A DNA stretch of 64,000 nt from Lepidodermella squamata (Eukaryota > Animalia > Gastrotricha), in assembly GCA_047495785.1 (NCBI GenBank), contig JBLDXI010000024.1, positions 3,658,001-3,722,000 on the forward strand, in the 5' to 3' direction. A model generated the notes under the pieces. The model did not search any database. It was given only the letters and a program-made list of their open reading frames with translations, and was not told where the DNA came from. Below, piece by piece: positions 1-64,000 of this stretch (position 1 is its first letter; each line of letters begins with the position of its first letter). A program made the translations under genes and the position numbers.

Positions 1-1308
1 GCACTCCGAGTGACTCTCTGAATCAGCGTTCCGGCTGTCTTTGGCTACAGTAACCACTTCGGGCTCTTTAGTGCCTTGCAGAAGCTTCAATAGCTTCGGA
101 TTTCGCGAGAATCCTTTCCTCCATCTTTCTTTTAAGGCTTTCGTACTTCGTTTTTGCAAAACAGGGTAGGCCGCTCGAATCTTTTGCCATTGGCGCCACG
201 CACCATACTTGTCAATGCCCATTTTGAGAGCGACAATTTCATCCATGGACCAAGTTCTCAATTTAACAGCTTTTCTGACGTCAGCCGGAGCAGTGCCGTT
301 GATTGAAAAACTAGAGTCTCTCAGCATAATATCCCACTGAGCACTGCACGAACCAATGCTTCGATTTTTCAAAACATCGTACGTTTCGATAATTCGCTGC
401 CAAAAGGGCCCCTTGAAGTGAGAATAGCCATCTTTAAGCGCTTGTCGCTCCTCGTCAGTCCACGACACGTTTCGAGTCTTATTGTCTACGGATGACATAT
501 TGCTGATCTCATCTTCATTAGGCAATGTTTCAGGAGAGCACTCCAAGTCACTCCCTTGGTAATTTCTTTTACAGTCATCCTTTACCGCAACCACTTCAGG
601 CTCTTCAGCGCCTTCTACAACCTTTAGCAGCTCGGAATCGCGAGAAATTATTGTCCTCCATTTGTCATATAGACTTTGAGCACTTCGATAGTGCAAAATG
701 GGATATGCCTCTCGAATCTTTTCCCACTGGCCCTGTGAACCGAACTTGTCCACGCCTTTTTTGAGAGTCACAATTTCACCCATGGACCATCTTTTGGTTT
801 TTTCGATACCAGCCGCTGCCAGGCCTTCGATTGAAACGTTAGCGTCCTTTGACATTTTTGACCATTGATCAGAGCATTGCTTCCAACTTCGATTTTTCAA
901 AACATCATACTCTTCAATGATTCGGTGCCAAAATGGCCCCTTGAAGCGAATATAGCCATCTTTTAGCGCCTGTCGTTGCTCATCAGTCCACGGCACGAGT
1001 CCCATCATAGACGCTACGGCTGATGAGTTGTCAAATTTACCATTAAGCAGGCTTTGTAGAGTTTCACTGTCAGAAATGCGTCTCCACACTGCTCTGATCT
1101 GTGAGCTATCGAGTTTTTGCAGAACAGGGTATGCAGCTTGAATTTTGGCTATTTCACGGAGTCCATACTTGTCAACGCCTTCCTTAATCGCGAGCAATTC
1201 CTCGAGTGTTCTCCTCGTTTTGCCAGTGTGGGGGGTTGATGTAGGCTTCACAGACTTCGCAGGCTCGGGCGAAACCAACGCACACGAATTCGTTAGAGCG
1301 TCATTTGT
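1..1308 (-). CDS. Myb/SANT-repeat exon with at least 5 repeats, paralogous to the last exon of the gene at 2029-3766; runs off the window edge
   Basis: Acceptor tttctgttctAG at 1309-1310, then an open frame to base 1 with repeats such as PWTDEQRQALKDGYIRFKGPFW, WSMGEIVTLKKGVDKFGSQGQWEKIREAYPILHYRSAQSLYDKWRT and PVLQKRSTKALKERWRK. Clear DNA similarity to 2240-3015. No SANTA exon of its own was found upstream. Confidence 0.75.
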
Positions 1309-2028
1309 CTAGAACAGAAATATACCAAGTGAGCAAAAATGATAGATTATTTGAATTTGCAAATGAATGAGGATGAACGTGGACAGTCGTCAAGGTCTCA
1401 GATTTTCGGATGCACCTCCGGTGAGTTTTTTTGATTACTCTTGTCGTCAATATTTAGGCTCGAGAAGCCAAGAGTTCCTGTTTTCCAAAACTCTAGGTCA
1501 AAATTAGCTCTTTCGCGCTGAACTGTATCATTGAAACCGTCTCAACGTGTTCCCGAGTGAACCTTGCGCTAATAAATCATCGCCTTTGAATAAAAAATTG
1601 AATAAAAAAATTCTTGATCTTCTAAATCTTTCTATGTTAAACGACGTTCGTTAATCAAATTTTGTGTAGAACTGATGAAATTATGTAAAAAAGAGCGAAG
1701 CATTTCCTTAATAAGCACACAACTTTTCCCCTTTTGCGTCAAATTTGTAAAAATGATTATGATGCGCCCTAACTTGACTCTTAATGAATTACTTAATGAC
1801 TTAATTCTGGACGACCCTCTCTACAGGCGGCGCTGGATCATCAAAAATCGGCGGCCTTTTCGCATTCTACGTCACGAGCATCTGACCCACCTACAAATCC
1901 TCTTACGAAGCGAGAGCCTTGTGATTGATATAATTAGAAATGTCGGATGTCGGATGTAGGATGTAGGAAGTCGAAAATGTCGGATGGAGTCCACCCAGCA
2001 AAATTTTATACACTCAACACGACGGCAT

Positions 2029-3766
2029 TTAAACAACAGGTAGTAAAACAGTTGGTTTGACTATTGTTGATTCATCAAATGACTTGGAGAAATAATCACA
2101 TCTATTAGAGAAAAGTTTCCATACCTCAGACGATTCAGGAGGTTGAAACGATGGTTCTAAAACGCTCGAGGTTCCACATTGAGGGGCCTGTTGTTGGCCA
2201 CGTTTGCGTGGCTTTTTCACTGCAATCTCAGGAGAGCACTCCGTGTCGCTTCCGGGATAAGTGTCTCCGATGTCATCAGTAACCGCGCCCATTTCAGGCT
2301 CTTCGGCGCGTTCCAATAGCTTCAATAGCTTCGGATTGCGCGATATTCCTCTTTTCCATTTTTCCTTTAGAACCTTCAAACTTCGTTTTTGCAAAATAGG
2401 ATAGGCCTCTCGAATCTGTCGCCAATGCTCCATCTCGCCAAAAATGTCGCCGCTCCCTTTGATAAAATTGTCCACACCGTTTTTGATAGCGACAAATTCA
2501 TCCATGGACCAAGTTTTCAGTCTAACAGCTTTTCTGACGTCAGCCAGGGCTAGGCCGTTTATTGAAATGTCAACGTCCTTCGACATTTTCAACCATTGCT
2601 CAGCGCACTCCTTGCTACTTCGATTTTTCAAAACATCGCACGCTTCAATGATTTGCTGCCAAAACGGCCCCTTGAAACGAGCAAAACCGTCTTTAAGCGC
2701 TTGCCGCTGCTCGTCAGTCCAGGGCTCGTATTGAGTCACATTTTTTACGAATGAAGAATTATTAAGAAGGCTTTGTAGGCCTTTGTCAATAGACATGCGT
2801 CTCCATGCACGCTGGATCTGTGAGCGATCGAGGTTTTGCAGAACAGGGTATGCCGCTTGAATTTTGGGTATTTCATCGATGCCGTACTTGTCAACGCCCT
2901 CTTTGATCGCGATAAATTCTTCGAGGGTTCTCTTCTTTCCACCAGTAGAAGGCTTCTCAGGCTGTCCTGGCTCGGGCGGGACAAACGGAAAAGAATTCGA
3001 CTGAGTGTCGTTTACCTGAAACAGAAAAATCAGTACAACGTGATGGTTTTAAAATTCCAAAAAGTATTTAGATCCAGATTTGCGATCTAACATTTTTCGA
3101 ATAGATATCACCAGAAATAAAGTTACCTCGAGGAAATCCTGCGATACCCTTTTTGGTAAAGGATTGCTTCGTATCAGCCATGGAAAGTTCGGACGGTTTT
3201 CTAACGAGCTTCCACAACTGGATGAGTCATCACTCATACTTTGTACCCTGATTATTCGAAGCCTCTTGCATCTGTCATCATGCTCGCGACTTTGAGCAGC
3301 TTCCCTCTTTTTCCGCAACCTAAGTAGCAATATTAATGTAAGTGATAATGGAATCAAAATGTCTTCAGCCTTACTCGGCTTCCTGTTCTTCGTAAGCTCT
3401 GCACGCCCTTAAAACTTCCTTTTCTAATTCGCTTTCCGTTTCTGGAGTAGGCGGGAGCTTTTCCAGTGTTTCGCGACAACGAGCCAGTTCATCTTTCACG
3501 AGATCCTGCCAGTTTTCAGGAAATCCCTTCGAAAACTGAGCGATAAACTCGGAGCTGAAGACTTTCGACATAACTGCACCATTTGACGGGCCGATTAAGT
3601 TGAGAATAGACCCGGAGCCTGTTTTGACAGAAGTCTCAGATAGCCGCTCTATAATCGGACTCGACGTAATAGCTATTCGGGTTTTCGTGTTGAGACCTGC
3701 GACTAAAATCGAGGTCATAGGGAAGTCTGGGACGAGAGACCAGTTGAGAATCGTCACAGCTGCCAT
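2029..3766 (-). CDS. Short KNL2/Mis18BP1-like protein: SANTA domain plus 3 Myb repeats (3 exons: ~3766-3375, ~3320-3127, 3015-2029)
   Basis: SANTA-like motif ILNW..SSPIIERL..VKTGSGSILNLIG..FSSEF..FSKGFPENW. Splice junctions are phase-compatible GT-AG. Three Myb repeats in the last exon. Confidence 0.8.
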
Positions 3767-4182
3767 AATCCCGGCTTTTCATAGTAAAACGCCTACATTT
3801 TTCAGATAATTCGATTTAAAAAAAGATTCTTCAGACAAGGAACAATTTTTCTCATTTTACAGCGAAAATATCTGCATTTTCCTCATCCAATCGAGTAAAA
3901 TCCTAAAAATGCTGGAAAATTCGAACAATTTGATTTTAGCGAATAAAACTAGGCCTCTTTTACTTCTGGCAATCTTGATCGAAATTGAGCAATTACGAAC
4001 AATCATCAACAATGATATAACGTAGTCATCCAGGAAATCGAATAGCCTCAATTACGGCCATTTATCCCATGAATTTCACAATGAAATAATAAGAATGCAG
4101 CATTGTAAAGGTGATAATTACGCCGAGAAAAAAATAGTACAAAACTGCTTGAAATAGTTGCGAAAAGATATTATAACAAAAA

Positions 4183-7100
4183 TTATTCATCATCGAAAGA
4201 TTCACTACTATAACCATTGGTACTTTTGTCGCCAGACAACGGGGCTCCGAGCATTTCAGCCGCGAAATCGTCGTCCTTCAGCATTCTCTCCCACATACGT
4301 CGACAAACTTTGCTAGCTCGGTGGGATAAAATGGGGAATTCTCGGCGTATCATAGCCCAATTCGCCATGCCGAATTTTTCTACGCCTTCCTTCAACGCTC
4401 GGCACTCTTCCGGCGTCCATTTTTGGTATTTCAGCGTTTTCTTCTGGTCTAATTCGTACAGGTGTGTCTTGCCCTCAGCGACAGCGAGAAATTTTAGAAG
4501 ACCATCGTTTTCGACGAGACGGCGATAAGCGGCTCGCATGGCTGAAAAGTCATGCTTAGCGAACACTTCAGGATAGGCTTTTTTAATTTTGAGCCATTGG
4601 CCTTCGCCAAACTGATCGACGCCTTCCTTCAGCTTTGAATAAGCTTCATAGCCCCAATCTTGGACTGGGACGATAACCATACCAGGTGATTGGCATGGCG
4701 CTGAAGTTTCAGGCCTGGGTGTTGCTATCGCATTTGTAGATGGTGTCTTTGACGGCGCCTAAAAACATCAGATAACAAATTGAAAAGCCGAACAAAGGTG
4801 AATTCAAAATATATTTTTCGACTTTCCCCAATTAAATAAAAATGGAAAACATGAAAAATTTAGGACAAAGCCCGGCACAATATTTTCGTGTTTTGCGATG
4901 GGGTAAATTGAAAAGAAATTCAATTTTTCAAGGAATTCGAACTATAGAAACTTAAGACTCACTTTACTCCTGCTTGAAGTCGCTTGCGGGGTTTCGCTAC
5001 TTGGAGTAGCTGCGGCTGGTCGGCTCTCGAAGCTTGCTGGCGCTTGAAAAAGGAACGAAGTGAAAGTCTTGACTAGACGAGCCCACACGTGGCTGATCAT
5101 GAGCGGCGTTCGCTCGTAAAGCAACGGATCCGATTCTCGAACTTTGTCCCACTGGCCCTCGCCAAACTGCTCGACACCCGCTTTAATCGCATCGTACTCT
5201 TCCTGCGTCCACGGCCGGAAAGATATTTTCCCGGTTAGCGGTGTTTTCGGTGCACTGGTTGGTGCCCTAAAATTGGAAGAAAATTAGATCTAGTACGAAT
5301 GAATTGGGAAGTTTGAACTCACAATGCTGGAGTTTTTGGTGTGTTAGCCGCGACACTCTTCCTTCTAATAATAAGGAAATATTCCCATAATATAGAAATT
5401 AAAAAATTGATATTTACCCTCTTTTGGCTGACGACGCATTCAAATTAGCCGGCAAAGCAGGTTGAGATGATTGTTTTTGCTTCAACTCATTGGCAACTAA
5501 CGATTTCCTAGCACTACTGGGCAGGCCAGTCTTCGATTTCTGGCGAATCATCACACGAATTTGAGAAAAATTGAAGCTAACACAAGTAAGCTCACCTTCT
5601 GATCGGGAGAATTCGACAGCTCAGTACTAGTAGAGCCTTTCCTCGCTCTTTTTCGAGACTTTGAAGCTGGAGCAACAATTTCCGTTGGTTCCAGATCAGG
5701 CGAATCGGGTATTTCAATTGTCTTAAAGAATTGCTTCATTTAATTTTATCATTTTGAACTGATCTATCTTACCTCAGGTTCTTGAACCAATCGAACAGGA
5801 GATCGACGTCGGGTCCTACGTTTCGATGATTCCACTGCAGTCGTTTCGACAGCCTCCTCTGGTACCTGTCCATGGAAATTCGAAGGCAACATTTTAGCAT
5901 TAAATCACTTTTCAAGCTCGATGATTATTACCGACTGTGGAATTTCAGGGGGTGCGGACTCTTGACGAGACTCTTCATGAAATTGCACTGAATTAGGTGC
6001 ATCCTTCGGGAAAAAGTAGAAGTCAACATTAGTAATTTTTTAGGTCTTATAGCTTACATCAGGTGCATGAGATCGGCGAGATTTTTTGCTTTTAGATTTA
6101 CGAGAAATGGTTTCATCAGTTGGTGGTTCAGAATCCGTCTAGAAGGAAAGAATGAAAATATAGGTAGGCTTTCGATTGGTTTCAACAAACCGGAACAGCT
6201 ACCACCTCGTTCGAAACAGGCGTGATTTCATTGTTAGATTCAATTACGGGGGGTTCCTAAGATTAAAAAAACCGCATTCAATGTCATCAAATTCGAATAA
6301 ACAATTGGTAAATTTTCAAGTCGGTCCCATCCAAAAAATAACGAAATATACCTCTGATGCCTGAAGAGATCGACGCGATCGACCCCGCGTCCGAACTGTA
6401 ACAGTTTCAGCCACTGCGGTCGACTCTTTTTCCTCCATCGACTTGGCCTGTCCCTGACATAAGAAAGAATTAATGAAATGAGGGAACTTCTGAAACATCA
6501 CTAACCGATTCAGTTATTGATAAAATATGTGTTTGAGGAATTTCGTCACAGTTTTCAACCTCTGCATTGCGATTTTTTGTTTTCTTGGCCCGGCTAGTTC
6601 GAGACCGGCCCCGGCGATCAGATTGAACAGTTGGTTCGCCAGTTCCAACCTCCATCGAGATTCCGTTGGATTCTGCCACATTTTGGTCGACAACCTATCG
6701 AGAAAATAATAAAAAGTAATTGCTTCGATTTAATCAAAAATAAAGCGAACCGGGTGTTCGATGACATTGGTGATTACCTCCGGCTCCTTTGTCACCAGGT
6801 CATGTGAGTCGGATGCAACATCTTCCGCCGAGTCCTCCTATTATAGCTAGATGAAAAGTCATCGCATTTAAATTTTCGATCAGTACCTTTCGAGATTTTC
6901 TCTTGCGACGCTTTTTCGAGCCCTCCGTAACCGTAGAATCTAACATTTCTGTCGATTCTTCTGCAACCTTAGTGAGAAGTAGTAAATTATATAATTTTAT
7001 AGGGATTTATATAACTGCGCTTACGACAATCGAAAATCCGGCTGATTCAGTGTCCAAAACTGATAATCGCTAATTTTTGTGAAAAATTCCGCAATGATGG

Positions 7101-10100
7101 AAAAATATATAGGTATAAAAATCAAAGACTTACCTCTGCCTCAGCTTCAGCTTCATCGGGATGTTCCTGATTTACTAAAGTGCTACATTCCTCCGAGTAG
7201 TTCTTGGCTCGGCGATTTCGAGACCTCCTCCTACGATCAGATTTGGCAGTTGTTTCGCTAGGTATCTCCATCGAAGGTTCGTTGGATTCCGCCAGATTTT
7301 GGTCGACAGTCTGTAGAAAAACAATAAACCCTGAATGCTTCAAATAAATCAAAAACAAAGCAAACTGGATATTCGATGTCATCAGAAATTGTTTTCCGCT
7401 CATTTCTCACCAAATCCTGTGGGTCGGATAAAACGTTTTCCGCTGGTTCCTGTTGTTAAAAAGTTGAAATTAAAATAAACCTCACGTAAGTTTTCAGGTA
7501 GTTACATTTTGATATTTCCTCTTCCGACGCTTTTTGGAGCTTTCAGCCACGGTAGAATCCGAAGTTTCTGACGGACGGTCCGCAGCCTGAGTGAAAGTCA
7601 ATGAAAATAAATAGGTTCATTCGTAACATGTAACTAAGCTTACGGCAATCGAAAATCTGTCAGGTTCTGAGTCCACAGCTGATACTGGCTAATTTTAGAT
7701 TAAAATTCCGAAATGAAGGAAAAATAATATAAAAATCGAAGACTTACCTCTGCCTCAGGAATTTCCTGGTTCAGTAGATAACCAGATTCCTCAATGGTCT
7801 TAGACCCCTTTTTACGATCAGATTTAGCAGTTGTTTCGCTAGGGCCTATTTCCATCGAAGCTTCCTTCGATTCCGTTAGATTCTGGTCTACAGACTATAG
7901 GAAAAAAACAATAAAAGTTTATTGCTATATTAATCAAAAATAAAGCAAACAGGATGTTCGATGACTGTTTCCGCCTCATTTCCCACCAAATCAAGCAAGT
8001 CAGATGCAACATGATCGGCCAGTTCCTGCTGTTAAAGGCATGATAATAATTCTATTAACGTAGATTTTCAGGTAGTTACATTCTGATGTTTCGTCTTCCG
8101 CCGCTTTTTCGAGCCTTCAGCCACGGTAGAATCAACCATTTCTGGCGGTAGATCCGCATCCTGAGTGAAAATTGGGGAAATGGAATAGGTTTATTCGTAA
8201 TATTGTAACCAAGCTTACAGCAGTCGAAAATTCGGTGTCTATTGCTGGCTAAAAACCAAAAAATTACAGAATAAAGGGACATTTAAAAAATCAGGGACAT
8301 ACCGCTGTCACAGTTTCGTCAGAATTTTCATGGCTCATTACAGGGCCGGATTCCTCAACAGTCAATTCGCACTGGATATCTTCGGCGCAAATATCGGAAA
8401 CCTCATTCTCAACTGCTTTATCGGTTGTCTGAGGAGATTCTTCTGGAACTGTGAGCGCAGGCACGGGCTCGCATGATCCAACAGTTTCGGGCAATTCCTA
8501 TTGAATTGATTTTTTCCAAGTTTTTCGAACAAGAACTAATAGGTTTCATACCGTTTCAATTATAGTTTCGAATTGTTGAGGATCTGTCTGTTCAAGTTCG
8601 TCAAGTTCAGAGGTTTCCTTTGCATCAACATCGGCAGGGGCAGATTTCTTGGCTCTTCTCGAGCGAGATCGCGAAGAAGCTCGGTCTTTTTTCGAGACTT
8701 GCTGCTCGATATTTGATAATAGCATTTCGCCCTCAGGCTAGAATTTTTTAATTATTTTCAAATTGTAAGATAAATAATATATGGTATTGATATTTACCTC
8801 TTCCACTATTCCGACGTTACAAACAGGAACGACTTCATTCGGCCGACTTTCTTCCGCATCCTTTGATAGTAGATTTACCGCGTCCTGTAAAAATAGCCCC
8901 ATCGAATCCTATCCAACCTTAAAAAGAATTCAACTCACCTTTTGAGATATTCTACTAGCATTCGAAGTAGATCGGTCACGGGTTCGAATTTGGGGTTCAG
9001 CTGTGGTTTGAACTTGATTTGTGTTTTCGGCTTGCATTTCGCTTTGAGAAGGTTCGGTTTGAAAAGTGCTAGGCTCGAGTATCGACCCTGGCTCTGTTTC
9101 GGGCGGCCTATCCTCGGTTGTACCAGTCGGTTCTGCAGGCTGTTCATTGGACCCCACGGGATCAGGTGGTTTTTGCGAATCCTAAAAAATAACATTAAAT
9201 TACAAAAATAGAAAAAAACACATTTATTAGCATTCCATCGCTGAGAAATCTTAAGCTTAAAAAAAACAGATTTTTCCGATTATAGATGATAATTACGAGT
9301 CATACCTTGGTCGGGCGTAATTTTGAACGTTTTACCAAATGTTTTCTTTTAGCCTTTGATTTCTCCGAGTGATCTAAAACATCTGGTTCCATAGATGAAT
9401 GATCCTGAATCTATCGAATAGATACATAGAAAAAATAACAGGAAATTAAAGCCAAAATACCTCATCGTGGTTGTCCTCGATTTGACTATTATTCACGTCC
9501 TCTTCATCGTCTTTCTCATTAGCCTTGATCTTAAACAGTTTCAAATTTAGCAAAAATATAAAATTAATAAAATTTGTAATTACATTCAAAGCCGATTTCT
9601 TGAATTTAGACTTGCGCCGGGTGGCCGGAGGAGAGCCATCAGCGCTAAAATTCTTGTTGAATGAAGAGGAAGGGTTCAAAAGTGACGCTACAAACTGTTC
9701 GTCAGGCTTTCTAATGCGAACAACTGGTATCATGCCCAATTTCCGCAACATGGAGTTATGAGACACCTGAAAAAATCACATATTACTCCGTCATTTCCGG
9801 AAAATTTAGTGGTTCGAACCGCAATTTCGGGACTGGCAAAAGGTTCGGTTGATTTTGTGTCCAAAGGTGATGAATCAGCTTTGTGTAACGTAAGGAAAAA
9901 CCCAACAGCCGGCGAGCCCGTTTTTATTACTGGCGAAGATTTCTCTGCAACGGGCGATTCTTCGTTACAAACGGCAATCATGCCCATTTTCGACAATGAG
10001 ATTGAGGCAGGTGCTTGCTGCTCAACTTCGCCCATTTCCTCATTACCCATCCCGTCCTGGTCATTTTGATTGGGTGAGTTCGAGCTTGAATGAGCCCCAC

Positions 10101-13063
10101 TGTCTTCAACTCGGAAAGAGTTGATTGACACCCTTTCATCTGAATTCGAAACCTAAAAAAGAAATCGATAATCGGATGAAATTATAGTAAATTATTCACG
10201 AACAATAATTACCGCTTGAGAGGAAAATTCAGGGACATTACTGCTTTCTTCGGACAAATAAAGCGGTTCGTCGTTCGAAATAGCTGATGATATTCTCGAG
10301 TCGTTAATAAAGGCTGAGCTAACTTCGAACGAGCCTTTGTCGAAGCTTTTAAATCGCTTGCCTAGTTGTTTTTGAGGCGATTTATGGCTCGAAAAGTCGT
10401 TATCAGACTGAAAAGGGAGAGAGGTGATGATATTTAGTCTTGAAAATCTGGCCTACCTTTGCTCTTCGGTTGAGTTTTTTCAAGGCCAGTAAAGTATCGC
10501 GGTCGTCATCGAAGTTCAATTCAGGAATTTTTCTCGCATCAGCATTCAGATCTTCAACTAGCTTTCCGAGGATTTCCATCTCAAAAGCAACATCTGGAGA
10601 ATTTTCTGAGCTGTCTGTGCTATCGGTTTCGCGAACCTATAAATTTTTAAGAATTCTTCCTCATATCTAAATGTCGTAAAATCCGCGCCCAACCTGGTTT
10701 GATTGCTGCGTGAAAGCTGATTCGGCCATGGAGGGTGACTCATCCTCGCTATCAGACATCAGCAAATCAGACAAAGTGCGCAATGTACGAGCGGATGATT
10801 CCGCTTCGTGCAAACTTTTCGCCGGCGCTTTCTCCTCGTTCAGTGAGTTTTTAACAGGCTTTGACATCGCAAAATAATGATTTTATTAATTCTTCCTGAA
10901 AATATTTTATCAATTACCTCAACGGGTAAATCCGACAGTTCAACACTTGAGCGTCTCTCATACGTCTTGGCTGGCTTTTTACAGCTTGGAAGCTATAAAA
11001 TGGGAAAATTCGGACTATGATTAAAGTGTGGTTTGCCTCCAAATTACCGGTAGATTGCGCTGCGGCTCAGGAGGCGTGCGAGGTCTCAAGATCGATTCAG
11101 CAAGTTTTTTGAAAGATACATCAACCAGGTGAATATAAGCGGGCTTAAAAAGTGAGTCGCAGGATTCGGTTGATTGTGAATTGCTCGGTCCAGATTGATG
11201 AATGTTCCGTCTGTTGTTTGATTTCGATTCAACTGATGAAATCTTTGAGGAAGGGTTCGCACTCCAGTCATTTTTTGGAGTCCAATTTTGGCTTTTTTTT
11301 GTTTCTTCTGAAATAGGAGATTTAGCGCGATTTTGGCCATTTTCAGCCGAAGAGCTGCTCGTGTCCAAAACAGCCGAGTCCGATTTTTCAGTCGATGATG
11401 TTTTATCTGCCTTCGATTTAATACGAGTCGGGTTTTGAGAGCTTGATACGGGACGATCTTCCCTCGCTTTGACATTTTCGACTGGACGAATAGGTTGCTT
11501 ATCGATAACCTCATCTTCTTGGATCGGAGATTCAGCTCTAGTTTCTATTTGAGAACTCTCAGATTCCGTCGTTTTATCTTGAAAAAGATGGTTAACACCA
11601 GGCAATCTCATCACGCCTCTGCGTGGCGGGCCCTTCCGGGCACTTTCTTGATGCTCGTGACTGATAACGTCACATGCAATTGACTCCGCGTTGTCTTTGA
11701 TGTCTTTTTTCTCCGATGAAGTTTGTCCTTCAAATTCCTGATTGACCTCCTGGCTGCTATCGTCTGCGTTTTCCTCAACGCAGGAAGACTGTGGAATCTC
11801 AGTTTCGAGATTGATATTGTCAGAAGCAACCGACTCCATGCGATCTTCTGATGATTTTTTCTTATCCAATACCTGGATGAAACCAGGGTTGTCTTCTCCT
11901 TTCTCAACGCTAGCAGACTGTGACACCTCGATTTCAGCGGGATTATTTGACGCAAGCTCCGGTACGATGAGAATTTCATCATTTTGCTCGATCATTACTT
12001 GGTCAACGGCGACCTCCATAGGGCAGCTAAGAAATAAAGCAATAATTACTTATAATAGAACCGCAGTCCTCAGGAATAATTTACGATTCTGCCTCGGGTA
12101 TAACATCGTCTCCGCCCGTCAAGTTGGTATGAGGCGCTGAAACAGGAGATTCGTCAGAGGAATCATCGGACGACAGTGTCTGAGAAATGGACAATGGGAA
12201 CATAGCACTAGTACTAGTAAACTGTTTACCTGGTATGTTCGCCTTCGAGACGTCAGCCCAGCAGGCTTCTCTGAGGAAGATTTGGATGAAAGCTTTTCAA
12301 GGGTTTGTAAAACAGGACCGAGAACACTAGCCCGACGTTTTGCGAGATCATTGTCTGATGACGACTCGGCACTTTTACATGAAACTTTAATCTGAGATTT
12401 GCTTTTTCTACTCGTCTGTTTCGGCGATTTTTCATCAGCTTTTTTACTTGACTTCACCCTGTTGTCAAACATTTTCAGTTATTTTCAGTCAATTTTTTTA
12501 CGATAAATCTTACCGCCTCTGTTTGGGAGAAGCCGGATCCGACGAACGCATGGAAGAGGTCCGATGTGGGCTGATCTGCGTGGTATGATCAAGCAATGTT
12601 TCAGATCTGAAAGATAATGGAATAAGGCATTGGCGTGCCTTGCGTGCAGCTCAAACCTTGAAATATTAGTTGAAGTACTTCTAGGTGGCAACGAATCGCT
12701 GCTATTCGAGGTGGCTGACTGTTTAAAGGAGATTGCTAAAGATTCGTCGATTTGATTGTTTCCGGACTCTCTCAACCTAGCAAGCTCTTCCTTGACGAGA
12801 CTATGCCAGTTTTCAGGAAACCCAGTCTTGAATTTTTGAACGAATTCTTCGCTGAAAGCCTTCCGCATCTCTTCCAATCGGGGAGGTCCAACAAGATGAA
12901 CTGAGGCACCGGACCTTGTCTCAACATAAAAGTTGCTTGATCGATCAACGATAGGACTTGTTCTAACCAACACCCTGGTTTTGGCGTTGAGCCCGCATAT
13001 GATAACAAAAATACAGCTCTCATCCGGCTGCAGACGCCAGTTGAGAATCTCTGCGGTAACCAT
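4183..13063 (-). CDS. knl-2: Long KNL2/Mis18BP1-like protein: N-terminal SANTA, very long low-complexity S/E/K/R/T/P middle encoded by many small exons, 3 C-terminal Myb repeats
   Basis: SANTA-like ILNW..TSPIVDR..VETRSGASVHLVG..FSEEF..FKTGFPENW (12770-13063). Myb repeats PWTQEEYDAIKAGVEQFGEGQW (~5070-5220), WGYEAYSKLKEGVDQFGEGQW and KWTPEECRALKEGVEKFGMANW (4270-4660). Continuous chain of same-strand GT-AG exons between them; not every junction was verified. Confidence 0.7.
6640..8260 (-). repeat. About 3 tandem copies (period ~600 bp) of a multi-exon/intron module inside the long KNL2-like gene
   Basis: Marker aatcaaaaa(t/c)aaagc at ~6732, 7348 and 7932; marker ca(a/g)tcgaaaat at ~7027, 7646 and 8221; ccacggtagaatc recurs at ~7547 and 8121, with a variant near 6930. 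Confidence 0.8.
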
Positions 13064-13894
13064 TGAAATCAAAGCGAAACTGGATACAAATCTAAATGGA
13101 AGAGAGTAACAAGTGCAATCGTGTAACGAGAGCGGTTCCGCGAAAAAATGTGAGTTTTAGTCGAGATGTTTTGACCTCTGAGTCCTTTATCTCAATAGAA
13201 AGAATAAATTAATGCAACAGGTTTGCTACAGTCGCGGATCGTGGTCCATGATCAATGATTATCGATCTTCGCCGAGTTGGGACATCAAGAAAAAGCGAAA
13301 CTCTTAAGGGAAGATAAGGAGCATGCAAATTTTAGGCTTTGCCGCCATCAAAGTAGTCAAGGTCAGACATGTAATTTAATAATTCTTTGAAAATTAATAT
13401 AAAATTGTAATTTACACAAAAATCTGAATTTTTATTTTAAAAAACTGAGTAAATGAGCGGCGGAAATTCTGCATCTTCAGGTTCATTTTCACTCAGCGAC
13501 CAGTGGCTTCGCTCTTTCTTTCTCCAATCTCCAATAGCTCAGCCTTAGGGTATGGTGTTCCTAAGGGGAAGCAGGGGAATCAAGGGACGGCCGAACATAG
13601 AAAGCTTCTCTCGTCCTTGGAACGAGATAATTGAGTCTTGGACTTGCTGTGTCATTTCTGATACCACAACAGCAACGTTTTGATATCCTTTAATTAATTA
13701 TAGGTTCACACGGGTATACACGGGTCACAGCTCTGAAACAACAGATAAATCCAGTTTTCAATTTTTCATTACATTCTTCAGATTTCCGTTCACATTTAAG
13801 ACAACAAGTTTATTGACGAAAGCAATATAAAGGATAGTAAGACGACAGATCATTTCTCAAGGCGCAATTCAGCCAACTTCGCGGGTGACATTCT

Positions 13895-16800
13895 TCAGTG
13901 TCGACGCCTGCGATGCTTTTTTTCGGTTTCCTCATATTCATCTGATTCGTAGTATCGAACTTTGGATCTGTTTATTCCACTGTCTCTTGAGTGTCTGCGG
14001 CTTTTCGGTTTGGAAACAGCTTTCTGCTCGATAGCATCTCGAATTTTGTGAGATTTTCTCTTATGACGATGACTGGAGGGGTCAGTGCCCACAGCTGACG
14101 AATAAGATTTAAGATAATCAGTTGACGTGGAATTGCGAACGGCTCGCTTTTCAGAAATGTGGTGGTGATGGCGGTGCGAAGTATGATGCCGAGTCGTAGC
14201 ACCAGAGTGAATCGGATGGTCTTCGCGATGCCGGCCGTAAACAATTTCTACAATATTAACGCTGTCGAGAGGGTTATCGTCAGAAAACCTCTGCGAGCGA
14301 TGATTTGTCCGAGGTTCCTTATGCAAAGGTATACGTTGATTGCGAATAGCAGTTGATGCTATTCTTCGTTTGCTTTGCTCCTCCGCTCGAAGCCGTTTTC
14401 GAGCCGGATCTACCGTGCATCTACCAGCAAAGGGCACTTCATCGGGTGACTCATCGTCATATTCACTTATTGGAGAAAAACGAGCGATTCCGTTTTCTAA
14501 ATTATCGGTATCACCCTGGTCTTTCACACTGATGTCCTCATCGAAAGTGCTGTCACACTGAAATGCGAGGTTGGTCACGGCGAAATTCGTCTCGACAGCT
14601 AACACATTGCCCCGTGAAGCCACGGTGTTGTTATTCGCGGCGTTATTTTCATAAGGCTCAGGAGATGGGTTATCTTGGCTCTCCTCGTGATCTAACCTGT
14701 TGGCCAAGTAGACGACGTTTTTCGTAATTCCAATGTCAGCACGTTCCAGGACTTGACGAGGTTGAGTCGTTATTATTGGCTTCTTCTCAACCTTTACTGC
14801 CTTTGGAATTTCTTTCTGAAAAATAAATTCAGCTCAACTATTTAGCCGTCTTGCTAACCACTCACCAATGGCTTTTCGTCAACTTCTTCCTCAAGAAGTT
14901 CCTCGGCACTCAATGGCCCGAAAAAGCTGAGAAAGACGGGCAAAAATAAGCAAGAATGGAGAGCACTGATAGCAACTGCGAGCGACAGAGACCGGAAATA
15001 GACTTCGTAGATGTACAGCCCAGTTGTTGACATGGCCAAAACTGACATCACTGTCCCAGCCCTGAAAATGCGATCAGTTAAAATGCGATTTTTTGGTGGT
15101 AAATAAAACATACCCAGCGGGAATCAAGGCGTGCCCAACGTCTGTCAGCGCATGAATGACTTTATCTTGTCGAGTTTTGCCCTCTGCCATCATGAAGTCG
15201 AAGGAAAGATGCATGATGAAATCAACGACGTACCCAACGTTGATCTAAAAGAGAATATGTGTCCAGGGCACAAACTTCATAACGAGCACTTACGATGAGC
15301 ATGGTTAAAGATACTAGATCCAAGTCAACGCCGATGTAAGGCAAAAGGCCGACGAGACCGGCCACCTCCGACAGCAAAACGGCGATAATCCAGAAGATGA
15401 GCACCAAATTCGGGACAAAAAATATAGCAACAAAGCCAGCTGACATGACAGTAATCAGGATGTAGTAACATGAGATGTAAATTGTGTTCCGTTTCATTTC
15501 ATAGTCGCCGAAATCCGGGTGATAAATCAGCAAGTTGTATTTCGCGTATTGCTTCTCGAGTTTGTTGGCAAATTCGTAGCTGGCTATTTGTCGGCTCGAT
15601 TCTGTCAAATCTAACGCTATGACATGACCTTGAGATTTGCAGACTAAGGCTCGGTCTCGCTCGCACGATTTCACGTCGTCATTTACCAACCATTGCCTAT
15701 CGTTTTCACGAGCATATCCGTCATGCAGCATGTCCCAGAACAGGTAAGAATCATTCATAGCCAAGTGGTACAGCGTGTCGTTCCTTTCGAGATAGTTCAG
15801 ATAATCACGCAACCACCAGCGCGTCATCTTCGGAGATGGATGAAAGAATCCACTGTGTTCTATTTTGCGGTAAATCGTCTCAATATCGTGCTGAACAGAT
15901 GGATCGCGGTAATTTATAGTTGAATAAAATATCACTTTGACCTCTCGATAATTATTGAAAGCTTCACGATTGACTTTCAAGAACTTAGCCTCCGGGCTAG
16001 CAAACGGGGCGAGGTTTTCCATCTTCATTCCAAAGCTCACGGATGACAATCCGTAAACAACAAGAGCGACGTAGCCAAAGTAAAGCAATAGGGCTGCGTA
16101 TTTGGCCGGGGATGTAATAAGGAACTTGGCATAACTATGCACGAATCGAAGTAAAGCTGATGCAGCGGGTCCTTCGGAATCTTCGTCATAGTCTTCATCG
16201 TCAGCATGAAGCTGCTTCTCTTCCAAAGCTACGCGCTTCTTCTTCTCAAAGTCAGTTCTTGAACAGCAGATGATGAAACATGCGCTTCGTTTAACATAAA
16301 CTATAACCAAAGTTTAAAACAAAATATGTATATGGTTATTCGAAAAAACATACGCCTTCTTTTCCTCTTTGGCATAACGCAGCAACAGCACGCATTACGA
16401 CCAGCCGGCTCAAGCATTGCTAGTAAAGCTAGCGAAGGGCAGAAGATTGTTAATTGCAGAATGAAGTCGAATACCATGCAAACGAGACTGTAAGTTGAGA
16501 ACAGAGATATTATTTTGTAGGGAGTTCGAGATCCGACAGATTGAGCCACCAAGTTCGTTACAAATGTAATGAAAATCGCAGAACCAGCCTCTGACATTGT
16601 TTGCTTCATTCTAATGGGAATAGGATCCAAAGGCTTCGTGTGGTGGAGTCCTGTTACTAGTGCGAACATATCGTCCAGGCCGATTGCCAGGGTTAAGAAT
16701 GGGACGCCAGCACAGGCGTAATTAAATTCGTAACCTAAATAAGCCATAAAACCAATTCCAGCCGCATTAGCTAGCAATGTTGAGGTAACTCCAATGAGAC

Positions 16801-18633
16801 CGAGCCATGGTTTCGAAAGAACAGAGTCGCTCCCTGACATCGCTACGACGGCCCAGATTGCCACAGCCACGATCGTTGCCAGAAATTTTGGAATTAAACT
16901 AGAAGGAAATAATTGTTAATCAGAGAACAAAAAAAGGAAACCGGAAACCATTATTTACTTGAATAAAGCTTGCTCAGGGTATTTGGTCAATTTCTCCGCG
17001 AATTGCCACCGCACTCCGATTCCAAGCTTGGGCTCAAAATAACGCTTATTCTCCTTATCGAGCCAATTGTTGATTGCTGTGTCCCAAGAGCGATAAGCGG
17101 CATTTGCCTCCGTAGTATCGGCATGGCAGATCACCCAACCCTCGCGTATCGCCTTAATAGAACTCGCATAAACCACATCTTCCGGACCAACAAATGTTTG
17201 AACATCCCCGACAACGTCAGACATAATCTTATTGTTCCCGATGTAAGGAAACGGCAAAGCATGGACTAGTAAGCTTCCTCGAAAACCCTGCGTATCCATT
17301 GATCGAAGCCGAAATGAAGCGCATGGGCTGCTCGGGTTGGAGTTGTCGTGCCTAAAAACGAGATTTCGAATTTTGATCTAGTCAACAAAGGAACTTATCT
17401 TGCCTTGCGCATAGTTGCTCAAACGTAAAACCGGGATACTTCGGCGTCGACATATTACTCCAAAGTAAGCTTTCAATTTTGAGTAGCTTCTGAAAGCGGT
17501 CCAAATCGACAAATCCGTGTTTATAGGTGTGGTTTGTTATAGTAAAAACTGAAGAAAATCAGTTAACAATTTGGAAGGGCGAATATTGATAAAAACCTAC
17601 TCAAATTAAGGTCATGACAGCGACATCCCTTATCTCTATTATTTTTGTGAGCACATGAGAAAGCATTGACACCAGGCTTTTCATCAGGTATCGATCGTTC
17701 GCTTCGAGATTTGACTGTTGGAATTTGAGATTCGGTCTTAAAATGCATTGAAGTGGTTTGCTTCGGAGTGGTTGTGGTTGGCGGCCTTTCCCCCTCGCAG
17801 CTACAGCCATAAAGCCTGAAGCCGCTGTTCTAAATTCAAACAAAAAGTTGAAACTGAAGTTGAGTTGAATTTCCATTTACCATTTCACGATCATTTGCGA
17901 TGGGGGAAGATGGGTCATTAAAATCTGTATCTCGAACCGGGGTTAGATTAATGTATCGTAGGCCCGAGGCGCATCCAAGGCCTAATGACAGCCCGAGAAT
18001 TAGCATGATGTAAGGAAACCTTCCGATAAAGAGACCATACATTCCAAGGCACCATGCGATTGCTGACTGAACTGAGGCAGAAAGCTTAGAAAGGGTTAAT
18101 TCTTTGAAGTATTTAACAGTAGCCACGCGGGCTGTTTGAAGCATTAATCGCAGTTTCGCTTTAAACCTTGTTTGGTTATCTTCAACGGCGATTGAGCGGG
18201 CATCGTCGATAAAAATATGGGAGGATTCGTGAGTTATTGCTACCACATTCATTTCACCGGGCCTATTGTAAGCTACTGATGGCGCGCTCACCCGGTTCTT
18301 TATCATTGGCGGAGGAGGAGGCGGTGGGGGTTTCAGCATCATTCTTCGCCGAGTTGCGCGAATAAATCTGTTTGGAATGAAGTCGTGGTGTGAATTGAGT
18401 TGTTCTCCGTACGTGACCTTAGCGGCATCCTTTTCGCCGCCTTCTACGAAACAATAGGACGAACTCGGATCGGCGCACTGATAGACGCTACTGGTAGGAT
18501 TGTTTCTGCTGCTACTGCCGCTACTTCCAGGAAGCAGACCATTCAGCCCATTTTCGTTATTAGAACATCCAGGATCATAGTGCGGAATATCCGGCAATTG
18601 GTAATATGTTGACGCCATGGCCTGGTCGCCCAT
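13895..18633 (-). CDS. Patched-related (PTR/PTCHD) RND-family sterol-sensing protein with long N- and C-terminal tails
   Basis: SSD motifs SKPWLG, PFLTLAIGLDDMF and SEAGSAIFIT. Second half contains WWLRDY, GVDLDLVS, INVGYVVDFIMH and HSCLFLPVFL. Most splice junctions checked are in frame, and the last exon joins ORF 13895-14707. Confidence 0.88.
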
Positions 18634-19228
18634 GACGCAACGATAAGTTTTATTATCTGCAATACTTTTCAAACCCTGTCTCAAATGTAAAAAATTGAAT
18701 TTGCAACAATCCTATAGGGAAAAAGTGGATTGGTTTAAGTGGTATAATTAGAAATTTGGAAAAAGTGGATGATGGGATTAGGCCATGCTAGTGGAGAGGA
18801 ATCTGTTTTTTCGCCGTAGCATTACCTCTTTGTGTCAAAGGCTTTTGTTTAACAAGCGCGGTATTTCGTCTACGCGCAATGCATGTATGTATGTACGTAT
18901 GTGTGCATGCGCAATGAAAATGAAAAGTTTAAAATAATAAAGGCAACGATATTATCTTACCATTTCTCTCGCTGTCTTTTCTCTATCGCAAACGCGTCGG
19001 CCCATGTTGCCATCTCGCGCTTTATGAATAGGACATATATTATCATCATAGCCAACACTGAGGCTGCGGTTTTTGCTTGTTGCAACAAGTCGCGCGAAAC
19101 GGATTTAACAACAACAACGTCGCAGGACGAATGAAAAAGAACCGTGTTTTATTTACCGACACATACACTTTTTAAAAAAACAATGAGAAACAATTATGAG
19201 AAACGACGCCATGGTCCACAATTTCGCC

Positions 19229-20762
19229 TTATAACATGGGAGCACTCGCCAGAGTATTTTTGAAATCCGTGAATAATTGCGAGTTGAATTCAACCTCAGG
19301 AAAAAACTGCGGGAAGGTCCTTAGCAACATATTGTACATCTGCGATGAACTGCGGAAAAAAGCCATCAAGCTATAAATCTGAGACAAGCGCCCTTCTGCC
19401 CGGCCCGGGTGATTGATCCGAACATAATTTAAGAGAGCACTCTCACAATCATTTCTTATTCGAAAAACAGTTTCCCGCTGCTCCAGATTGGGGATTTCTG
19501 AAATTTAAACACGTGAGTGAAGGCTTTGATTATCAAATTGAAACTCAATACCTGAATTGAGACACAGAAGAGAGCAGAAAATAGCGTATTCCCTTTCGTC
19601 AAGGCCTGATCCGATCAGCTGATTGCCAGCGTTGACCATGTAAAATTCAACGTTACAAAAAAATGGAGCAAAATTTCGCACGACCTCCATTGTTTCGCCC
19701 GGCTGAAAGGACATGATATTCGCTTGCTGGGTTATAACGTTGAAATCTAGCGATAATTGGGCGATAGATACTGGAAAAAACGCTTGCGTAAACAAGGTGA
19801 CGCGATCTTGAAGGGTCATTTGATTGGCAGAGGGCAGAGCATTCAAAAATTTACTAACCGCCCTCATATAGACTTCAAAGGCTTTCACGCGTAATTCCAT
19901 GATATCTTGAGGCGTCATGCTGGTGTTGTATGCAATTCTCACATCGTTGATCATCCTTAAATGTTGGGCGGCTGTGGTTATCATGTCAACGATATCGTAT
20001 GGTCTTGATGCATTTGCTTCAGGTATAACCTGGGGCGAAGTAGTTGGCACGGTCTGTTCCAAAGCGGTTGCTTTCCGTCTCCTCATCAGGGCGATTGTTC
20101 CTATTCTCCGATCCAGCGAAACTCGCCCTTTTGATATGTTGCCAGCGGACATTCCAGCTTCGAAACACCGCTTAAGGCGGCACTTTCGACAGTTAGAAGC
20201 TTTTGGACACAACTTCTCGCCGTTTTCCTGCAAACTCTTGCATAAATACTGCATTTTGTGCTTATTTTTGATTGAGCGGCGGAAAAAGCTTTTACAACCT
20301 TCACAAGTGATAGCCCCAAAATGGAAGCCATTACCTGAATCCAAAAATGAGATGATGACAGGCGAAAAAAGTGTGTTTCAACTTGCTTGAAGTGTTATCG
20401 CAGATTGAACAAGGAATGATAGAGAAGTCAACCGTTGAATTGGAACTGCTGCTATCTTTTGGGCTGAATGCTGAGAAAGCTGACGATGATGGACTTGCAG
20501 AACTCTCCGACATATTCCCAAAGGGCAGCAGTGAAATTTTCTCGTAGATCACCGACTTGCACAGTTTAAAGCGACAAACTCTGCATTTCTTCTGCTGATT
20601 TTCATCTGAGCAGGAGCAGACTTCTTCCTGCTTAATTCTATCCTTGTACCTGTGGTAGAACTTCTTGCATGCAAGACAAAGTAAGAGGGGAGGGCTGCTT
20701 GACTTTGCCTGATTAACCAAATGGCCGCATACTTTGCAATTGCCAGAAGCAATTTCGCTCAT
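19229..20762 (-). CDS. Nuclear receptor with two tandem DNA-binding domains and a ligand-binding domain (exons 20762-20387, 20334-19552, 19497-19229)
   Basis: DBD1: CKVC..CLACKKFYHR..CSC..CRVCRFKLC. DBD2: CSIC..GFHFGAITCEGCKSFFRR..CRKCRLKRCFEAGM. LBD: FLNALP..MTLQDRVTLF, LDEREYAIF..L.LNS, then ALLNYV..HP..R. Confidence 0.85.
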
Positions 20763-21792
20763 TACAGGCTAATTGTTTGACAGCTAAAACAGTATTAATA
20801 TAACACGTCTAATGATCTGATGGGCTCAAGCCATCGTATTATATAAGTTAAGCATACATTTGTGAGTAGTGTTTCTGCATGTGCGTATTTGAGAGGAAAA
20901 AAACATGCAGCTCAGGTTTACTATACCAAGTACTGTCCTATAGCATAGACAAATCAAGCAGCGGTATGCAGCAGTAGGCAGTAGTACCAGTCACTAAATA
21001 ATTGGATACTCATGGCAACTAAATTATATGTGACTAAATTGTATGCTAGAAAATTGTCCCGAATATTTGATGATGCCGCCACAAAAAAGCTTTCCAAGTC
21101 CATTAATGTTTAATGGCATTTCAAATTATGGCTGATAGGCACTGATGCAACTTAATGCAGAGTGCAGTTCTGGAATATGGACCAAAATTATTAATGACGT
21201 GATAAAAACGTGAGGTTAAATATTCAGGATTGAATCCTTCATTCCCGCATATTTTTAGGTTTTTTCTTCCAGCATTATAGTGGAGATTGATGTCGACTGC
21301 TCCTTAATTCGATACAACGCAATGGGTTGCATGAGTTTTCTCAACTCTCAGCCCTTCGAGCTGGCGAATAGATGTCGCCAATGTTAGAATATATGAACTT
21401 CCCTCGCGCGTAACACTACTTTTGCATGTAAAAAATCGGCCTCGCAAACAAAAATAGAATAATTTAATTCTTAGCTCCCGGTTAGTTCTTATCCGCCGGG
21501 GAAGTTATCACACCACATGCTGTGTATCCTATTAATTTAACAAATTAATATACTCCCCAGGTTAAAAAATCTCACTCCCCACAGTAGCAGCAGGCAACAG
21601 CAATACCGTTAACACCACTGAACGAATTGAAAAGAAAAAATGACTTGAGCAAACAACTGGATGGTTTTTGCAGCGAAAAAACGCAAAAGAACATTGGACA
21701 TGGCAGAGTTTTACGCAATCTGAGCATTACAATTTGCCAACAAAAAAGTTGTTGTCTCACAACGTGAGGAGTGCACATCTTCAGCACGAATA

Positions 21793-22719
21793 ATGGCTCA
21801 TGTGAGCTATCAAGAAATATTCGCTTTTTCATTTCTGATACTCTGTCAAGTTTTGGTGCCTTCGGAAGCTGGGCGGTTCGTGATGCACGACTCGAGTTCA
21901 CACTCACACGAATTGCCAGACTGGCTCCTGAAATGTCTAACGAAGCCGACGCAGCTTCCGCCAACAGAGCGCCCAGTAAAAATCTCCCTTTTGGGTTTTG
22001 GGTTTTTAATTTAGTCATTCATAAAGGTCACCTATATAAGATGCGTTAATTCAACTGGCTATCCCAACTGTCGTGAAACAAGGTTCGCAAACGATCCCTG
22101 CTTTTTCGCGAAGGAAATTCAGGTAACATGCCACAAATTGTATGCTAAAAATACCGCATTAACTGTAACAGGAACCTAGAGAATACTTGTTTCAGTCATT
22201 GGTGGAATGTGTCTATTACACCCGGAACATTACGGCGATGACAACGACTACCTTTGAACCAGCAACGACCACGCCTATACCCGTAGGATTCGTCTATCTT
22301 ATGATTTATTGCTTATATTATGTTTGAAATCACAGGTTACATATACTCGCTGTGTAAATTCGACTGGAAACGCAAACTGTAGAGCCTCTAACGAAATTCG
22401 CGTTGAAAACAGAACTTGCATGGCAGAGAAGGAATTTCAGGAGCCTAAAGATCAAGTATTCAAGTCTCTGCGGGAGTGTGTGTTTTGGGTGCCTCCTGTA
22501 ACAGAACCTCCCGGTATTGACTTCAGCATACGTCCCGGCAGGTGTTGTTTCTACGGCCCCAAACCGGATCCGCGCAACAAAATTTGCGAGGCAATTTGTG
22601 CTCCGGGGCAGTTCTATATCAACAGGTTGCTAAACCCTTGCCCTACAGACATGTATTTCGACTGGAAGCAGTGTATTTGCGATTGGAAAGCGAACGTGGT
22701 ACCGGCTAGATGTGGCTGA
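21793..22719 (+). CDS. Secreted Cys-rich protein: two copies of a 4-Cys module, T/P linkers and a C-terminal chitin-binding type-2-like domain (4 exons)
   Basis: Hydrophobic N-terminus; VTYxRCVNSTG module twice; C-terminus CPTDMYFDWKQCICDW resembles the peritrophin-A/CBM14 CP...F.....C.W motif. Confidence 0.7.
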
Positions 22720-23023
22720 TTAATTTCACTATTTACTTCAGCAACTGATTTTTAGCTTCGTGAAGTCCTGCTACTTTTGAAAGATTTGTAGCATTTTGTA
22801 ACGCATGGTATGATTCAATTTATCATTCAGCACAGCCAGCTTATAATTTTGTTCGTTTGTTTTATCATTTGCCAATAAATTTTGTCTTGCCTACTCATAG
22901 CAAAGTGCATTGTTCACATGTGGTTTGCTCATCTTGCGAACGGCAAACATGCTGAAGATGGCAGTTGCAGCGAATTTCACTAGAATAAACTTTGCATCAC
23001 TGTGAAGTACATAGCTGCCAGTT

Positions 23024-23596
23024 ATGAAATCTTTCACGATTCTGTCTACTATTCTCCTCGTTTCGTTTTGGTTAATTGCAGAAGGCCATAAATTGCATCT
23101 CATCATTAACACATGCTTGACAACAACGCCACAGCCAGAAACTCTGATCACATACGTCAGATGTATCAACTCAACCGGTAATCCTAATTGCCGTCAATCC
23201 AACACGAGCTACATCGGAGATAAGCCTTGTTTGGATCAAAAGGAGTATCAAGCGAGTTACACTTTAGTAAAGATAATTCATTTTTATGAAGCTACGTTCT
23301 AGGAACCAAAAGACTTCCTATTTCCCTCGTTGGTCGCTTGCGTTTACTTTGTCCCAGATCCAACGGAGGGCCCAACAACTACCACTCCGAAGCCAGACTA
23401 CAGCATCAGGCCTGGCAGGTGCTGTTTTTATGGGCCAGTTCCTGATCCTCGAAACCGTATTTGCGAAGCTATCTGTTCACCGGCTCAGTTCTACATCAAT
23501 CGAATTTTGTCTGATTGTCCGAAAGATTTATTCTTCAACATTAATAACTGCATTTGCGACATGCCTATAAATGTTACTCCAGCGTATTGCGGATAA
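23024..23596 (+). CDS. Tandem paralog of 21793-22719 with one 4-Cys module (2 exons)
   Basis: Signal peptide MKSFTILSTILLVSFWLIAEG; ITYVRCINSTG; SIRPGRCCFYGP.PDPRN.ICEAIC shared with the upstream gene. Confidence 0.75.
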
Positions 23597-23891
23597 TTGA
23601 AAATCTAAAAACACGTCTTTTAGAATCGTCGAACCAAATCGTCGATTTCGGTTTTTTTCGTGTAATTTAATACACGGTGTGAACTCATAATATGCGCTCG
23701 TTTTACACTAGAGCTGTCATGTTTTACATACTCTGACTGGACCTTGTAATATTCCAGCGTGAGCGCCCATGAATAAACGGATTTCCTGTCTTCAACGGCT
23801 GATGTTATTGGTTACATGCCAAATTAATAGTGAACTTTGGCACGCCACTTGCATTTTACTGAGAGCTCATTGACCACAATTATCTTTCAAA

Positions 23892-24866
23892 ATGAACATC
23901 AATAACTTCACCTTTGTGAGCTTATTTGTGCTACTCGGATACAGTAGCATAACAGTTTATAGCGTCGAAACAGATTTGCTGATTTCGGATATTTTGCGGC
24001 TTTATTCACCCCGCGTGTATTTTCATTCTGGAGAAGCGTTTTTCCCGGATTCGGCGGAATTTACTTACAATTCATCATGGCTCCAAGCATGTAGCGTGCA
24101 ACACGAATTTAGCTTTGCAAGACGATCGATAAATTGTGATGAAGATGGCGGCGGTGAAGAAGCCATTAAAAGTTGGATATCTATTCCAAGCCACCTTTAC
24201 CCGGGAAATCTATCTCGAGCCGAATCTTACATTCATATGCGAACGGTCAATGCAAATTACAGCGACATAACTGTATTCCTGTTCTATCCATACAACGGCC
24301 CCGCTTTCATTCGAGCAAATTGTGGCTTTCTAAAAATCATAAGCGACAAGCGACTAACGAGATCTGGGAGACATGAAGGTGACTGGGAGCATTTCACAAT
24401 TCGCTACAGCCATTTAGCTAAAAGACCCATTGCAATTTTCCAATCAAGACATGGCGGTGGTTATTGGATGAATTACAACATGTTAGAGGCCGATGAACTT
24501 GACGGAAGAAAGGTTATTTACTCAGCCAAGTACTCCCATGCCTTCTACGCCACTCGTGGTAAACACTCGTGGTGTGTTCCGAAAGAACTAAATCTAGGTC
24601 TCTGTACCTTCAGAGCGGAATTGATGGACGAAACTGACAAAGGAAAAATGTATTTCGAGCCGTGGAAAGCCTTCAAGCACATCGATGCTTCAGTTGAGTT
24701 CGAGGCTGTCGGTCGCTTTACTGGAAGGTGGGGAAATTATGAACAGATATCGGAATCAATACATCCCGCGTTCACTGACAGACGAGCAGCTATGGGGCCA
24801 ACAGGACCCATCATGAAAGTGGCATGGTTGAAAGAAGAAGGTTCCAAGGATCCGGACTGTCACTGA
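23892..24866 (+). CDS. Vps62/DUF946-like secreted protein, intronless
   Basis: Signal peptide; YSPRVYFHSGEAFFP, FYPYNG, HEGDWEH, SHAFY and GRWG..GPTGP motifs. Confidence 0.8.
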   Translation: MNINNFTFVSLFVLLGYSSITVYSVETDLLISDILRLYSPRVYFHSGEAFFPDSAEFTYNSSWLQACSVQHEFSFARRSINCDEDGGGEEAIKSWISIPSHLYPGNLSRAESYIHMRTVNANYSDITVFLFYPYNGPAFIRANCGFLKIISDKRLTRSGRHEGDWEHFTIRYSHLAKRPIAIFQSRHGGGYWMNYNMLEADELDGRKVIYSAKYSHAFYATRGKHSWCVPKELNLGLCTFRAELMDETDKGKMYFEPWKAFKHIDASVEFEAVGRFTGRWGNYEQISESIHPAFTDRRAAMGPTGPIMKVAWLKEEGSKDPDCH

Positions 24867-26590
24867 AGTTGGCTTCTCTTCATCCGTAAAATATTAACTT
24901 GTAATACTTATGACTTGGGTACGTTCAACAGTCTGTGACTCAAATTTGTTGCGGAATGAATTTTTTATTCCGTATTATATCTAACACAGAGATCAGAAAT
25001 CCACTGAAGATTCTAAATAAAAGGCAAAGCTAATTAGGTTTCGTTCCTAAGAAGTATTTTTCCCGCAAATTTGGCGAATTCTCACGTTCAACTACAAAAG
25101 AGAGATCCTCAATTAGCGGAATAGATGGAACTAACTTTGAAAACAGTTAAGCTACCAGCTGCTCACACAACGTTGGTCGATTTCAATGAGGTCAAATTGT
25201 TAACGAGGGACTCTGGTGTACAGGACCAGCTCTATCAAACACTACCATTGACACTAGCGCTGCTTATGGCGCTAATCGTTCGTCCGGTTCCCTGAAGGAC
25301 CATTCTTCAAACTTTGTGATGCTCATGTGTAGACTTTGTGTTCCTCAGTACTCATAGAAGCTTTTGTCACTGGAAATCTTCAGGTTCTCGATAGATCTTA
25401 CAAAAGGTAATGGTAATAAGTGATATGATGTTTGATTTTTAAACAATCTTGGCAATCTTCAATCTGAAATAATGAGAGTTAACCTAGTGAATTAAGGATG
25501 TTTTGAATTAAGCCGAATTCCGCACGTCTCGCTTTGTGTTCAAATATTGCTTTCTAAATTGCAGGCGAGAATTGATTGGTGCTGCAAGTTTGGACTAGGA
25601 GACTCAAGACGAGTAAACTCAGCAAGATTCGGTTGCGAATTTGAAAATTTTTTGTCGAGTTCGCATTCTCATGCTGTTACACACATTAGAAAACATTAGA
25701 AAAATACTTTATACTATAATTCGGGTTAGAATTTGCGTCGAAAATAAAAAAATTACATTTGACCTTGAACTCCAGTGTTGGCGGGTTTTTTTTAAATCTA
25801 GCGAAAAACAATTGGAACTGAAAATGGCCTCCGCCAAATGATTCAGTTTGCTTCCTTAGGGATCCGAGGTCCTCAAGGTACGAGGGCAGGCAGCTGGAAA
25901 CGGCAGGACTCGTTAGGGCCTTCAGAGCTAGAAACATCATTGGTGCAGTGTCTTAGCCGGTCAAACTTCAATCCTCACATCTCAGATCTCAGTTTGTCCC
26001 CTAGGTACTCGCATTCGACTAGCATCCTAATTTCGAAAGCGCTGAAGGGTTTTACTATACTCAATCGGGAATTTCTTAGCCGAATCCTGTGGTATTATCA
26101 GTCGGGATTCTTTCAGAATACAGGCTGTATTGCTCGAAAATGATGCCATTCTTAATTAAATGTTAGTATTTCAATTTTATGGCGTTCTTTTCTCATTTCT
26201 GAAAGTTTCACTGAACTCCGGAGAACTTGCTCTTGAAAATAGCTGGCAATACGGTACCAAGTACTTATGCATTATCAGCAAACATGTCTCCATAACACCC
26301 AACACCTTATTTATATTTAACACCTTTCTCTTCTTATTACCAGACTGAAGGCTTTTTCTAAGGATTGGCAGATTGCCCTCAGTATTATTATCTTGTCTCT
26401 TCTCAATCACTCAATTTGAGGCATGTTAAATACGCTAAAAGTTGGCACTGCTTATTTTTAGCTTCATCTTCTTTACGTCACTTGACGCAGTCTTCTGAGA
26501 AGCAATGCATATTTGTTTTTCCACAATTTAATGTTTAAATTGTAGCCGAATCGACTGTTAACGTACTGCCAGATCTGAAGCAAGTGCACC

Positions 26591-28757
26591 ATGAACTCAG
26601 CCAGGAAATGCGCTTGCTTTATTTTGTCATTGAACTTTCCTGGTGATGACGGTCAAGGCCAAGAAGCTGATGAAATCATAAAAGCCAAAATATATTACGA
26701 GCGCGAGTCGTTAGCTCAGGTGGAGGATGTTATGAAACAGCTTCAAGAGCATTGCACAGTGTTGATGTCAAGAATCACTCTGAAACCTGAGCTTCTCTAT
26801 TCGAATTCGCTGCTCAACTTCGAGAAGACGTTTGACGGCGATTACTATAGTGAAGGCTTCGTGCTAAGCTATGCTGATGTCCATTTCGGTGACATAAGGC
26901 TACCTGTAAAAATGATCCAGTTGATAGATAAATTGAAATACGGACGAATCTATGCCATTTCCGGCGGAATGAAGAGCGAAGATGAACAAGACTGTTATGA
27001 AAAATGGCTACCCTCGTGGACTGTAAACTCCGATCACCCCGTTAAATCGCTGTGCGGTGGATTGGTTTCAAATGTTTTCCCCTGCCCGTCCGCTCAATAT
27101 TGCGACGAAAATGACAGTGGTGGCAATATCAATTTTCTTCGGCTTTTCTTCAAACTGCAAATTTCTAAGATTAAATATTTTGACTGTGTCGCTGTTGATG
27201 GCCTTCAACTACATGTATTCAATTCATCAACCGAAATTTGTCCGCCGAGCTCTACAAAGGGAGCCTTGCCATTTGATTCAAAGGCTTTCATGCCATATTT
27301 ACCGTTGGAAATCTGGCTCAGAATTGTTGAACTGACAAACTGTCGTTTATCGGTGAGTTTCAATGAATTTTATCACCTGAAATAGTCCGAAGGGAATCTT
27401 CATTTCAGACACTGGCAGCTCTTTCTGGAGCATGCCACGAATGGCGGAAATTATTCAGTCACCCTTATTTCTGGTCCAGCCTTGATTTAAAACCCTTGGC
27501 ATCGAAGTTCCCTCACGCCTCGAAAGAATTTCTTGACTTTATTTTCGATCGAAGCGCCAAGCACCTGCGGCATCTTCGCCTGTCTTGGCTTCCTGCATGG
27601 CCGGAGAGCGTTGATTTATCAAGTTTCATCGATAGCCTCAGAGAAGGATCGCTCGTAACTCTAGTTATCGAAAATTGCTTCGCTCTTGACGACGATCTAC
27701 TCATAAAATTACTCGAATCTCAGAGAAATATCGAGTACCTCAAAATCTTCGGTTGCCCAGGAGTTTCAACCGATGGTTACACGGCGTTGAAGTATTTGAA
27801 AAATTTACGTCGACTATCTCTGGGCGGGGTAGATGAAATTCATACAAAGTCTCTTCGACCCTTCGTGAAGCAAAAATGGACGAAACTGGAGGTGTTTGAA
27901 TTCACCGAATTACCAGCTACTTTTTCGATTTTCCCGACCAGCGACCTCGGAGCCCAATTGCCTGGTCTGTTATTGGAAGGCGCGAGTTCGTTGCGCAACC
28001 TTCGAGCAGTTAACATTGACCTAAACAGCAGTGATTACTCAGATTTCAGCGATGCGAAAAAAGTGAAATACCTCCGCCAATTTTTGAGGCATCTACCGAG
28101 AGTTGAGGAGTTATTTCTCTGCCAGGAAGATGGATTGGAAGCTGATAAATTGGTTGAAGCTGTGATTGCGGAGCCGCTTTCGTCTTCGATGGCTAAACTA
28201 TGCCCGAATTTAAGGCGGATTTCAACTATGGTCTACTCAGTTGCCACGGCCAAGACGAAAATTCAAGGCATGCCGTTTTTCGAGGCATTTTCAAAATGTT
28301 TTGCTGGGTGTTCTAAACTCGAATCACTCATGATTGTTTACGACGAAAGACGGTCAAACACTGATTCTTTTGAAAAATGGGTAAAATTTAAAATTTTTAT
28401 CAAATTATTTTCTATATTTTCAATTTATTCTAGGATTTGCGAGTTCTGCTTGGAAATCTGCCGACTTTACCTGAACTTGTAGTTTTGAAGGACGATTTAG
28501 CCGAATCGACTGACGAACTCGCCGATTTAAGGCTGAAATTTCCCTATTGTAATATTGTAGTTCGACATTTGATTCGAAATTCGTTGGAACTCGACACGAA
28601 AACTGCCCTTTGCAGCTGCGGATCTGACCCGGAATTTTGCCCAGAAAATTCGTATCACCCCGATATCGAACCGCGACGAGCTAGCCGCAAGCGCCGTTAT
28701 TCTGACGACGCTGCAAATGAAGCTGACGAAGTCGAAAATTTTCTCGTTATTTATTAA
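26591..28757 (+). CDS. F-box/LRR protein with an FBXL4-like N-terminal domain (introns ~27353-27408 and 28381-28432)
   Basis: F-box LPLEIWLRI..|..LSGACHEWRKL..PYFWSSLDL, followed by LRR-like repeats. N-terminal segments SYADVHF..P..I.L..G.I..I, NFLRL and VDGLQLH match my recollection of the FBXL4 N-domain. Confidence 0.75.
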
Positions 28758-28871
28758 CTATTTTTTGTACCAATTGTTGTTGAATTTTTGCTCGCTCCAT
28801 TTTTCATTGCTCAACGGCTCATTTTTCATTGAATAAATATCTGATTTTTAGAACTCATTTAAATGAAATGA

Positions 28872-30023
28872 ATGGCATCTTCCGGGAATCGAAAACGCGA
28901 TTTGGCCGTTGGAAATGATGTTCCACCGAGAAAAGAGCCGAAATTCGACGAGGATTTACCGATATTTGACTGTGAAAAATGCAACGAAACGCTTAGCATT
29001 GAAGAAATTTTCGTCATTTCAAGCTGCGGGCATAAAATTTGCCGGTCCTGCACTCGAGCTTTCATCCAACAATCGACCAGTTTTCGATGTCCCATAATTG
29101 AAAATGCATGCCGGGGCGAAATTTTACCGGCAGAAGCTAGCCTTCTATTTGACGCGGAAGAATTGGCTAATTTACTCGAAAATCAAACTGGCGAAGGCAA
29201 TGAAAAGGATCCACTTTGTGATATTTGTACAATTTCTGTGAAAATGAACGACATTTTCCAGGTTTCAGCTGATTGTTCTCATATTTTGTGCCAAATTTGC
29301 GCTGGAACTTACGTTAACGACCCGGGTGTTGTGGACCCGCTGAAACTCACCTGTCCAATTTTGAACTGTAAAGCCATGATTGACCAAGAAAACACGGCTG
29401 CAGTTTTAAATCAGTCCGCTAAGTTATTTGAGTGCCAAATTTGCTGCGAAACTCTGCCTTTTACAGACGTTTTCCAGCTCAGGAAATCTTGCGGCCATAT
29501 TTTGTGCCGAATTTGCGCGAATACGTACTTACAGACATTGATACACGACAAAAAACGGCCGAAATGCCCGCTTGAAAAATGCGGCCAAGAAATTGATTTC
29601 GACGACGCTGAACTAGTGTTATCAGACGAAGATTGCGACAAGTTGTTTCAAATGTTGCTTGAAATCAACGTGGCTGATTGTATCAATTGCCCGAAGCCTG
29701 ACTGTAAAGGAATAGCCGAGGTAGTCCCACCCAGGTCGCTGTTCACGTGCCCTGAATGTAACCATGACATGTGTGTAAAATGCCGCCAAGATTGGCACGC
29801 GGGTGTGACGTGTGACGACTATGCGAAATGGCTGGAAGAAAACGGCCAGGCTGATGAGAAATTTAACGAATGGCGGCGATTGAAGCGCATTCAAGTGTGC
29901 CCGAATTGCCGGCAGGGTGTCGAGAAAACCAAGGGATGTAACCATATTAGCTGCAAATGCGGTGCTCATTTTTGTTACCGATGCGGCCGCGACTATCACG
30001 ATCACGGCGGGTATTGCCCGTAG
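28872..30023 (+). CDS. RBR E3 ubiquitin ligase with three RING1-like domains, IBR and RING2; intronless
   Basis: Three C-x2-C..C.H..C..C..CP..C units; IBR CPKPDC..CPEC.H.MC..C..WH; RING2 CPNC..KTKGCNHISC.CGAHFCY.C with the catalytic Cys present. Confidence 0.9.
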   Translation: MASSGNRKRDLAVGNDVPPRKEPKFDEDLPIFDCEKCNETLSIEEIFVISSCGHKICRSCTRAFIQQSTSFRCPIIENACRGEILPAEASLLFDAEELANLLENQTGEGNEKDPLCDICTISVKMNDIFQVSADCSHILCQICAGTYVNDPGVVDPLKLTCPILNCKAMIDQENTAAVLNQSAKLFECQICCETLPFTDVFQLRKSCGHILCRICANTYLQTLIHDKKRPKCPLEKCGQEIDFDDAELVLSDEDCDKLFQMLLEINVADCINCPKPDCKGIAEVVPPRSLFTCPECNHDMCVKCRQDWHAGVTCDDYAKWLEENGQADEKFNEWRRLKRIQVCPNCRQGVEKTKGCNHISCKCGAHFCYRCGRDYHDHGGYCP

Positions 30024-31673
30024 AAAGTTTGGAAATTCTATTAAAATGCCTTGAAAATAATTACGTGACTCTGTAAAATTTGTGCAATGCTCGAAAAACT
30101 CTTGATTTTTGTTGATATTTTCGCAATATTTTCAATGTGAAAAAATAAACTCGGAAGTAATTTTTAATTTAATTTCGAATGCCTTGGCACGTTGTGAAAA
30201 CTGAATAAGATTAACATATTTTTTTACTCATAGGAAAAATTGTTGATTATACAAGCGTTCGAATGGCTGGGAACATTGGTTTGTGCCGTGGACTGTTAGA
30301 AAACAACAATCGTGTTTAAAATAATATTCACCACATGAACCTCAAACAAAACTGTATTGGAAGTTAGATTTCTAATAATTATGATGGTTAAACTACACTT
30401 TTTTATTAGGATAATATGAGAGGCCTGCGTGCCCTTCTAACCTGCAAACTTATGTTTTACCAATAAAATTGTTATGCCGTTACGAAAGTTGCTATACAAC
30501 GGATAAAAATTGCAAAAAAGTTTATTTACTTGGCGAGTTTCCACCAAGCAGAGAACGAAAAGATGAGAAAGCACAGACGAAAGACGTGGATAAATGCTTA
30601 TGGATTGAGAAAGAAAATTGAAAATATAAAAGAAACTATAAGACAAATAAGACCATGGCAACTCAGATCGGCAACCGAGACTAATATGAAATAAAAACTT
30701 TTATTTTCGCTATCATCCGAGATACCGAAAACCGAGACTAAATAATTATTTGAATGATTATTTTTGGCCCGAAATGTTTTTGTCACTATGGAAGACCACT
30801 TTGTCACTATCGTGGCTCGATTTGTATCTCTTTTATTTTTGCCGGCTCTATCCATTTTTGTCACTGCAAAGGAGTGGTTTGTCACTATTTCAGCTAAGCA
30901 GAATCTCTAAGTTAGAAAAACTTGTCTCTCTGATCAGCTGTCGCTATAAAAATTCATATGTATACAACCGAGACACCGACTGAGACGCGGGAAACCGAGA
31001 AAATAAATGGAAAACAATTGAAACTATATGGTAGATCGATGATTCATCAGGCGATTTTATAATACAAAAACAATCTAAACCGGATGATTTCGAGTGGATC
31101 GATCCAAAAGTCTGGACTTAACATTCTAATTATATCGTCCTAACGGGACGGATTTTGGGGTCTGAGCCCGGTTTAGGCATGAAAAAGGTCAATTTTCTAG
31201 AAAAATGCACGCGCCTGCCCTGGTATGAGGCACCTCGGAAATTGTGAAATTTTTCTATTGTCCAATATCATCCCGGATCTAGCGTCTATAGGGTCTATGT
31301 AGTTCAATCGAAAGGTATGACTTGAATGACTTCAAAGTTCACTTTTCACTTCCTTTTCACTTCCCACTTTTCAATGAACGAAATATAGGTAGCGCAAACA
31401 CGTTATTTTTTCATTCCATTAATTGCCATAATTGATCAAATAATAAAAAAAAATAATTGTCATGCGAAGACTTGGAAGCCTGAAGCTAAGAATTTCAAAA
31501 TTATTAGAAATCGCATTGCGATGACGTTACAATTAAGAGATAAATAATTGTGTTGCGCACTGAACGACGGCGTAACAGGCCCTCTCATCGGCCTATATAA
31601 AAGGCGGCTCTCGCATCGAGATAGTCATCAATCATTCATTACAACACCATCACATTTCATTTCTAGCATCGAG

Positions 31674-33098
31674 ATGCAATTCAAAGCCCTTTGCTTACTG
31701 GCGTTGTGTGTCACCCTGGCGCATTGTCTGGAGGAGGAGCGCGAGGATCGCTTCGAAGATCGCGAAAATGTTCGCAAAGAAGACTCGAGACGCCCGCATG
31801 AAGATGTCTCGAGAAAGCACCACGAAGACCGCGCCAAGCAGCACCACAGCGTCGAAGACAACAAGGCCAAGTTCAACCTCGACGACAAGACCAAAGACAT
31901 CCTGACCAGGGACAAGGTCGACCGGCCCGAGTTCATTTTCGAGAAAGTGCTCGAATTTTTCCTGAAGAACCCAAGCCGGCAATTCGAGCGTGAATGCTTC
32001 GCTAAGTTCAAGGAGGGCGAGTCTGTCGATTTTGTCATCGATATCGCGCCAAGCCCGTCCGATGATAAGCTCGACAAATTGCTGGCCGAGTCGCCCATGG
32101 CCTACTACCTGGCGTACAAGCACGAAGCTGCCTCGCCGGCGTATTTCAACGCCATCCAGCGATTTATCGACGCCGTCACGTTCGACATGAAACCCGAGGC
32201 GACGCACACGATCATCCACGACAACGGCCGCAAGCTGATCATCCGCGGCAAGGCGACTAATGCGCCGATTAACAAGGCCCTCACCGGTGCGCACGGCGAT
32301 TTCAGTGATGCGAAGCGCGGTCTCGAGACACTGTGGCCGGTTCCGTCGAAGAGTTCCGTTTCCGAGTCGTCGATTCTGAAAACGATGCTCAAAAATAACC
32401 TCGGCCGCATGACCAAGTTGGCTCTGTGGAATCGCGACAATGGCCTGCCCACAGGTAAATTTTTCAACATTTTCAAAAAATTTCAAATGTGAATTTTTTT
32501 CAAAATTTATTGAAATTTATTCAAAATTTATTTAAAATTTATCATTGAAAATTTTTTTAAAATTTAAATGAGCTGATCATTTAATTAAAATGTTCAAACA
32601 CATTTCAAAATTTGAATTTTCTATTTCCATTAAAAAATTAAATTTATTAAAAAAGTCATTTTATGAGCTGCTTGAAAAAATGAATTTTTTGAAAATTTGA
32701 TGTTTTACAATCGGCCTTTCGACAAAATTAATTTTAAATTTTGCGTTTTCAAAATTTCGAAATTCAAATTTTTCTACAGTTAAAGTTTTTAATTTTTTTT
32801 TTAATTTTCATGCGGATTTTTAATTCATTTTTTCTTAGTTCTCTCGTCGACCCGTCGCTCGAAGCCGATCTACACCATCCTGATCACTGACGGCGCCTCT
32901 GGAGCCAAGATTGAAGATCTAGTCGAGGATGTTTCGCGAGCCACGGTCATCGATATTGGCGAGCGGCGTTTCGTCAAAAATCTCGAGTGGAACGAAAACC
33001 GCAAAGCCGTCAACCTCGTGTCGCTGAATGCGCCGCAGCAACTCGTCGCGTTTGTCGACACGTGCCGCCTCATGGCTGCTCGGGCGTACGGCTGCTAA
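31674..33098 (+). CDS. Secreted protein with a charged His-rich N-terminus and a divergent VWA-like domain (intron 32455-32838)
   Basis: TATA box at ~31594; signal peptide MQFKALCLLALCVTLAHC; VDFVIDIAPS and ILITDG motifs; in-frame splice; GC3-rich codons. Confidence 0.65.
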
Positions 33099-33772
33099 AT
33101 ATCAGCCACCTGTCTGGTCAACGATTTTATTGAACTCAAATTTTTAATGAACTGGTCACATTGTTGAAAGAATTGCCTCTCGAATGTAGAATCCTACTTT
33201 TTTAGCATACCTATATGCCTGGCGGTTCAGGTTATAATATTCACAACAATAAACTACGGCACAATTTTGTAATGTTTGATTTTGAATTTTTCAATTTTTG
33301 CTGAGTTGAAGAACGATGGGCATGACGATTGGCATAAAAAGCAGAAAATTAAGAGTCCATTAGTCACCCTGAGTCGATTGACAATAGGAGCCTTTCGGAC
33401 AATACGTGTGGTGGGAGATTATTCTAGAAGCTGGTAACAGTACTAGCTTAAAAAATTCGTGTGGCTGAATGTTTTTCTGAAAGCTACCCAAACAAGTCGT
33501 GACGTCAATGCGGGGTCTCTTGCCGCGCATGTAACGCCGCAGTGGTTTCGGCGTTTAATCGTGAAAATAACAGCGTAACAACCTGGAAAATTACCTGCAA
33601 CACGTGATGTCTGATGTGTTTTTCTGACTTCAGGTAAACAGGTTTCAATGCCAAATCGGCCGTGGATTCGGCTATAAAATGGAGCCGAAATTTGGTCAGA
33701 AAAGCATCAGATTCAAACCTTGAAAACAATTCAATTCTTACTACAACTCTACACAACCTCGCATCTTCAACC

Positions 33773-34108
33773 ATGCATTCATCAAAGCTGTTCATTCTAG
33801 CCGTTGGTGCCGTGCTTCTCGTCGAGCTGGTCCTGTCAAAGCCTCTAAGAAAAGGAGACTCGAGCCACTCATCCGAGGAGAGAAATTCGACCCAGATTGC
33901 TGCAAGAGGAAGATCAGGGCCGAACAGCCAATCCGTCGCCAGAGGCGCCAGTGGCGGATCAAACCGGCCGAAACGAGCTGCCGGCGACAATGGCGCCAAG
34001 AAGCGAGGCAACAGTGGAGCAACCGTGGCGACGAATAAAAAGGGCGTCAGCGGTGCAGTTGAAGCCGTCACTACAGCTCGTCCTAGGGGCCACCATAACC
34101 ATCAATAA
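33773..34108 (+). CDS. Secreted 111-aa G/S/A/R/K-rich, Cys-free peptide precursor, copy 1
   Basis: TATAAAA at 33673, signal peptide, AATAAA at and after the stop; frame conserved with copy 2. Confidence 0.8.
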   Translation: MHSSKLFILAVGAVLLVELVLSKPLRKGDSSHSSEERNSTQIAARGRSGPNSQSVARGASGGSNRPKRAAGDNGAKKRGNSGATVATNKKGVSGAVEAVTTARPRGHHNHQ

Positions 34109-35001
34109 ATAATTGTTATAACTGTAATATCAATTTCTTTCAAGTCTATTATATTCTCTGCTGAAAGCAATTTTTAAATAAATCTCGAGTGAAAGAACGA
34201 TGAAATCTTTGCGTTTTGAAATTATATATATTGGCTATTAGTACCGCTATTTTCACAGTAGCAACTTCCTATACCTGAACCAGGAAGGATTTTATAAAAT
34301 CACGGCTACGCTAATATTTGACCAGGCAATAATTGAATTTTTACACTGAGCAAGTAGGAAAGTAATCTTTCACGCGATTTGCCGAGTTTTTGTATAATTC
34401 CTAATTCCAAGTGTAATAGAGGGCTAGCTCAATTTCAGAAATGCTGATAGTGTAAAATTGGAGCAACCAGTGGAGCCGTTTTACCGTTAGGTTTAGGGGA
34501 GGGTGACGATCGGCGCCGCAAACGATCAGCGGTCGCAAAGGCTGCCATTTATCACGTCCGCGAAGAGTCTGTTTTTGGCTGAAGATTCATAACTTCGCAA
34601 ATTCGCAAGCAAACGCCACTCCGTCTCACACTGTGAGTGCTATTTCCCAATCAGTTTCGAAGTAATATTCCACGCCTATAATAAAACCGCTGTTTTGCCG
34701 GTCGTCCGCGTTCTGATTGTTCGCCGTCAGTTGGTAAAACATGCTAGTGGAGAACGATAATCACAAAGTCATCACCATCACTGACAAGACCAAGTCTTAA
34801 GCCGTGAGAAAATCCCAACAATAAAGAATAATGATTATAATTGCCAGTTGCCAGTAACCTATTTTATTGAAAATTATAATCACAAATGACTAAATGATAC
34901 AGTTCATTTAGGAAGCACAGGGAGCACATTCATGAGATGACAAGCACTATAGGAAATTTTAGCAATGTCCAACGTTTATGATTGCAAACTTTGCCGCCAT
35001 T

Positions 35002-35631
35002 TCAGATGCGATTGACAGTGATCGGGGTCGGAGCGGCAATGGTCTGCTGCGGCTGTTGCTGGGGTGGAGCCTCGACCTTGGGCAGCTTCGGCAGCGGCGC
35101 CTCGATGCTGAGCTGGCCGTCGTGGCTCATGCTCGACTGCAGCTCCAGCTTGGCCGGGTCGATGCTGGCGTCGTCGGGCAGGTACAGGTGGCGCAGGTAG
35201 TGGCGCTTCACGCTCGCCCGGTTCTGCTCGTCCGTGGTCTCGTGGCTCGCCTCGACCTTGATGCAGCGCTGCTTCGAGTCCAGCGTCACGTTCACCTCCT
35301 CGGGCTTGAAGTTCCGCAGGTCGAAGGTGCACTTCAGCCGCCGGTTGCCCTCCGCGTCCGTCTCGATCGGGTTCACCAGGCAGCGGTGCTCCAGCAGACT
35401 GCCCGGCCGCGTCGCCATGTTGTTGAGGGCGCTCGCCAGTTGCTGCTGCGAGGCGCGGAAATTGCGGTCCATGTTGCGGCGCAGGCGGTTCATCTCGTGG
35501 CTGAGGGCCTCGAACGAACGGTCGTAGTCGAGGAAATTCGACAGCGCCAAGTCGGCTAGGTGGTCATCACAGACCAGCGACGGCCAGTCGAAGACGGTTG
35601 GGCGAGAATAGCTCGTTAGCCAGAAGCTCAT
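35002..35631 (-). CDS. Small heat shock protein (alpha-crystallin/Hsp20 family), intronless
   Basis: FDLRNFKPEEVNV..VEASHE..RHYLR..LP..ID..L.SSMSHDGQLSIEAPLP and a C-terminal I-x-V motif (PITV). GC3-rich, with HSEs upstream. Confidence 0.95.
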   Translation of the reverse strand: MSFWLTSYSRPTVFDWPSLVCDDHLADLALSNFLDYDRSFEALSHEMNRLRRNMDRNFRASQQQLASALNNMATRPGSLLEHRCLVNPIETDAEGNRRLKCTFDLRNFKPEEVNVTLDSKQRCIKVEASHETTDEQNRASVKRHYLRHLYLPDDASIDPAKLELQSSMSHDGQLSIEAPLPKLPKVEAPPQQQPQQTIAAPTPITVNRI

Positions 35632-35783
35632 TTTAATTGCTCGGAAACAAAGTGATAATAAACAACAGTGAAGAAGAGATGAAACTTCAAAGAGAGAGTT
35701 GATAATCGATTTCAAATTTGCTTGTTCAGGCTTTGCAGATATACAAAAACTTGCTGAAGTTGGCGCGGGATATAAAGCGGAAA

Positions 35784-35883
35784 GGAACATTCCAGAATAA
35801 GCAGTCTAGAATATTCGGGAAAATGCAGCAATCAGAATTTTCCAGAAAATTCCACCAGCAGTCCTAGGAGAATTTTCTAGAAA
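35784..35883. promoter_or_regulatory. Four perfect heat-shock elements upstream of Hsp20
   Basis: GAAcaTTCcaGAA (35785-35797), GAAtaTTCggGAA (35809-35821), GAAttTTCcaGAAaaTTC (35835-35852) and GAAttTTCtaGAA (35870-35882). TATA-like TTTATAT on the minus strand at ~35769-35775. Confidence 0.92.
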
Positions 35884-36698
35884 ATAATTCTGCCTTGAGA
35901 TAAACCACAGTAACTAAACAGTAAATAGAACTTTCACTAACGAACATCGGAATATTTTGCGAATATGTGATACCTGGAAGAAATTATTACTGAATAGTAA
36001 TTATCGACTCGCTCAGTTGGTTCCTTGGTCAAAATAGCCCTCTGATCGAGATATCACCCCTTTTCATTTGATAAGCATAGCTCTAATTAATTGCCTTTTG
36101 AGGTGAAAGAGTCAAATGAAGACGGGGCTTTCAAAGAATTCACATCAATTCTGATGTATAAATACTGTAAAACTGTCGCAGTTTATCTATCCAATCACTC
36201 AATGATAATTCTGCTGCTAATAAGTTGAAATAAATTAATAAGAAACGCATCTTAGTCCTTAGTCGAAGATGAGAAGCCGAGAGTACTGCTGATATGTAGC
36301 ACATCAGAAAATGTGTGCAAGTAAATTAGTCACCCATAGTCATTTGATGAGAGGAGCTTTGAACAATACGTGTGGGTTTGAAGTTTTTTCTGAAAGCTAC
36401 CAAAACAAGTCATGACGTCAATGCGGCGTCGCTAGTGGTTTCTGCCCATGTAACGCCGCAGTGGTTCCTACGTTTAATCGCGAAAACAACAGCATAATAA
36501 CCCGGAAAATTACCTGCAACACGTGATGTCTGAATTGATGTGTTTTTCAGGTTTAGGTAAACAGGTTTCAGAGCCAAATCGGCCGTAAATTCGGCTATAA
36601 AATGAAGCCAAAATTTGGTCAGAAAAGCATCAGATTCAAACCTTGAACAAACATCCAACTCTTACGAAAACTTCACACTTCTAACTTCAACTTCAACC

Positions 36699-37034
36699 AT
36701 GCATTCATCAAAGCTGTTTATTGTGGCTGTTGCGGCTGTGCTTCTCGTCGAGCTAGTCCTGTCAAAGCCTCTAAGAAAAGGAGACTCGAGCCACTCATCC
36801 GAGGAGAGAAATTCGACCCAGATTGCTGCAAGAGGAAGGTCAGGGCCTGATAACAAATCCGCCGCCAGAGGAAGCAGCGGCGGATCGAACCGGCCGAAAC
36901 GAGCTGCCGGCGGCAATGGCGCCAAGAAGCGAGGCAACAGTGGAGCAACCGTGGCGACGAACAAACAGGGCGTGAGCGGTGCAGTTGAAGCCGTCACTAC
37001 AGCTCGCTCTAGGGGCCACCATAACCATCAATAA
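36699..37034 (+). CDS. Secreted 111-aa basic peptide precursor, copy 2
   Basis: Near-identical to 33773-34108; TATAAAA at 36596. Confidence 0.8.
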   Translation: MHSSKLFIVAVAAVLLVELVLSKPLRKGDSSHSSEERNSTQIAARGRSGPDNKSAARGSSGGSNRPKRAAGGNGAKKRGNSGATVATNKQGVSGAVEAVTTARSRGHHNHQ

Positions 37035-37169
37035 ATATCAGTTCTTTCAAATCTTGTATACTCTCTGCTGAAAGCAATTTCGTAATAAAAATCCTCGATG
37101 GGAAATAATAGCAAAGTCTTTGTGTTCTGCAGTTTTTTTGGCTGATATGATTTGCCCTATATTGCTGAA

Positions 37170-37470
37170 CTCCGAAGCGCTCCAAAACACCTGACCGGCA
37201 GCTAATAGCCTTTATTCCATTTACTCCCCACCATTCCTCCAGATCTATCTAACCTGTCCTCTGTGCCAGATTTCGCAGGCGTTTGTTAGCATAGAGATAT
37301 TAGCCGTAGAATGAAATCCCAACTTTCAACAGTTCGAAGAAAGATTTATTCCTTTGTCGTCAGTCGCTAAACGTCAATTGATGCCAATTCTAGGTAATAC
37401 TAACGTATTCTTCACATAGGAAAAAGGGACGCCTTAAGAGATGTTATTACTGAATGGATATAAGTTAAAA
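37170..37470 (+). repeat. Dispersed ~300 bp repeat, second copy at ~60110-60400
   Basis: Colinear blocks: tactccc..cattcc..agatc, tcctctgt, ttagccg..gaatgaaa, agatttattc, taggtaat.ctaac, aaaaggg.cgc.t..agagatgtta. Confidence 0.75.
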
Positions 37471-37949
37471 GTACGTAAAGTATAAATTGTTCCAAGCCAG
37501 TTTCCATGCGAAGTGAGCTTATAAATTGTTGGCGGTTATTTGGATTCTTTGAGACTCTTCCAGGTTGATAAGTTTCGCAGAGAAAGGAAGCCTGCCTTTT
37601 TAAGCAGTTACCTACTCGAATTGTATTGCTGTTTTCAATTTGTCGCCAAATTTTCGATCCCGCCGAACTGTATTTGCAATCGCTCGACGCCTTGTTGGCC
37701 TTTAAATTCTTGAAACTGCGAAATTTCGTCGGGGCTATAACGCCAAAGTGACAAGACATTTTGCTTATAAGTTAGATAAAGAAGAACTGGGTGTGAAAAT
37801 ATGGCAGGTTTATTCAGCGCTACAATATTTACTCAGCAAAAGCGACGAAAAAATCAATCAGCAGATAAACAAACAAAAACATATATTGCACAAAACTGTA
37901 TCACAGTTGCACTTGAGTTGTAAGGTAGAGTATCATACTGTCAGTCAAT

Positions 37950-38744
37950 TCACATCGAGGCAACAATAGCTCCAAACTGGGTGTTGAACCCCACAGCCAA
38001 AACTAACATTCGGCCGCTTCCGGATACGACTTTCGAAGCAGCTAGAATCGTGCGATCCGTTTCGAGGTTTTTCGATATTGGCGTTTCATCACCGGTTAAA
38101 CCGCCCCGGTGAACGGCAAGATCGTCCGTTCCTTCGATGAGAATACCATCAGCTAACAGTTCCTCACCAGCTTCGATGAGTTGAATATCACCGACTACAA
38201 TCTCACACACTGGAATGCGAGTTATTTCACCGCCGCGAACCACATTGTACATCGTTGTCGTCTCAAATTCAATTTGGCGCTCGACAGCTAGTTTTCGGGA
38301 TACCCAGCCGTAGTAGCTTTCAATCATGTTCTCTTTAAATCCTGAAGAAATCAATCAGTTTGACTACAAATTGAGCAAATTTATAAATTCTTTACTTTCT
38401 TCCAAGAACGGGATTTGGATTTTGAATAAAGGATAGGTGAAAATTGTTCCGGCAATAGTTACGCCAGCCTCAAATGCAAACATTCTGGCCAATGTTTTCA
38501 AATCTGGCACGTCACAGTCTCGATATACGTTGCGACCGAAGAGCTCCTGGCGTGACTTGATGTCTTGCTCGTCGCCGGAAATGCCGTACGTCAGAGATGT
38601 GTCGAGTTTTTCGGCCAGTGCTGCTATCCCGCCGAATACAGTTTCCAGCATGACTATGCCTTCATCGCCGGGCGACGACATGAGGTCATTTATTGCGTCG
38701 ATATCAATGTTACATGAATTATCATTTGAAGAACTTAGTTCCAT
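37950..38744 (-). pseudogene. Truncated P2-type Ca-ATPase (PMCA-like) N-terminal fragment; pseudogene or non-catalytic mini-gene
   Basis: GGIAALAEKLDTS..GISG..RQELFGRN, VVRGG..I...EIVVGDI..G..L.ADGILI and V.SGSGRMLVLAVGFNTQFG, then a stop. In-frame intron at ~38343-38395. No P or N domains downstream. Confidence 0.75.
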
Positions 38745-39558
38745 GGCTTTACAATCGCTTAAAACGCCTAAAGTAACAATTCAAAAATCGACAATCTTTC
38801 ATGAAAATGATGCAATTTGTAATTTGTCCAAGAAACGTAAATATATATTCTATCGGTAAAACATAAAATGAAAGGTGGAATTTCGATGATCAGAGAGCTT
38901 GAAAAACAAATGAAACGCCTCGAGCCTCAAGGGCTTGAATCGATAGCTTCTAGTCCAGGGCTTCTCAAACAGGGGGTGGCGGCCCCCGAAGAGTTAGGTG
39001 TTGAGAAGCCTAGTTCTAGTCATCAAGGCTCGGCTTATAATGAAAACTATTTGAATATTTAATTTACAGCGCGCAACACGAAACCATCATTTCAAAGCCA
39101 GCGTTCAAGAATACTCAAATGAGATGGGCGTTGACGAGTAAGAAACCATAGGGTCCTTGGCATAACTGGCGCCTAAAAACCAATTGCTGGCCAAAACCTT
39201 TCAAACGGTTCAATCCCGCTGTACAGAAACATCAATTCAGTATAAACACATAACACTGAAATAAGGTATAAGGACTCCGACTATTCGCTATGTAATAGTA
39301 TTCATTTTTATACGGTACACGAAGTTACAATCTGTCAGTTACAGCTCAGCAACTGTCCTCTAGTGACCGGTAAATCTAATCTATCTCTCTTATGTATTTC
39401 GCAGCTAACTACCAATAAGAAACAATGACAGAACTAGATAACCACCAGATTCCGATCACTTTTTGGAGGAATAGAGATGGAGTGAGCACTGCTCTTTATC
39501 AGCGCGCACTATCGTTGTCACTATTCCTCCAAGGATCACTTTCCAGCGCTGCTGACTT

Positions 39559-39732
39559 GCCGTTTGATTATTCTGGAGGAGAAGTTAGCATGGAAAGCAG
39601 TGCGCCCAGAAAGCAGCTGCTTTCCATGCAGTAAGCCGTAATGAGCGTATGCGTGGAAAACACTGCTTTCCAGGCAATTTGCCTGCTACGCACTAGCACT
39701 GCGCTCTAGGCACTGCTTTCCAAGCAAATTTC
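39559..39732 (+). repeat. Left TIR of the MULE, with GGAAAGCAG(TG) subrepeats in both orientations
   Basis: Reverse complement of 47143-47316; the outer ~130 bp has only about 2 mismatches. Confidence 0.95.
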
Positions 39733-40211
39733 TCTCGGAGTGCTTAGAATGCATTCTTGGCTCATTTCGCGTAGTTTTGCAGTTTGAGAATTACTGTTTC
39801 TGATGTTTGGGACACTTTTCAGTTATTTGTCTAATTTTCGTACTCACACGCTTTACTCTGGGCGATAGTATTTTTGAATTATGCTATTAAATTATTATTC
39901 GAGTACATAATAGTTTGATAAGGGTGTCACGTGTGTATCCGGTACAAGGGCGGGTCGCGTGGCGATTCCTTTCGCATCAGCTGTGCAGCATACTTGTGTG
40001 GCGCGACAGTCTTGTGGTGCGGAAGCCATACCATAAAACACAGTTATAAACCAAAGTATACCTGGAACTACGCTGTCTTGTATTCCCTGTATGAGAACTG
40101 TTTGCCAAGTTTGAACCGCAACTCTGTACATTGTAAACGTTTATTCTCTTTTAATCCATAGGCTTTCAGTTATTCGCTTTTGTAAGCTTATTATTGAGTT
40201 GTTTTCTATCA

Positions 40212-43200
40212 ATGAGTCTCTTCGACGAGATTCGTCGTATGAACAAGAAAGTCATAAAAAAGGATGACATTATCCTCGCTATGCCGCCAGTTTTTCATGG
40301 CGATTTGCTTCTGTTTGCTGCGGACTATTTGAAAAAATTGGAGAAGGTATGCATTGGTACATTTTACTTCCAGTCATATCTGTTTGCTATCTTATCTTAT
40401 AGGAGGAAAAACAGATTTATCCCCACCCTAAGGACCACCTGTATTTCGACGAAGGAGAGGGGGGTGCTTTGAGAGCCGTTTCTTTCCAGTTGGTTGTTGA
40501 TTTTGCGGTTAATTTAATTGCAAACATTTTTGTTCATCCCTAGCTGTGCTGCGGGTTTCTCCGATGAGGCGACGATTAACCCCCGAACCCAGCTAGGTTG
40601 CAAAGCCTTCAAGCGCTTCGTCTTGGTGAAGACAGCGCAGGAGTATTTTGTGGCTATTCGTTCCGGGCCTCAGCCTCACAATCATGGCGACAACCTGAAT
40701 AACCAGGAAAGTGTGATTCGTCACCTGCGCCACGATCAGGAAACTCTCAGGGCAGTAGAAGATCTGGTATCTACGAAGCTCTCAGCCACTGAGATTTCGA
40801 AGAGATCCTGTGAAGCTGCTGTCCTGGAGAAGAACTCCATTGCCGATCGTCGCAAATGCCTTGATCAACTCGACGTATACTCGTTCAGAAGACGAATTAT
40901 GTCGTTGAAAGGTGCGCGGTAAGTGATTTTTATTTACCATGGTATCAATCAGGGACTACTTGTATGTTACAATTGATAATAGCCTGGACAAAGTTGAATT
41001 CCACAGTGTGGAAAAGCTGGTGGAAGCCGACAGAGGGAAGCAGGTTCAAGAAGTCATTCATTACACTCCCGGCGATTCTCCGTCCGGTTTTGTCTTGGCA
41101 ATGATGACGCCTCTCCAGCAAGCTCTCGTTGCCAACAATGAGATTTACGAAACTGGATTTCTGGACGCGACTTTCAAGGGCGTAACAAAGCATAATTACG
41201 CTCTCTATGCCATCGCCGCCGTTCAGAAAGGAGTCGAAAAATCTTTGCCGCTTGCGTTTGCCATCTTGGAACATGACGATGAGGCCAGCTTACGCCTATT
41301 TCTCACAGCGCTTCGCGACAAATGCATCAGTCTTAATCCTGCGTTCAAGTTTAGGCATGCCTTATCTCACTATCTTTTCAGTCAAGAATTACTGGGGTAT
41401 TTTTCAGGACGATTGTCATCGATAAAGACCAGAAGGAGATCTCGCTAATCAAAGAAATTTTTGATTGTTGCGTTGTCCTGTGCTACTTCCATCTGCTTCA
41501 GGTAATTGCTCGAATACTTAAATAGGATTTTTACAATGTGGCTGTATTATAGGCTGTAATTAGATGGCTTCATGGCGAAAAATCTGGTTGTTCCGGTCGC
41601 TCTGAGAAGGCCAAGGCGGAGCGTTGCGCTGTAATAGACCTGATAGAGACCATTCGAGCGTCTGGCAACTACGAAGAAGTGCAGGAAAAGTGGCGAGAAG
41701 GCAGCCCGAATCTGTCGCCAAAAGTCCGCACGTATCTTTGGGAATTTTGGGTTCAGGAGAAATATGCTGTGTTGTGGTGTCGCTATGCGCTCAAAAATTA
41801 CCATCTTGACCAGGCTACCAATAACATTATTGAGGTGTAATTACTGATTTCGACTAAAACGACTTTATTATGTTTTCTTTTTTTTATTACGGTAGAACTT
41901 CTGGTTTTGCCTGAAATACACTTTCTTGAAGGTTTGTCAAGCTAGCTATACATCATTTTATTCATTTCTGTTATCTTGTATTATTTCAGGGTTCTTATAA
42001 CCGCCGGATAGACGATTTGGTATTTTTGCTTTCTAACGAGGTCATGTCATATTACGCGCATCTAATGAACCTCGATGCCCACGGTCGAAAAATCTTGAAG
42101 CTGAAGCATAAGCCGGAGCAGTTGGCTACGAAGCAAGCTGACAACGACCGTTTCTGCTCTACGGTCGTCTGGGGCGATGACCTCGTTACCGTACCGTCGT
42201 TCACGCCCAACGAATTCGACATCAAGTACGAGGTGAACCCGGCAGAGCAACGGTGTTCATGTGTCTACAGTATTCACGGAAATATATGCAAGCATTTGCA
42301 TTTCGTGCGCAAGTTGAATCCGGATAAGGTAAGACTTGGTTATTTTCTTCTATAAAATAATGTTAATTTTGCGTGCGGTTCATTCAGATATCCGTTTACC
42401 GTGATCGTCTTACGAAGTCAATTGTCGACGAAGGCCTCTGCGACAAGTTGGGCGATGAGCTACGAGTGATGAGCCCAATTAGCCATCACGTCAGCCTGGT
42501 CGACCTGAAGACGATGAGATGCGACTGCATGGCGTCGAGTTATGCGCCGGATAAGGAACTTTGTTGTTGTGTTATGGCCGCTCGCCAGCTATTCCCAGGT
42601 ATATTATTAAACAGTTATTCGATTTGCTGTTTTGTCATTTCATATGATTCAATTTTCAGTTGAAGCTGAGGCTGCTGACCAACTGCTAGTTCAAGCTCGT
42701 TCCACTGCGCCTAGTGTGAAAGATGCGGTTGCGGCATTTTCAAGCAACAAGGTTGCTCCGGCAACCAAAATGCCTGCAACGACACGTAACGCTCATTTCT
42801 CAAAAACCGGAATAAAGCGCTCTGCTCCTATCGACCCGAACGAGCCAAGCTCAAGCGGCGATCATCTTGCTGATCACTGCACGAGTGCTGACCCCCTTGC
42901 TGATCATAGAGTGAAGAAATTCAGAAGCTCTAAAAGAGGAAGACAAACTCACAACGTGATGGCGAATTTCAGACGCCAAAACTGTCCCTCTGATGTGCCG
43001 GCTGATGTTGCCGCGCGACTTGCGTCAACGTCAAATGCACAGGAACCGGTATGTACTCCCGCCTCGCGCCTCGTTGGCCTGAGTCTACCCGGTCTGCGCT
43101 TTCCTCGCCCGCCGCTCGCTGGAACCGGTCTGCGTATTCCTGGCCCGCCGCTCGCTGGAACCGGTCTGCGTATTCCTGGCCCGCTGCTCGCTGGAACCGG

Positions 43201-43384
43201 TCTGCGTATTCCTGGCCCGCTGCTCGCTGGAACCGGTTTGCGTATTCCACGCCCGCCGCTCCCTGGAACCGGTTTGCGTATTCCACGCCCGCCGCTCCCT
43301 GGTGCTGGAATAGCGGTTGTTAGCCCTTCCGGTGTGGTGATTTTGCGCCCTCCGGGCGCGGCTAATCCAGACAATATCAACTAA
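40212..43384 (+). CDS. MULE DDE transposase with SWIM zinc finger, about 9 introns
   Basis: FLDATFK (D1), IVIDKD (D2), LCYFH, TNNIIE|NFW..LK..FL..N.R.D.LV (E), and SWIM CSC..ICKH. The exons checked are open. Confidence 0.9.
43100..43305 (+). repeat. Coding 36-bp tandem repeat, about 5.5 copies (PPLAGTGLRIPG)
   Basis: ccgc(c/t)gctc(g/c)ctggaaccggt(c/t)tgcgtattcc repeated at 36-bp period without spacers. Confidence 0.95.
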
Positions 43385-44170
43385 ACTTTCGCTATTAGCT
43401 CTCCGCTTAATCCTTTGTGTTTGCTCAACATCCGGCTTCTTGCATCTGCATGTGTGCGCATTGTGCGCGATGAGTGCCACTTCTTACACACTCATTAGCG
43501 ATGACCGCGCGGAATTCATACTCATAGTTGACTCGAGTATAATTGAAACGATGAATGCCTCTTTCAACTTCGACACTGTTTTTCGGTTGTAAAATGTCTT
43601 TCTATTTTGCCGCATCGTGCGTGGAAATTGTTTACTATTGTGAACAAATTGCGGCTCGAGCCCGGTTATGGTGATTAATTGATCAATAATTAAATTGTGA
43701 TAACAGATAATTGCAATTCAGGCGTAATAAATTGCGGTTTTCTTGCATCCTTGTGTGACATGTCTCATACCTTACACACGTGATATGCAAATTCGTTTTT
43801 TTTTAAAGTGAAAATGATACCAAGCTTGATGAATAAACATTCCGTTTTCAGTACACTTGTGGTTTTTTTACATAAATGACCCGATGTTCATGTTTATGGA
43901 AATATCACAGCTGACGTTTCACGCTACCCAAGTGCGTCATCCACTTGAGAGCGCGCTTCTTTTAGCGGCGGGACCAGCTCCTTATGTCGACTGGTTAATA
44001 GCAAGGCGTACAGCCTCTCATGTCAGGTGTGGGTAGCTTACCGACAAAGCGGCCTAACAGGTGTCGAAACCATGCCGATTTCAGAGTCCAAAACACGAAA
44101 ACAAATTCGTATCGCATTTATTTTGCAATTTTGTAATTCACATTAAAAGTCATCATCATTATTCATCCTT

Positions 44171-45928
44171 ATGGCTGACCGCAGGAAGGACGTTGAATGT
44201 CCCGACCTTGTCGACTCTCTTCTTCTTTTTCTGTCGCCGAACAATGGCCTGCTACGCACTTGGTCAGGACTTGCCAAACTGACATTCAAGTCGAACGCGA
44301 CCACCAAGGCTGTGATTCGAGCGGCCTATTCAGGCGACTCACGTTACTACGTGCTGCTGAACGCAATCAGGTTGGCTGAGAAGAAAACTGCAAAGGAGCG
44401 CGACGACGGCTATTTCACCACCGTTACCCGAGAAGACGCTGTTAAGCCGATCAAGGTGATTGAAAGCGCTCTGAGGCTTCGCGTTCCGCTCATCAAACGC
44501 ATCGATCTTCAACTGCCCAGCTTTTGCGATGATCCGCGCATGTTCAACCTGACCGCAGAACAAACAAGGTTAGTAATATAGAAGTATACGTTTTTACAAT
44601 TTTTAGGCTATTTTTGGCTATTTTTGGCGTATGTACAGCGTCTCCCAAAAATTGCGAAAATTTTTTTAGTTTAGGTTGCTTTTAGATGGTAACTGGCTCG
44701 GTAATTTTCGGTATTTTACCCGGTTGGGCCAAATTCCTCCGGACCTTTTTAATCCCGTAAACCCGTTAGTGGCATACTTAATTATATTCTCGTGATTTTT
44801 GGATATTTTTATAAAATTTCTGGCCGTAAGATGGGACTTCGTCTCTCATTTATGAGTTTCTGAAGCCTTTTCCGTGCATTTTCTCCGCTTGCTGTACATG
44901 TAAACTGTAGTTCCTCTTTAGCGCAAAACGAAACCTCAGAAATTTTAATAAGGTCCCTCCAATTAAGATAATTTGCCTCGTTATATTTTCAACAGAGAGT
45001 TCCTGAAATCTTTCAAGGTTCTGATCAGTCGCGGCCTACCGTCTGACGAAGTGACCAAGGGGGCTTCTAGCGTAGCGTTGCTCGTCGCCATCGATTTCAT
45101 CGACAGGTCTATTGCCAGCATGTTGAACGAGCCAACGGCCATGTTGAACGAGTCCGTCGCGGTGTACGACAAGCTGGCGACCGAATTCATCGCGAAAAAC
45201 AAACATCTTCTTCGCCCGAATTTGCCAATCATTCAGGGCAAGGTCAAAGTGAAGCCGCAGGCCATCGAAGAGGCTATGGCGAGCCCAGATGAAGAAATCG
45301 AATTCGATCGCCCAGGCTCAAGCGCGTCGAGCATCTCGCTTTCTTCGTTTTCCGAATCGAGCCATTCCGTTTTAGACCTGGAAGACGATGTCGATGTACT
45401 GAACCAACTGGCCGGCAATTCCGCTGACCAAACGATCGTCGCTGCTCCTCCTAATGAACGACCAGACAGCAGCGTCAGTAATGCCTCGCGAAAACGCCAA
45501 CTGTCATCAGCCACGACCTCTTCAACCTTGCCGTCTTCGTCTTCTTCTACACCAATTGACAACGAGCCAGTCATACCTGAAACTGCAAGCGACGCTTCAG
45601 AATCTAAAAAGGTAATATCCATCAACTGTGTTGCAGCTTTTCCTAAATGATTACCTTACTTACCTAGATTCGAGTGGACGAGACGAAGCTGTGGCGGCAC
45701 ATCTTCACGCCGAATCCACAAGACCATCGCTTTCTCGACTTAACGCACCAATTCCCGCTCAATTGGCCGGCCGAAAATGTGCAGCTGCCACCCGAAGTCC
45801 AGGCTTTCAGCGACATGGTCTCGAATGGCGCGCAACCTGAACACGCAGCAATGCTCTGTTATAGAGGTTCTGAATTCTCTTGTGAAATCATTCACCATAC
45901 AATTGATGCAATTGAAATAACTGTTTGA
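44171..45928 (+). CDS. Transposon-borne accessory protein of unknown function (3 exons: 44171-~44568, ~44995-45611, ~45668-45928)
   Basis: ATG, phase-compatible GT-AG junctions, coding-like composition and AATAAA at ~46080; lies between the TIRs. Confidence 0.7.
44715..44910 (+). repeat. Dispersed ~190 bp intronic repeat, second copy at ~55605-55785
   Basis: Shared cttcgtctctcatt..tgagtttctgaa..c...tccgtg.atttt, catactt.att..tattctc.tg and ggcc.aatt..tccgga blocks. Confidence 0.75.
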
Positions 45929-47142
45929 ACAACTAATCGATTTTCATTCGCTATTTCTTGTTTTCGATTGTTTCCGCTATCTTGCTTGGTTAATTAATTG
46001 ATAGCTTGTGTTACGATGAATTTGTAGTTGAGACAGCATTGCAGTTTGCTAATTGACAGGCTTGAGCGCTCAATTTTATAATAAAACGTTTCCAATCAGC
46101 ATATTTCTTTTCCGTCGCTCTATAAAGGAGCCCTAAAAAGGCAGAATTCGTAACACGAAACATTTAGACAGACAGAAAGACTGTGAGAGGTAACAGAAAA
46201 GTTGAACTCAACTTGTTTGATGATTTTACGATGGGCGTCTAATCGAGACGAATCACACATTGGTGGTGAGGCGCCCCGACCGTTTTTAATTGCTAAACGT
46301 CGCGAGACAAATTGTAAAATAAATCAGTATATCAGGGTGTCAGTTTACACCAGCTGTCTGATGACGTGGGACACCTCGATGTTTGCACGAGTGCGGTGAC
46401 ATTACTTCAATTAACCAGCCCAAGACGAGCTGGTCTCTTGTCTGTTAGTTGCATGTCGCAACTGTTTTTTGATTCCAGTGTAAAAAATTTCTAATCCTGC
46501 CTTCTATGATAGGATAAAGGTCGGAGAAAGTCGAAAATTTCAATTATTTCAATCTTGGATGGGATAAAATCAAGATTAAAAAAAATTGCTACCCTGTTGG
46601 ATTCGCACTTCCATAGAACGCGCGCCGATGTGCGCGACCAGGATCAGGATCAGGAATTACGATTTCTCCTCGCCCTGACGGACTCAAGCTTTCGCCATAC
46701 GGCGGAGCTGGTGAGACAATTGCGACCTCACGCTCCAGGACAGTTTGGTCTGGTTTACGGTTTACTGACTACTTAATGAATTTCCTACCCCTGGTACCCC
46801 AGTTACTGCTGACTGTTTCTCCAGGGCCAAGGCATTAGTGCCCAGTAAATGTTCACTTGTTTCACGGTGGCAAATGGCAAAAATACGCGATCCTCCTGAA
46901 GTAATGCGTTACTCAAAAAAAAAGAAAAGTAATTTGCTATTTTTTGGCTTAAGTAACGCCTAAACACCTAATAATCACTTGATGGATGACCTAACGGCTA
47001 AGCATGGGGTCAAGGTCTAAAGAAAATAACAGTCATAATGAAGCGTTTGAAAAACCTCACAAATGGTGTTTCAATAATATAACTATATTTTGGAATGTAA
47101 ACCAACAGAATGGCGGTAAAACGCTTAGAAAGCAGCGCTGGC

Positions 47143-47316
47143 GAAATTTGCTTGGAAAGCAGTGCCCGGAGAGCAAAGTGTGTGCGTAGCAGGCAAATTG
47201 CCTGGAAAGCAGTGTTTTCCACGCATACGCTCATTACGGCTTACTGCATGGAAAGCAGCTGCTTTCTGGGCGCACTGCTTTCTATGCTAACTTCTCCTCC
47301 AGAATAATCAAACAGC
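47143..47316 (-). repeat. Right TIR of the MULE
   Basis: Reverse complement of 39559-39732. Confidence 0.95.
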
Positions 47317-47747
47317 GCTGACTTCGTTACCAAGGACGAGCGTCGTTTTCGCAGCCCATTTAGGGACAGAGCGAGAGGATAGTTTACCGCGCAGATCTTG
47401 AACAATTTTTCTTTCAATTATCGATACTTTTAAAACCTTGCTATATAAATGTTTTATAAAAAAATTAATTTTGAGAAAGTTGAGCGTCCTTCGCGATGCG
47501 ATGATTGTTGCTTCGATCAACGTTGCTGGTTGCTGTTCAGCAGTCAATCTTGAATTTCAACTAAGCCTCTGGTTGAGATGCGAAATAATCTACCACGATA
47601 TCCTCAAGCGTAGCCGTTAAATGTTCTTCGATCATTCTTTCAGCCATAAACTCTATCACCGTCGCAATAGCAAATTTGTTCATCCACATTGTCAAATTTA
47701 TGATGTCGATTTCTGACTACTTAGGCGTTATTTATTTGCCGTAAAAA

Positions 47748-49721
47748 ATGATTATTCCAGTGAAAGATGGCGAGTACACTACAACGGTGTATACATTCAT
47801 CAAAGAGCAGAAGTTTGCGGAAGCAGTAGCTGTGCTCAATCAGCAATCCGAGATGTACGCTAACAATCGTGCAGCATTATCGCTTCTGGGTTATTGCTAC
47901 TACCAGCTGCAGGACTTCGTGAATGGAGCCGATTGCTATGAACAGCTATCTCAATTGCACCCAGAAGTCCCCGATTACCGGCTCTATTATGCTCAGTGCT
48001 TGTTTGGCGCTGGATTGTTTCAAGAAGCCGGAAAAACTGCTAGCTCCCTGGGCGACGTCCATCCCGAGTTTATGCCACAAGTAACTAAACTACTTGCTGC
48101 GATCAAATTTGGCGAGGACGATCTTCAGGCTGCTAGAGTGATGGTGGAACAGTCGAGCCGCAGCAGTGGCTCAGAGCATCAATCTGCTGATGACGATGTT
48201 AATTTAGGCTGCATAGCTTATAAGGAGAGCAAATATGGCGAAGCTCAGCGATTGTTTACTCGTGCAATGAAGATAGTTGGGTATGACCCACAAATTGCCT
48301 ACAATATCGCTCTTTGCCACTACAGAGTCAAGCAGTTCGCTTCGGCTCTAAAACTGATCTCAGAGATAATTGAAAAGGGTATCAACGAACATCCAGAGTT
48401 GAATGTAGGGATGAAAACTGACGGAATAGACGTAAAATCAGTTGGCAACTCACTTGTACTTCATGAGAGTGCTTTGGTCGAGGCTTTCAATCTTAAAGCC
48501 GCCATTGAATATCAACTGCAAAACTTCAGTGCTGCGAAGCAAGCACTGACGGATATGCCTCCTCGAAGCGAAGAAGAACTGGACGGCGTTACTCTTCATA
48601 ATACCGCGCTGATGAACATGGACGATTTCCCAACAGCTGGCTTTGAAAAATTGCAATTTCTCATGCAGCAGAATCCTTGCCCACCTGAGACTTTCGGAAA
48701 TTTGCTACTCCTTTACGTCAAACATGACTATTGCGATTTAGCCGCCGATGTCATGGCTGAAAATGCCCATTTAACGTTTGGTGGCCGTGGCTTGCATCCT
48801 TTCTTGTTTGAATTTCTTGATGCAGTTATCACGAGGGCAGCAGCTCCTGAAGAAGCGGCTCGTAAACTCGACTCGATGACCTCGAAATTGGCGGACAAGT
48901 TATCTCAACTGACGAAACAGGTCAAAGATGCGCGGCATAATCACGATGACGAGGTTGTTAAACGCCTGGTTGGCGAGTATGATGACACCATCGAAAAATA
49001 CGTGCCAGCTCTCATGCAACATGCTCGTATATACTGGGACGTGCAAAATTTCGAGCAAGTCGAGAAAATTTTCCGAAAATCCGTTGAGTTCTGCAATGAC
49101 CGCGAGGTTTGGAAGCTCAACGTTGGCCACGTGCTTTTCATGCAAGAGAAGTATAAGGAGGCAATAACCTTCTACGAACCGATTGTCAAGAACCACTACG
49201 ACAATTTGCTGAGTCTCAGTGCGGTTATTCTGGCCAATCTATGCGTCGCCTACATCATGACTGGGCAGAATGAAGAAGCCGAAGAGCTGATGAGACGCCT
49301 CGAAAAAGCAGAGGAAGTCGCAGCATATCGCGAGGCTGATCGTAAATTCTACCACCAATGCATCGTTAACGTCGTTATCGGCACTTTGTACTGCTCGAAG
49401 GGTAACTACGAATTCGGCATCGGGCGAGTCATGAAAGCCCTGGAGCCATACGGGCAGAAACTGTCACCCGACACGTGGTTTTACGTCAAACGTTGTTTCC
49501 TATCCCTTCTCGAGAACATGGCGAAACAGATGTTGCTGATTCGCGATACAATCATCGACGACTGTCGTCATTTTCTCGATTGCTGCGAGTTTTACGGGGT
49601 CGGCATTAAGGCGGCCATTGAAGCGCCACTCGAGGCCGAACCCATGCATCCAGGGCGCAATACGGTCGCGTGGGAGGCTCGCCTCCTTAAAGTCCTACTT
49701 CTCCAAATTGTTTTCGGCTGA
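47748..49721 (+). CDS. IFT70: Intraflagellar transport protein 70 (TTC30/DYF-1/fleer), intronless
   Basis: 657-aa TPR protein with DGEYT..VY, EAFNLKAAIEY, ALTDMPPRSEEELD.VTLHN.AL, PPETFGNLLLLY, IGTLYCSKGNYEFGI and DTWFY.KRC. Confidence 0.96.
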   Translation: MIIPVKDGEYTTTVYTFIKEQKFAEAVAVLNQQSEMYANNRAALSLLGYCYYQLQDFVNGADCYEQLSQLHPEVPDYRLYYAQCLFGAGLFQEAGKTASSLGDVHPEFMPQVTKLLAAIKFGEDDLQAARVMVEQSSRSSGSEHQSADDDVNLGCIAYKESKYGEAQRLFTRAMKIVGYDPQIAYNIALCHYRVKQFASALKLISEIIEKGINEHPELNVGMKTDGIDVKSVGNSLVLHESALVEAFNLKAAIEYQLQNFSAAKQALTDMPPRSEEELDGVTLHNTALMNMDDFPTAGFEKLQFLMQQNPCPPETFGNLLLLYVKHDYCDLAADVMAENAHLTFGGRGLHPFLFEFLDAVITRAAAPEEAARKLDSMTSKLADKLSQLTKQVKDARHNHDDEVVKRLVGEYDDTIEKYVPALMQHARIYWDVQNFEQVEKIFRKSVEFCNDREVWKLNVGHVLFMQEKYKEAITFYEPIVKNHYDNLLSLSAVILANLCVAYIMTGQNEEAEELMRRLEKAEEVAAYREADRKFYHQCIVNVVIGTLYCSKGNYEFGIGRVMKALEPYGQKLSPDTWFYVKRCFLSLLENMAKQMLLIRDTIIDDCRHFLDCCEFYGVGIKAAIEAPLEAEPMHPGRNTVAWEARLLKVLLLQIVFG

Positions 49722-49845
49722 AATAAATTGAACAAAAACTGTGACTTATTATTTATCAATTATTAGTGATGTGATCTCAATTGTAAATTGCACTTGAATA
49801 AAATTGTGTTTAATTTTTGTTGATTTTTCTAGAGATTTTCGAAAA

Positions 49846-52800
49846 ATGAAATCATCAAAACGCTGGAGTGCCGATATTGATGAAAAAGGAGGACCAGCTT
49901 GGTATGTTCAGGAATTTATCTTTAGTTTTTTTTTAACTTTTCTATCTTTATTTTCAGCGTTTGGGATGTATGTTTCAGCCCTGATGGTACCCAAATTGTA
50001 GCCGGCGGTTCGAAATTGGTTGTGTATTCAAGCGCTGATGGCAGTGTCCTTCAAAAGCTGAAAGGTCACAAAGATACGGTTCATTGCGTCGCCTATGCTG
50101 CCGATGGCAAGAAATTTGCCTCAGGATCAGCCGATAAATCCGTCATAATTTGGAGTTACGGCCTAGAGGCACTGCTTAAATTCAGCCATTTAGACGCTAT
50201 TCAATGCCTGGCGTTCAACCCGGTCACGCATGCTCTACTCAGCTGTGCCGTCAGCGATTTCGGCTTCTGGCGGGCGGATGTGAAGAGTATTGACAAAATC
50301 AAAGTTCCATCGCGCATTTGTTCGTGCTCGTGGACAAGTGACGGGTCGTTTTTCGCGCTCGGCTTTGCGAATGGTGTTATATCTATCCGTAATAAAAACG
50401 GCGATGAAAAGAAGCGAATCGATCGCGGTCCTGGACAGCCTCAAAGCCCGATTTGGTCGGTCGATATTTGCTCATTCAAGTAAGTTACTTGGAAAAAATG
50501 ATTTGAATTCCTGAATTATTGCCAGCTCGGGCGAATATGATATTTCACTCTATTAAATATGGGTGCGAGTAATTTTGAAACTGCCTTTGAGTTTCGTTCC
50601 CCAAGTCGAAATCGGAAATTGTTATGACTTGACTTATGAACATATTTTAATTCATCATTATTCGATTGAGCATTGTTAATTCCATCAGGTTCCGTTGTGT
50701 AGTGGTTCATCACGTCTGCTTTACACGCAGAAGGTCGCGGGTTCGAACCCCGCCGGAACCTTCCTTTTTCAGATTTTTGTGATCAGTTATCACCAGTTCA
50801 CTTGAGGGGTAAAAAATTCGCTACCACTTGAAAACATGTTATGAGTTGAAAGCTTAGATAGGTAGTAAATTTTAAACGTTCTAGAAATTGTCACAGTCCT
50901 CGGCATCCGCTTTTGTTTCTCTAGACCCGAAAAACATGGCTTTGTCGATAATAGGAGCTTTAACGGTATTTTATTCGAGATTGCAAATCTACATTCGATT
51001 TTTCATTTAATTTTATTATTTTGTATTCGACTGCTCAACTGAAATGAAGCCGAATTTCAAAACTTGGCGCCAACATAATTTTTTTTGCAAAAATCAATTT
51101 CCCAAATTTTCCCTGATCCTCGCCAAGTCCGATCCTATAAATGGCTGAAAGACCTTTTTCAATTATTTATTTCGAAGTTTGAAGTAATTTTTCGCTCGGT
51201 AAATAAGCTGCGCCTTCGGAAAAATGAGCTTAAAGTTTCTGTTGCGTCACACAGTTGGGCCAAATACGCACTGAAGATGTGATGGAACAATCAACTGATT
51301 AACATTTTTATTTTTGATTGGTTAGGCCACCTTTTCATACGGCGATCCCAAGTTTTTCGATTTATTTTAGACAAATCAAACTTAATACAGGACTCTCAAC
51401 AATTTTTTGAGAGTTTTTTTTATAAATTTCATTACTATACCTAACGTAGATATCCATGGTCTCCAAATTTCGGATTTTTGGCGATAAATGAAATTTTTAC
51501 AGTTTTCACTTCGAACTAAAACTTAATTTTTGTATTCGCACTTACAGAGACGAATCGTACAATATCTTGGCCGTCGCTGATTGGTCGCAGCGATTGTCGT
51601 TTTATCACCTTAACGGCGAGCCCGGCGGCCGTGAGCGAAATCTCGGCTTCGACCCTGGTTTCCTAACGTGGTTCCCAGGCGGCGATTACCTACTCTGCGG
51701 CGGTTCAAACGGCCAAGTGCTGCTCTACTCGAAAGAAGGCATCAAACTATGCCAAATCGCCGATACAAAATCATGGGTATGGCGGGCTCGAGTTTCAGCC
51801 GACGGGCAAATGGTCGCTATAGCATGCCAAGACGGAACCGTCTCCTGCTACCAGGTCCTATCCAGCGTAGTCCACGCCATCTACCGAGACCGCTACATGT
51901 ACCGGCAAAACATGACCGATGTAATCGTGCATCACCTGGTTACAAATCACAAGGTTAAGGTGAAACTGCGCGATCTCGTCAAAAAAGTTGCGCTATTCAA
52001 AAATCGAATGGCTGTTCAGTTGCCGGAGCGAATTATCGTCTACGAATTGCTGACCGACGACCCGAAAGACATGCAATATCACGTTAAGGAGAAGATTAAT
52101 CTTAAGGTCGACTGCAGTTTACTGGTTGTTACGTCGGCTAATATTTTGTTGTGCCAAGAGAAACGGCTCATCTGCTACAATTACAAGGGCGTTAAAGAGC
52201 GCGAGTGGACGATGGAGGCGCAGATTCGGTATTTGAAGGTCATCGGCGGCCTGCCGGGTCGCGAGGGCCTGGTTGTTGGGCTGAAGAATGGCCAGGTGTG
52301 GAAGGTTTTCTTGGATAACCAATTTCCGATTTCGATCGCGTCTATCAGCGGCTCGGTTCGCTGTGTTGATTTGAGCATGACGCGGCGCAAATTGGCCATT
52401 GTCGATGAAACGGAAGCGTGTTCCGTCTACGACGTTAATACCAAAGAACTGCTTTTCACGGTAAATTTTTCTTGATTCTTAATTTTTTATAAGAATTTAA
52501 ATTTTTTTTAATTTAAAATTTTAATTAAATTAAATTATATTTATTTATGGGTCGTTATATATTCATACTTAAATAAGTACGCATTTTTTGACATTACTAC
52601 TTGAATGGCTTGCCGGTTACAAAATATTCGAAATTTTTTACCATAAGTTTCTGCATTTCAAACTCAGTAAGAATTCTCCGGGAAAGCCTTACATACAAGT
52701 GCCTTTATCAGTCCTATCGTGGATGGAAACAACTGTCATCAAAAATCGAACCTATCGATTGTTAGCAGCTTTCATGAGACCCGGTAGCAGATCTCTAATA

Positions 52801-55800
52801 GCCAAAATGCGGCAAAACGCAGCTATGATTTGACCGCCAATATTCTGTAATAATAAAAAATGAGAAATCAGAATATTTCGGAAAATTCTCGGGTTCTTAG
52901 ATCGATTTTCTTAGAGTAATTTACCCGCAGTTTTGATTGAGTTCTATTTTCGTCACAAAATATTTGCAATCTGCAATCGAAATTTTCCGTCCCAATCAAG
53001 AACATTCGGGACCCTATGCGAGATAGGGTATATAATGCTGATAGAAATCCTAATATTGAACTCTCCAATGCAGTTTTGTCTTTATTTTTTTTTATTTTCT
53101 AGAAGGACATTGTCAAAAAATTTTCCTTTGAGAATTTCAAGGCTTCAACAACTCTGATGCATTACTACGTTTTTTTCTCTCTACGAATGCTCGCAAGCAT
53201 AATTTTGAAGACAAAGTTTTAGAAAAGACTTGTGATTTGTGCTGAATTTTCTAATTTCAATGTATAAATCTGAGTCAAAATTTACCTGTGTGCCATTAGC
53301 CAGCCTTTTCAGCAATCCGTTTAAATTTTCGAATGGATTTATATCCGTCGCCCATAAAGGCCCGAGGCGTTTGCAGTCATCCGCAAGATGCAGTAATGAG
53401 TGAATTACGAAGACCAAATGACGGATGCCATAGAGGGTTTCCCATCGTGATGAATTTTCCATTTTGCTTGATGAGAGAGGGGCAAAGTCTATATTTTCGA
53501 ATTTAATGAAATGAATCATTAAATTTGCTTTCACGTCGGTACCAGTATAACCCTTGTTAGCTGATCTGCGTGGATTCGTCCGAAAAAGTCACCGAAAACA
53601 CTCTCGAAATCCGATTTTACACGAGAATAATGTTAAGATAGGGCGAGGATCTTGTACAAGTATAGGGATTTTTTATCTCAACACGATCTCAGGCATGGTT
53701 CATCCATTGTGAATCGTATTTTTGGTGCTTGTAAGTAGCCGTGGCGTAAATTTCGAAAGACCATGAATTCGGATCGCCAACAACTCGACTTGAAAGCAAA
53801 GACTGTTCAGTTTTAAAGTTGCTGCGGGATCGGGCAAAGCTGGTAAAAGCTCAGAATTAAAGCTGTGTAAAATGCGACTCGGATCATAAGGGATGAGACC
53901 TGGGAATTGACGTTTCAGCCAGCCGATGAAGCCTTCATACGGGAAGGCGCTTAATTCATCGCGACCACCGTAAAAGGCACAACTGTTTGCTAGGTTTGCT
54001 AGGGCACCAATGGATAATTAGGCGAATTAGTAACGAGCGGAGAATTAGGCCAGGCCTTTGCTGGCAGTATGGGTAGAAAGTATCGTCGGTCATCCAACCA
54101 CTCTCAGTGATACCGTATTCAGCATCTTATGGGTCCTTCTCATTAGTTGCATCACGTGCAACGGCGCAGAATTGTCTGAACGGGCAGGTGACGGTGCCTT
54201 CTTGTCTGATCCTAAAATTTCTTGACTAATGTAACTCGAACCTCGAATATCCATTACTTTTTTATCCTAGAACAGCCTCAGACAAGTTTCGTCGATATGT
54301 TTTTGCCTGTGTTGTCAGGCGGTAGATGTTCAAAATGAACAAAAAAATTCCGAAAAAGTTTGAGAATTATAAAAAAAATCATTAATTAAAAGTCAAATTT
54401 CGTAATATTATTATTTTTAATTTTTCTTAGGAACTGAATGTGTCATCGATTGCCTGGAACGCTCAATTTGAGGATATGCTGTGTTATTCCGGCCACGGCT
54501 TAATCGGCATTAAGGCTGCTAATTTCCCGACGAATCGCCAGCGATTTTCCGGCTTCGTCGTTGGATTCATGGGCTCAAAAGTGTTCTGCCTATTCAGCAA
54601 TAATTCAATGATCGCCATCGACATTCCGCAATCGCTGGCCATGTACCAATTTTTGGAGAAAAATCGATTCAAGTCAGTTTGAATAATCAAAATTTGCGAA
54701 AATTTATTTCAATTTTTATTTTATTTTTTTTTCAGCGACGCTTATCGAGTAGCTTGTTTGGGCGTTACTGATGGTGACTGGAAATTTTTGGCCGAAACAG
54801 CTCTCGAACATGCTAAATTTGACATAGCCAAGAAGGCTTACATTCGCCTGCGTGATCCGAAATACCTCGATTTAATGTACACTATCCAGGAGCGCAGTGA
54901 TCGCGGCGAGTCGAATGCTTCGGTTTTCTTAGGCGATTCACTGGCTTATCAGGGCCGTTTCCCCGACGCTGCTAAATCGTACCGCCGGGCTGGCAAAGAG
55001 CATCTCGCCTTCCGCATGTACAGCGATCTGAAAATGTTCGACTTGGCCAAGGTAAACAAAAATAGAAAAGTCATCAATATCCAATACAAAAATTTAAGAA
55101 CTGGGAAGAAGCCGAAGTACATTAATGTCAAGATTTTTTAGAATAAACCAGGGTGCTCTAATTTACTAAAAAAGGGAAAATTTGAAGATTCGCAGCTGAA
55201 TTGAAATACTGAACTGAAATTGTGCTGAAAATAGTCTGGGATATTTTCTAAGTTTCCAAAACGAATTGAAAAAATGGAAAATTCGTTGGTTGATGCGGAA
55301 ATTGAGCTAAAAAAATTGAGTGTGGATGTGGGTTACTTTTTGTCTTGAACTTTTTGTCCTTCCCAGTGTAATTCTTTCTGAAAATTTGACACTTCTCACA
55401 ATCTTGTTCAATTCCTAGGAACTAAATAATCAATCAATAAAAATCAGCGTTTCCCATAAGTTGCCCAACCATTTTTTTATTTTTCCAAAATTTTGCAGGG
55501 ATTTTAACTAATTTTTGAAATTAATCGGGAAATTTCACCGAAAAAATTGAACATTGACCTGAGAAAACCCGAATAAACCCGATTGTAACTTATTTTTTGG
55601 TCTTTTCCCGTATAGGCCGAATTTTTCCGGAATTTTGTATCCAATGATCAAGCAACATACTTTATTACTATTCTCATGGCTTTTTGAATTGTTCGACGAT
55701 TTTTGCGGCCTTCGTCTCTCATTCTTGAGTTTCTGAACCCTGATCCGTGTATTTTTTCTGTTACTTTCGGGACATGCTGTAAAATTTTATCAAATTTCGT

Positions 55801-58800
55801 AATTTTATATTTTTAAATTTTAATAATAATTTTTTAACAGGAATTTCTATCGAACGATGATCAAGAAAACCGGCGTCAATTGCTGTCGAAACAAGCCGAT
55901 TGGGCGCGTAACGTCAACGACTCACGCGCAGCAGCCGATATGTACATAGCCGCGGGTGAATACATCAAAGCCATTGATATAATCGGCGAAAACGGCTGGA
56001 CAGACAAGCTCATCGACCTAGTTCGCCGGCTCAACAAAGCCGACACTGAATCGTTAGCTCGATGCGGCCATTACCTGCGCAAATCCGGCCAGTTCGCCTT
56101 CGCCGCCGAGTGTTACAACAAAATGGGCGACATTGCCGGGCTAATTAGCGTATGCGTCGAGTCGAAAAACTGGGAAGAGGCCGTAGATTTAGCGAAGCGG
56201 TACCCGGATCATAAGAAGGCGATCTTCGAGCCGTATGCTAAGCACCTCATCGAACGCGGCTTGTTCGAGGAGGCACAACAGGCGTTCCACGAGGGCGGCC
56301 TATCAGCGGCTGCCGTTCGATTGCTAGAACAGCTGACTGAAAATGCTGTTTCCGAGTGCCGATTTGATGACGCGGCGTTTTACTACTGGAAATTATCTAT
56401 TCAATGTGCCGAAATCGCTCAACGTTAGTTTTACTCAATTCTTATTTATATCGAACGTTTAATTCAAGGGTGGGAAGTGCGCAGTCTAAATTTAGGGTTC
56501 CAGCACTAAATTTCTGACTCAAGCCCTAGATTTCCCTTAAATATGCTTTTTTGAGTTTCATGTCTTCATGTCAGTTTATGAGTTACATCAGCCTGCATAG
56601 CCGATATCGATTCCAAGTATCGATTTTGCACATTTTCCGATCGATTTTCCGATATCAGCCGTCGTGGAAACCAACATCGAAAGTTTTTCTACGTAGCTTA
56701 GGGCGGCAGGTAGCTAAAACAAATAATCTTAGATTCAGAGAGGGCATCAGTATCGTTCAAAAAGCGAAAACGCCGAAATCTCAAAGAACATGAAAAATTT
56801 AGTGCCAGGACGATTAAATTTAGTGCTGGAACCTCATTTTTAGTGGTACAAATATTTGGACCCTTATTTCAATCCATTTTTGTCACCTTGAATGATCTTG
56901 ATGTAAAACGTGTAACGAAATATCAGAAATTTTGATCTGAGATGTCGCGACAATTCAGAACGCGACACTTCAGAAAATTAACAAATTATTTTTCTGAGCG
57001 TTATTTCAGAACACGAGAACACGTTATTTCAGAATGAATAACTCAGAATATACTTTTAGGTACGGCGACAAAACAGCAACTTCGCGAAACAGCGAATGCG
57101 ACAAAACAGCAAATTTTTTATTTTGCGACAAAACAGCAAAAAATTACTTATGTAAAAGATGCATCGTGTTTCTGCTGTTATGTCGCAAGTTGAAAAAGTT
57201 GCTGTTTGCTGTTTTGGGTATTTGCTGTTATGGCGGTCTGCCTACTTTTAATAATTAATCCGAAAACTCCGAAAAATCGGCAGACCGTCACAACAGCAAA
57301 TACCCATAACAGCTGTTTCGCGAAGTTGCTGTTTTGTCGCCGTACCGAAAAGTCAGAATATTAAACTCCGAAATCTCTGAAAATTAATATTATCAACTCA
57401 GTAACTCAGAACTAAAGAAGTAGCTCCAGCTGCTGTGGACTACAGCATTGGTAACCGTTTCGCTTGCCTCGTGGGCGGCGATAGCATTCGTGTCTTTCAG
57501 CAGAACTTTCCATAGGCCGGTCACGAGGCGAGTTGACAGCGCAGCCCTTCAGGACAGGAGCGGGGCAGCAGCTTTTCGTAACAGTTCCAGGCGATCCGCC
57601 ACCCGTGAGTGCGAGAGTCCGACACGGTTGTTGGCAAGTATCTCAGCCAGCAGGTTGGCGTAGCGAAATGCGGGCGAATAGAGTCGGGCGAGGGCTTCGA
57701 CACTGGAGACATCAAGACGATCGACCCGGTTCGGCCGGTTCGGCAACTGTGTCGCCATCGTTAATCGCGCGCCAAATGTCTGATATTTGAACAAGCTGCG
57801 GGGCACGTGGCCCGCGCTCAGAGGCCCGATCGCGGCGGTTGTTCACACAAGGAGACCGTTACTTCATCACTTTATGTGAAAATGCACAGTCTGTAAAACA
57901 ATCTGTTTGAAAACGACTAGGAGGTCGTAGGCTGGAAGGGGGACTAACTTCGATTTTTCCGATCCCAATATGCAGAACTCACGATTTTGACCTGAAAATG
58001 GCCGGCATGAACCAGGTTCACATGACGTGTTGAGATGTTGGACGTTATCCAACCTAGTTGTAGCGAAGTATAACTGGGCAAAAAACGCAATGAGCTCTCG
58101 ACCTTGATCTTGCATACTGATGAAGTAGAGCATTAGCGCATTGTAGAATTCAAGCTTGACCGGGACAAAATCAAGTGCCACAACCATTCGATAGCAAAGT
58201 CGAATTCGAGGGTTGGCGTAGGCGGTTGTATTCGTCCTTGATACCCGCAGGCAGCGGTGTTTCCACCTTGGCTTCAAAAATTTGCCAGACTTCTTCACGG
58301 CCTGAAACGGCCTTCACGGCTTCAGAATTGAACTTTATAGTTGATTCGTCTTCATGAGTATGAGTTCAATAAATCATTGTTCAACTTTTTCCAAGTTGTT
58401 CCGTAACTATTAATTAATCAATAATTACAAGTGTGACTTGAGGATTCTAAAATTCAGAATTTCGAATCTCTTGAGAATAAATTCCCAACTTTAAATTTAC
58501 CAGGTGATCCTCAGCAGCGTTCTGATATGTTTGAAAAATACCTGACCTACCAATCATTTGCGGACATGTTCTATGCCTACCACCCGATTTACAAGTACAC
58601 GGAAGAACCTTTCACGGCGTTAACGCCTCAACAGCTGTTCTACCGCAGCCATTTCTTATTCCATGCTCTCATCCGTGAAAATCCGCCAGGAATTTCGAAA
58701 ACGTGAGTTTTACTTCAGTTCCGTAATTTGCCTCTCGTTTAAGGAAAACCGGAAAAATGATGGTTTTTAGACTTTTATGACCTTCAAATGCTTTCAGGTT

Positions 58801-59584
58801 GGTTCTCATAACTTTGGCAAGATTCAGCAATCAGCTCGGCTGTTATAAGCTCGCCAACTTTTGCTACGAACGCCTGCAACATCTGTACGTTCCGGCTAAA
58901 TTTCGCAGCCAAGTGCAGCTTCAATCACTATTCATGAAAGCGAAGCAATTCAAAGATAAGGAAGAAATGCAGCCACTGTGCTACCGTTGTTCAAACCACA
59001 GTCCGTTGCTTAGCAACCAGCCTAACATGTGTTCAACGTGTCAAAACCACTTCTTCTACTCATTCGACACATTCGAAGTCCTGCCCTTGGTTAGCTTTGA
59101 GCTGGAAGAGGGCATTTCGCACGAGGAAGCGATGACTTTGATCGAGGCTGGCCAATCTATCCAGGCAACGCAGGAACCGGCGAAAAGCAAGCCTAAACAA
59201 GCTGATAGGGGCAGGGTGAATCAGCGAGGCGAATCACTCATGATCGGCAGCAATGAAGACATGCCGCCGGAGCCGGACAGCGATGACCTTGATTTATTCA
59301 CTAAAAATCTCATGCAGTCAGATTTTGGCAACGAATCGGGGATGGGCAATACCGTGAAATCGGTTGTAGTCGGTCGCGATATCTTGCGGTCGTTGAATGT
59401 GGCCGATGTCATAGTCCTCCGCCAGCCCGAACCTTTGCCAACAAAATATTTGAAGAACATGCTGCCTAGCATGCGCGTCATCAAATGCCCGCAATGCGTG
59501 CGCCTGTTCATTTTAGAGGACTATGAAAAAATTACGCGGGAGATCGGGAAGTGCCCGTTTTGCCGGCGAGCTGTCGAAGGCTGA
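49846..59584 (+). CDS. IFT122: Intraflagellar transport protein 122 (WDR10/DAF-10); 8 exons approx. 49846-49901, 49958-50478, 51548-52460, 54431-54672, 54736-55050, 55841-56423, 58504-58702, 58798-59584
   Basis: [82 protein letters not shown] and C-terminal CPFCR. Confidence 0.96.
50688..50761 (+). tRNA. tRNA-Val(TAC) inside IFT122 intron 2
   Basis: Acceptor stem GGTTCCG/CGGAACC, anticodon arm TCTGC-TT TAC AC-GCAGA, T arm GCGGG-TTCGAAC-CCCGC, and a downstream T-run. The discriminator base is T. Confidence 0.9.
53285..54010 (-). mobile_element. Degenerate CACTA/EnSpm-like transposase fragments in IFT122 intron 3
   Basis: [28 protein letters not shown] (53285-53440) and [23 protein letters not shown] (~53900-54000). 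Confidence 0.6.
56486..56843. mobile_element. MITE-like inverted-repeat element
   Basis: Perfect 18-bp inverted repeat ggttccagcactaaattt (56496-56513) / aaatttagtgctggaacc (56816-56833), with imperfect extension outward. No TSD identified. Confidence 0.55.
57052..57353. mobile_element. 302-bp MITE with ~42-bp TIRs and an 8-bp TSD
   Basis: actttt(a/c)ggtacggcgacaaaacagcaacttcgcgaaacagc inverted at both ends; CAGAATAT at 57044-57051 and 57354-57361; internal gcgacaaaacagcaa subrepeats. Confidence 0.88.
57900..58360 (-). pseudogene. Probable frameshifted MULE-type transposase remnant
   Basis: GIKDEYN, a frameshift, then [24 protein letters not shown], resembling the GL..Y..R..ALAFVP..L..YF segment of animal MULE transposases. 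Confidence 0.4.
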
Positions 59585-60564
59585 AAGCTGATTTTACTTC
59601 ACCAAATCCGTCATTGTGTGGCATATATACTATATACATATATTGTGAGTGGTTAATGATCTCACGCGACAAAATGATCTCAAGTGGCGTGAATTCGTGC
59701 ATTTCAGGTATATTATATTGGATTAATCTGTAAAACTGAGAATAAAATCACACCATTGTAAACGTGTCAGCGGTTGGTTATTATTCCCTGTTTCAAGGTG
59801 ACTACAGGGAGCACCACTAGGTCAACCGTTCAGCTACCCGAAACAGAAATTAGGCTACCGGCTAAATGTTGGAATAGTTGCAAAATGACCTGGAAATAAC
59901 CGTCCGAACGCCGAGAAATCGGAAGTCGAATCGACTGAACTGCTGAATAAAAGGAACATTATTGTTTCTGTTGCAGGTTTGCTCGGTATGGCTCTGCGTT
60001 CAAGCCAAAGCGACTTAGCAAGGCGAAAGCGTAAGCCTGAGCCTCGAGGGCCTAGAGTAAGCCTAAAACTACATTTCAAACTCAAAGCATTTCAAAAGGT
60101 ACCTCAACGGGCAGCTAAGCTTCAAAGAACCTTAAGCACATGAATTGTACTCCCATCATTCCAGATCCAGCCAATCCATCCTCTGTATCAGGTTTCGCGT
60201 AAGTTTATCATGGGGATTTTAGCCGAGGAATGAAAACCTAACTGTTAGAGATTTATTCGAGATTTATTCTCATGTCATCGGTCGCCAAACTCATACCAAA
60301 TCGATGCCATTTAAACTCAGGTTATAGGTAATGCTAACTTTTGCCGCTATTAGGTAAAAGGGTCGCATTGAGAGATGTTACTGAATATAGATAAGTTCAT
60401 CAGGCTATTATCATTTCAAACTTCAGAAATATTGGGATTATTGTTACAAATATAACTGCTACTATGCTGAAGCCGATGATAACGATAATGACAATTATGG
60501 CTGCGAGCTATGAGTAAGCACATAGGTTAGTATTGGGTCATAAATTAATGTCGATTTAGGACAA

Positions 60565-61902
60565 TTAAATTCCGCAATCTCGCCGTGGGTATCCATCCGG
60601 GCAATCGCACATCACCGCGGAGCAACGCTTTGCGATGGCACAGTCACACAATTCTGTAAGGCAGAAATTAATCATTAATCATTACCTAATAGCTCTGTTT
60701 CACAAAGGAAACTCACCCTGATTACAATTTGGGCCTTTTCTGAAGCGGCTAAAACAAGAGCATTGGTTCGGACCTGTGCAGTACTGGCCAGCAGGGCATC
60801 CATTACAGAGGGCTGGAAATTGGAAATTAGGCCATATTCGACAAAACTTTTACTGAAGGATTACGCATATCGCAGTAAATTCCAGTCCAGCCTGGTAAAC
60901 ACTTGCAAGCCGGAATTGTGGGCGAAGAGCAAAAGCCATTTTTGCAGACGCTGGGATCACAATCCACTGAAATTCAAATAGCTACATAAAACAGAAGATC
61001 GGCTATAGCGGTAGATTTTATACCAGCATCAGAAACACGTAAATCTATGACCTGATGCAGCTGTGGGAGAACTCGGTTATTGCTTGTAATAGCTACAACC
61101 CAATCATCGCGAGGAGGCAATGCTGTTGTCGCTTTGTAGCTGAACGCTGTGAAGGCTGAAACATTCCACGAAGAATAGTCCATCTTAAAAGGAACATCAC
61201 AAACTACAGGTACTTCTAGAAATCAGACAACCAACCTTGAAGTCTGTCCCATTGGTGAGGGTGATGGTAACGGTGAACACACCTCCGGATGTCAGGCTTC
61301 GGTAATTCCTTCCATCATTCTGAGAGGATAAGACGTAGTTGTTCGATATTTCGCTAGCACTTTTCGGCGTTCCGGTGACTAAAGTGCCAATACGGGCGTA
61401 ATAAGACACGAACCACACATTTATCCCAATGAATGATGTTTCGTTCATGTAGAAGGTAATAGCGTTATTTGTAGTTAGCAAGGATTCGGGAATGACAAGG
61501 AGACGCGCTCCGTAGCTTCCAGAGCAGCGGAAATCCAACGTTGCAGTGATCACAATATCACTGAGGACGGAGGGCAGTTTCTGAAACAAGATTCTCGTAA
61601 AACGAAGATTAGAGAAAAGTACAAACTTTAGTCGAAGCCAAGTAACCATGGGTGGTTGCGTCGCATGCAGTATTGCCACCCAGCGTTATTCGCTTGTCTG
61701 ACTGTAAAAATGGACCTGCCCAGTTCCCACCTACTCTCCAATTATTCACTGCAAGAAATCAGATTAAGCCGATCGGTCTGAGAATAATTTGCAGCTTACG
61801 ATTTGCATCTCCCAAGTACGAGTAGTCGTCTTTGACGCCGCCGAACACAGAGTTCGCTGTCGAAAGTATTACGAGAAGATTTGTTGCGAAAAAGGAGTTC
61901 AT
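60565..61902 (-). CDS. Secreted protein: beta-rich (lectin-like) N-domain plus 3 EGF-like repeats (7 exons)
   Basis: Signal peptide MNSFFATNLLVILSTANSVFG. Spliced exons give CDPSVCKNGFCSSPTIPACKCLPGWTGIYCD, CNGCPAGQYCTGPNQCSC..GPNC and CDC..C..CDCPDGY..DC followed by a stop. Confidence 0.8.
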
Positions 61903-62699
61903 CTTCAGTAAATGTTTGGTGGACTGATTGATATTTCGAAGCGCAAGAATAATCGAAGTAGCGCTACTGTTTGACACCTGCCACATGAAAAATTCATTAA
62001 TAAGGTGTTTTTAATGTAAAATCTATTGCCAGGTAGCTCTTATTAAACACCTTTTGCTCTCCATTGTTGCACACCTCTTCGGGCGTTGCTCGCTGTTTTT
62101 TCAGTCCTCCAGTTTATCGGTCGTGAAGGTCAAGTGACTGTTTTTTGCTCAGCCTATCAACTGCTGGAACTGTACTAAAACGTCCCATGTCTATAAAGCA
62201 CTTACGTGCTTGTATGTAATCAAATGAAGTCCACAACAGATGACTTAATACTTGACATAGGATAAAACGCGGATGCTCATGTGAGAAAGAAAAACCGAGA
62301 TATTGATCAAATTCAGGATTTGAGGCAAAAGTTGAGCGAACTCGAAAGGCACCGACAATGCAACATGCAACTGGACACTTGGATATTTCAACTTTCTTGC
62401 TACCAAACCAAATTCGGCGAATCGAAAACACCTGTCAGCTGTCATTTTAGCCCTCGAATAGCCGTCGAAAGCCTTGAACGGCAAACCCAGATAGTATGAA
62501 ATGAAAGGAATTCAGTAGCAAAATTCTGCAGGTGAGAGTGGTGTGTTGGCTATTTCGGTGCAAGCCGACTATGATGACTCATAGCAGCAAATGACAACGA
62601 GCTTGATGAAACAGGCAGTTTCAATTTTTTTTAGCCGAAAATCACAATAAATATATCCAAAATTATACGTGATGGAAGTTGGCGAACCCTTTTTGAAAA

Positions 62700-63095
62700 A
62701 ACCTTAGCGAACCATAGCTAACTCGGTCCAAAAGTTTGTGTCACTCGATATTGTTCATGTGTTAGACTCAACACATCTAATGAGATAGGCCACAAGATGG
62801 TCGACCATACCCAGACCTGGTCGGCTGGGGGTGGTCGGCCAACTTCCATTTTCAGGCCAAAAATGGAAGTTGGCCGACCACATTTAGCTTACAATTTATT
62901 AAAACTTCAGCGAACCATAGTAAAACGGGGCCAATTGTTTGTGTCACTCGATATTCCTCATATACAAGTCCTGACACATTTAATGGTATCAAGTATAGAT
63001 TGGTCGGCCACACCCAGACCTGGTCGGCTGAAGTTGGTCGGCTAACTTCCATTTTCAGGGCCAAAATGGAAGTTAGCCGACCAATTTTAGCCGAC
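62700..63095. repeat. Two tandem ~203-bp units, each containing a perfect 21-22 bp hairpin
   Basis: agcgaaccatag at ~62706 and 62909; tttgtgtcactcgatatt twice; hairpins at 62832-62880 and 63034-63084. Confidence 0.88.
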
Positions 63096-63280
63096 AGCTG
63101 TGTCAATGAATTCTTTGGATGTGTCAAGTCACCACCTTTCAGAAAATATATTGTGTCAGGGTTGAATTGGGATAAGATCCACTAAACATTTATTCGATTA
63201 TAACTCCTCGGCAACGTATTTCACACTCTTCCAACGACGCTATATAATCACAATCGACACTTGTGGACACTTTTGGAAAA

Positions 63281-64000
63281 TTATTTTTTCATTGATACGA
63301 CCGGCTCGTAGTGATTTCCACTAAGACGCAGGTAGATGGAGCGGCCATCGTTAGCTGCCGATGCAGCGGATATACCATCAAGCCAGTTGGGCTGGCTCGA
63401 GGGACCAAGGCGCTTCCACGCCCACAGTTCGTTGGAAGTGGAGGCAGCGGTTTCATTGCCATAGATAAATATTGGCACCGCGAAAATGTCGGAGATGGCC
63501 TGGAGCTCAATGTACCGGCCGTACGTTGTCGGAAGCCGCATCTCCTTCTGCTCCACCCATAGACCGCCGTTGTTGGCATATTTAGGCTTAAGTAGGGGCG
63601 AACCTTCGCGAACAACGTGGTCGCAAACAAAGTTACGAAGCTGGAAAAAATTGAAACTCTATAAAAGGAGAAGCATGTGAAACAAAATACCAATATGTTG
63701 AAGTAGCGGTCTTTGAACGGATCACAGCCGAACAAGAAGAAGGCAACCGCCTGAAAAAGGCAAGAGCCTGTGGCCTGGGTTTGCAGGAAACGGACAGGTT
63801 CCTGAAGAATAGGGTGACTGGTCGGCTCCATTTTCTCGAGGTCAGCGTTGATAGTAATTTTTCGCTTGACCGCCATCAGCTTTACCGCGAGTTCCTGCAG
63901 CAACCGACCGGCTGGCCAAAAGGTGAAGCATGCGCGAAGAGTGTAGTCGCTTCTCGTCGGAGAAATCGGAGATACCACCCGCATTGATTTTGCAGTCTTC
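63281..64000 (-). CDS. 3' part of an OTU-domain cysteine protease/deubiquitinase gene (intron ~63643-63690); 5' end may lie outside the window
   Basis: ATGSCLFQAVA..L|LR..V..YG..IELQAISD.F..PI.IY..IYL..GNHYE, with catalytic Cys and His present. Confidence 0.8.

What the first reader, a model, noticed from the sequence alone, without database searches (positions are those of the whole stretch)
1..13063. KNL2/Mis18BP1 cluster in which the centromere-licensing SANTA domain is joined to arrays of TRF/telobox-like Myb repeats
Seen: two SANTA genes in tandem, each ending in three Myb repeats, plus a further exon with at least five. Many repeats read GV(D/E)(K/Q)FG(E)GQW..I...YP, and some end in LKEKWKR, LKERWRK or LYDKWRT. 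Established: KNL2/M18BP1 licenses CENP-A loading and normally has at most one SANT/Myb domain, while GVxKyGxGxW..LKD(K/R)WR is the signature of telomere-repeat-binding TRF-type Myb domains. In the short gene one repeat type (GPFW..RS..EC) looks more like the usual M18BP1 SANT, so repeat types alternate. Inference: this could be a sequence-reading centromere-specification system that targets CENP-A loading to telomere-like or satellite repeats, diversified by duplication, or a SANTA domain recruited to telomeres.
Basis: partly seen in the sequence, partly recalled or inferred. Interest (0 to 1): 0.85.

Follow-up and report, generated by a model that had tools for sequence, protein, structure and literature searches.

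The report
SANTA genes fused to Myb arrays
Two neighbouring genes of a small invertebrate join the domain that marks the centromere-licensing factor M18BP1/KNL2 to strings of 3 and at least 8 Myb DNA-binding repeats, some closest to telomere-binding TRF proteins. This build is not described for the family and suggests, without proving, that these proteins are anchored to specific repeated DNA.

Summary
Both N-terminal ORFs score as SANTA (Pfam E 5e-12 and 1e-15). The window holds exactly 11 Myb repeats, all at 88-5220 on the minus strand.

The correction: spliced RNA contigs join the "short" gene's SANTA exon to its Myb exon, then splice that exon (GT..AG, in frame, 2125|1308) to the "further exon". 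So this is one gene with 8 repeats in the window, and it continues off the window.

There are three repeat types, in the order A-B-C, A-B-C, B-C:
- Type C matches only telomere Myb chains in the PDB (zebrafish Terfa 7e-9, TRF2, TRF1, plant TBP1). It keeps an L-K-(D/E)-(K/R)-W-(K/R) telobox.
- Type B resembles the usual M18BP1 SANT.
- Type A is a degenerate form of C.

Eighteen other SANTA proteins carry 0-1 Myb. One metagenomic relative has a SANTA gene with at least 5 Myb repeats, alongside a canonical M18BP1. The window genes may therefore be a paralogous subfamily rather than the M18BP1 orthologue.

No test here shows centromere or telomere targeting or DNA specificity. This is a new variant of a known kind, of moderate to high interest. 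A neighbouring-window note (s1-379691) flagged the continuation of the same array.

The parts
4183..13063 (-). Long gene L: SANTA at the N-terminus, a long low-complexity middle, and three Myb repeats at the C-terminus (about 1700-2100 aa).
   Evidence: ATG at 13063, stop at 4183. The last six introns are RNA-supported. A splice-path search finds an open GT..AG path from 13063 to 4183 and recovers all six RNA introns. The part from 5932 to 13063 is ab initio only.
12764..13063 (-). SANTA domain of L
   Evidence: PF09133 E 4.9e-12. 42% identical to the SANTA of L001.
5053..5220 (-). Myb repeat L1 (TRF2-like, acidic, pI 5.2), in exon 5266-4963
   Evidence: Best PDB match is TRF2, 2.3e-7. Exon borders come from RNA joints. 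pI.
4495..4665 (-). Myb repeat L2 (GVDQFGEGQW type; the third Trp is replaced by Tyr)
   Evidence: HMM E 3.8e-24. Lies in the last exon, 4758-4183.
4264..4428 (-). Myb repeat L3 (generic Myb, basic, pI 9.9)
   Evidence: PDB matches: SNAPC4 1.2e-9, c-Myb 2.4e-9, TRF2 1.1e-8. Pfam Myb_DNA-binding 8e-10.
3375..3766 (-). Gene S exon 1: start codon and SANTA domain
   Evidence: PF09133 E 1.4e-15. PDB 9r6h_A (M18BP1) 1.4e-4. Intron 3374-3320 comes from an RNA joint.
3127..3319 (-). Gene S exon 2: charged, probably helical linker
   Evidence: RNA joints on both sides (3374-3320 and 3126-3016). The frame is kept.
2125..3015 (-). Gene S exon 3: module 1, with repeats A1 (2937-2773), B1 (2730-2566) and C1 (2517-2323)
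   Evidence: HMM E 1e-24 to 1e-26. RNA contigs cover it.
1309..2124 (-). 816-nt intron of gene S. If retained, translation stops at 2029-2031 (524-aa form).
   Evidence: RNA joint 2125|1308 with gt..ag. RNA depth is zero over 1401-2000.
1..1308 (-). Gene S exon 4: A2 (1215-1054), B2 (996-835), C2 (795-625), B3 (468-307), C3 (258-88). The frame is still open at position 1.
   Evidence: Pfam Myb 2.2e-20. DNA and RNA contigs show a further diverged copy of about 537 nt just beyond the window start.

Best explanation
Shown: the region holds two tandem, co-oriented, transcribed paralogues of the SANTA-domain (M18BP1/KNL2) family.
- In both, the single C-terminal SANT typical of the family is replaced by an array of Myb repeats.
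- Gene L (13063-4183) has SANTA, a long disordered middle and three repeats.
- Gene S (3766 to beyond position 1) has SANTA, a short charged linker and at least 8 repeats, probably 10 or more.
- The S repeats come in three types: A is a degenerate TRF-like repeat, B is M18BP1-SANT-like, and C is basic and TRF/telobox-class.
- The S array grew by duplication of a three-repeat exon and then of a B-C pair of about 537 nt. The copies have been kept under purifying selection.

Inferred mechanism:
- The SANTA domain docks the protein on the centromere/CCAN machinery, or on a SANTA partner, as it does in vertebrate and plant KNL2.
- The Myb array, above all the basic type C repeats with their conserved N-terminal basic arm and K-(D/E)-(K/R)-W-(K/R) helix 3, binds double-stranded DNA at many points.
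- Affinity would then depend on tandemly repeated target sites, either TTAGGG-like or satellite.
- L and S may work together, as the plant alpha/beta KNL2 pair does.

The DNA that is bound, and whether the output is CENP-A loading, are not known.
For: - SANTA: Pfam E 5e-12 and 1e-15; the only PDB match is M18BP1.
- RNA contigs carry 11 GT..AG joints that are absent from the DNA run. They join SANTA to linker to Myb exon to the further exon.
- There are eleven Myb repeats and none elsewhere in the 64 kb.
- For type C, all 15-20 PDB matches are telomere Myb proteins. In the predicted fold, a repeat superposes on zebrafish TRF2 at 45% identity and rmsd 1.9 A, and on hTRF1 at rmsd 1.2 A. pI is 9.6-11.1.
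- Type B against the M18BP1 SANT profile gives E 3.9e-5.
- dN/dS between modules is 0.39-0.44 at dS 0.66-0.81.
- An independent SANTA gene with at least 5 Myb repeats lies on metagenome contigs L001-L003.
- Interacting KNL2 paralogue pairs are known in plants (PMC13294675).
Against: - No functional data exist.
- The L gene model between 5932 and 13063 is ab initio.
- The 2125|1308 joint rests on one contig with a 27-nt side.
- No canonical M18BP1 SANT, Knl-2-like domain or CENP-C-like motif is present.
- A probable canonical M18BP1 exists in the relative (L004), so these genes may have left the CENP-A pathway.
- In humans the SANT domain contributes little to localisation (PMC12953894).
- The telobox contact residues vary between copies.
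Confidence: 0.55

Rival explanations
1. Telomere or subtelomere protein. One or both genes are paralogues that took on a new role. They bind TTAGGG tracts through the TRF-class repeats and use SANTA only as a protein-interaction module, with no role in CENP-A loading.
For: - Type C and L1 match telomere Myb domains best.
- Earlier notes report TTAGGG telomeres in this genome (not tested here).
- The relative seems to keep a separate canonical M18BP1 (L004).
- SANTA also occurs in a non-M18BP1 protein (P0054).
Against: - No TRFH domain is present.
- The base-contacting Asp is Glu in two of three C repeats and the Lys is Tyr in the third.
- Arrays with linkers of 60-120 aa are unlike any known telomere duplex binder.
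- No telomeric repeats lie nearby.
Confidence: 0.2
2. Ordinary M18BP1-type licensing factors with extra SANT-like modules. The repeats bind histones, other proteins or DNA without sequence preference, and add valency rather than sequence reading.
For: - Types A and B and repeat L1 are near neutral or acidic.
- Type B resembles the M18BP1 SANT.
- M18BP1 and plant KNL2 bind DNA non-specifically and act through multivalency (PMC12953894; PMC13294675).
Against: - Type C keeps the basic N-terminal arm, the telobox and a high pI, which are the hallmarks of base-reading TRF Myb domains.
- Three distinct repeat types have been kept apart over dS of about 0.7.
Confidence: 0.2
3. Decaying duplicate or transposon-derived Myb array with no cellular function.
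For: - A neighbouring-window note calls the locus TE-rich.
- Transposons with Myb/SANT-like second genes are noted in this genome.
Against: - The frame is open over at least 928 codons across four exons, with canonical splicing and RNA coverage.
- dN/dS is about 0.4.
- Between-strain differences in 2359-2646 are 6 synonymous to 4 non-synonymous.
Confidence: 0.04

Closest known systems
M18BP1 / KNL2 (Mis18-binding protein 1; C. elegans KNL-2; plant alpha/beta KNL2)
   Same: - SANTA domain (PF09133), with the only PDB hit being M18BP1.
- A long disordered body.
- Myb/SANT-class domain(s) toward the C-terminus.
- Paralogue pairs exist in plants.
- Type B repeats resemble the family's SANT.
   Different: - 3 and at least 8 Myb repeats, against 0-1 in the 18 family members scanned.
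- Most repeats are TRF/Myb-class, not the canonical SANT.
- SANTA sits at the very N-terminus.
- No CENP-C-like motif and no Knl-2-like domain hit.
TRF1/TRF2/Terfa and plant TBP1/TRP telomere-repeat-binding Myb domains (telobox)
   Same: - Type C and L1 have these as their best, and for type C their only, PDB matches.
- 36-45% identity, rmsd 1.2-1.9 A.
- GVxKyGxGxW, a basic N-terminal arm, and LK(D/E)(K/R)W(K/R) in helix 3.
- Type C has an extra C-terminal helix, as in the plant Myb extension.
   Different: - No TRFH dimerisation domain.
- Many repeats per chain rather than one.
- Asp is replaced by Glu, or Lys by Tyr, at base-contacting positions.
- Fused to SANTA.
Multi-repeat Myb DNA binders (c-Myb R1R2R3, SNAPC4, Trichomonas Myb2/3)
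   Same: - Several Myb repeats in one chain.
- The whole three-repeat model matches these best (1h88_C, 3zqc, 3osf).
- L3 matches SNAPC4 and c-Myb.
   Different: - The repeats here are separated by disordered linkers of 20-120 aa rather than packed head to tail.
- The repeat types differ.
- The number of repeats is far larger.
SANTA gene with at least 5 Myb repeats on ENA metagenome contigs L001-L003 (unnamed eukaryote)
   Same: - N-terminal SANTA, 42% identical to L.
- Short introns of about 55 nt.
- Repeats of the KxGVxxFG..W..I...YP kind.
   Different: - The repeats are more scattered and more degenerate.
- No A-B-C module.
- Gene model is ab initio only.

Membership tests
M18BP1/KNL2 | SANTA domain (PF09133) | tested here: met
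   E 4.9e-12 (L) and 1.4e-15 (S), both above the gathering score. PDB 9r6h_A (M18BP1) E 1.4e-4.
M18BP1/KNL2 | Single C-terminal SANT/Myb of the family's own type (animal members) | tested here: not met
   A profile of four orthologue SANT domains finds L004 at 1.7e-11 but only 3-6 bits on type B in the window. hhalign gives B 3.9e-5, C 0.17 and L1-L3 0.01-0.4. No PF21506 Knl-2-like hit. The repeat number is 3 and at least 8, not 1.
M18BP1/KNL2 | CENP-C-like (CENPC-k) motif (chicken, frog and plant alpha KNL2; not universal) | tested here: not met
   A pattern search of all three minus-strand frames of 1-13200 and of both gene models found none.
M18BP1/KNL2 | Binds Mis18 alpha/beta or CENP-C and is required for CENP-A deposition | not testable with these tools
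   The binding regions are not conserved in sequence. This needs experiments.
M18BP1/KNL2 | Orthology: SANTA groups with M18BP1 of related phyla | tested here: inconclusive
   Among 55 hits at E <= 1e-3, the best named ones are mollusc mis18-binding protein 1-like. In the tree S, L, L001 and L004 form one lineage-specific group (SH-aLRT 87), unresolved inside and with weak deeper nodes.
TRF/telobox Myb | Three-helix Myb with a telobox in helix 3 (LKD(K/R)WR(T/N)) and a basic N-terminal arm | tested here: met
   Met by type C only. The copies read LKEKWKR, LYDKWRT and LKERWRK, preceded by K/R-x-W. The profile matches Terfa at 7e-9 and TRF2 at 1e-5. Rmsd is 1.2-1.9 A. Types A and B and repeats L2 and L3 lack the telobox.
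TRF/telobox Myb | TRFH dimerisation domain (TRF1/2 proper) | tested here: not met
   No Pfam hit other than SANTA and Myb in any exon scanned.
TRF/telobox Myb | Sequence-specific binding of the telomeric duplex repeat | not testable with these tools
   Needs EMSA or SELEX. The contact residues are only partly conserved.

The most novel reading that the evidence does not exclude
This animal lineage has a dedicated pair of M18BP1 paralogues in which the CENP-A-licensing SANTA module is wired to a many-repeat array of TRF-class Myb domains. The array would read a tandem DNA repeat, either TTAGGG-like or a centromeric satellite. Centromere or neocentromere position would then be partly specified by DNA sequence, with array length and helix-3 variation tuning the target, much as zinc-finger arrays do.
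Probability: 0.15. Interest if true: 0.85.

Novelty: new variant of a known kind. Interest (0 to 1): 0.6.

Why it matters
Animal centromeres are held to be specified epigenetically, and the role of the single SANT/Myb domain of M18BP1/KNL2 is unclear. It is dispensable for localisation in human cells (PMC12953894).

A natural SANTA protein carrying 3 to 10 or more Myb repeats, some of the sequence-reading telomere class, is a ready-made test case. It could show whether a licensing-factor relative can be anchored by DNA sequence. It also raises the question of how a TRF-type domain was recruited into this family.

The A-B-C module also gives a clean example of exon-level and sub-exon-level repeat expansion under selection.

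Tried and rejected
- The search for homologous proteins with the 436-aa Myb frame, and with the L001 Myb region, found nothing at E <= 1e-3. This is uninformative, because the search is limited by shared words and by length.
- Exact look-ups of three window ORFs in public assemblies found nothing, so the sequence beyond the window start could not be fetched.
- I planned to walk along the 75-kb contig of the relative from IFT70 toward an orthologous cluster. I gave this up because only IFT70 and IFT122 are syntenic and nothing upstream matches.
- L004, L005 and L006 (other SANTA loci) carry no TRF-like repeats.
- The first strict splice-path search failed. A looser one succeeded but over-includes intron-like text in the middle of L, so I give no exact protein for L.
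- No telomeric or satellite repeats lie in the window. Rfam finds only a tRNA.
- The atlas search of the array returned only generic Myb clusters scoring below 0.85.
- Hypervariable recognition helices (neighbouring note): among the three C copies, 6 of 16 helix-3 columns are invariant against 16 of 32 in helices 1-2. There are too few copies to call a difference.
- Findings searches by sequence were blank.
Full report
WHAT IS THERE

Everything lies on the minus strand. Two ORFs score as SANTA: 13072-12485 (PF09133, E 4.9e-12) and 3766-3371 (E 1.4e-15). They are 48% identical. The only significant solved-structure match of the second is a Mis18-binding protein 1 chain, 9r6h_A, E 1.4e-4. A profile built from the repeats finds exactly 11 Myb repeats in all six frames of the 64-kb window (E 1e-23 to 1e-28). 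All lie between 88 and 5220, and nothing else scores better than E about 1.

GENE STRUCTURE

Of the two public runs that hold the stretch, X2 covers it evenly and without joints, so it is DNA. X1 lacks a set of short segments bounded by CT..AC on the plus strand, which reads GT..AG on the minus strand, so it is RNA-derived.

The joints give these introns:
- 3374-3320
- 3126-3016
- 4962-4759
- 5322-5267
- 5417-5365
- 5595-5540
- 5772-5722
- 5931-5866

.

One further joint was reported as 1310 to 2128 with one letter between the two sides. It resolves to a canonical intron, with gt at 2124-2123 and ag at 1310-1309. It joins ..PPESSE to TNDALT.. in frame.

RNA depth is zero over 1401-2000. The depths of the flanking bins are what coverage of 2125-2200 and 1201-1308 alone would give.

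The "short" gene S therefore has four exons: 3766-3375 (SANTA), 3319-3127 (charged linker), 3015-2125 (three Myb repeats) and 1308-1 (five more). That is 928 codons, still open at the window edge. The stop at 2029 lies in the intron.

Both runs also contain a diverged copy of the unit of about 537 nt immediately beyond position 1. So at least one more B-C pair follows. This agrees with a neighbouring-window note on Myb arrays (s1-379691).

For the long gene L, RNA supports the last seven exons. A splice-path search finds an open GT..AG path from the ATG at 13063 to the stop at 4183. It recovers all six RNA-supported introns unaided, but it clearly over-includes some intron text in the middle. 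I take L as one gene with about 75-80% confidence.

The 3' UTR of L ends near 3903, roughly 140 nt from the start codon of S.

THE REPEATS

Alignment shows three types in S, in the order A-B-C, A-B-C, B-C.

Type C:
- It is basic (pI 9.6-11.1).
- As a profile it matches only telomere Myb chains in the PDB: zebrafish Terfa 7e-9, TRF2 1e-5, TRF1 4e-3. As a single sequence it also matches plant TBP1 and TRP.
- It keeps the basic arm before the first Trp, the GVxKFGxGxW motif, and helix 3 reading LKEKWKR, LYDKWRT or LKERWRK.
- In an AlphaFold model of A2-B2-C2, each repeat is a three-helix bundle and the linkers are disordered (mean pLDDT 76).
- A single repeat of the model superposes on zebrafish TRF2 (45% identity, rmsd 1.9 A), hTRF1 (rmsd 1.2 A) and hTRF2 (rmsd 1.4 A).

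Type B (WTDEQRQALKDG..FKGPFW..RS..C):
- It is near neutral.
- It is the type closest to a profile of four M18BP1 SANT domains: hhalign E 3.9e-5 and probability 71%, against 0.17 for type C and 0.01-0.4 for L1-L3.
- The resemblance is weak. An HMM of the canonical SANT gives it only 3-6 bits.

Type A lacks the first Trp and the GxGxW motif. Its only matches are weak ones (E 0.35-0.6), all to TRF2 or Terfa.

In L:
- L1 is TRF2-like (2.3e-7) but acidic.
- L2 has Tyr in place of the third Trp.
- L3 is a generic basic Myb (SNAPC4, c-Myb and TRF2, all around 1e-9 to 1e-8).

By my own recollection of the TRF1/TRF2-DNA structures, the helix-3 Lys, Asp and second Arg contact bases. Here these positions read K/Y/K, E/D/E and K/R/R in the three C copies. 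The scaffold is TRF-class, but TTAGGG specificity cannot be inferred.

HISTORY AND SELECTION

Exon 3 and the first 780 nt of exon 4 are homologous end to end (70% nt, 57% aa). Within exon 4 the B-C pair is repeated with a period of about 537 nt. Between modules dS is 0.66-0.81 and dN/dS is 0.39-0.44. These are old duplicates kept under purifying selection. Between the RNA strain and the window, the stretch 2359-2646 differs at six synonymous and four non-synonymous sites.

RELATIVES

A full HMMER pass over 1.84 billion representative proteins with the S SANTA exon gave only 55 hits at E <= 1e-3, the best at 33% identity. Named hits are mollusc mis18-binding protein 1-like (Haliotis, Mactra) and a mayfly protein. 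Eighteen of these proteins scanned against Pfam have no Myb or one weak Myb. One is a SANTA-Chromo-PreSET-SET protein, so SANTA alone does not define M18BP1.

The best hit, P0001, is a SANTA ORF on eukaryotic metagenome contigs (L001-L003). It is followed by a 1400-codon frame with five clear Myb repeats of the same kind and several degenerate ones. An open splice path with short introns, one of them 53 nt, joins the two. Its SANTA is closer to L (42%) than to S (33%).

The second hit, L004, is a canonical M18BP1: SANTA plus one SANT that scores 1.7e-11 with the canonical profile.

L001-L004 share samples and G+C (39-40%) with contigs L007-L009. Those contigs encode an IFT70 that is 91% identical to the window's. 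The next-best IFT70 hits are molluscs at 65%. The simplest reading is one related, unsequenced spiralian-like animal that has both a canonical M18BP1 and a SANTA+multi-Myb gene. That L001-L004 come from one organism is an inference.

In a SANTA tree, S, L, L001 and L004 form one lineage-specific group (SH-aLRT 87), unresolved inside.

INTERPRETATION

Shown:
- There are two transcribed, tandem SANTA genes with Myb arrays.
- S is one long gene.
- There are three conserved repeat types, of which C is TRF/telobox-class and B is M18BP1-SANT-like.
- The architecture recurs in a relative and is absent from the other SANTA proteins sampled.

Inferred:
- SANTA provides the link to centromere proteins, as in vertebrates and plants.
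- The array provides multivalent DNA anchoring, favouring tandemly repeated targets.

Unknown:
- Which DNA is bound.
- Whether CENP-A loading is the output.
- Whether this genome also has a canonical M18BP1.

Earlier notes of this scan report TTAGGG telomeres, centromere-like satellites and further SANTA genes in this genome. I did not test them.

The literature searched describes only single SANT/Myb domains in this family. It mentions no SANTA-telobox fusion.

VERDICT

The gene model is corrected. The TRF-likeness and the alternation of types are supported. The functional reading is open. This is a new variant of a known kind.

Noticed in passing
window 5540-8725, minus strand (middle of gene L): About eight exon-sized segments repeat a strongly basic motif, followed by an acidic stretch. 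The basic motifs include SDRRGRSRTSRAKK, SDRRRRSRNRRAK, KKDRASSRSRSRRAKK, RRTRRRS and KSRKRARK. They could be NLS-like or non-specific DNA-binding patches.
   Followed up: partly
L004:2736-5246 (ENA metagenome contig, sample ERZ23486764): A canonical M18BP1: SANTA plus one canonical SANT (E 1.7e-11). It comes from the same samples and has the same G+C as the SANTA+multi-Myb gene on L001-L003. This suggests the two architectures coexist in one relative.
   Followed up: partly
P0054 (551 aa, representative library): SANTA is fused to Chromo, Pre-SET and SET domains, giving a SUV39-like methyltransferase. SANTA is therefore not exclusive to M18BP1.
   Followed up: no
window 47748-52475 and L007-L009: A single-exon IFT70/TTC30 lies next to IFT122. 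The pair is conserved, at 73% nt and 91% aa for IFT70, in a metagenomic relative, but nothing upstream is syntenic.
   Followed up: partly
window 43089-43302: A 36-bp tandem repeat (5.9 copies, 94% matches) inside ORF 42632-43384 encodes repeated GTGLRIPxPPLA units.
   Followed up: no
window 2359-2646: The RNA run differs from the window at 10 sites in 288 nt (6 synonymous, 4 non-synonymous), while the DNA run is identical. Two of the non-synonymous changes (N374K, N378K) move repeat C1 toward the type C consensus (IKKGVDKF).
   Followed up: partly
window 15222-20344 and 28872-35790: Other genes in the window:
- patched-related protein fragments (15222-16870)
- a nuclear-receptor DNA-binding/ligand-binding ORF (19505-20344)
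- an RBR/IBR-type E3 ORF (28872-30023)
- a small heat-shock (alpha-crystallin-like) ORF (35002-35790)
- a tRNA at 50688-50761
   Followed up: no
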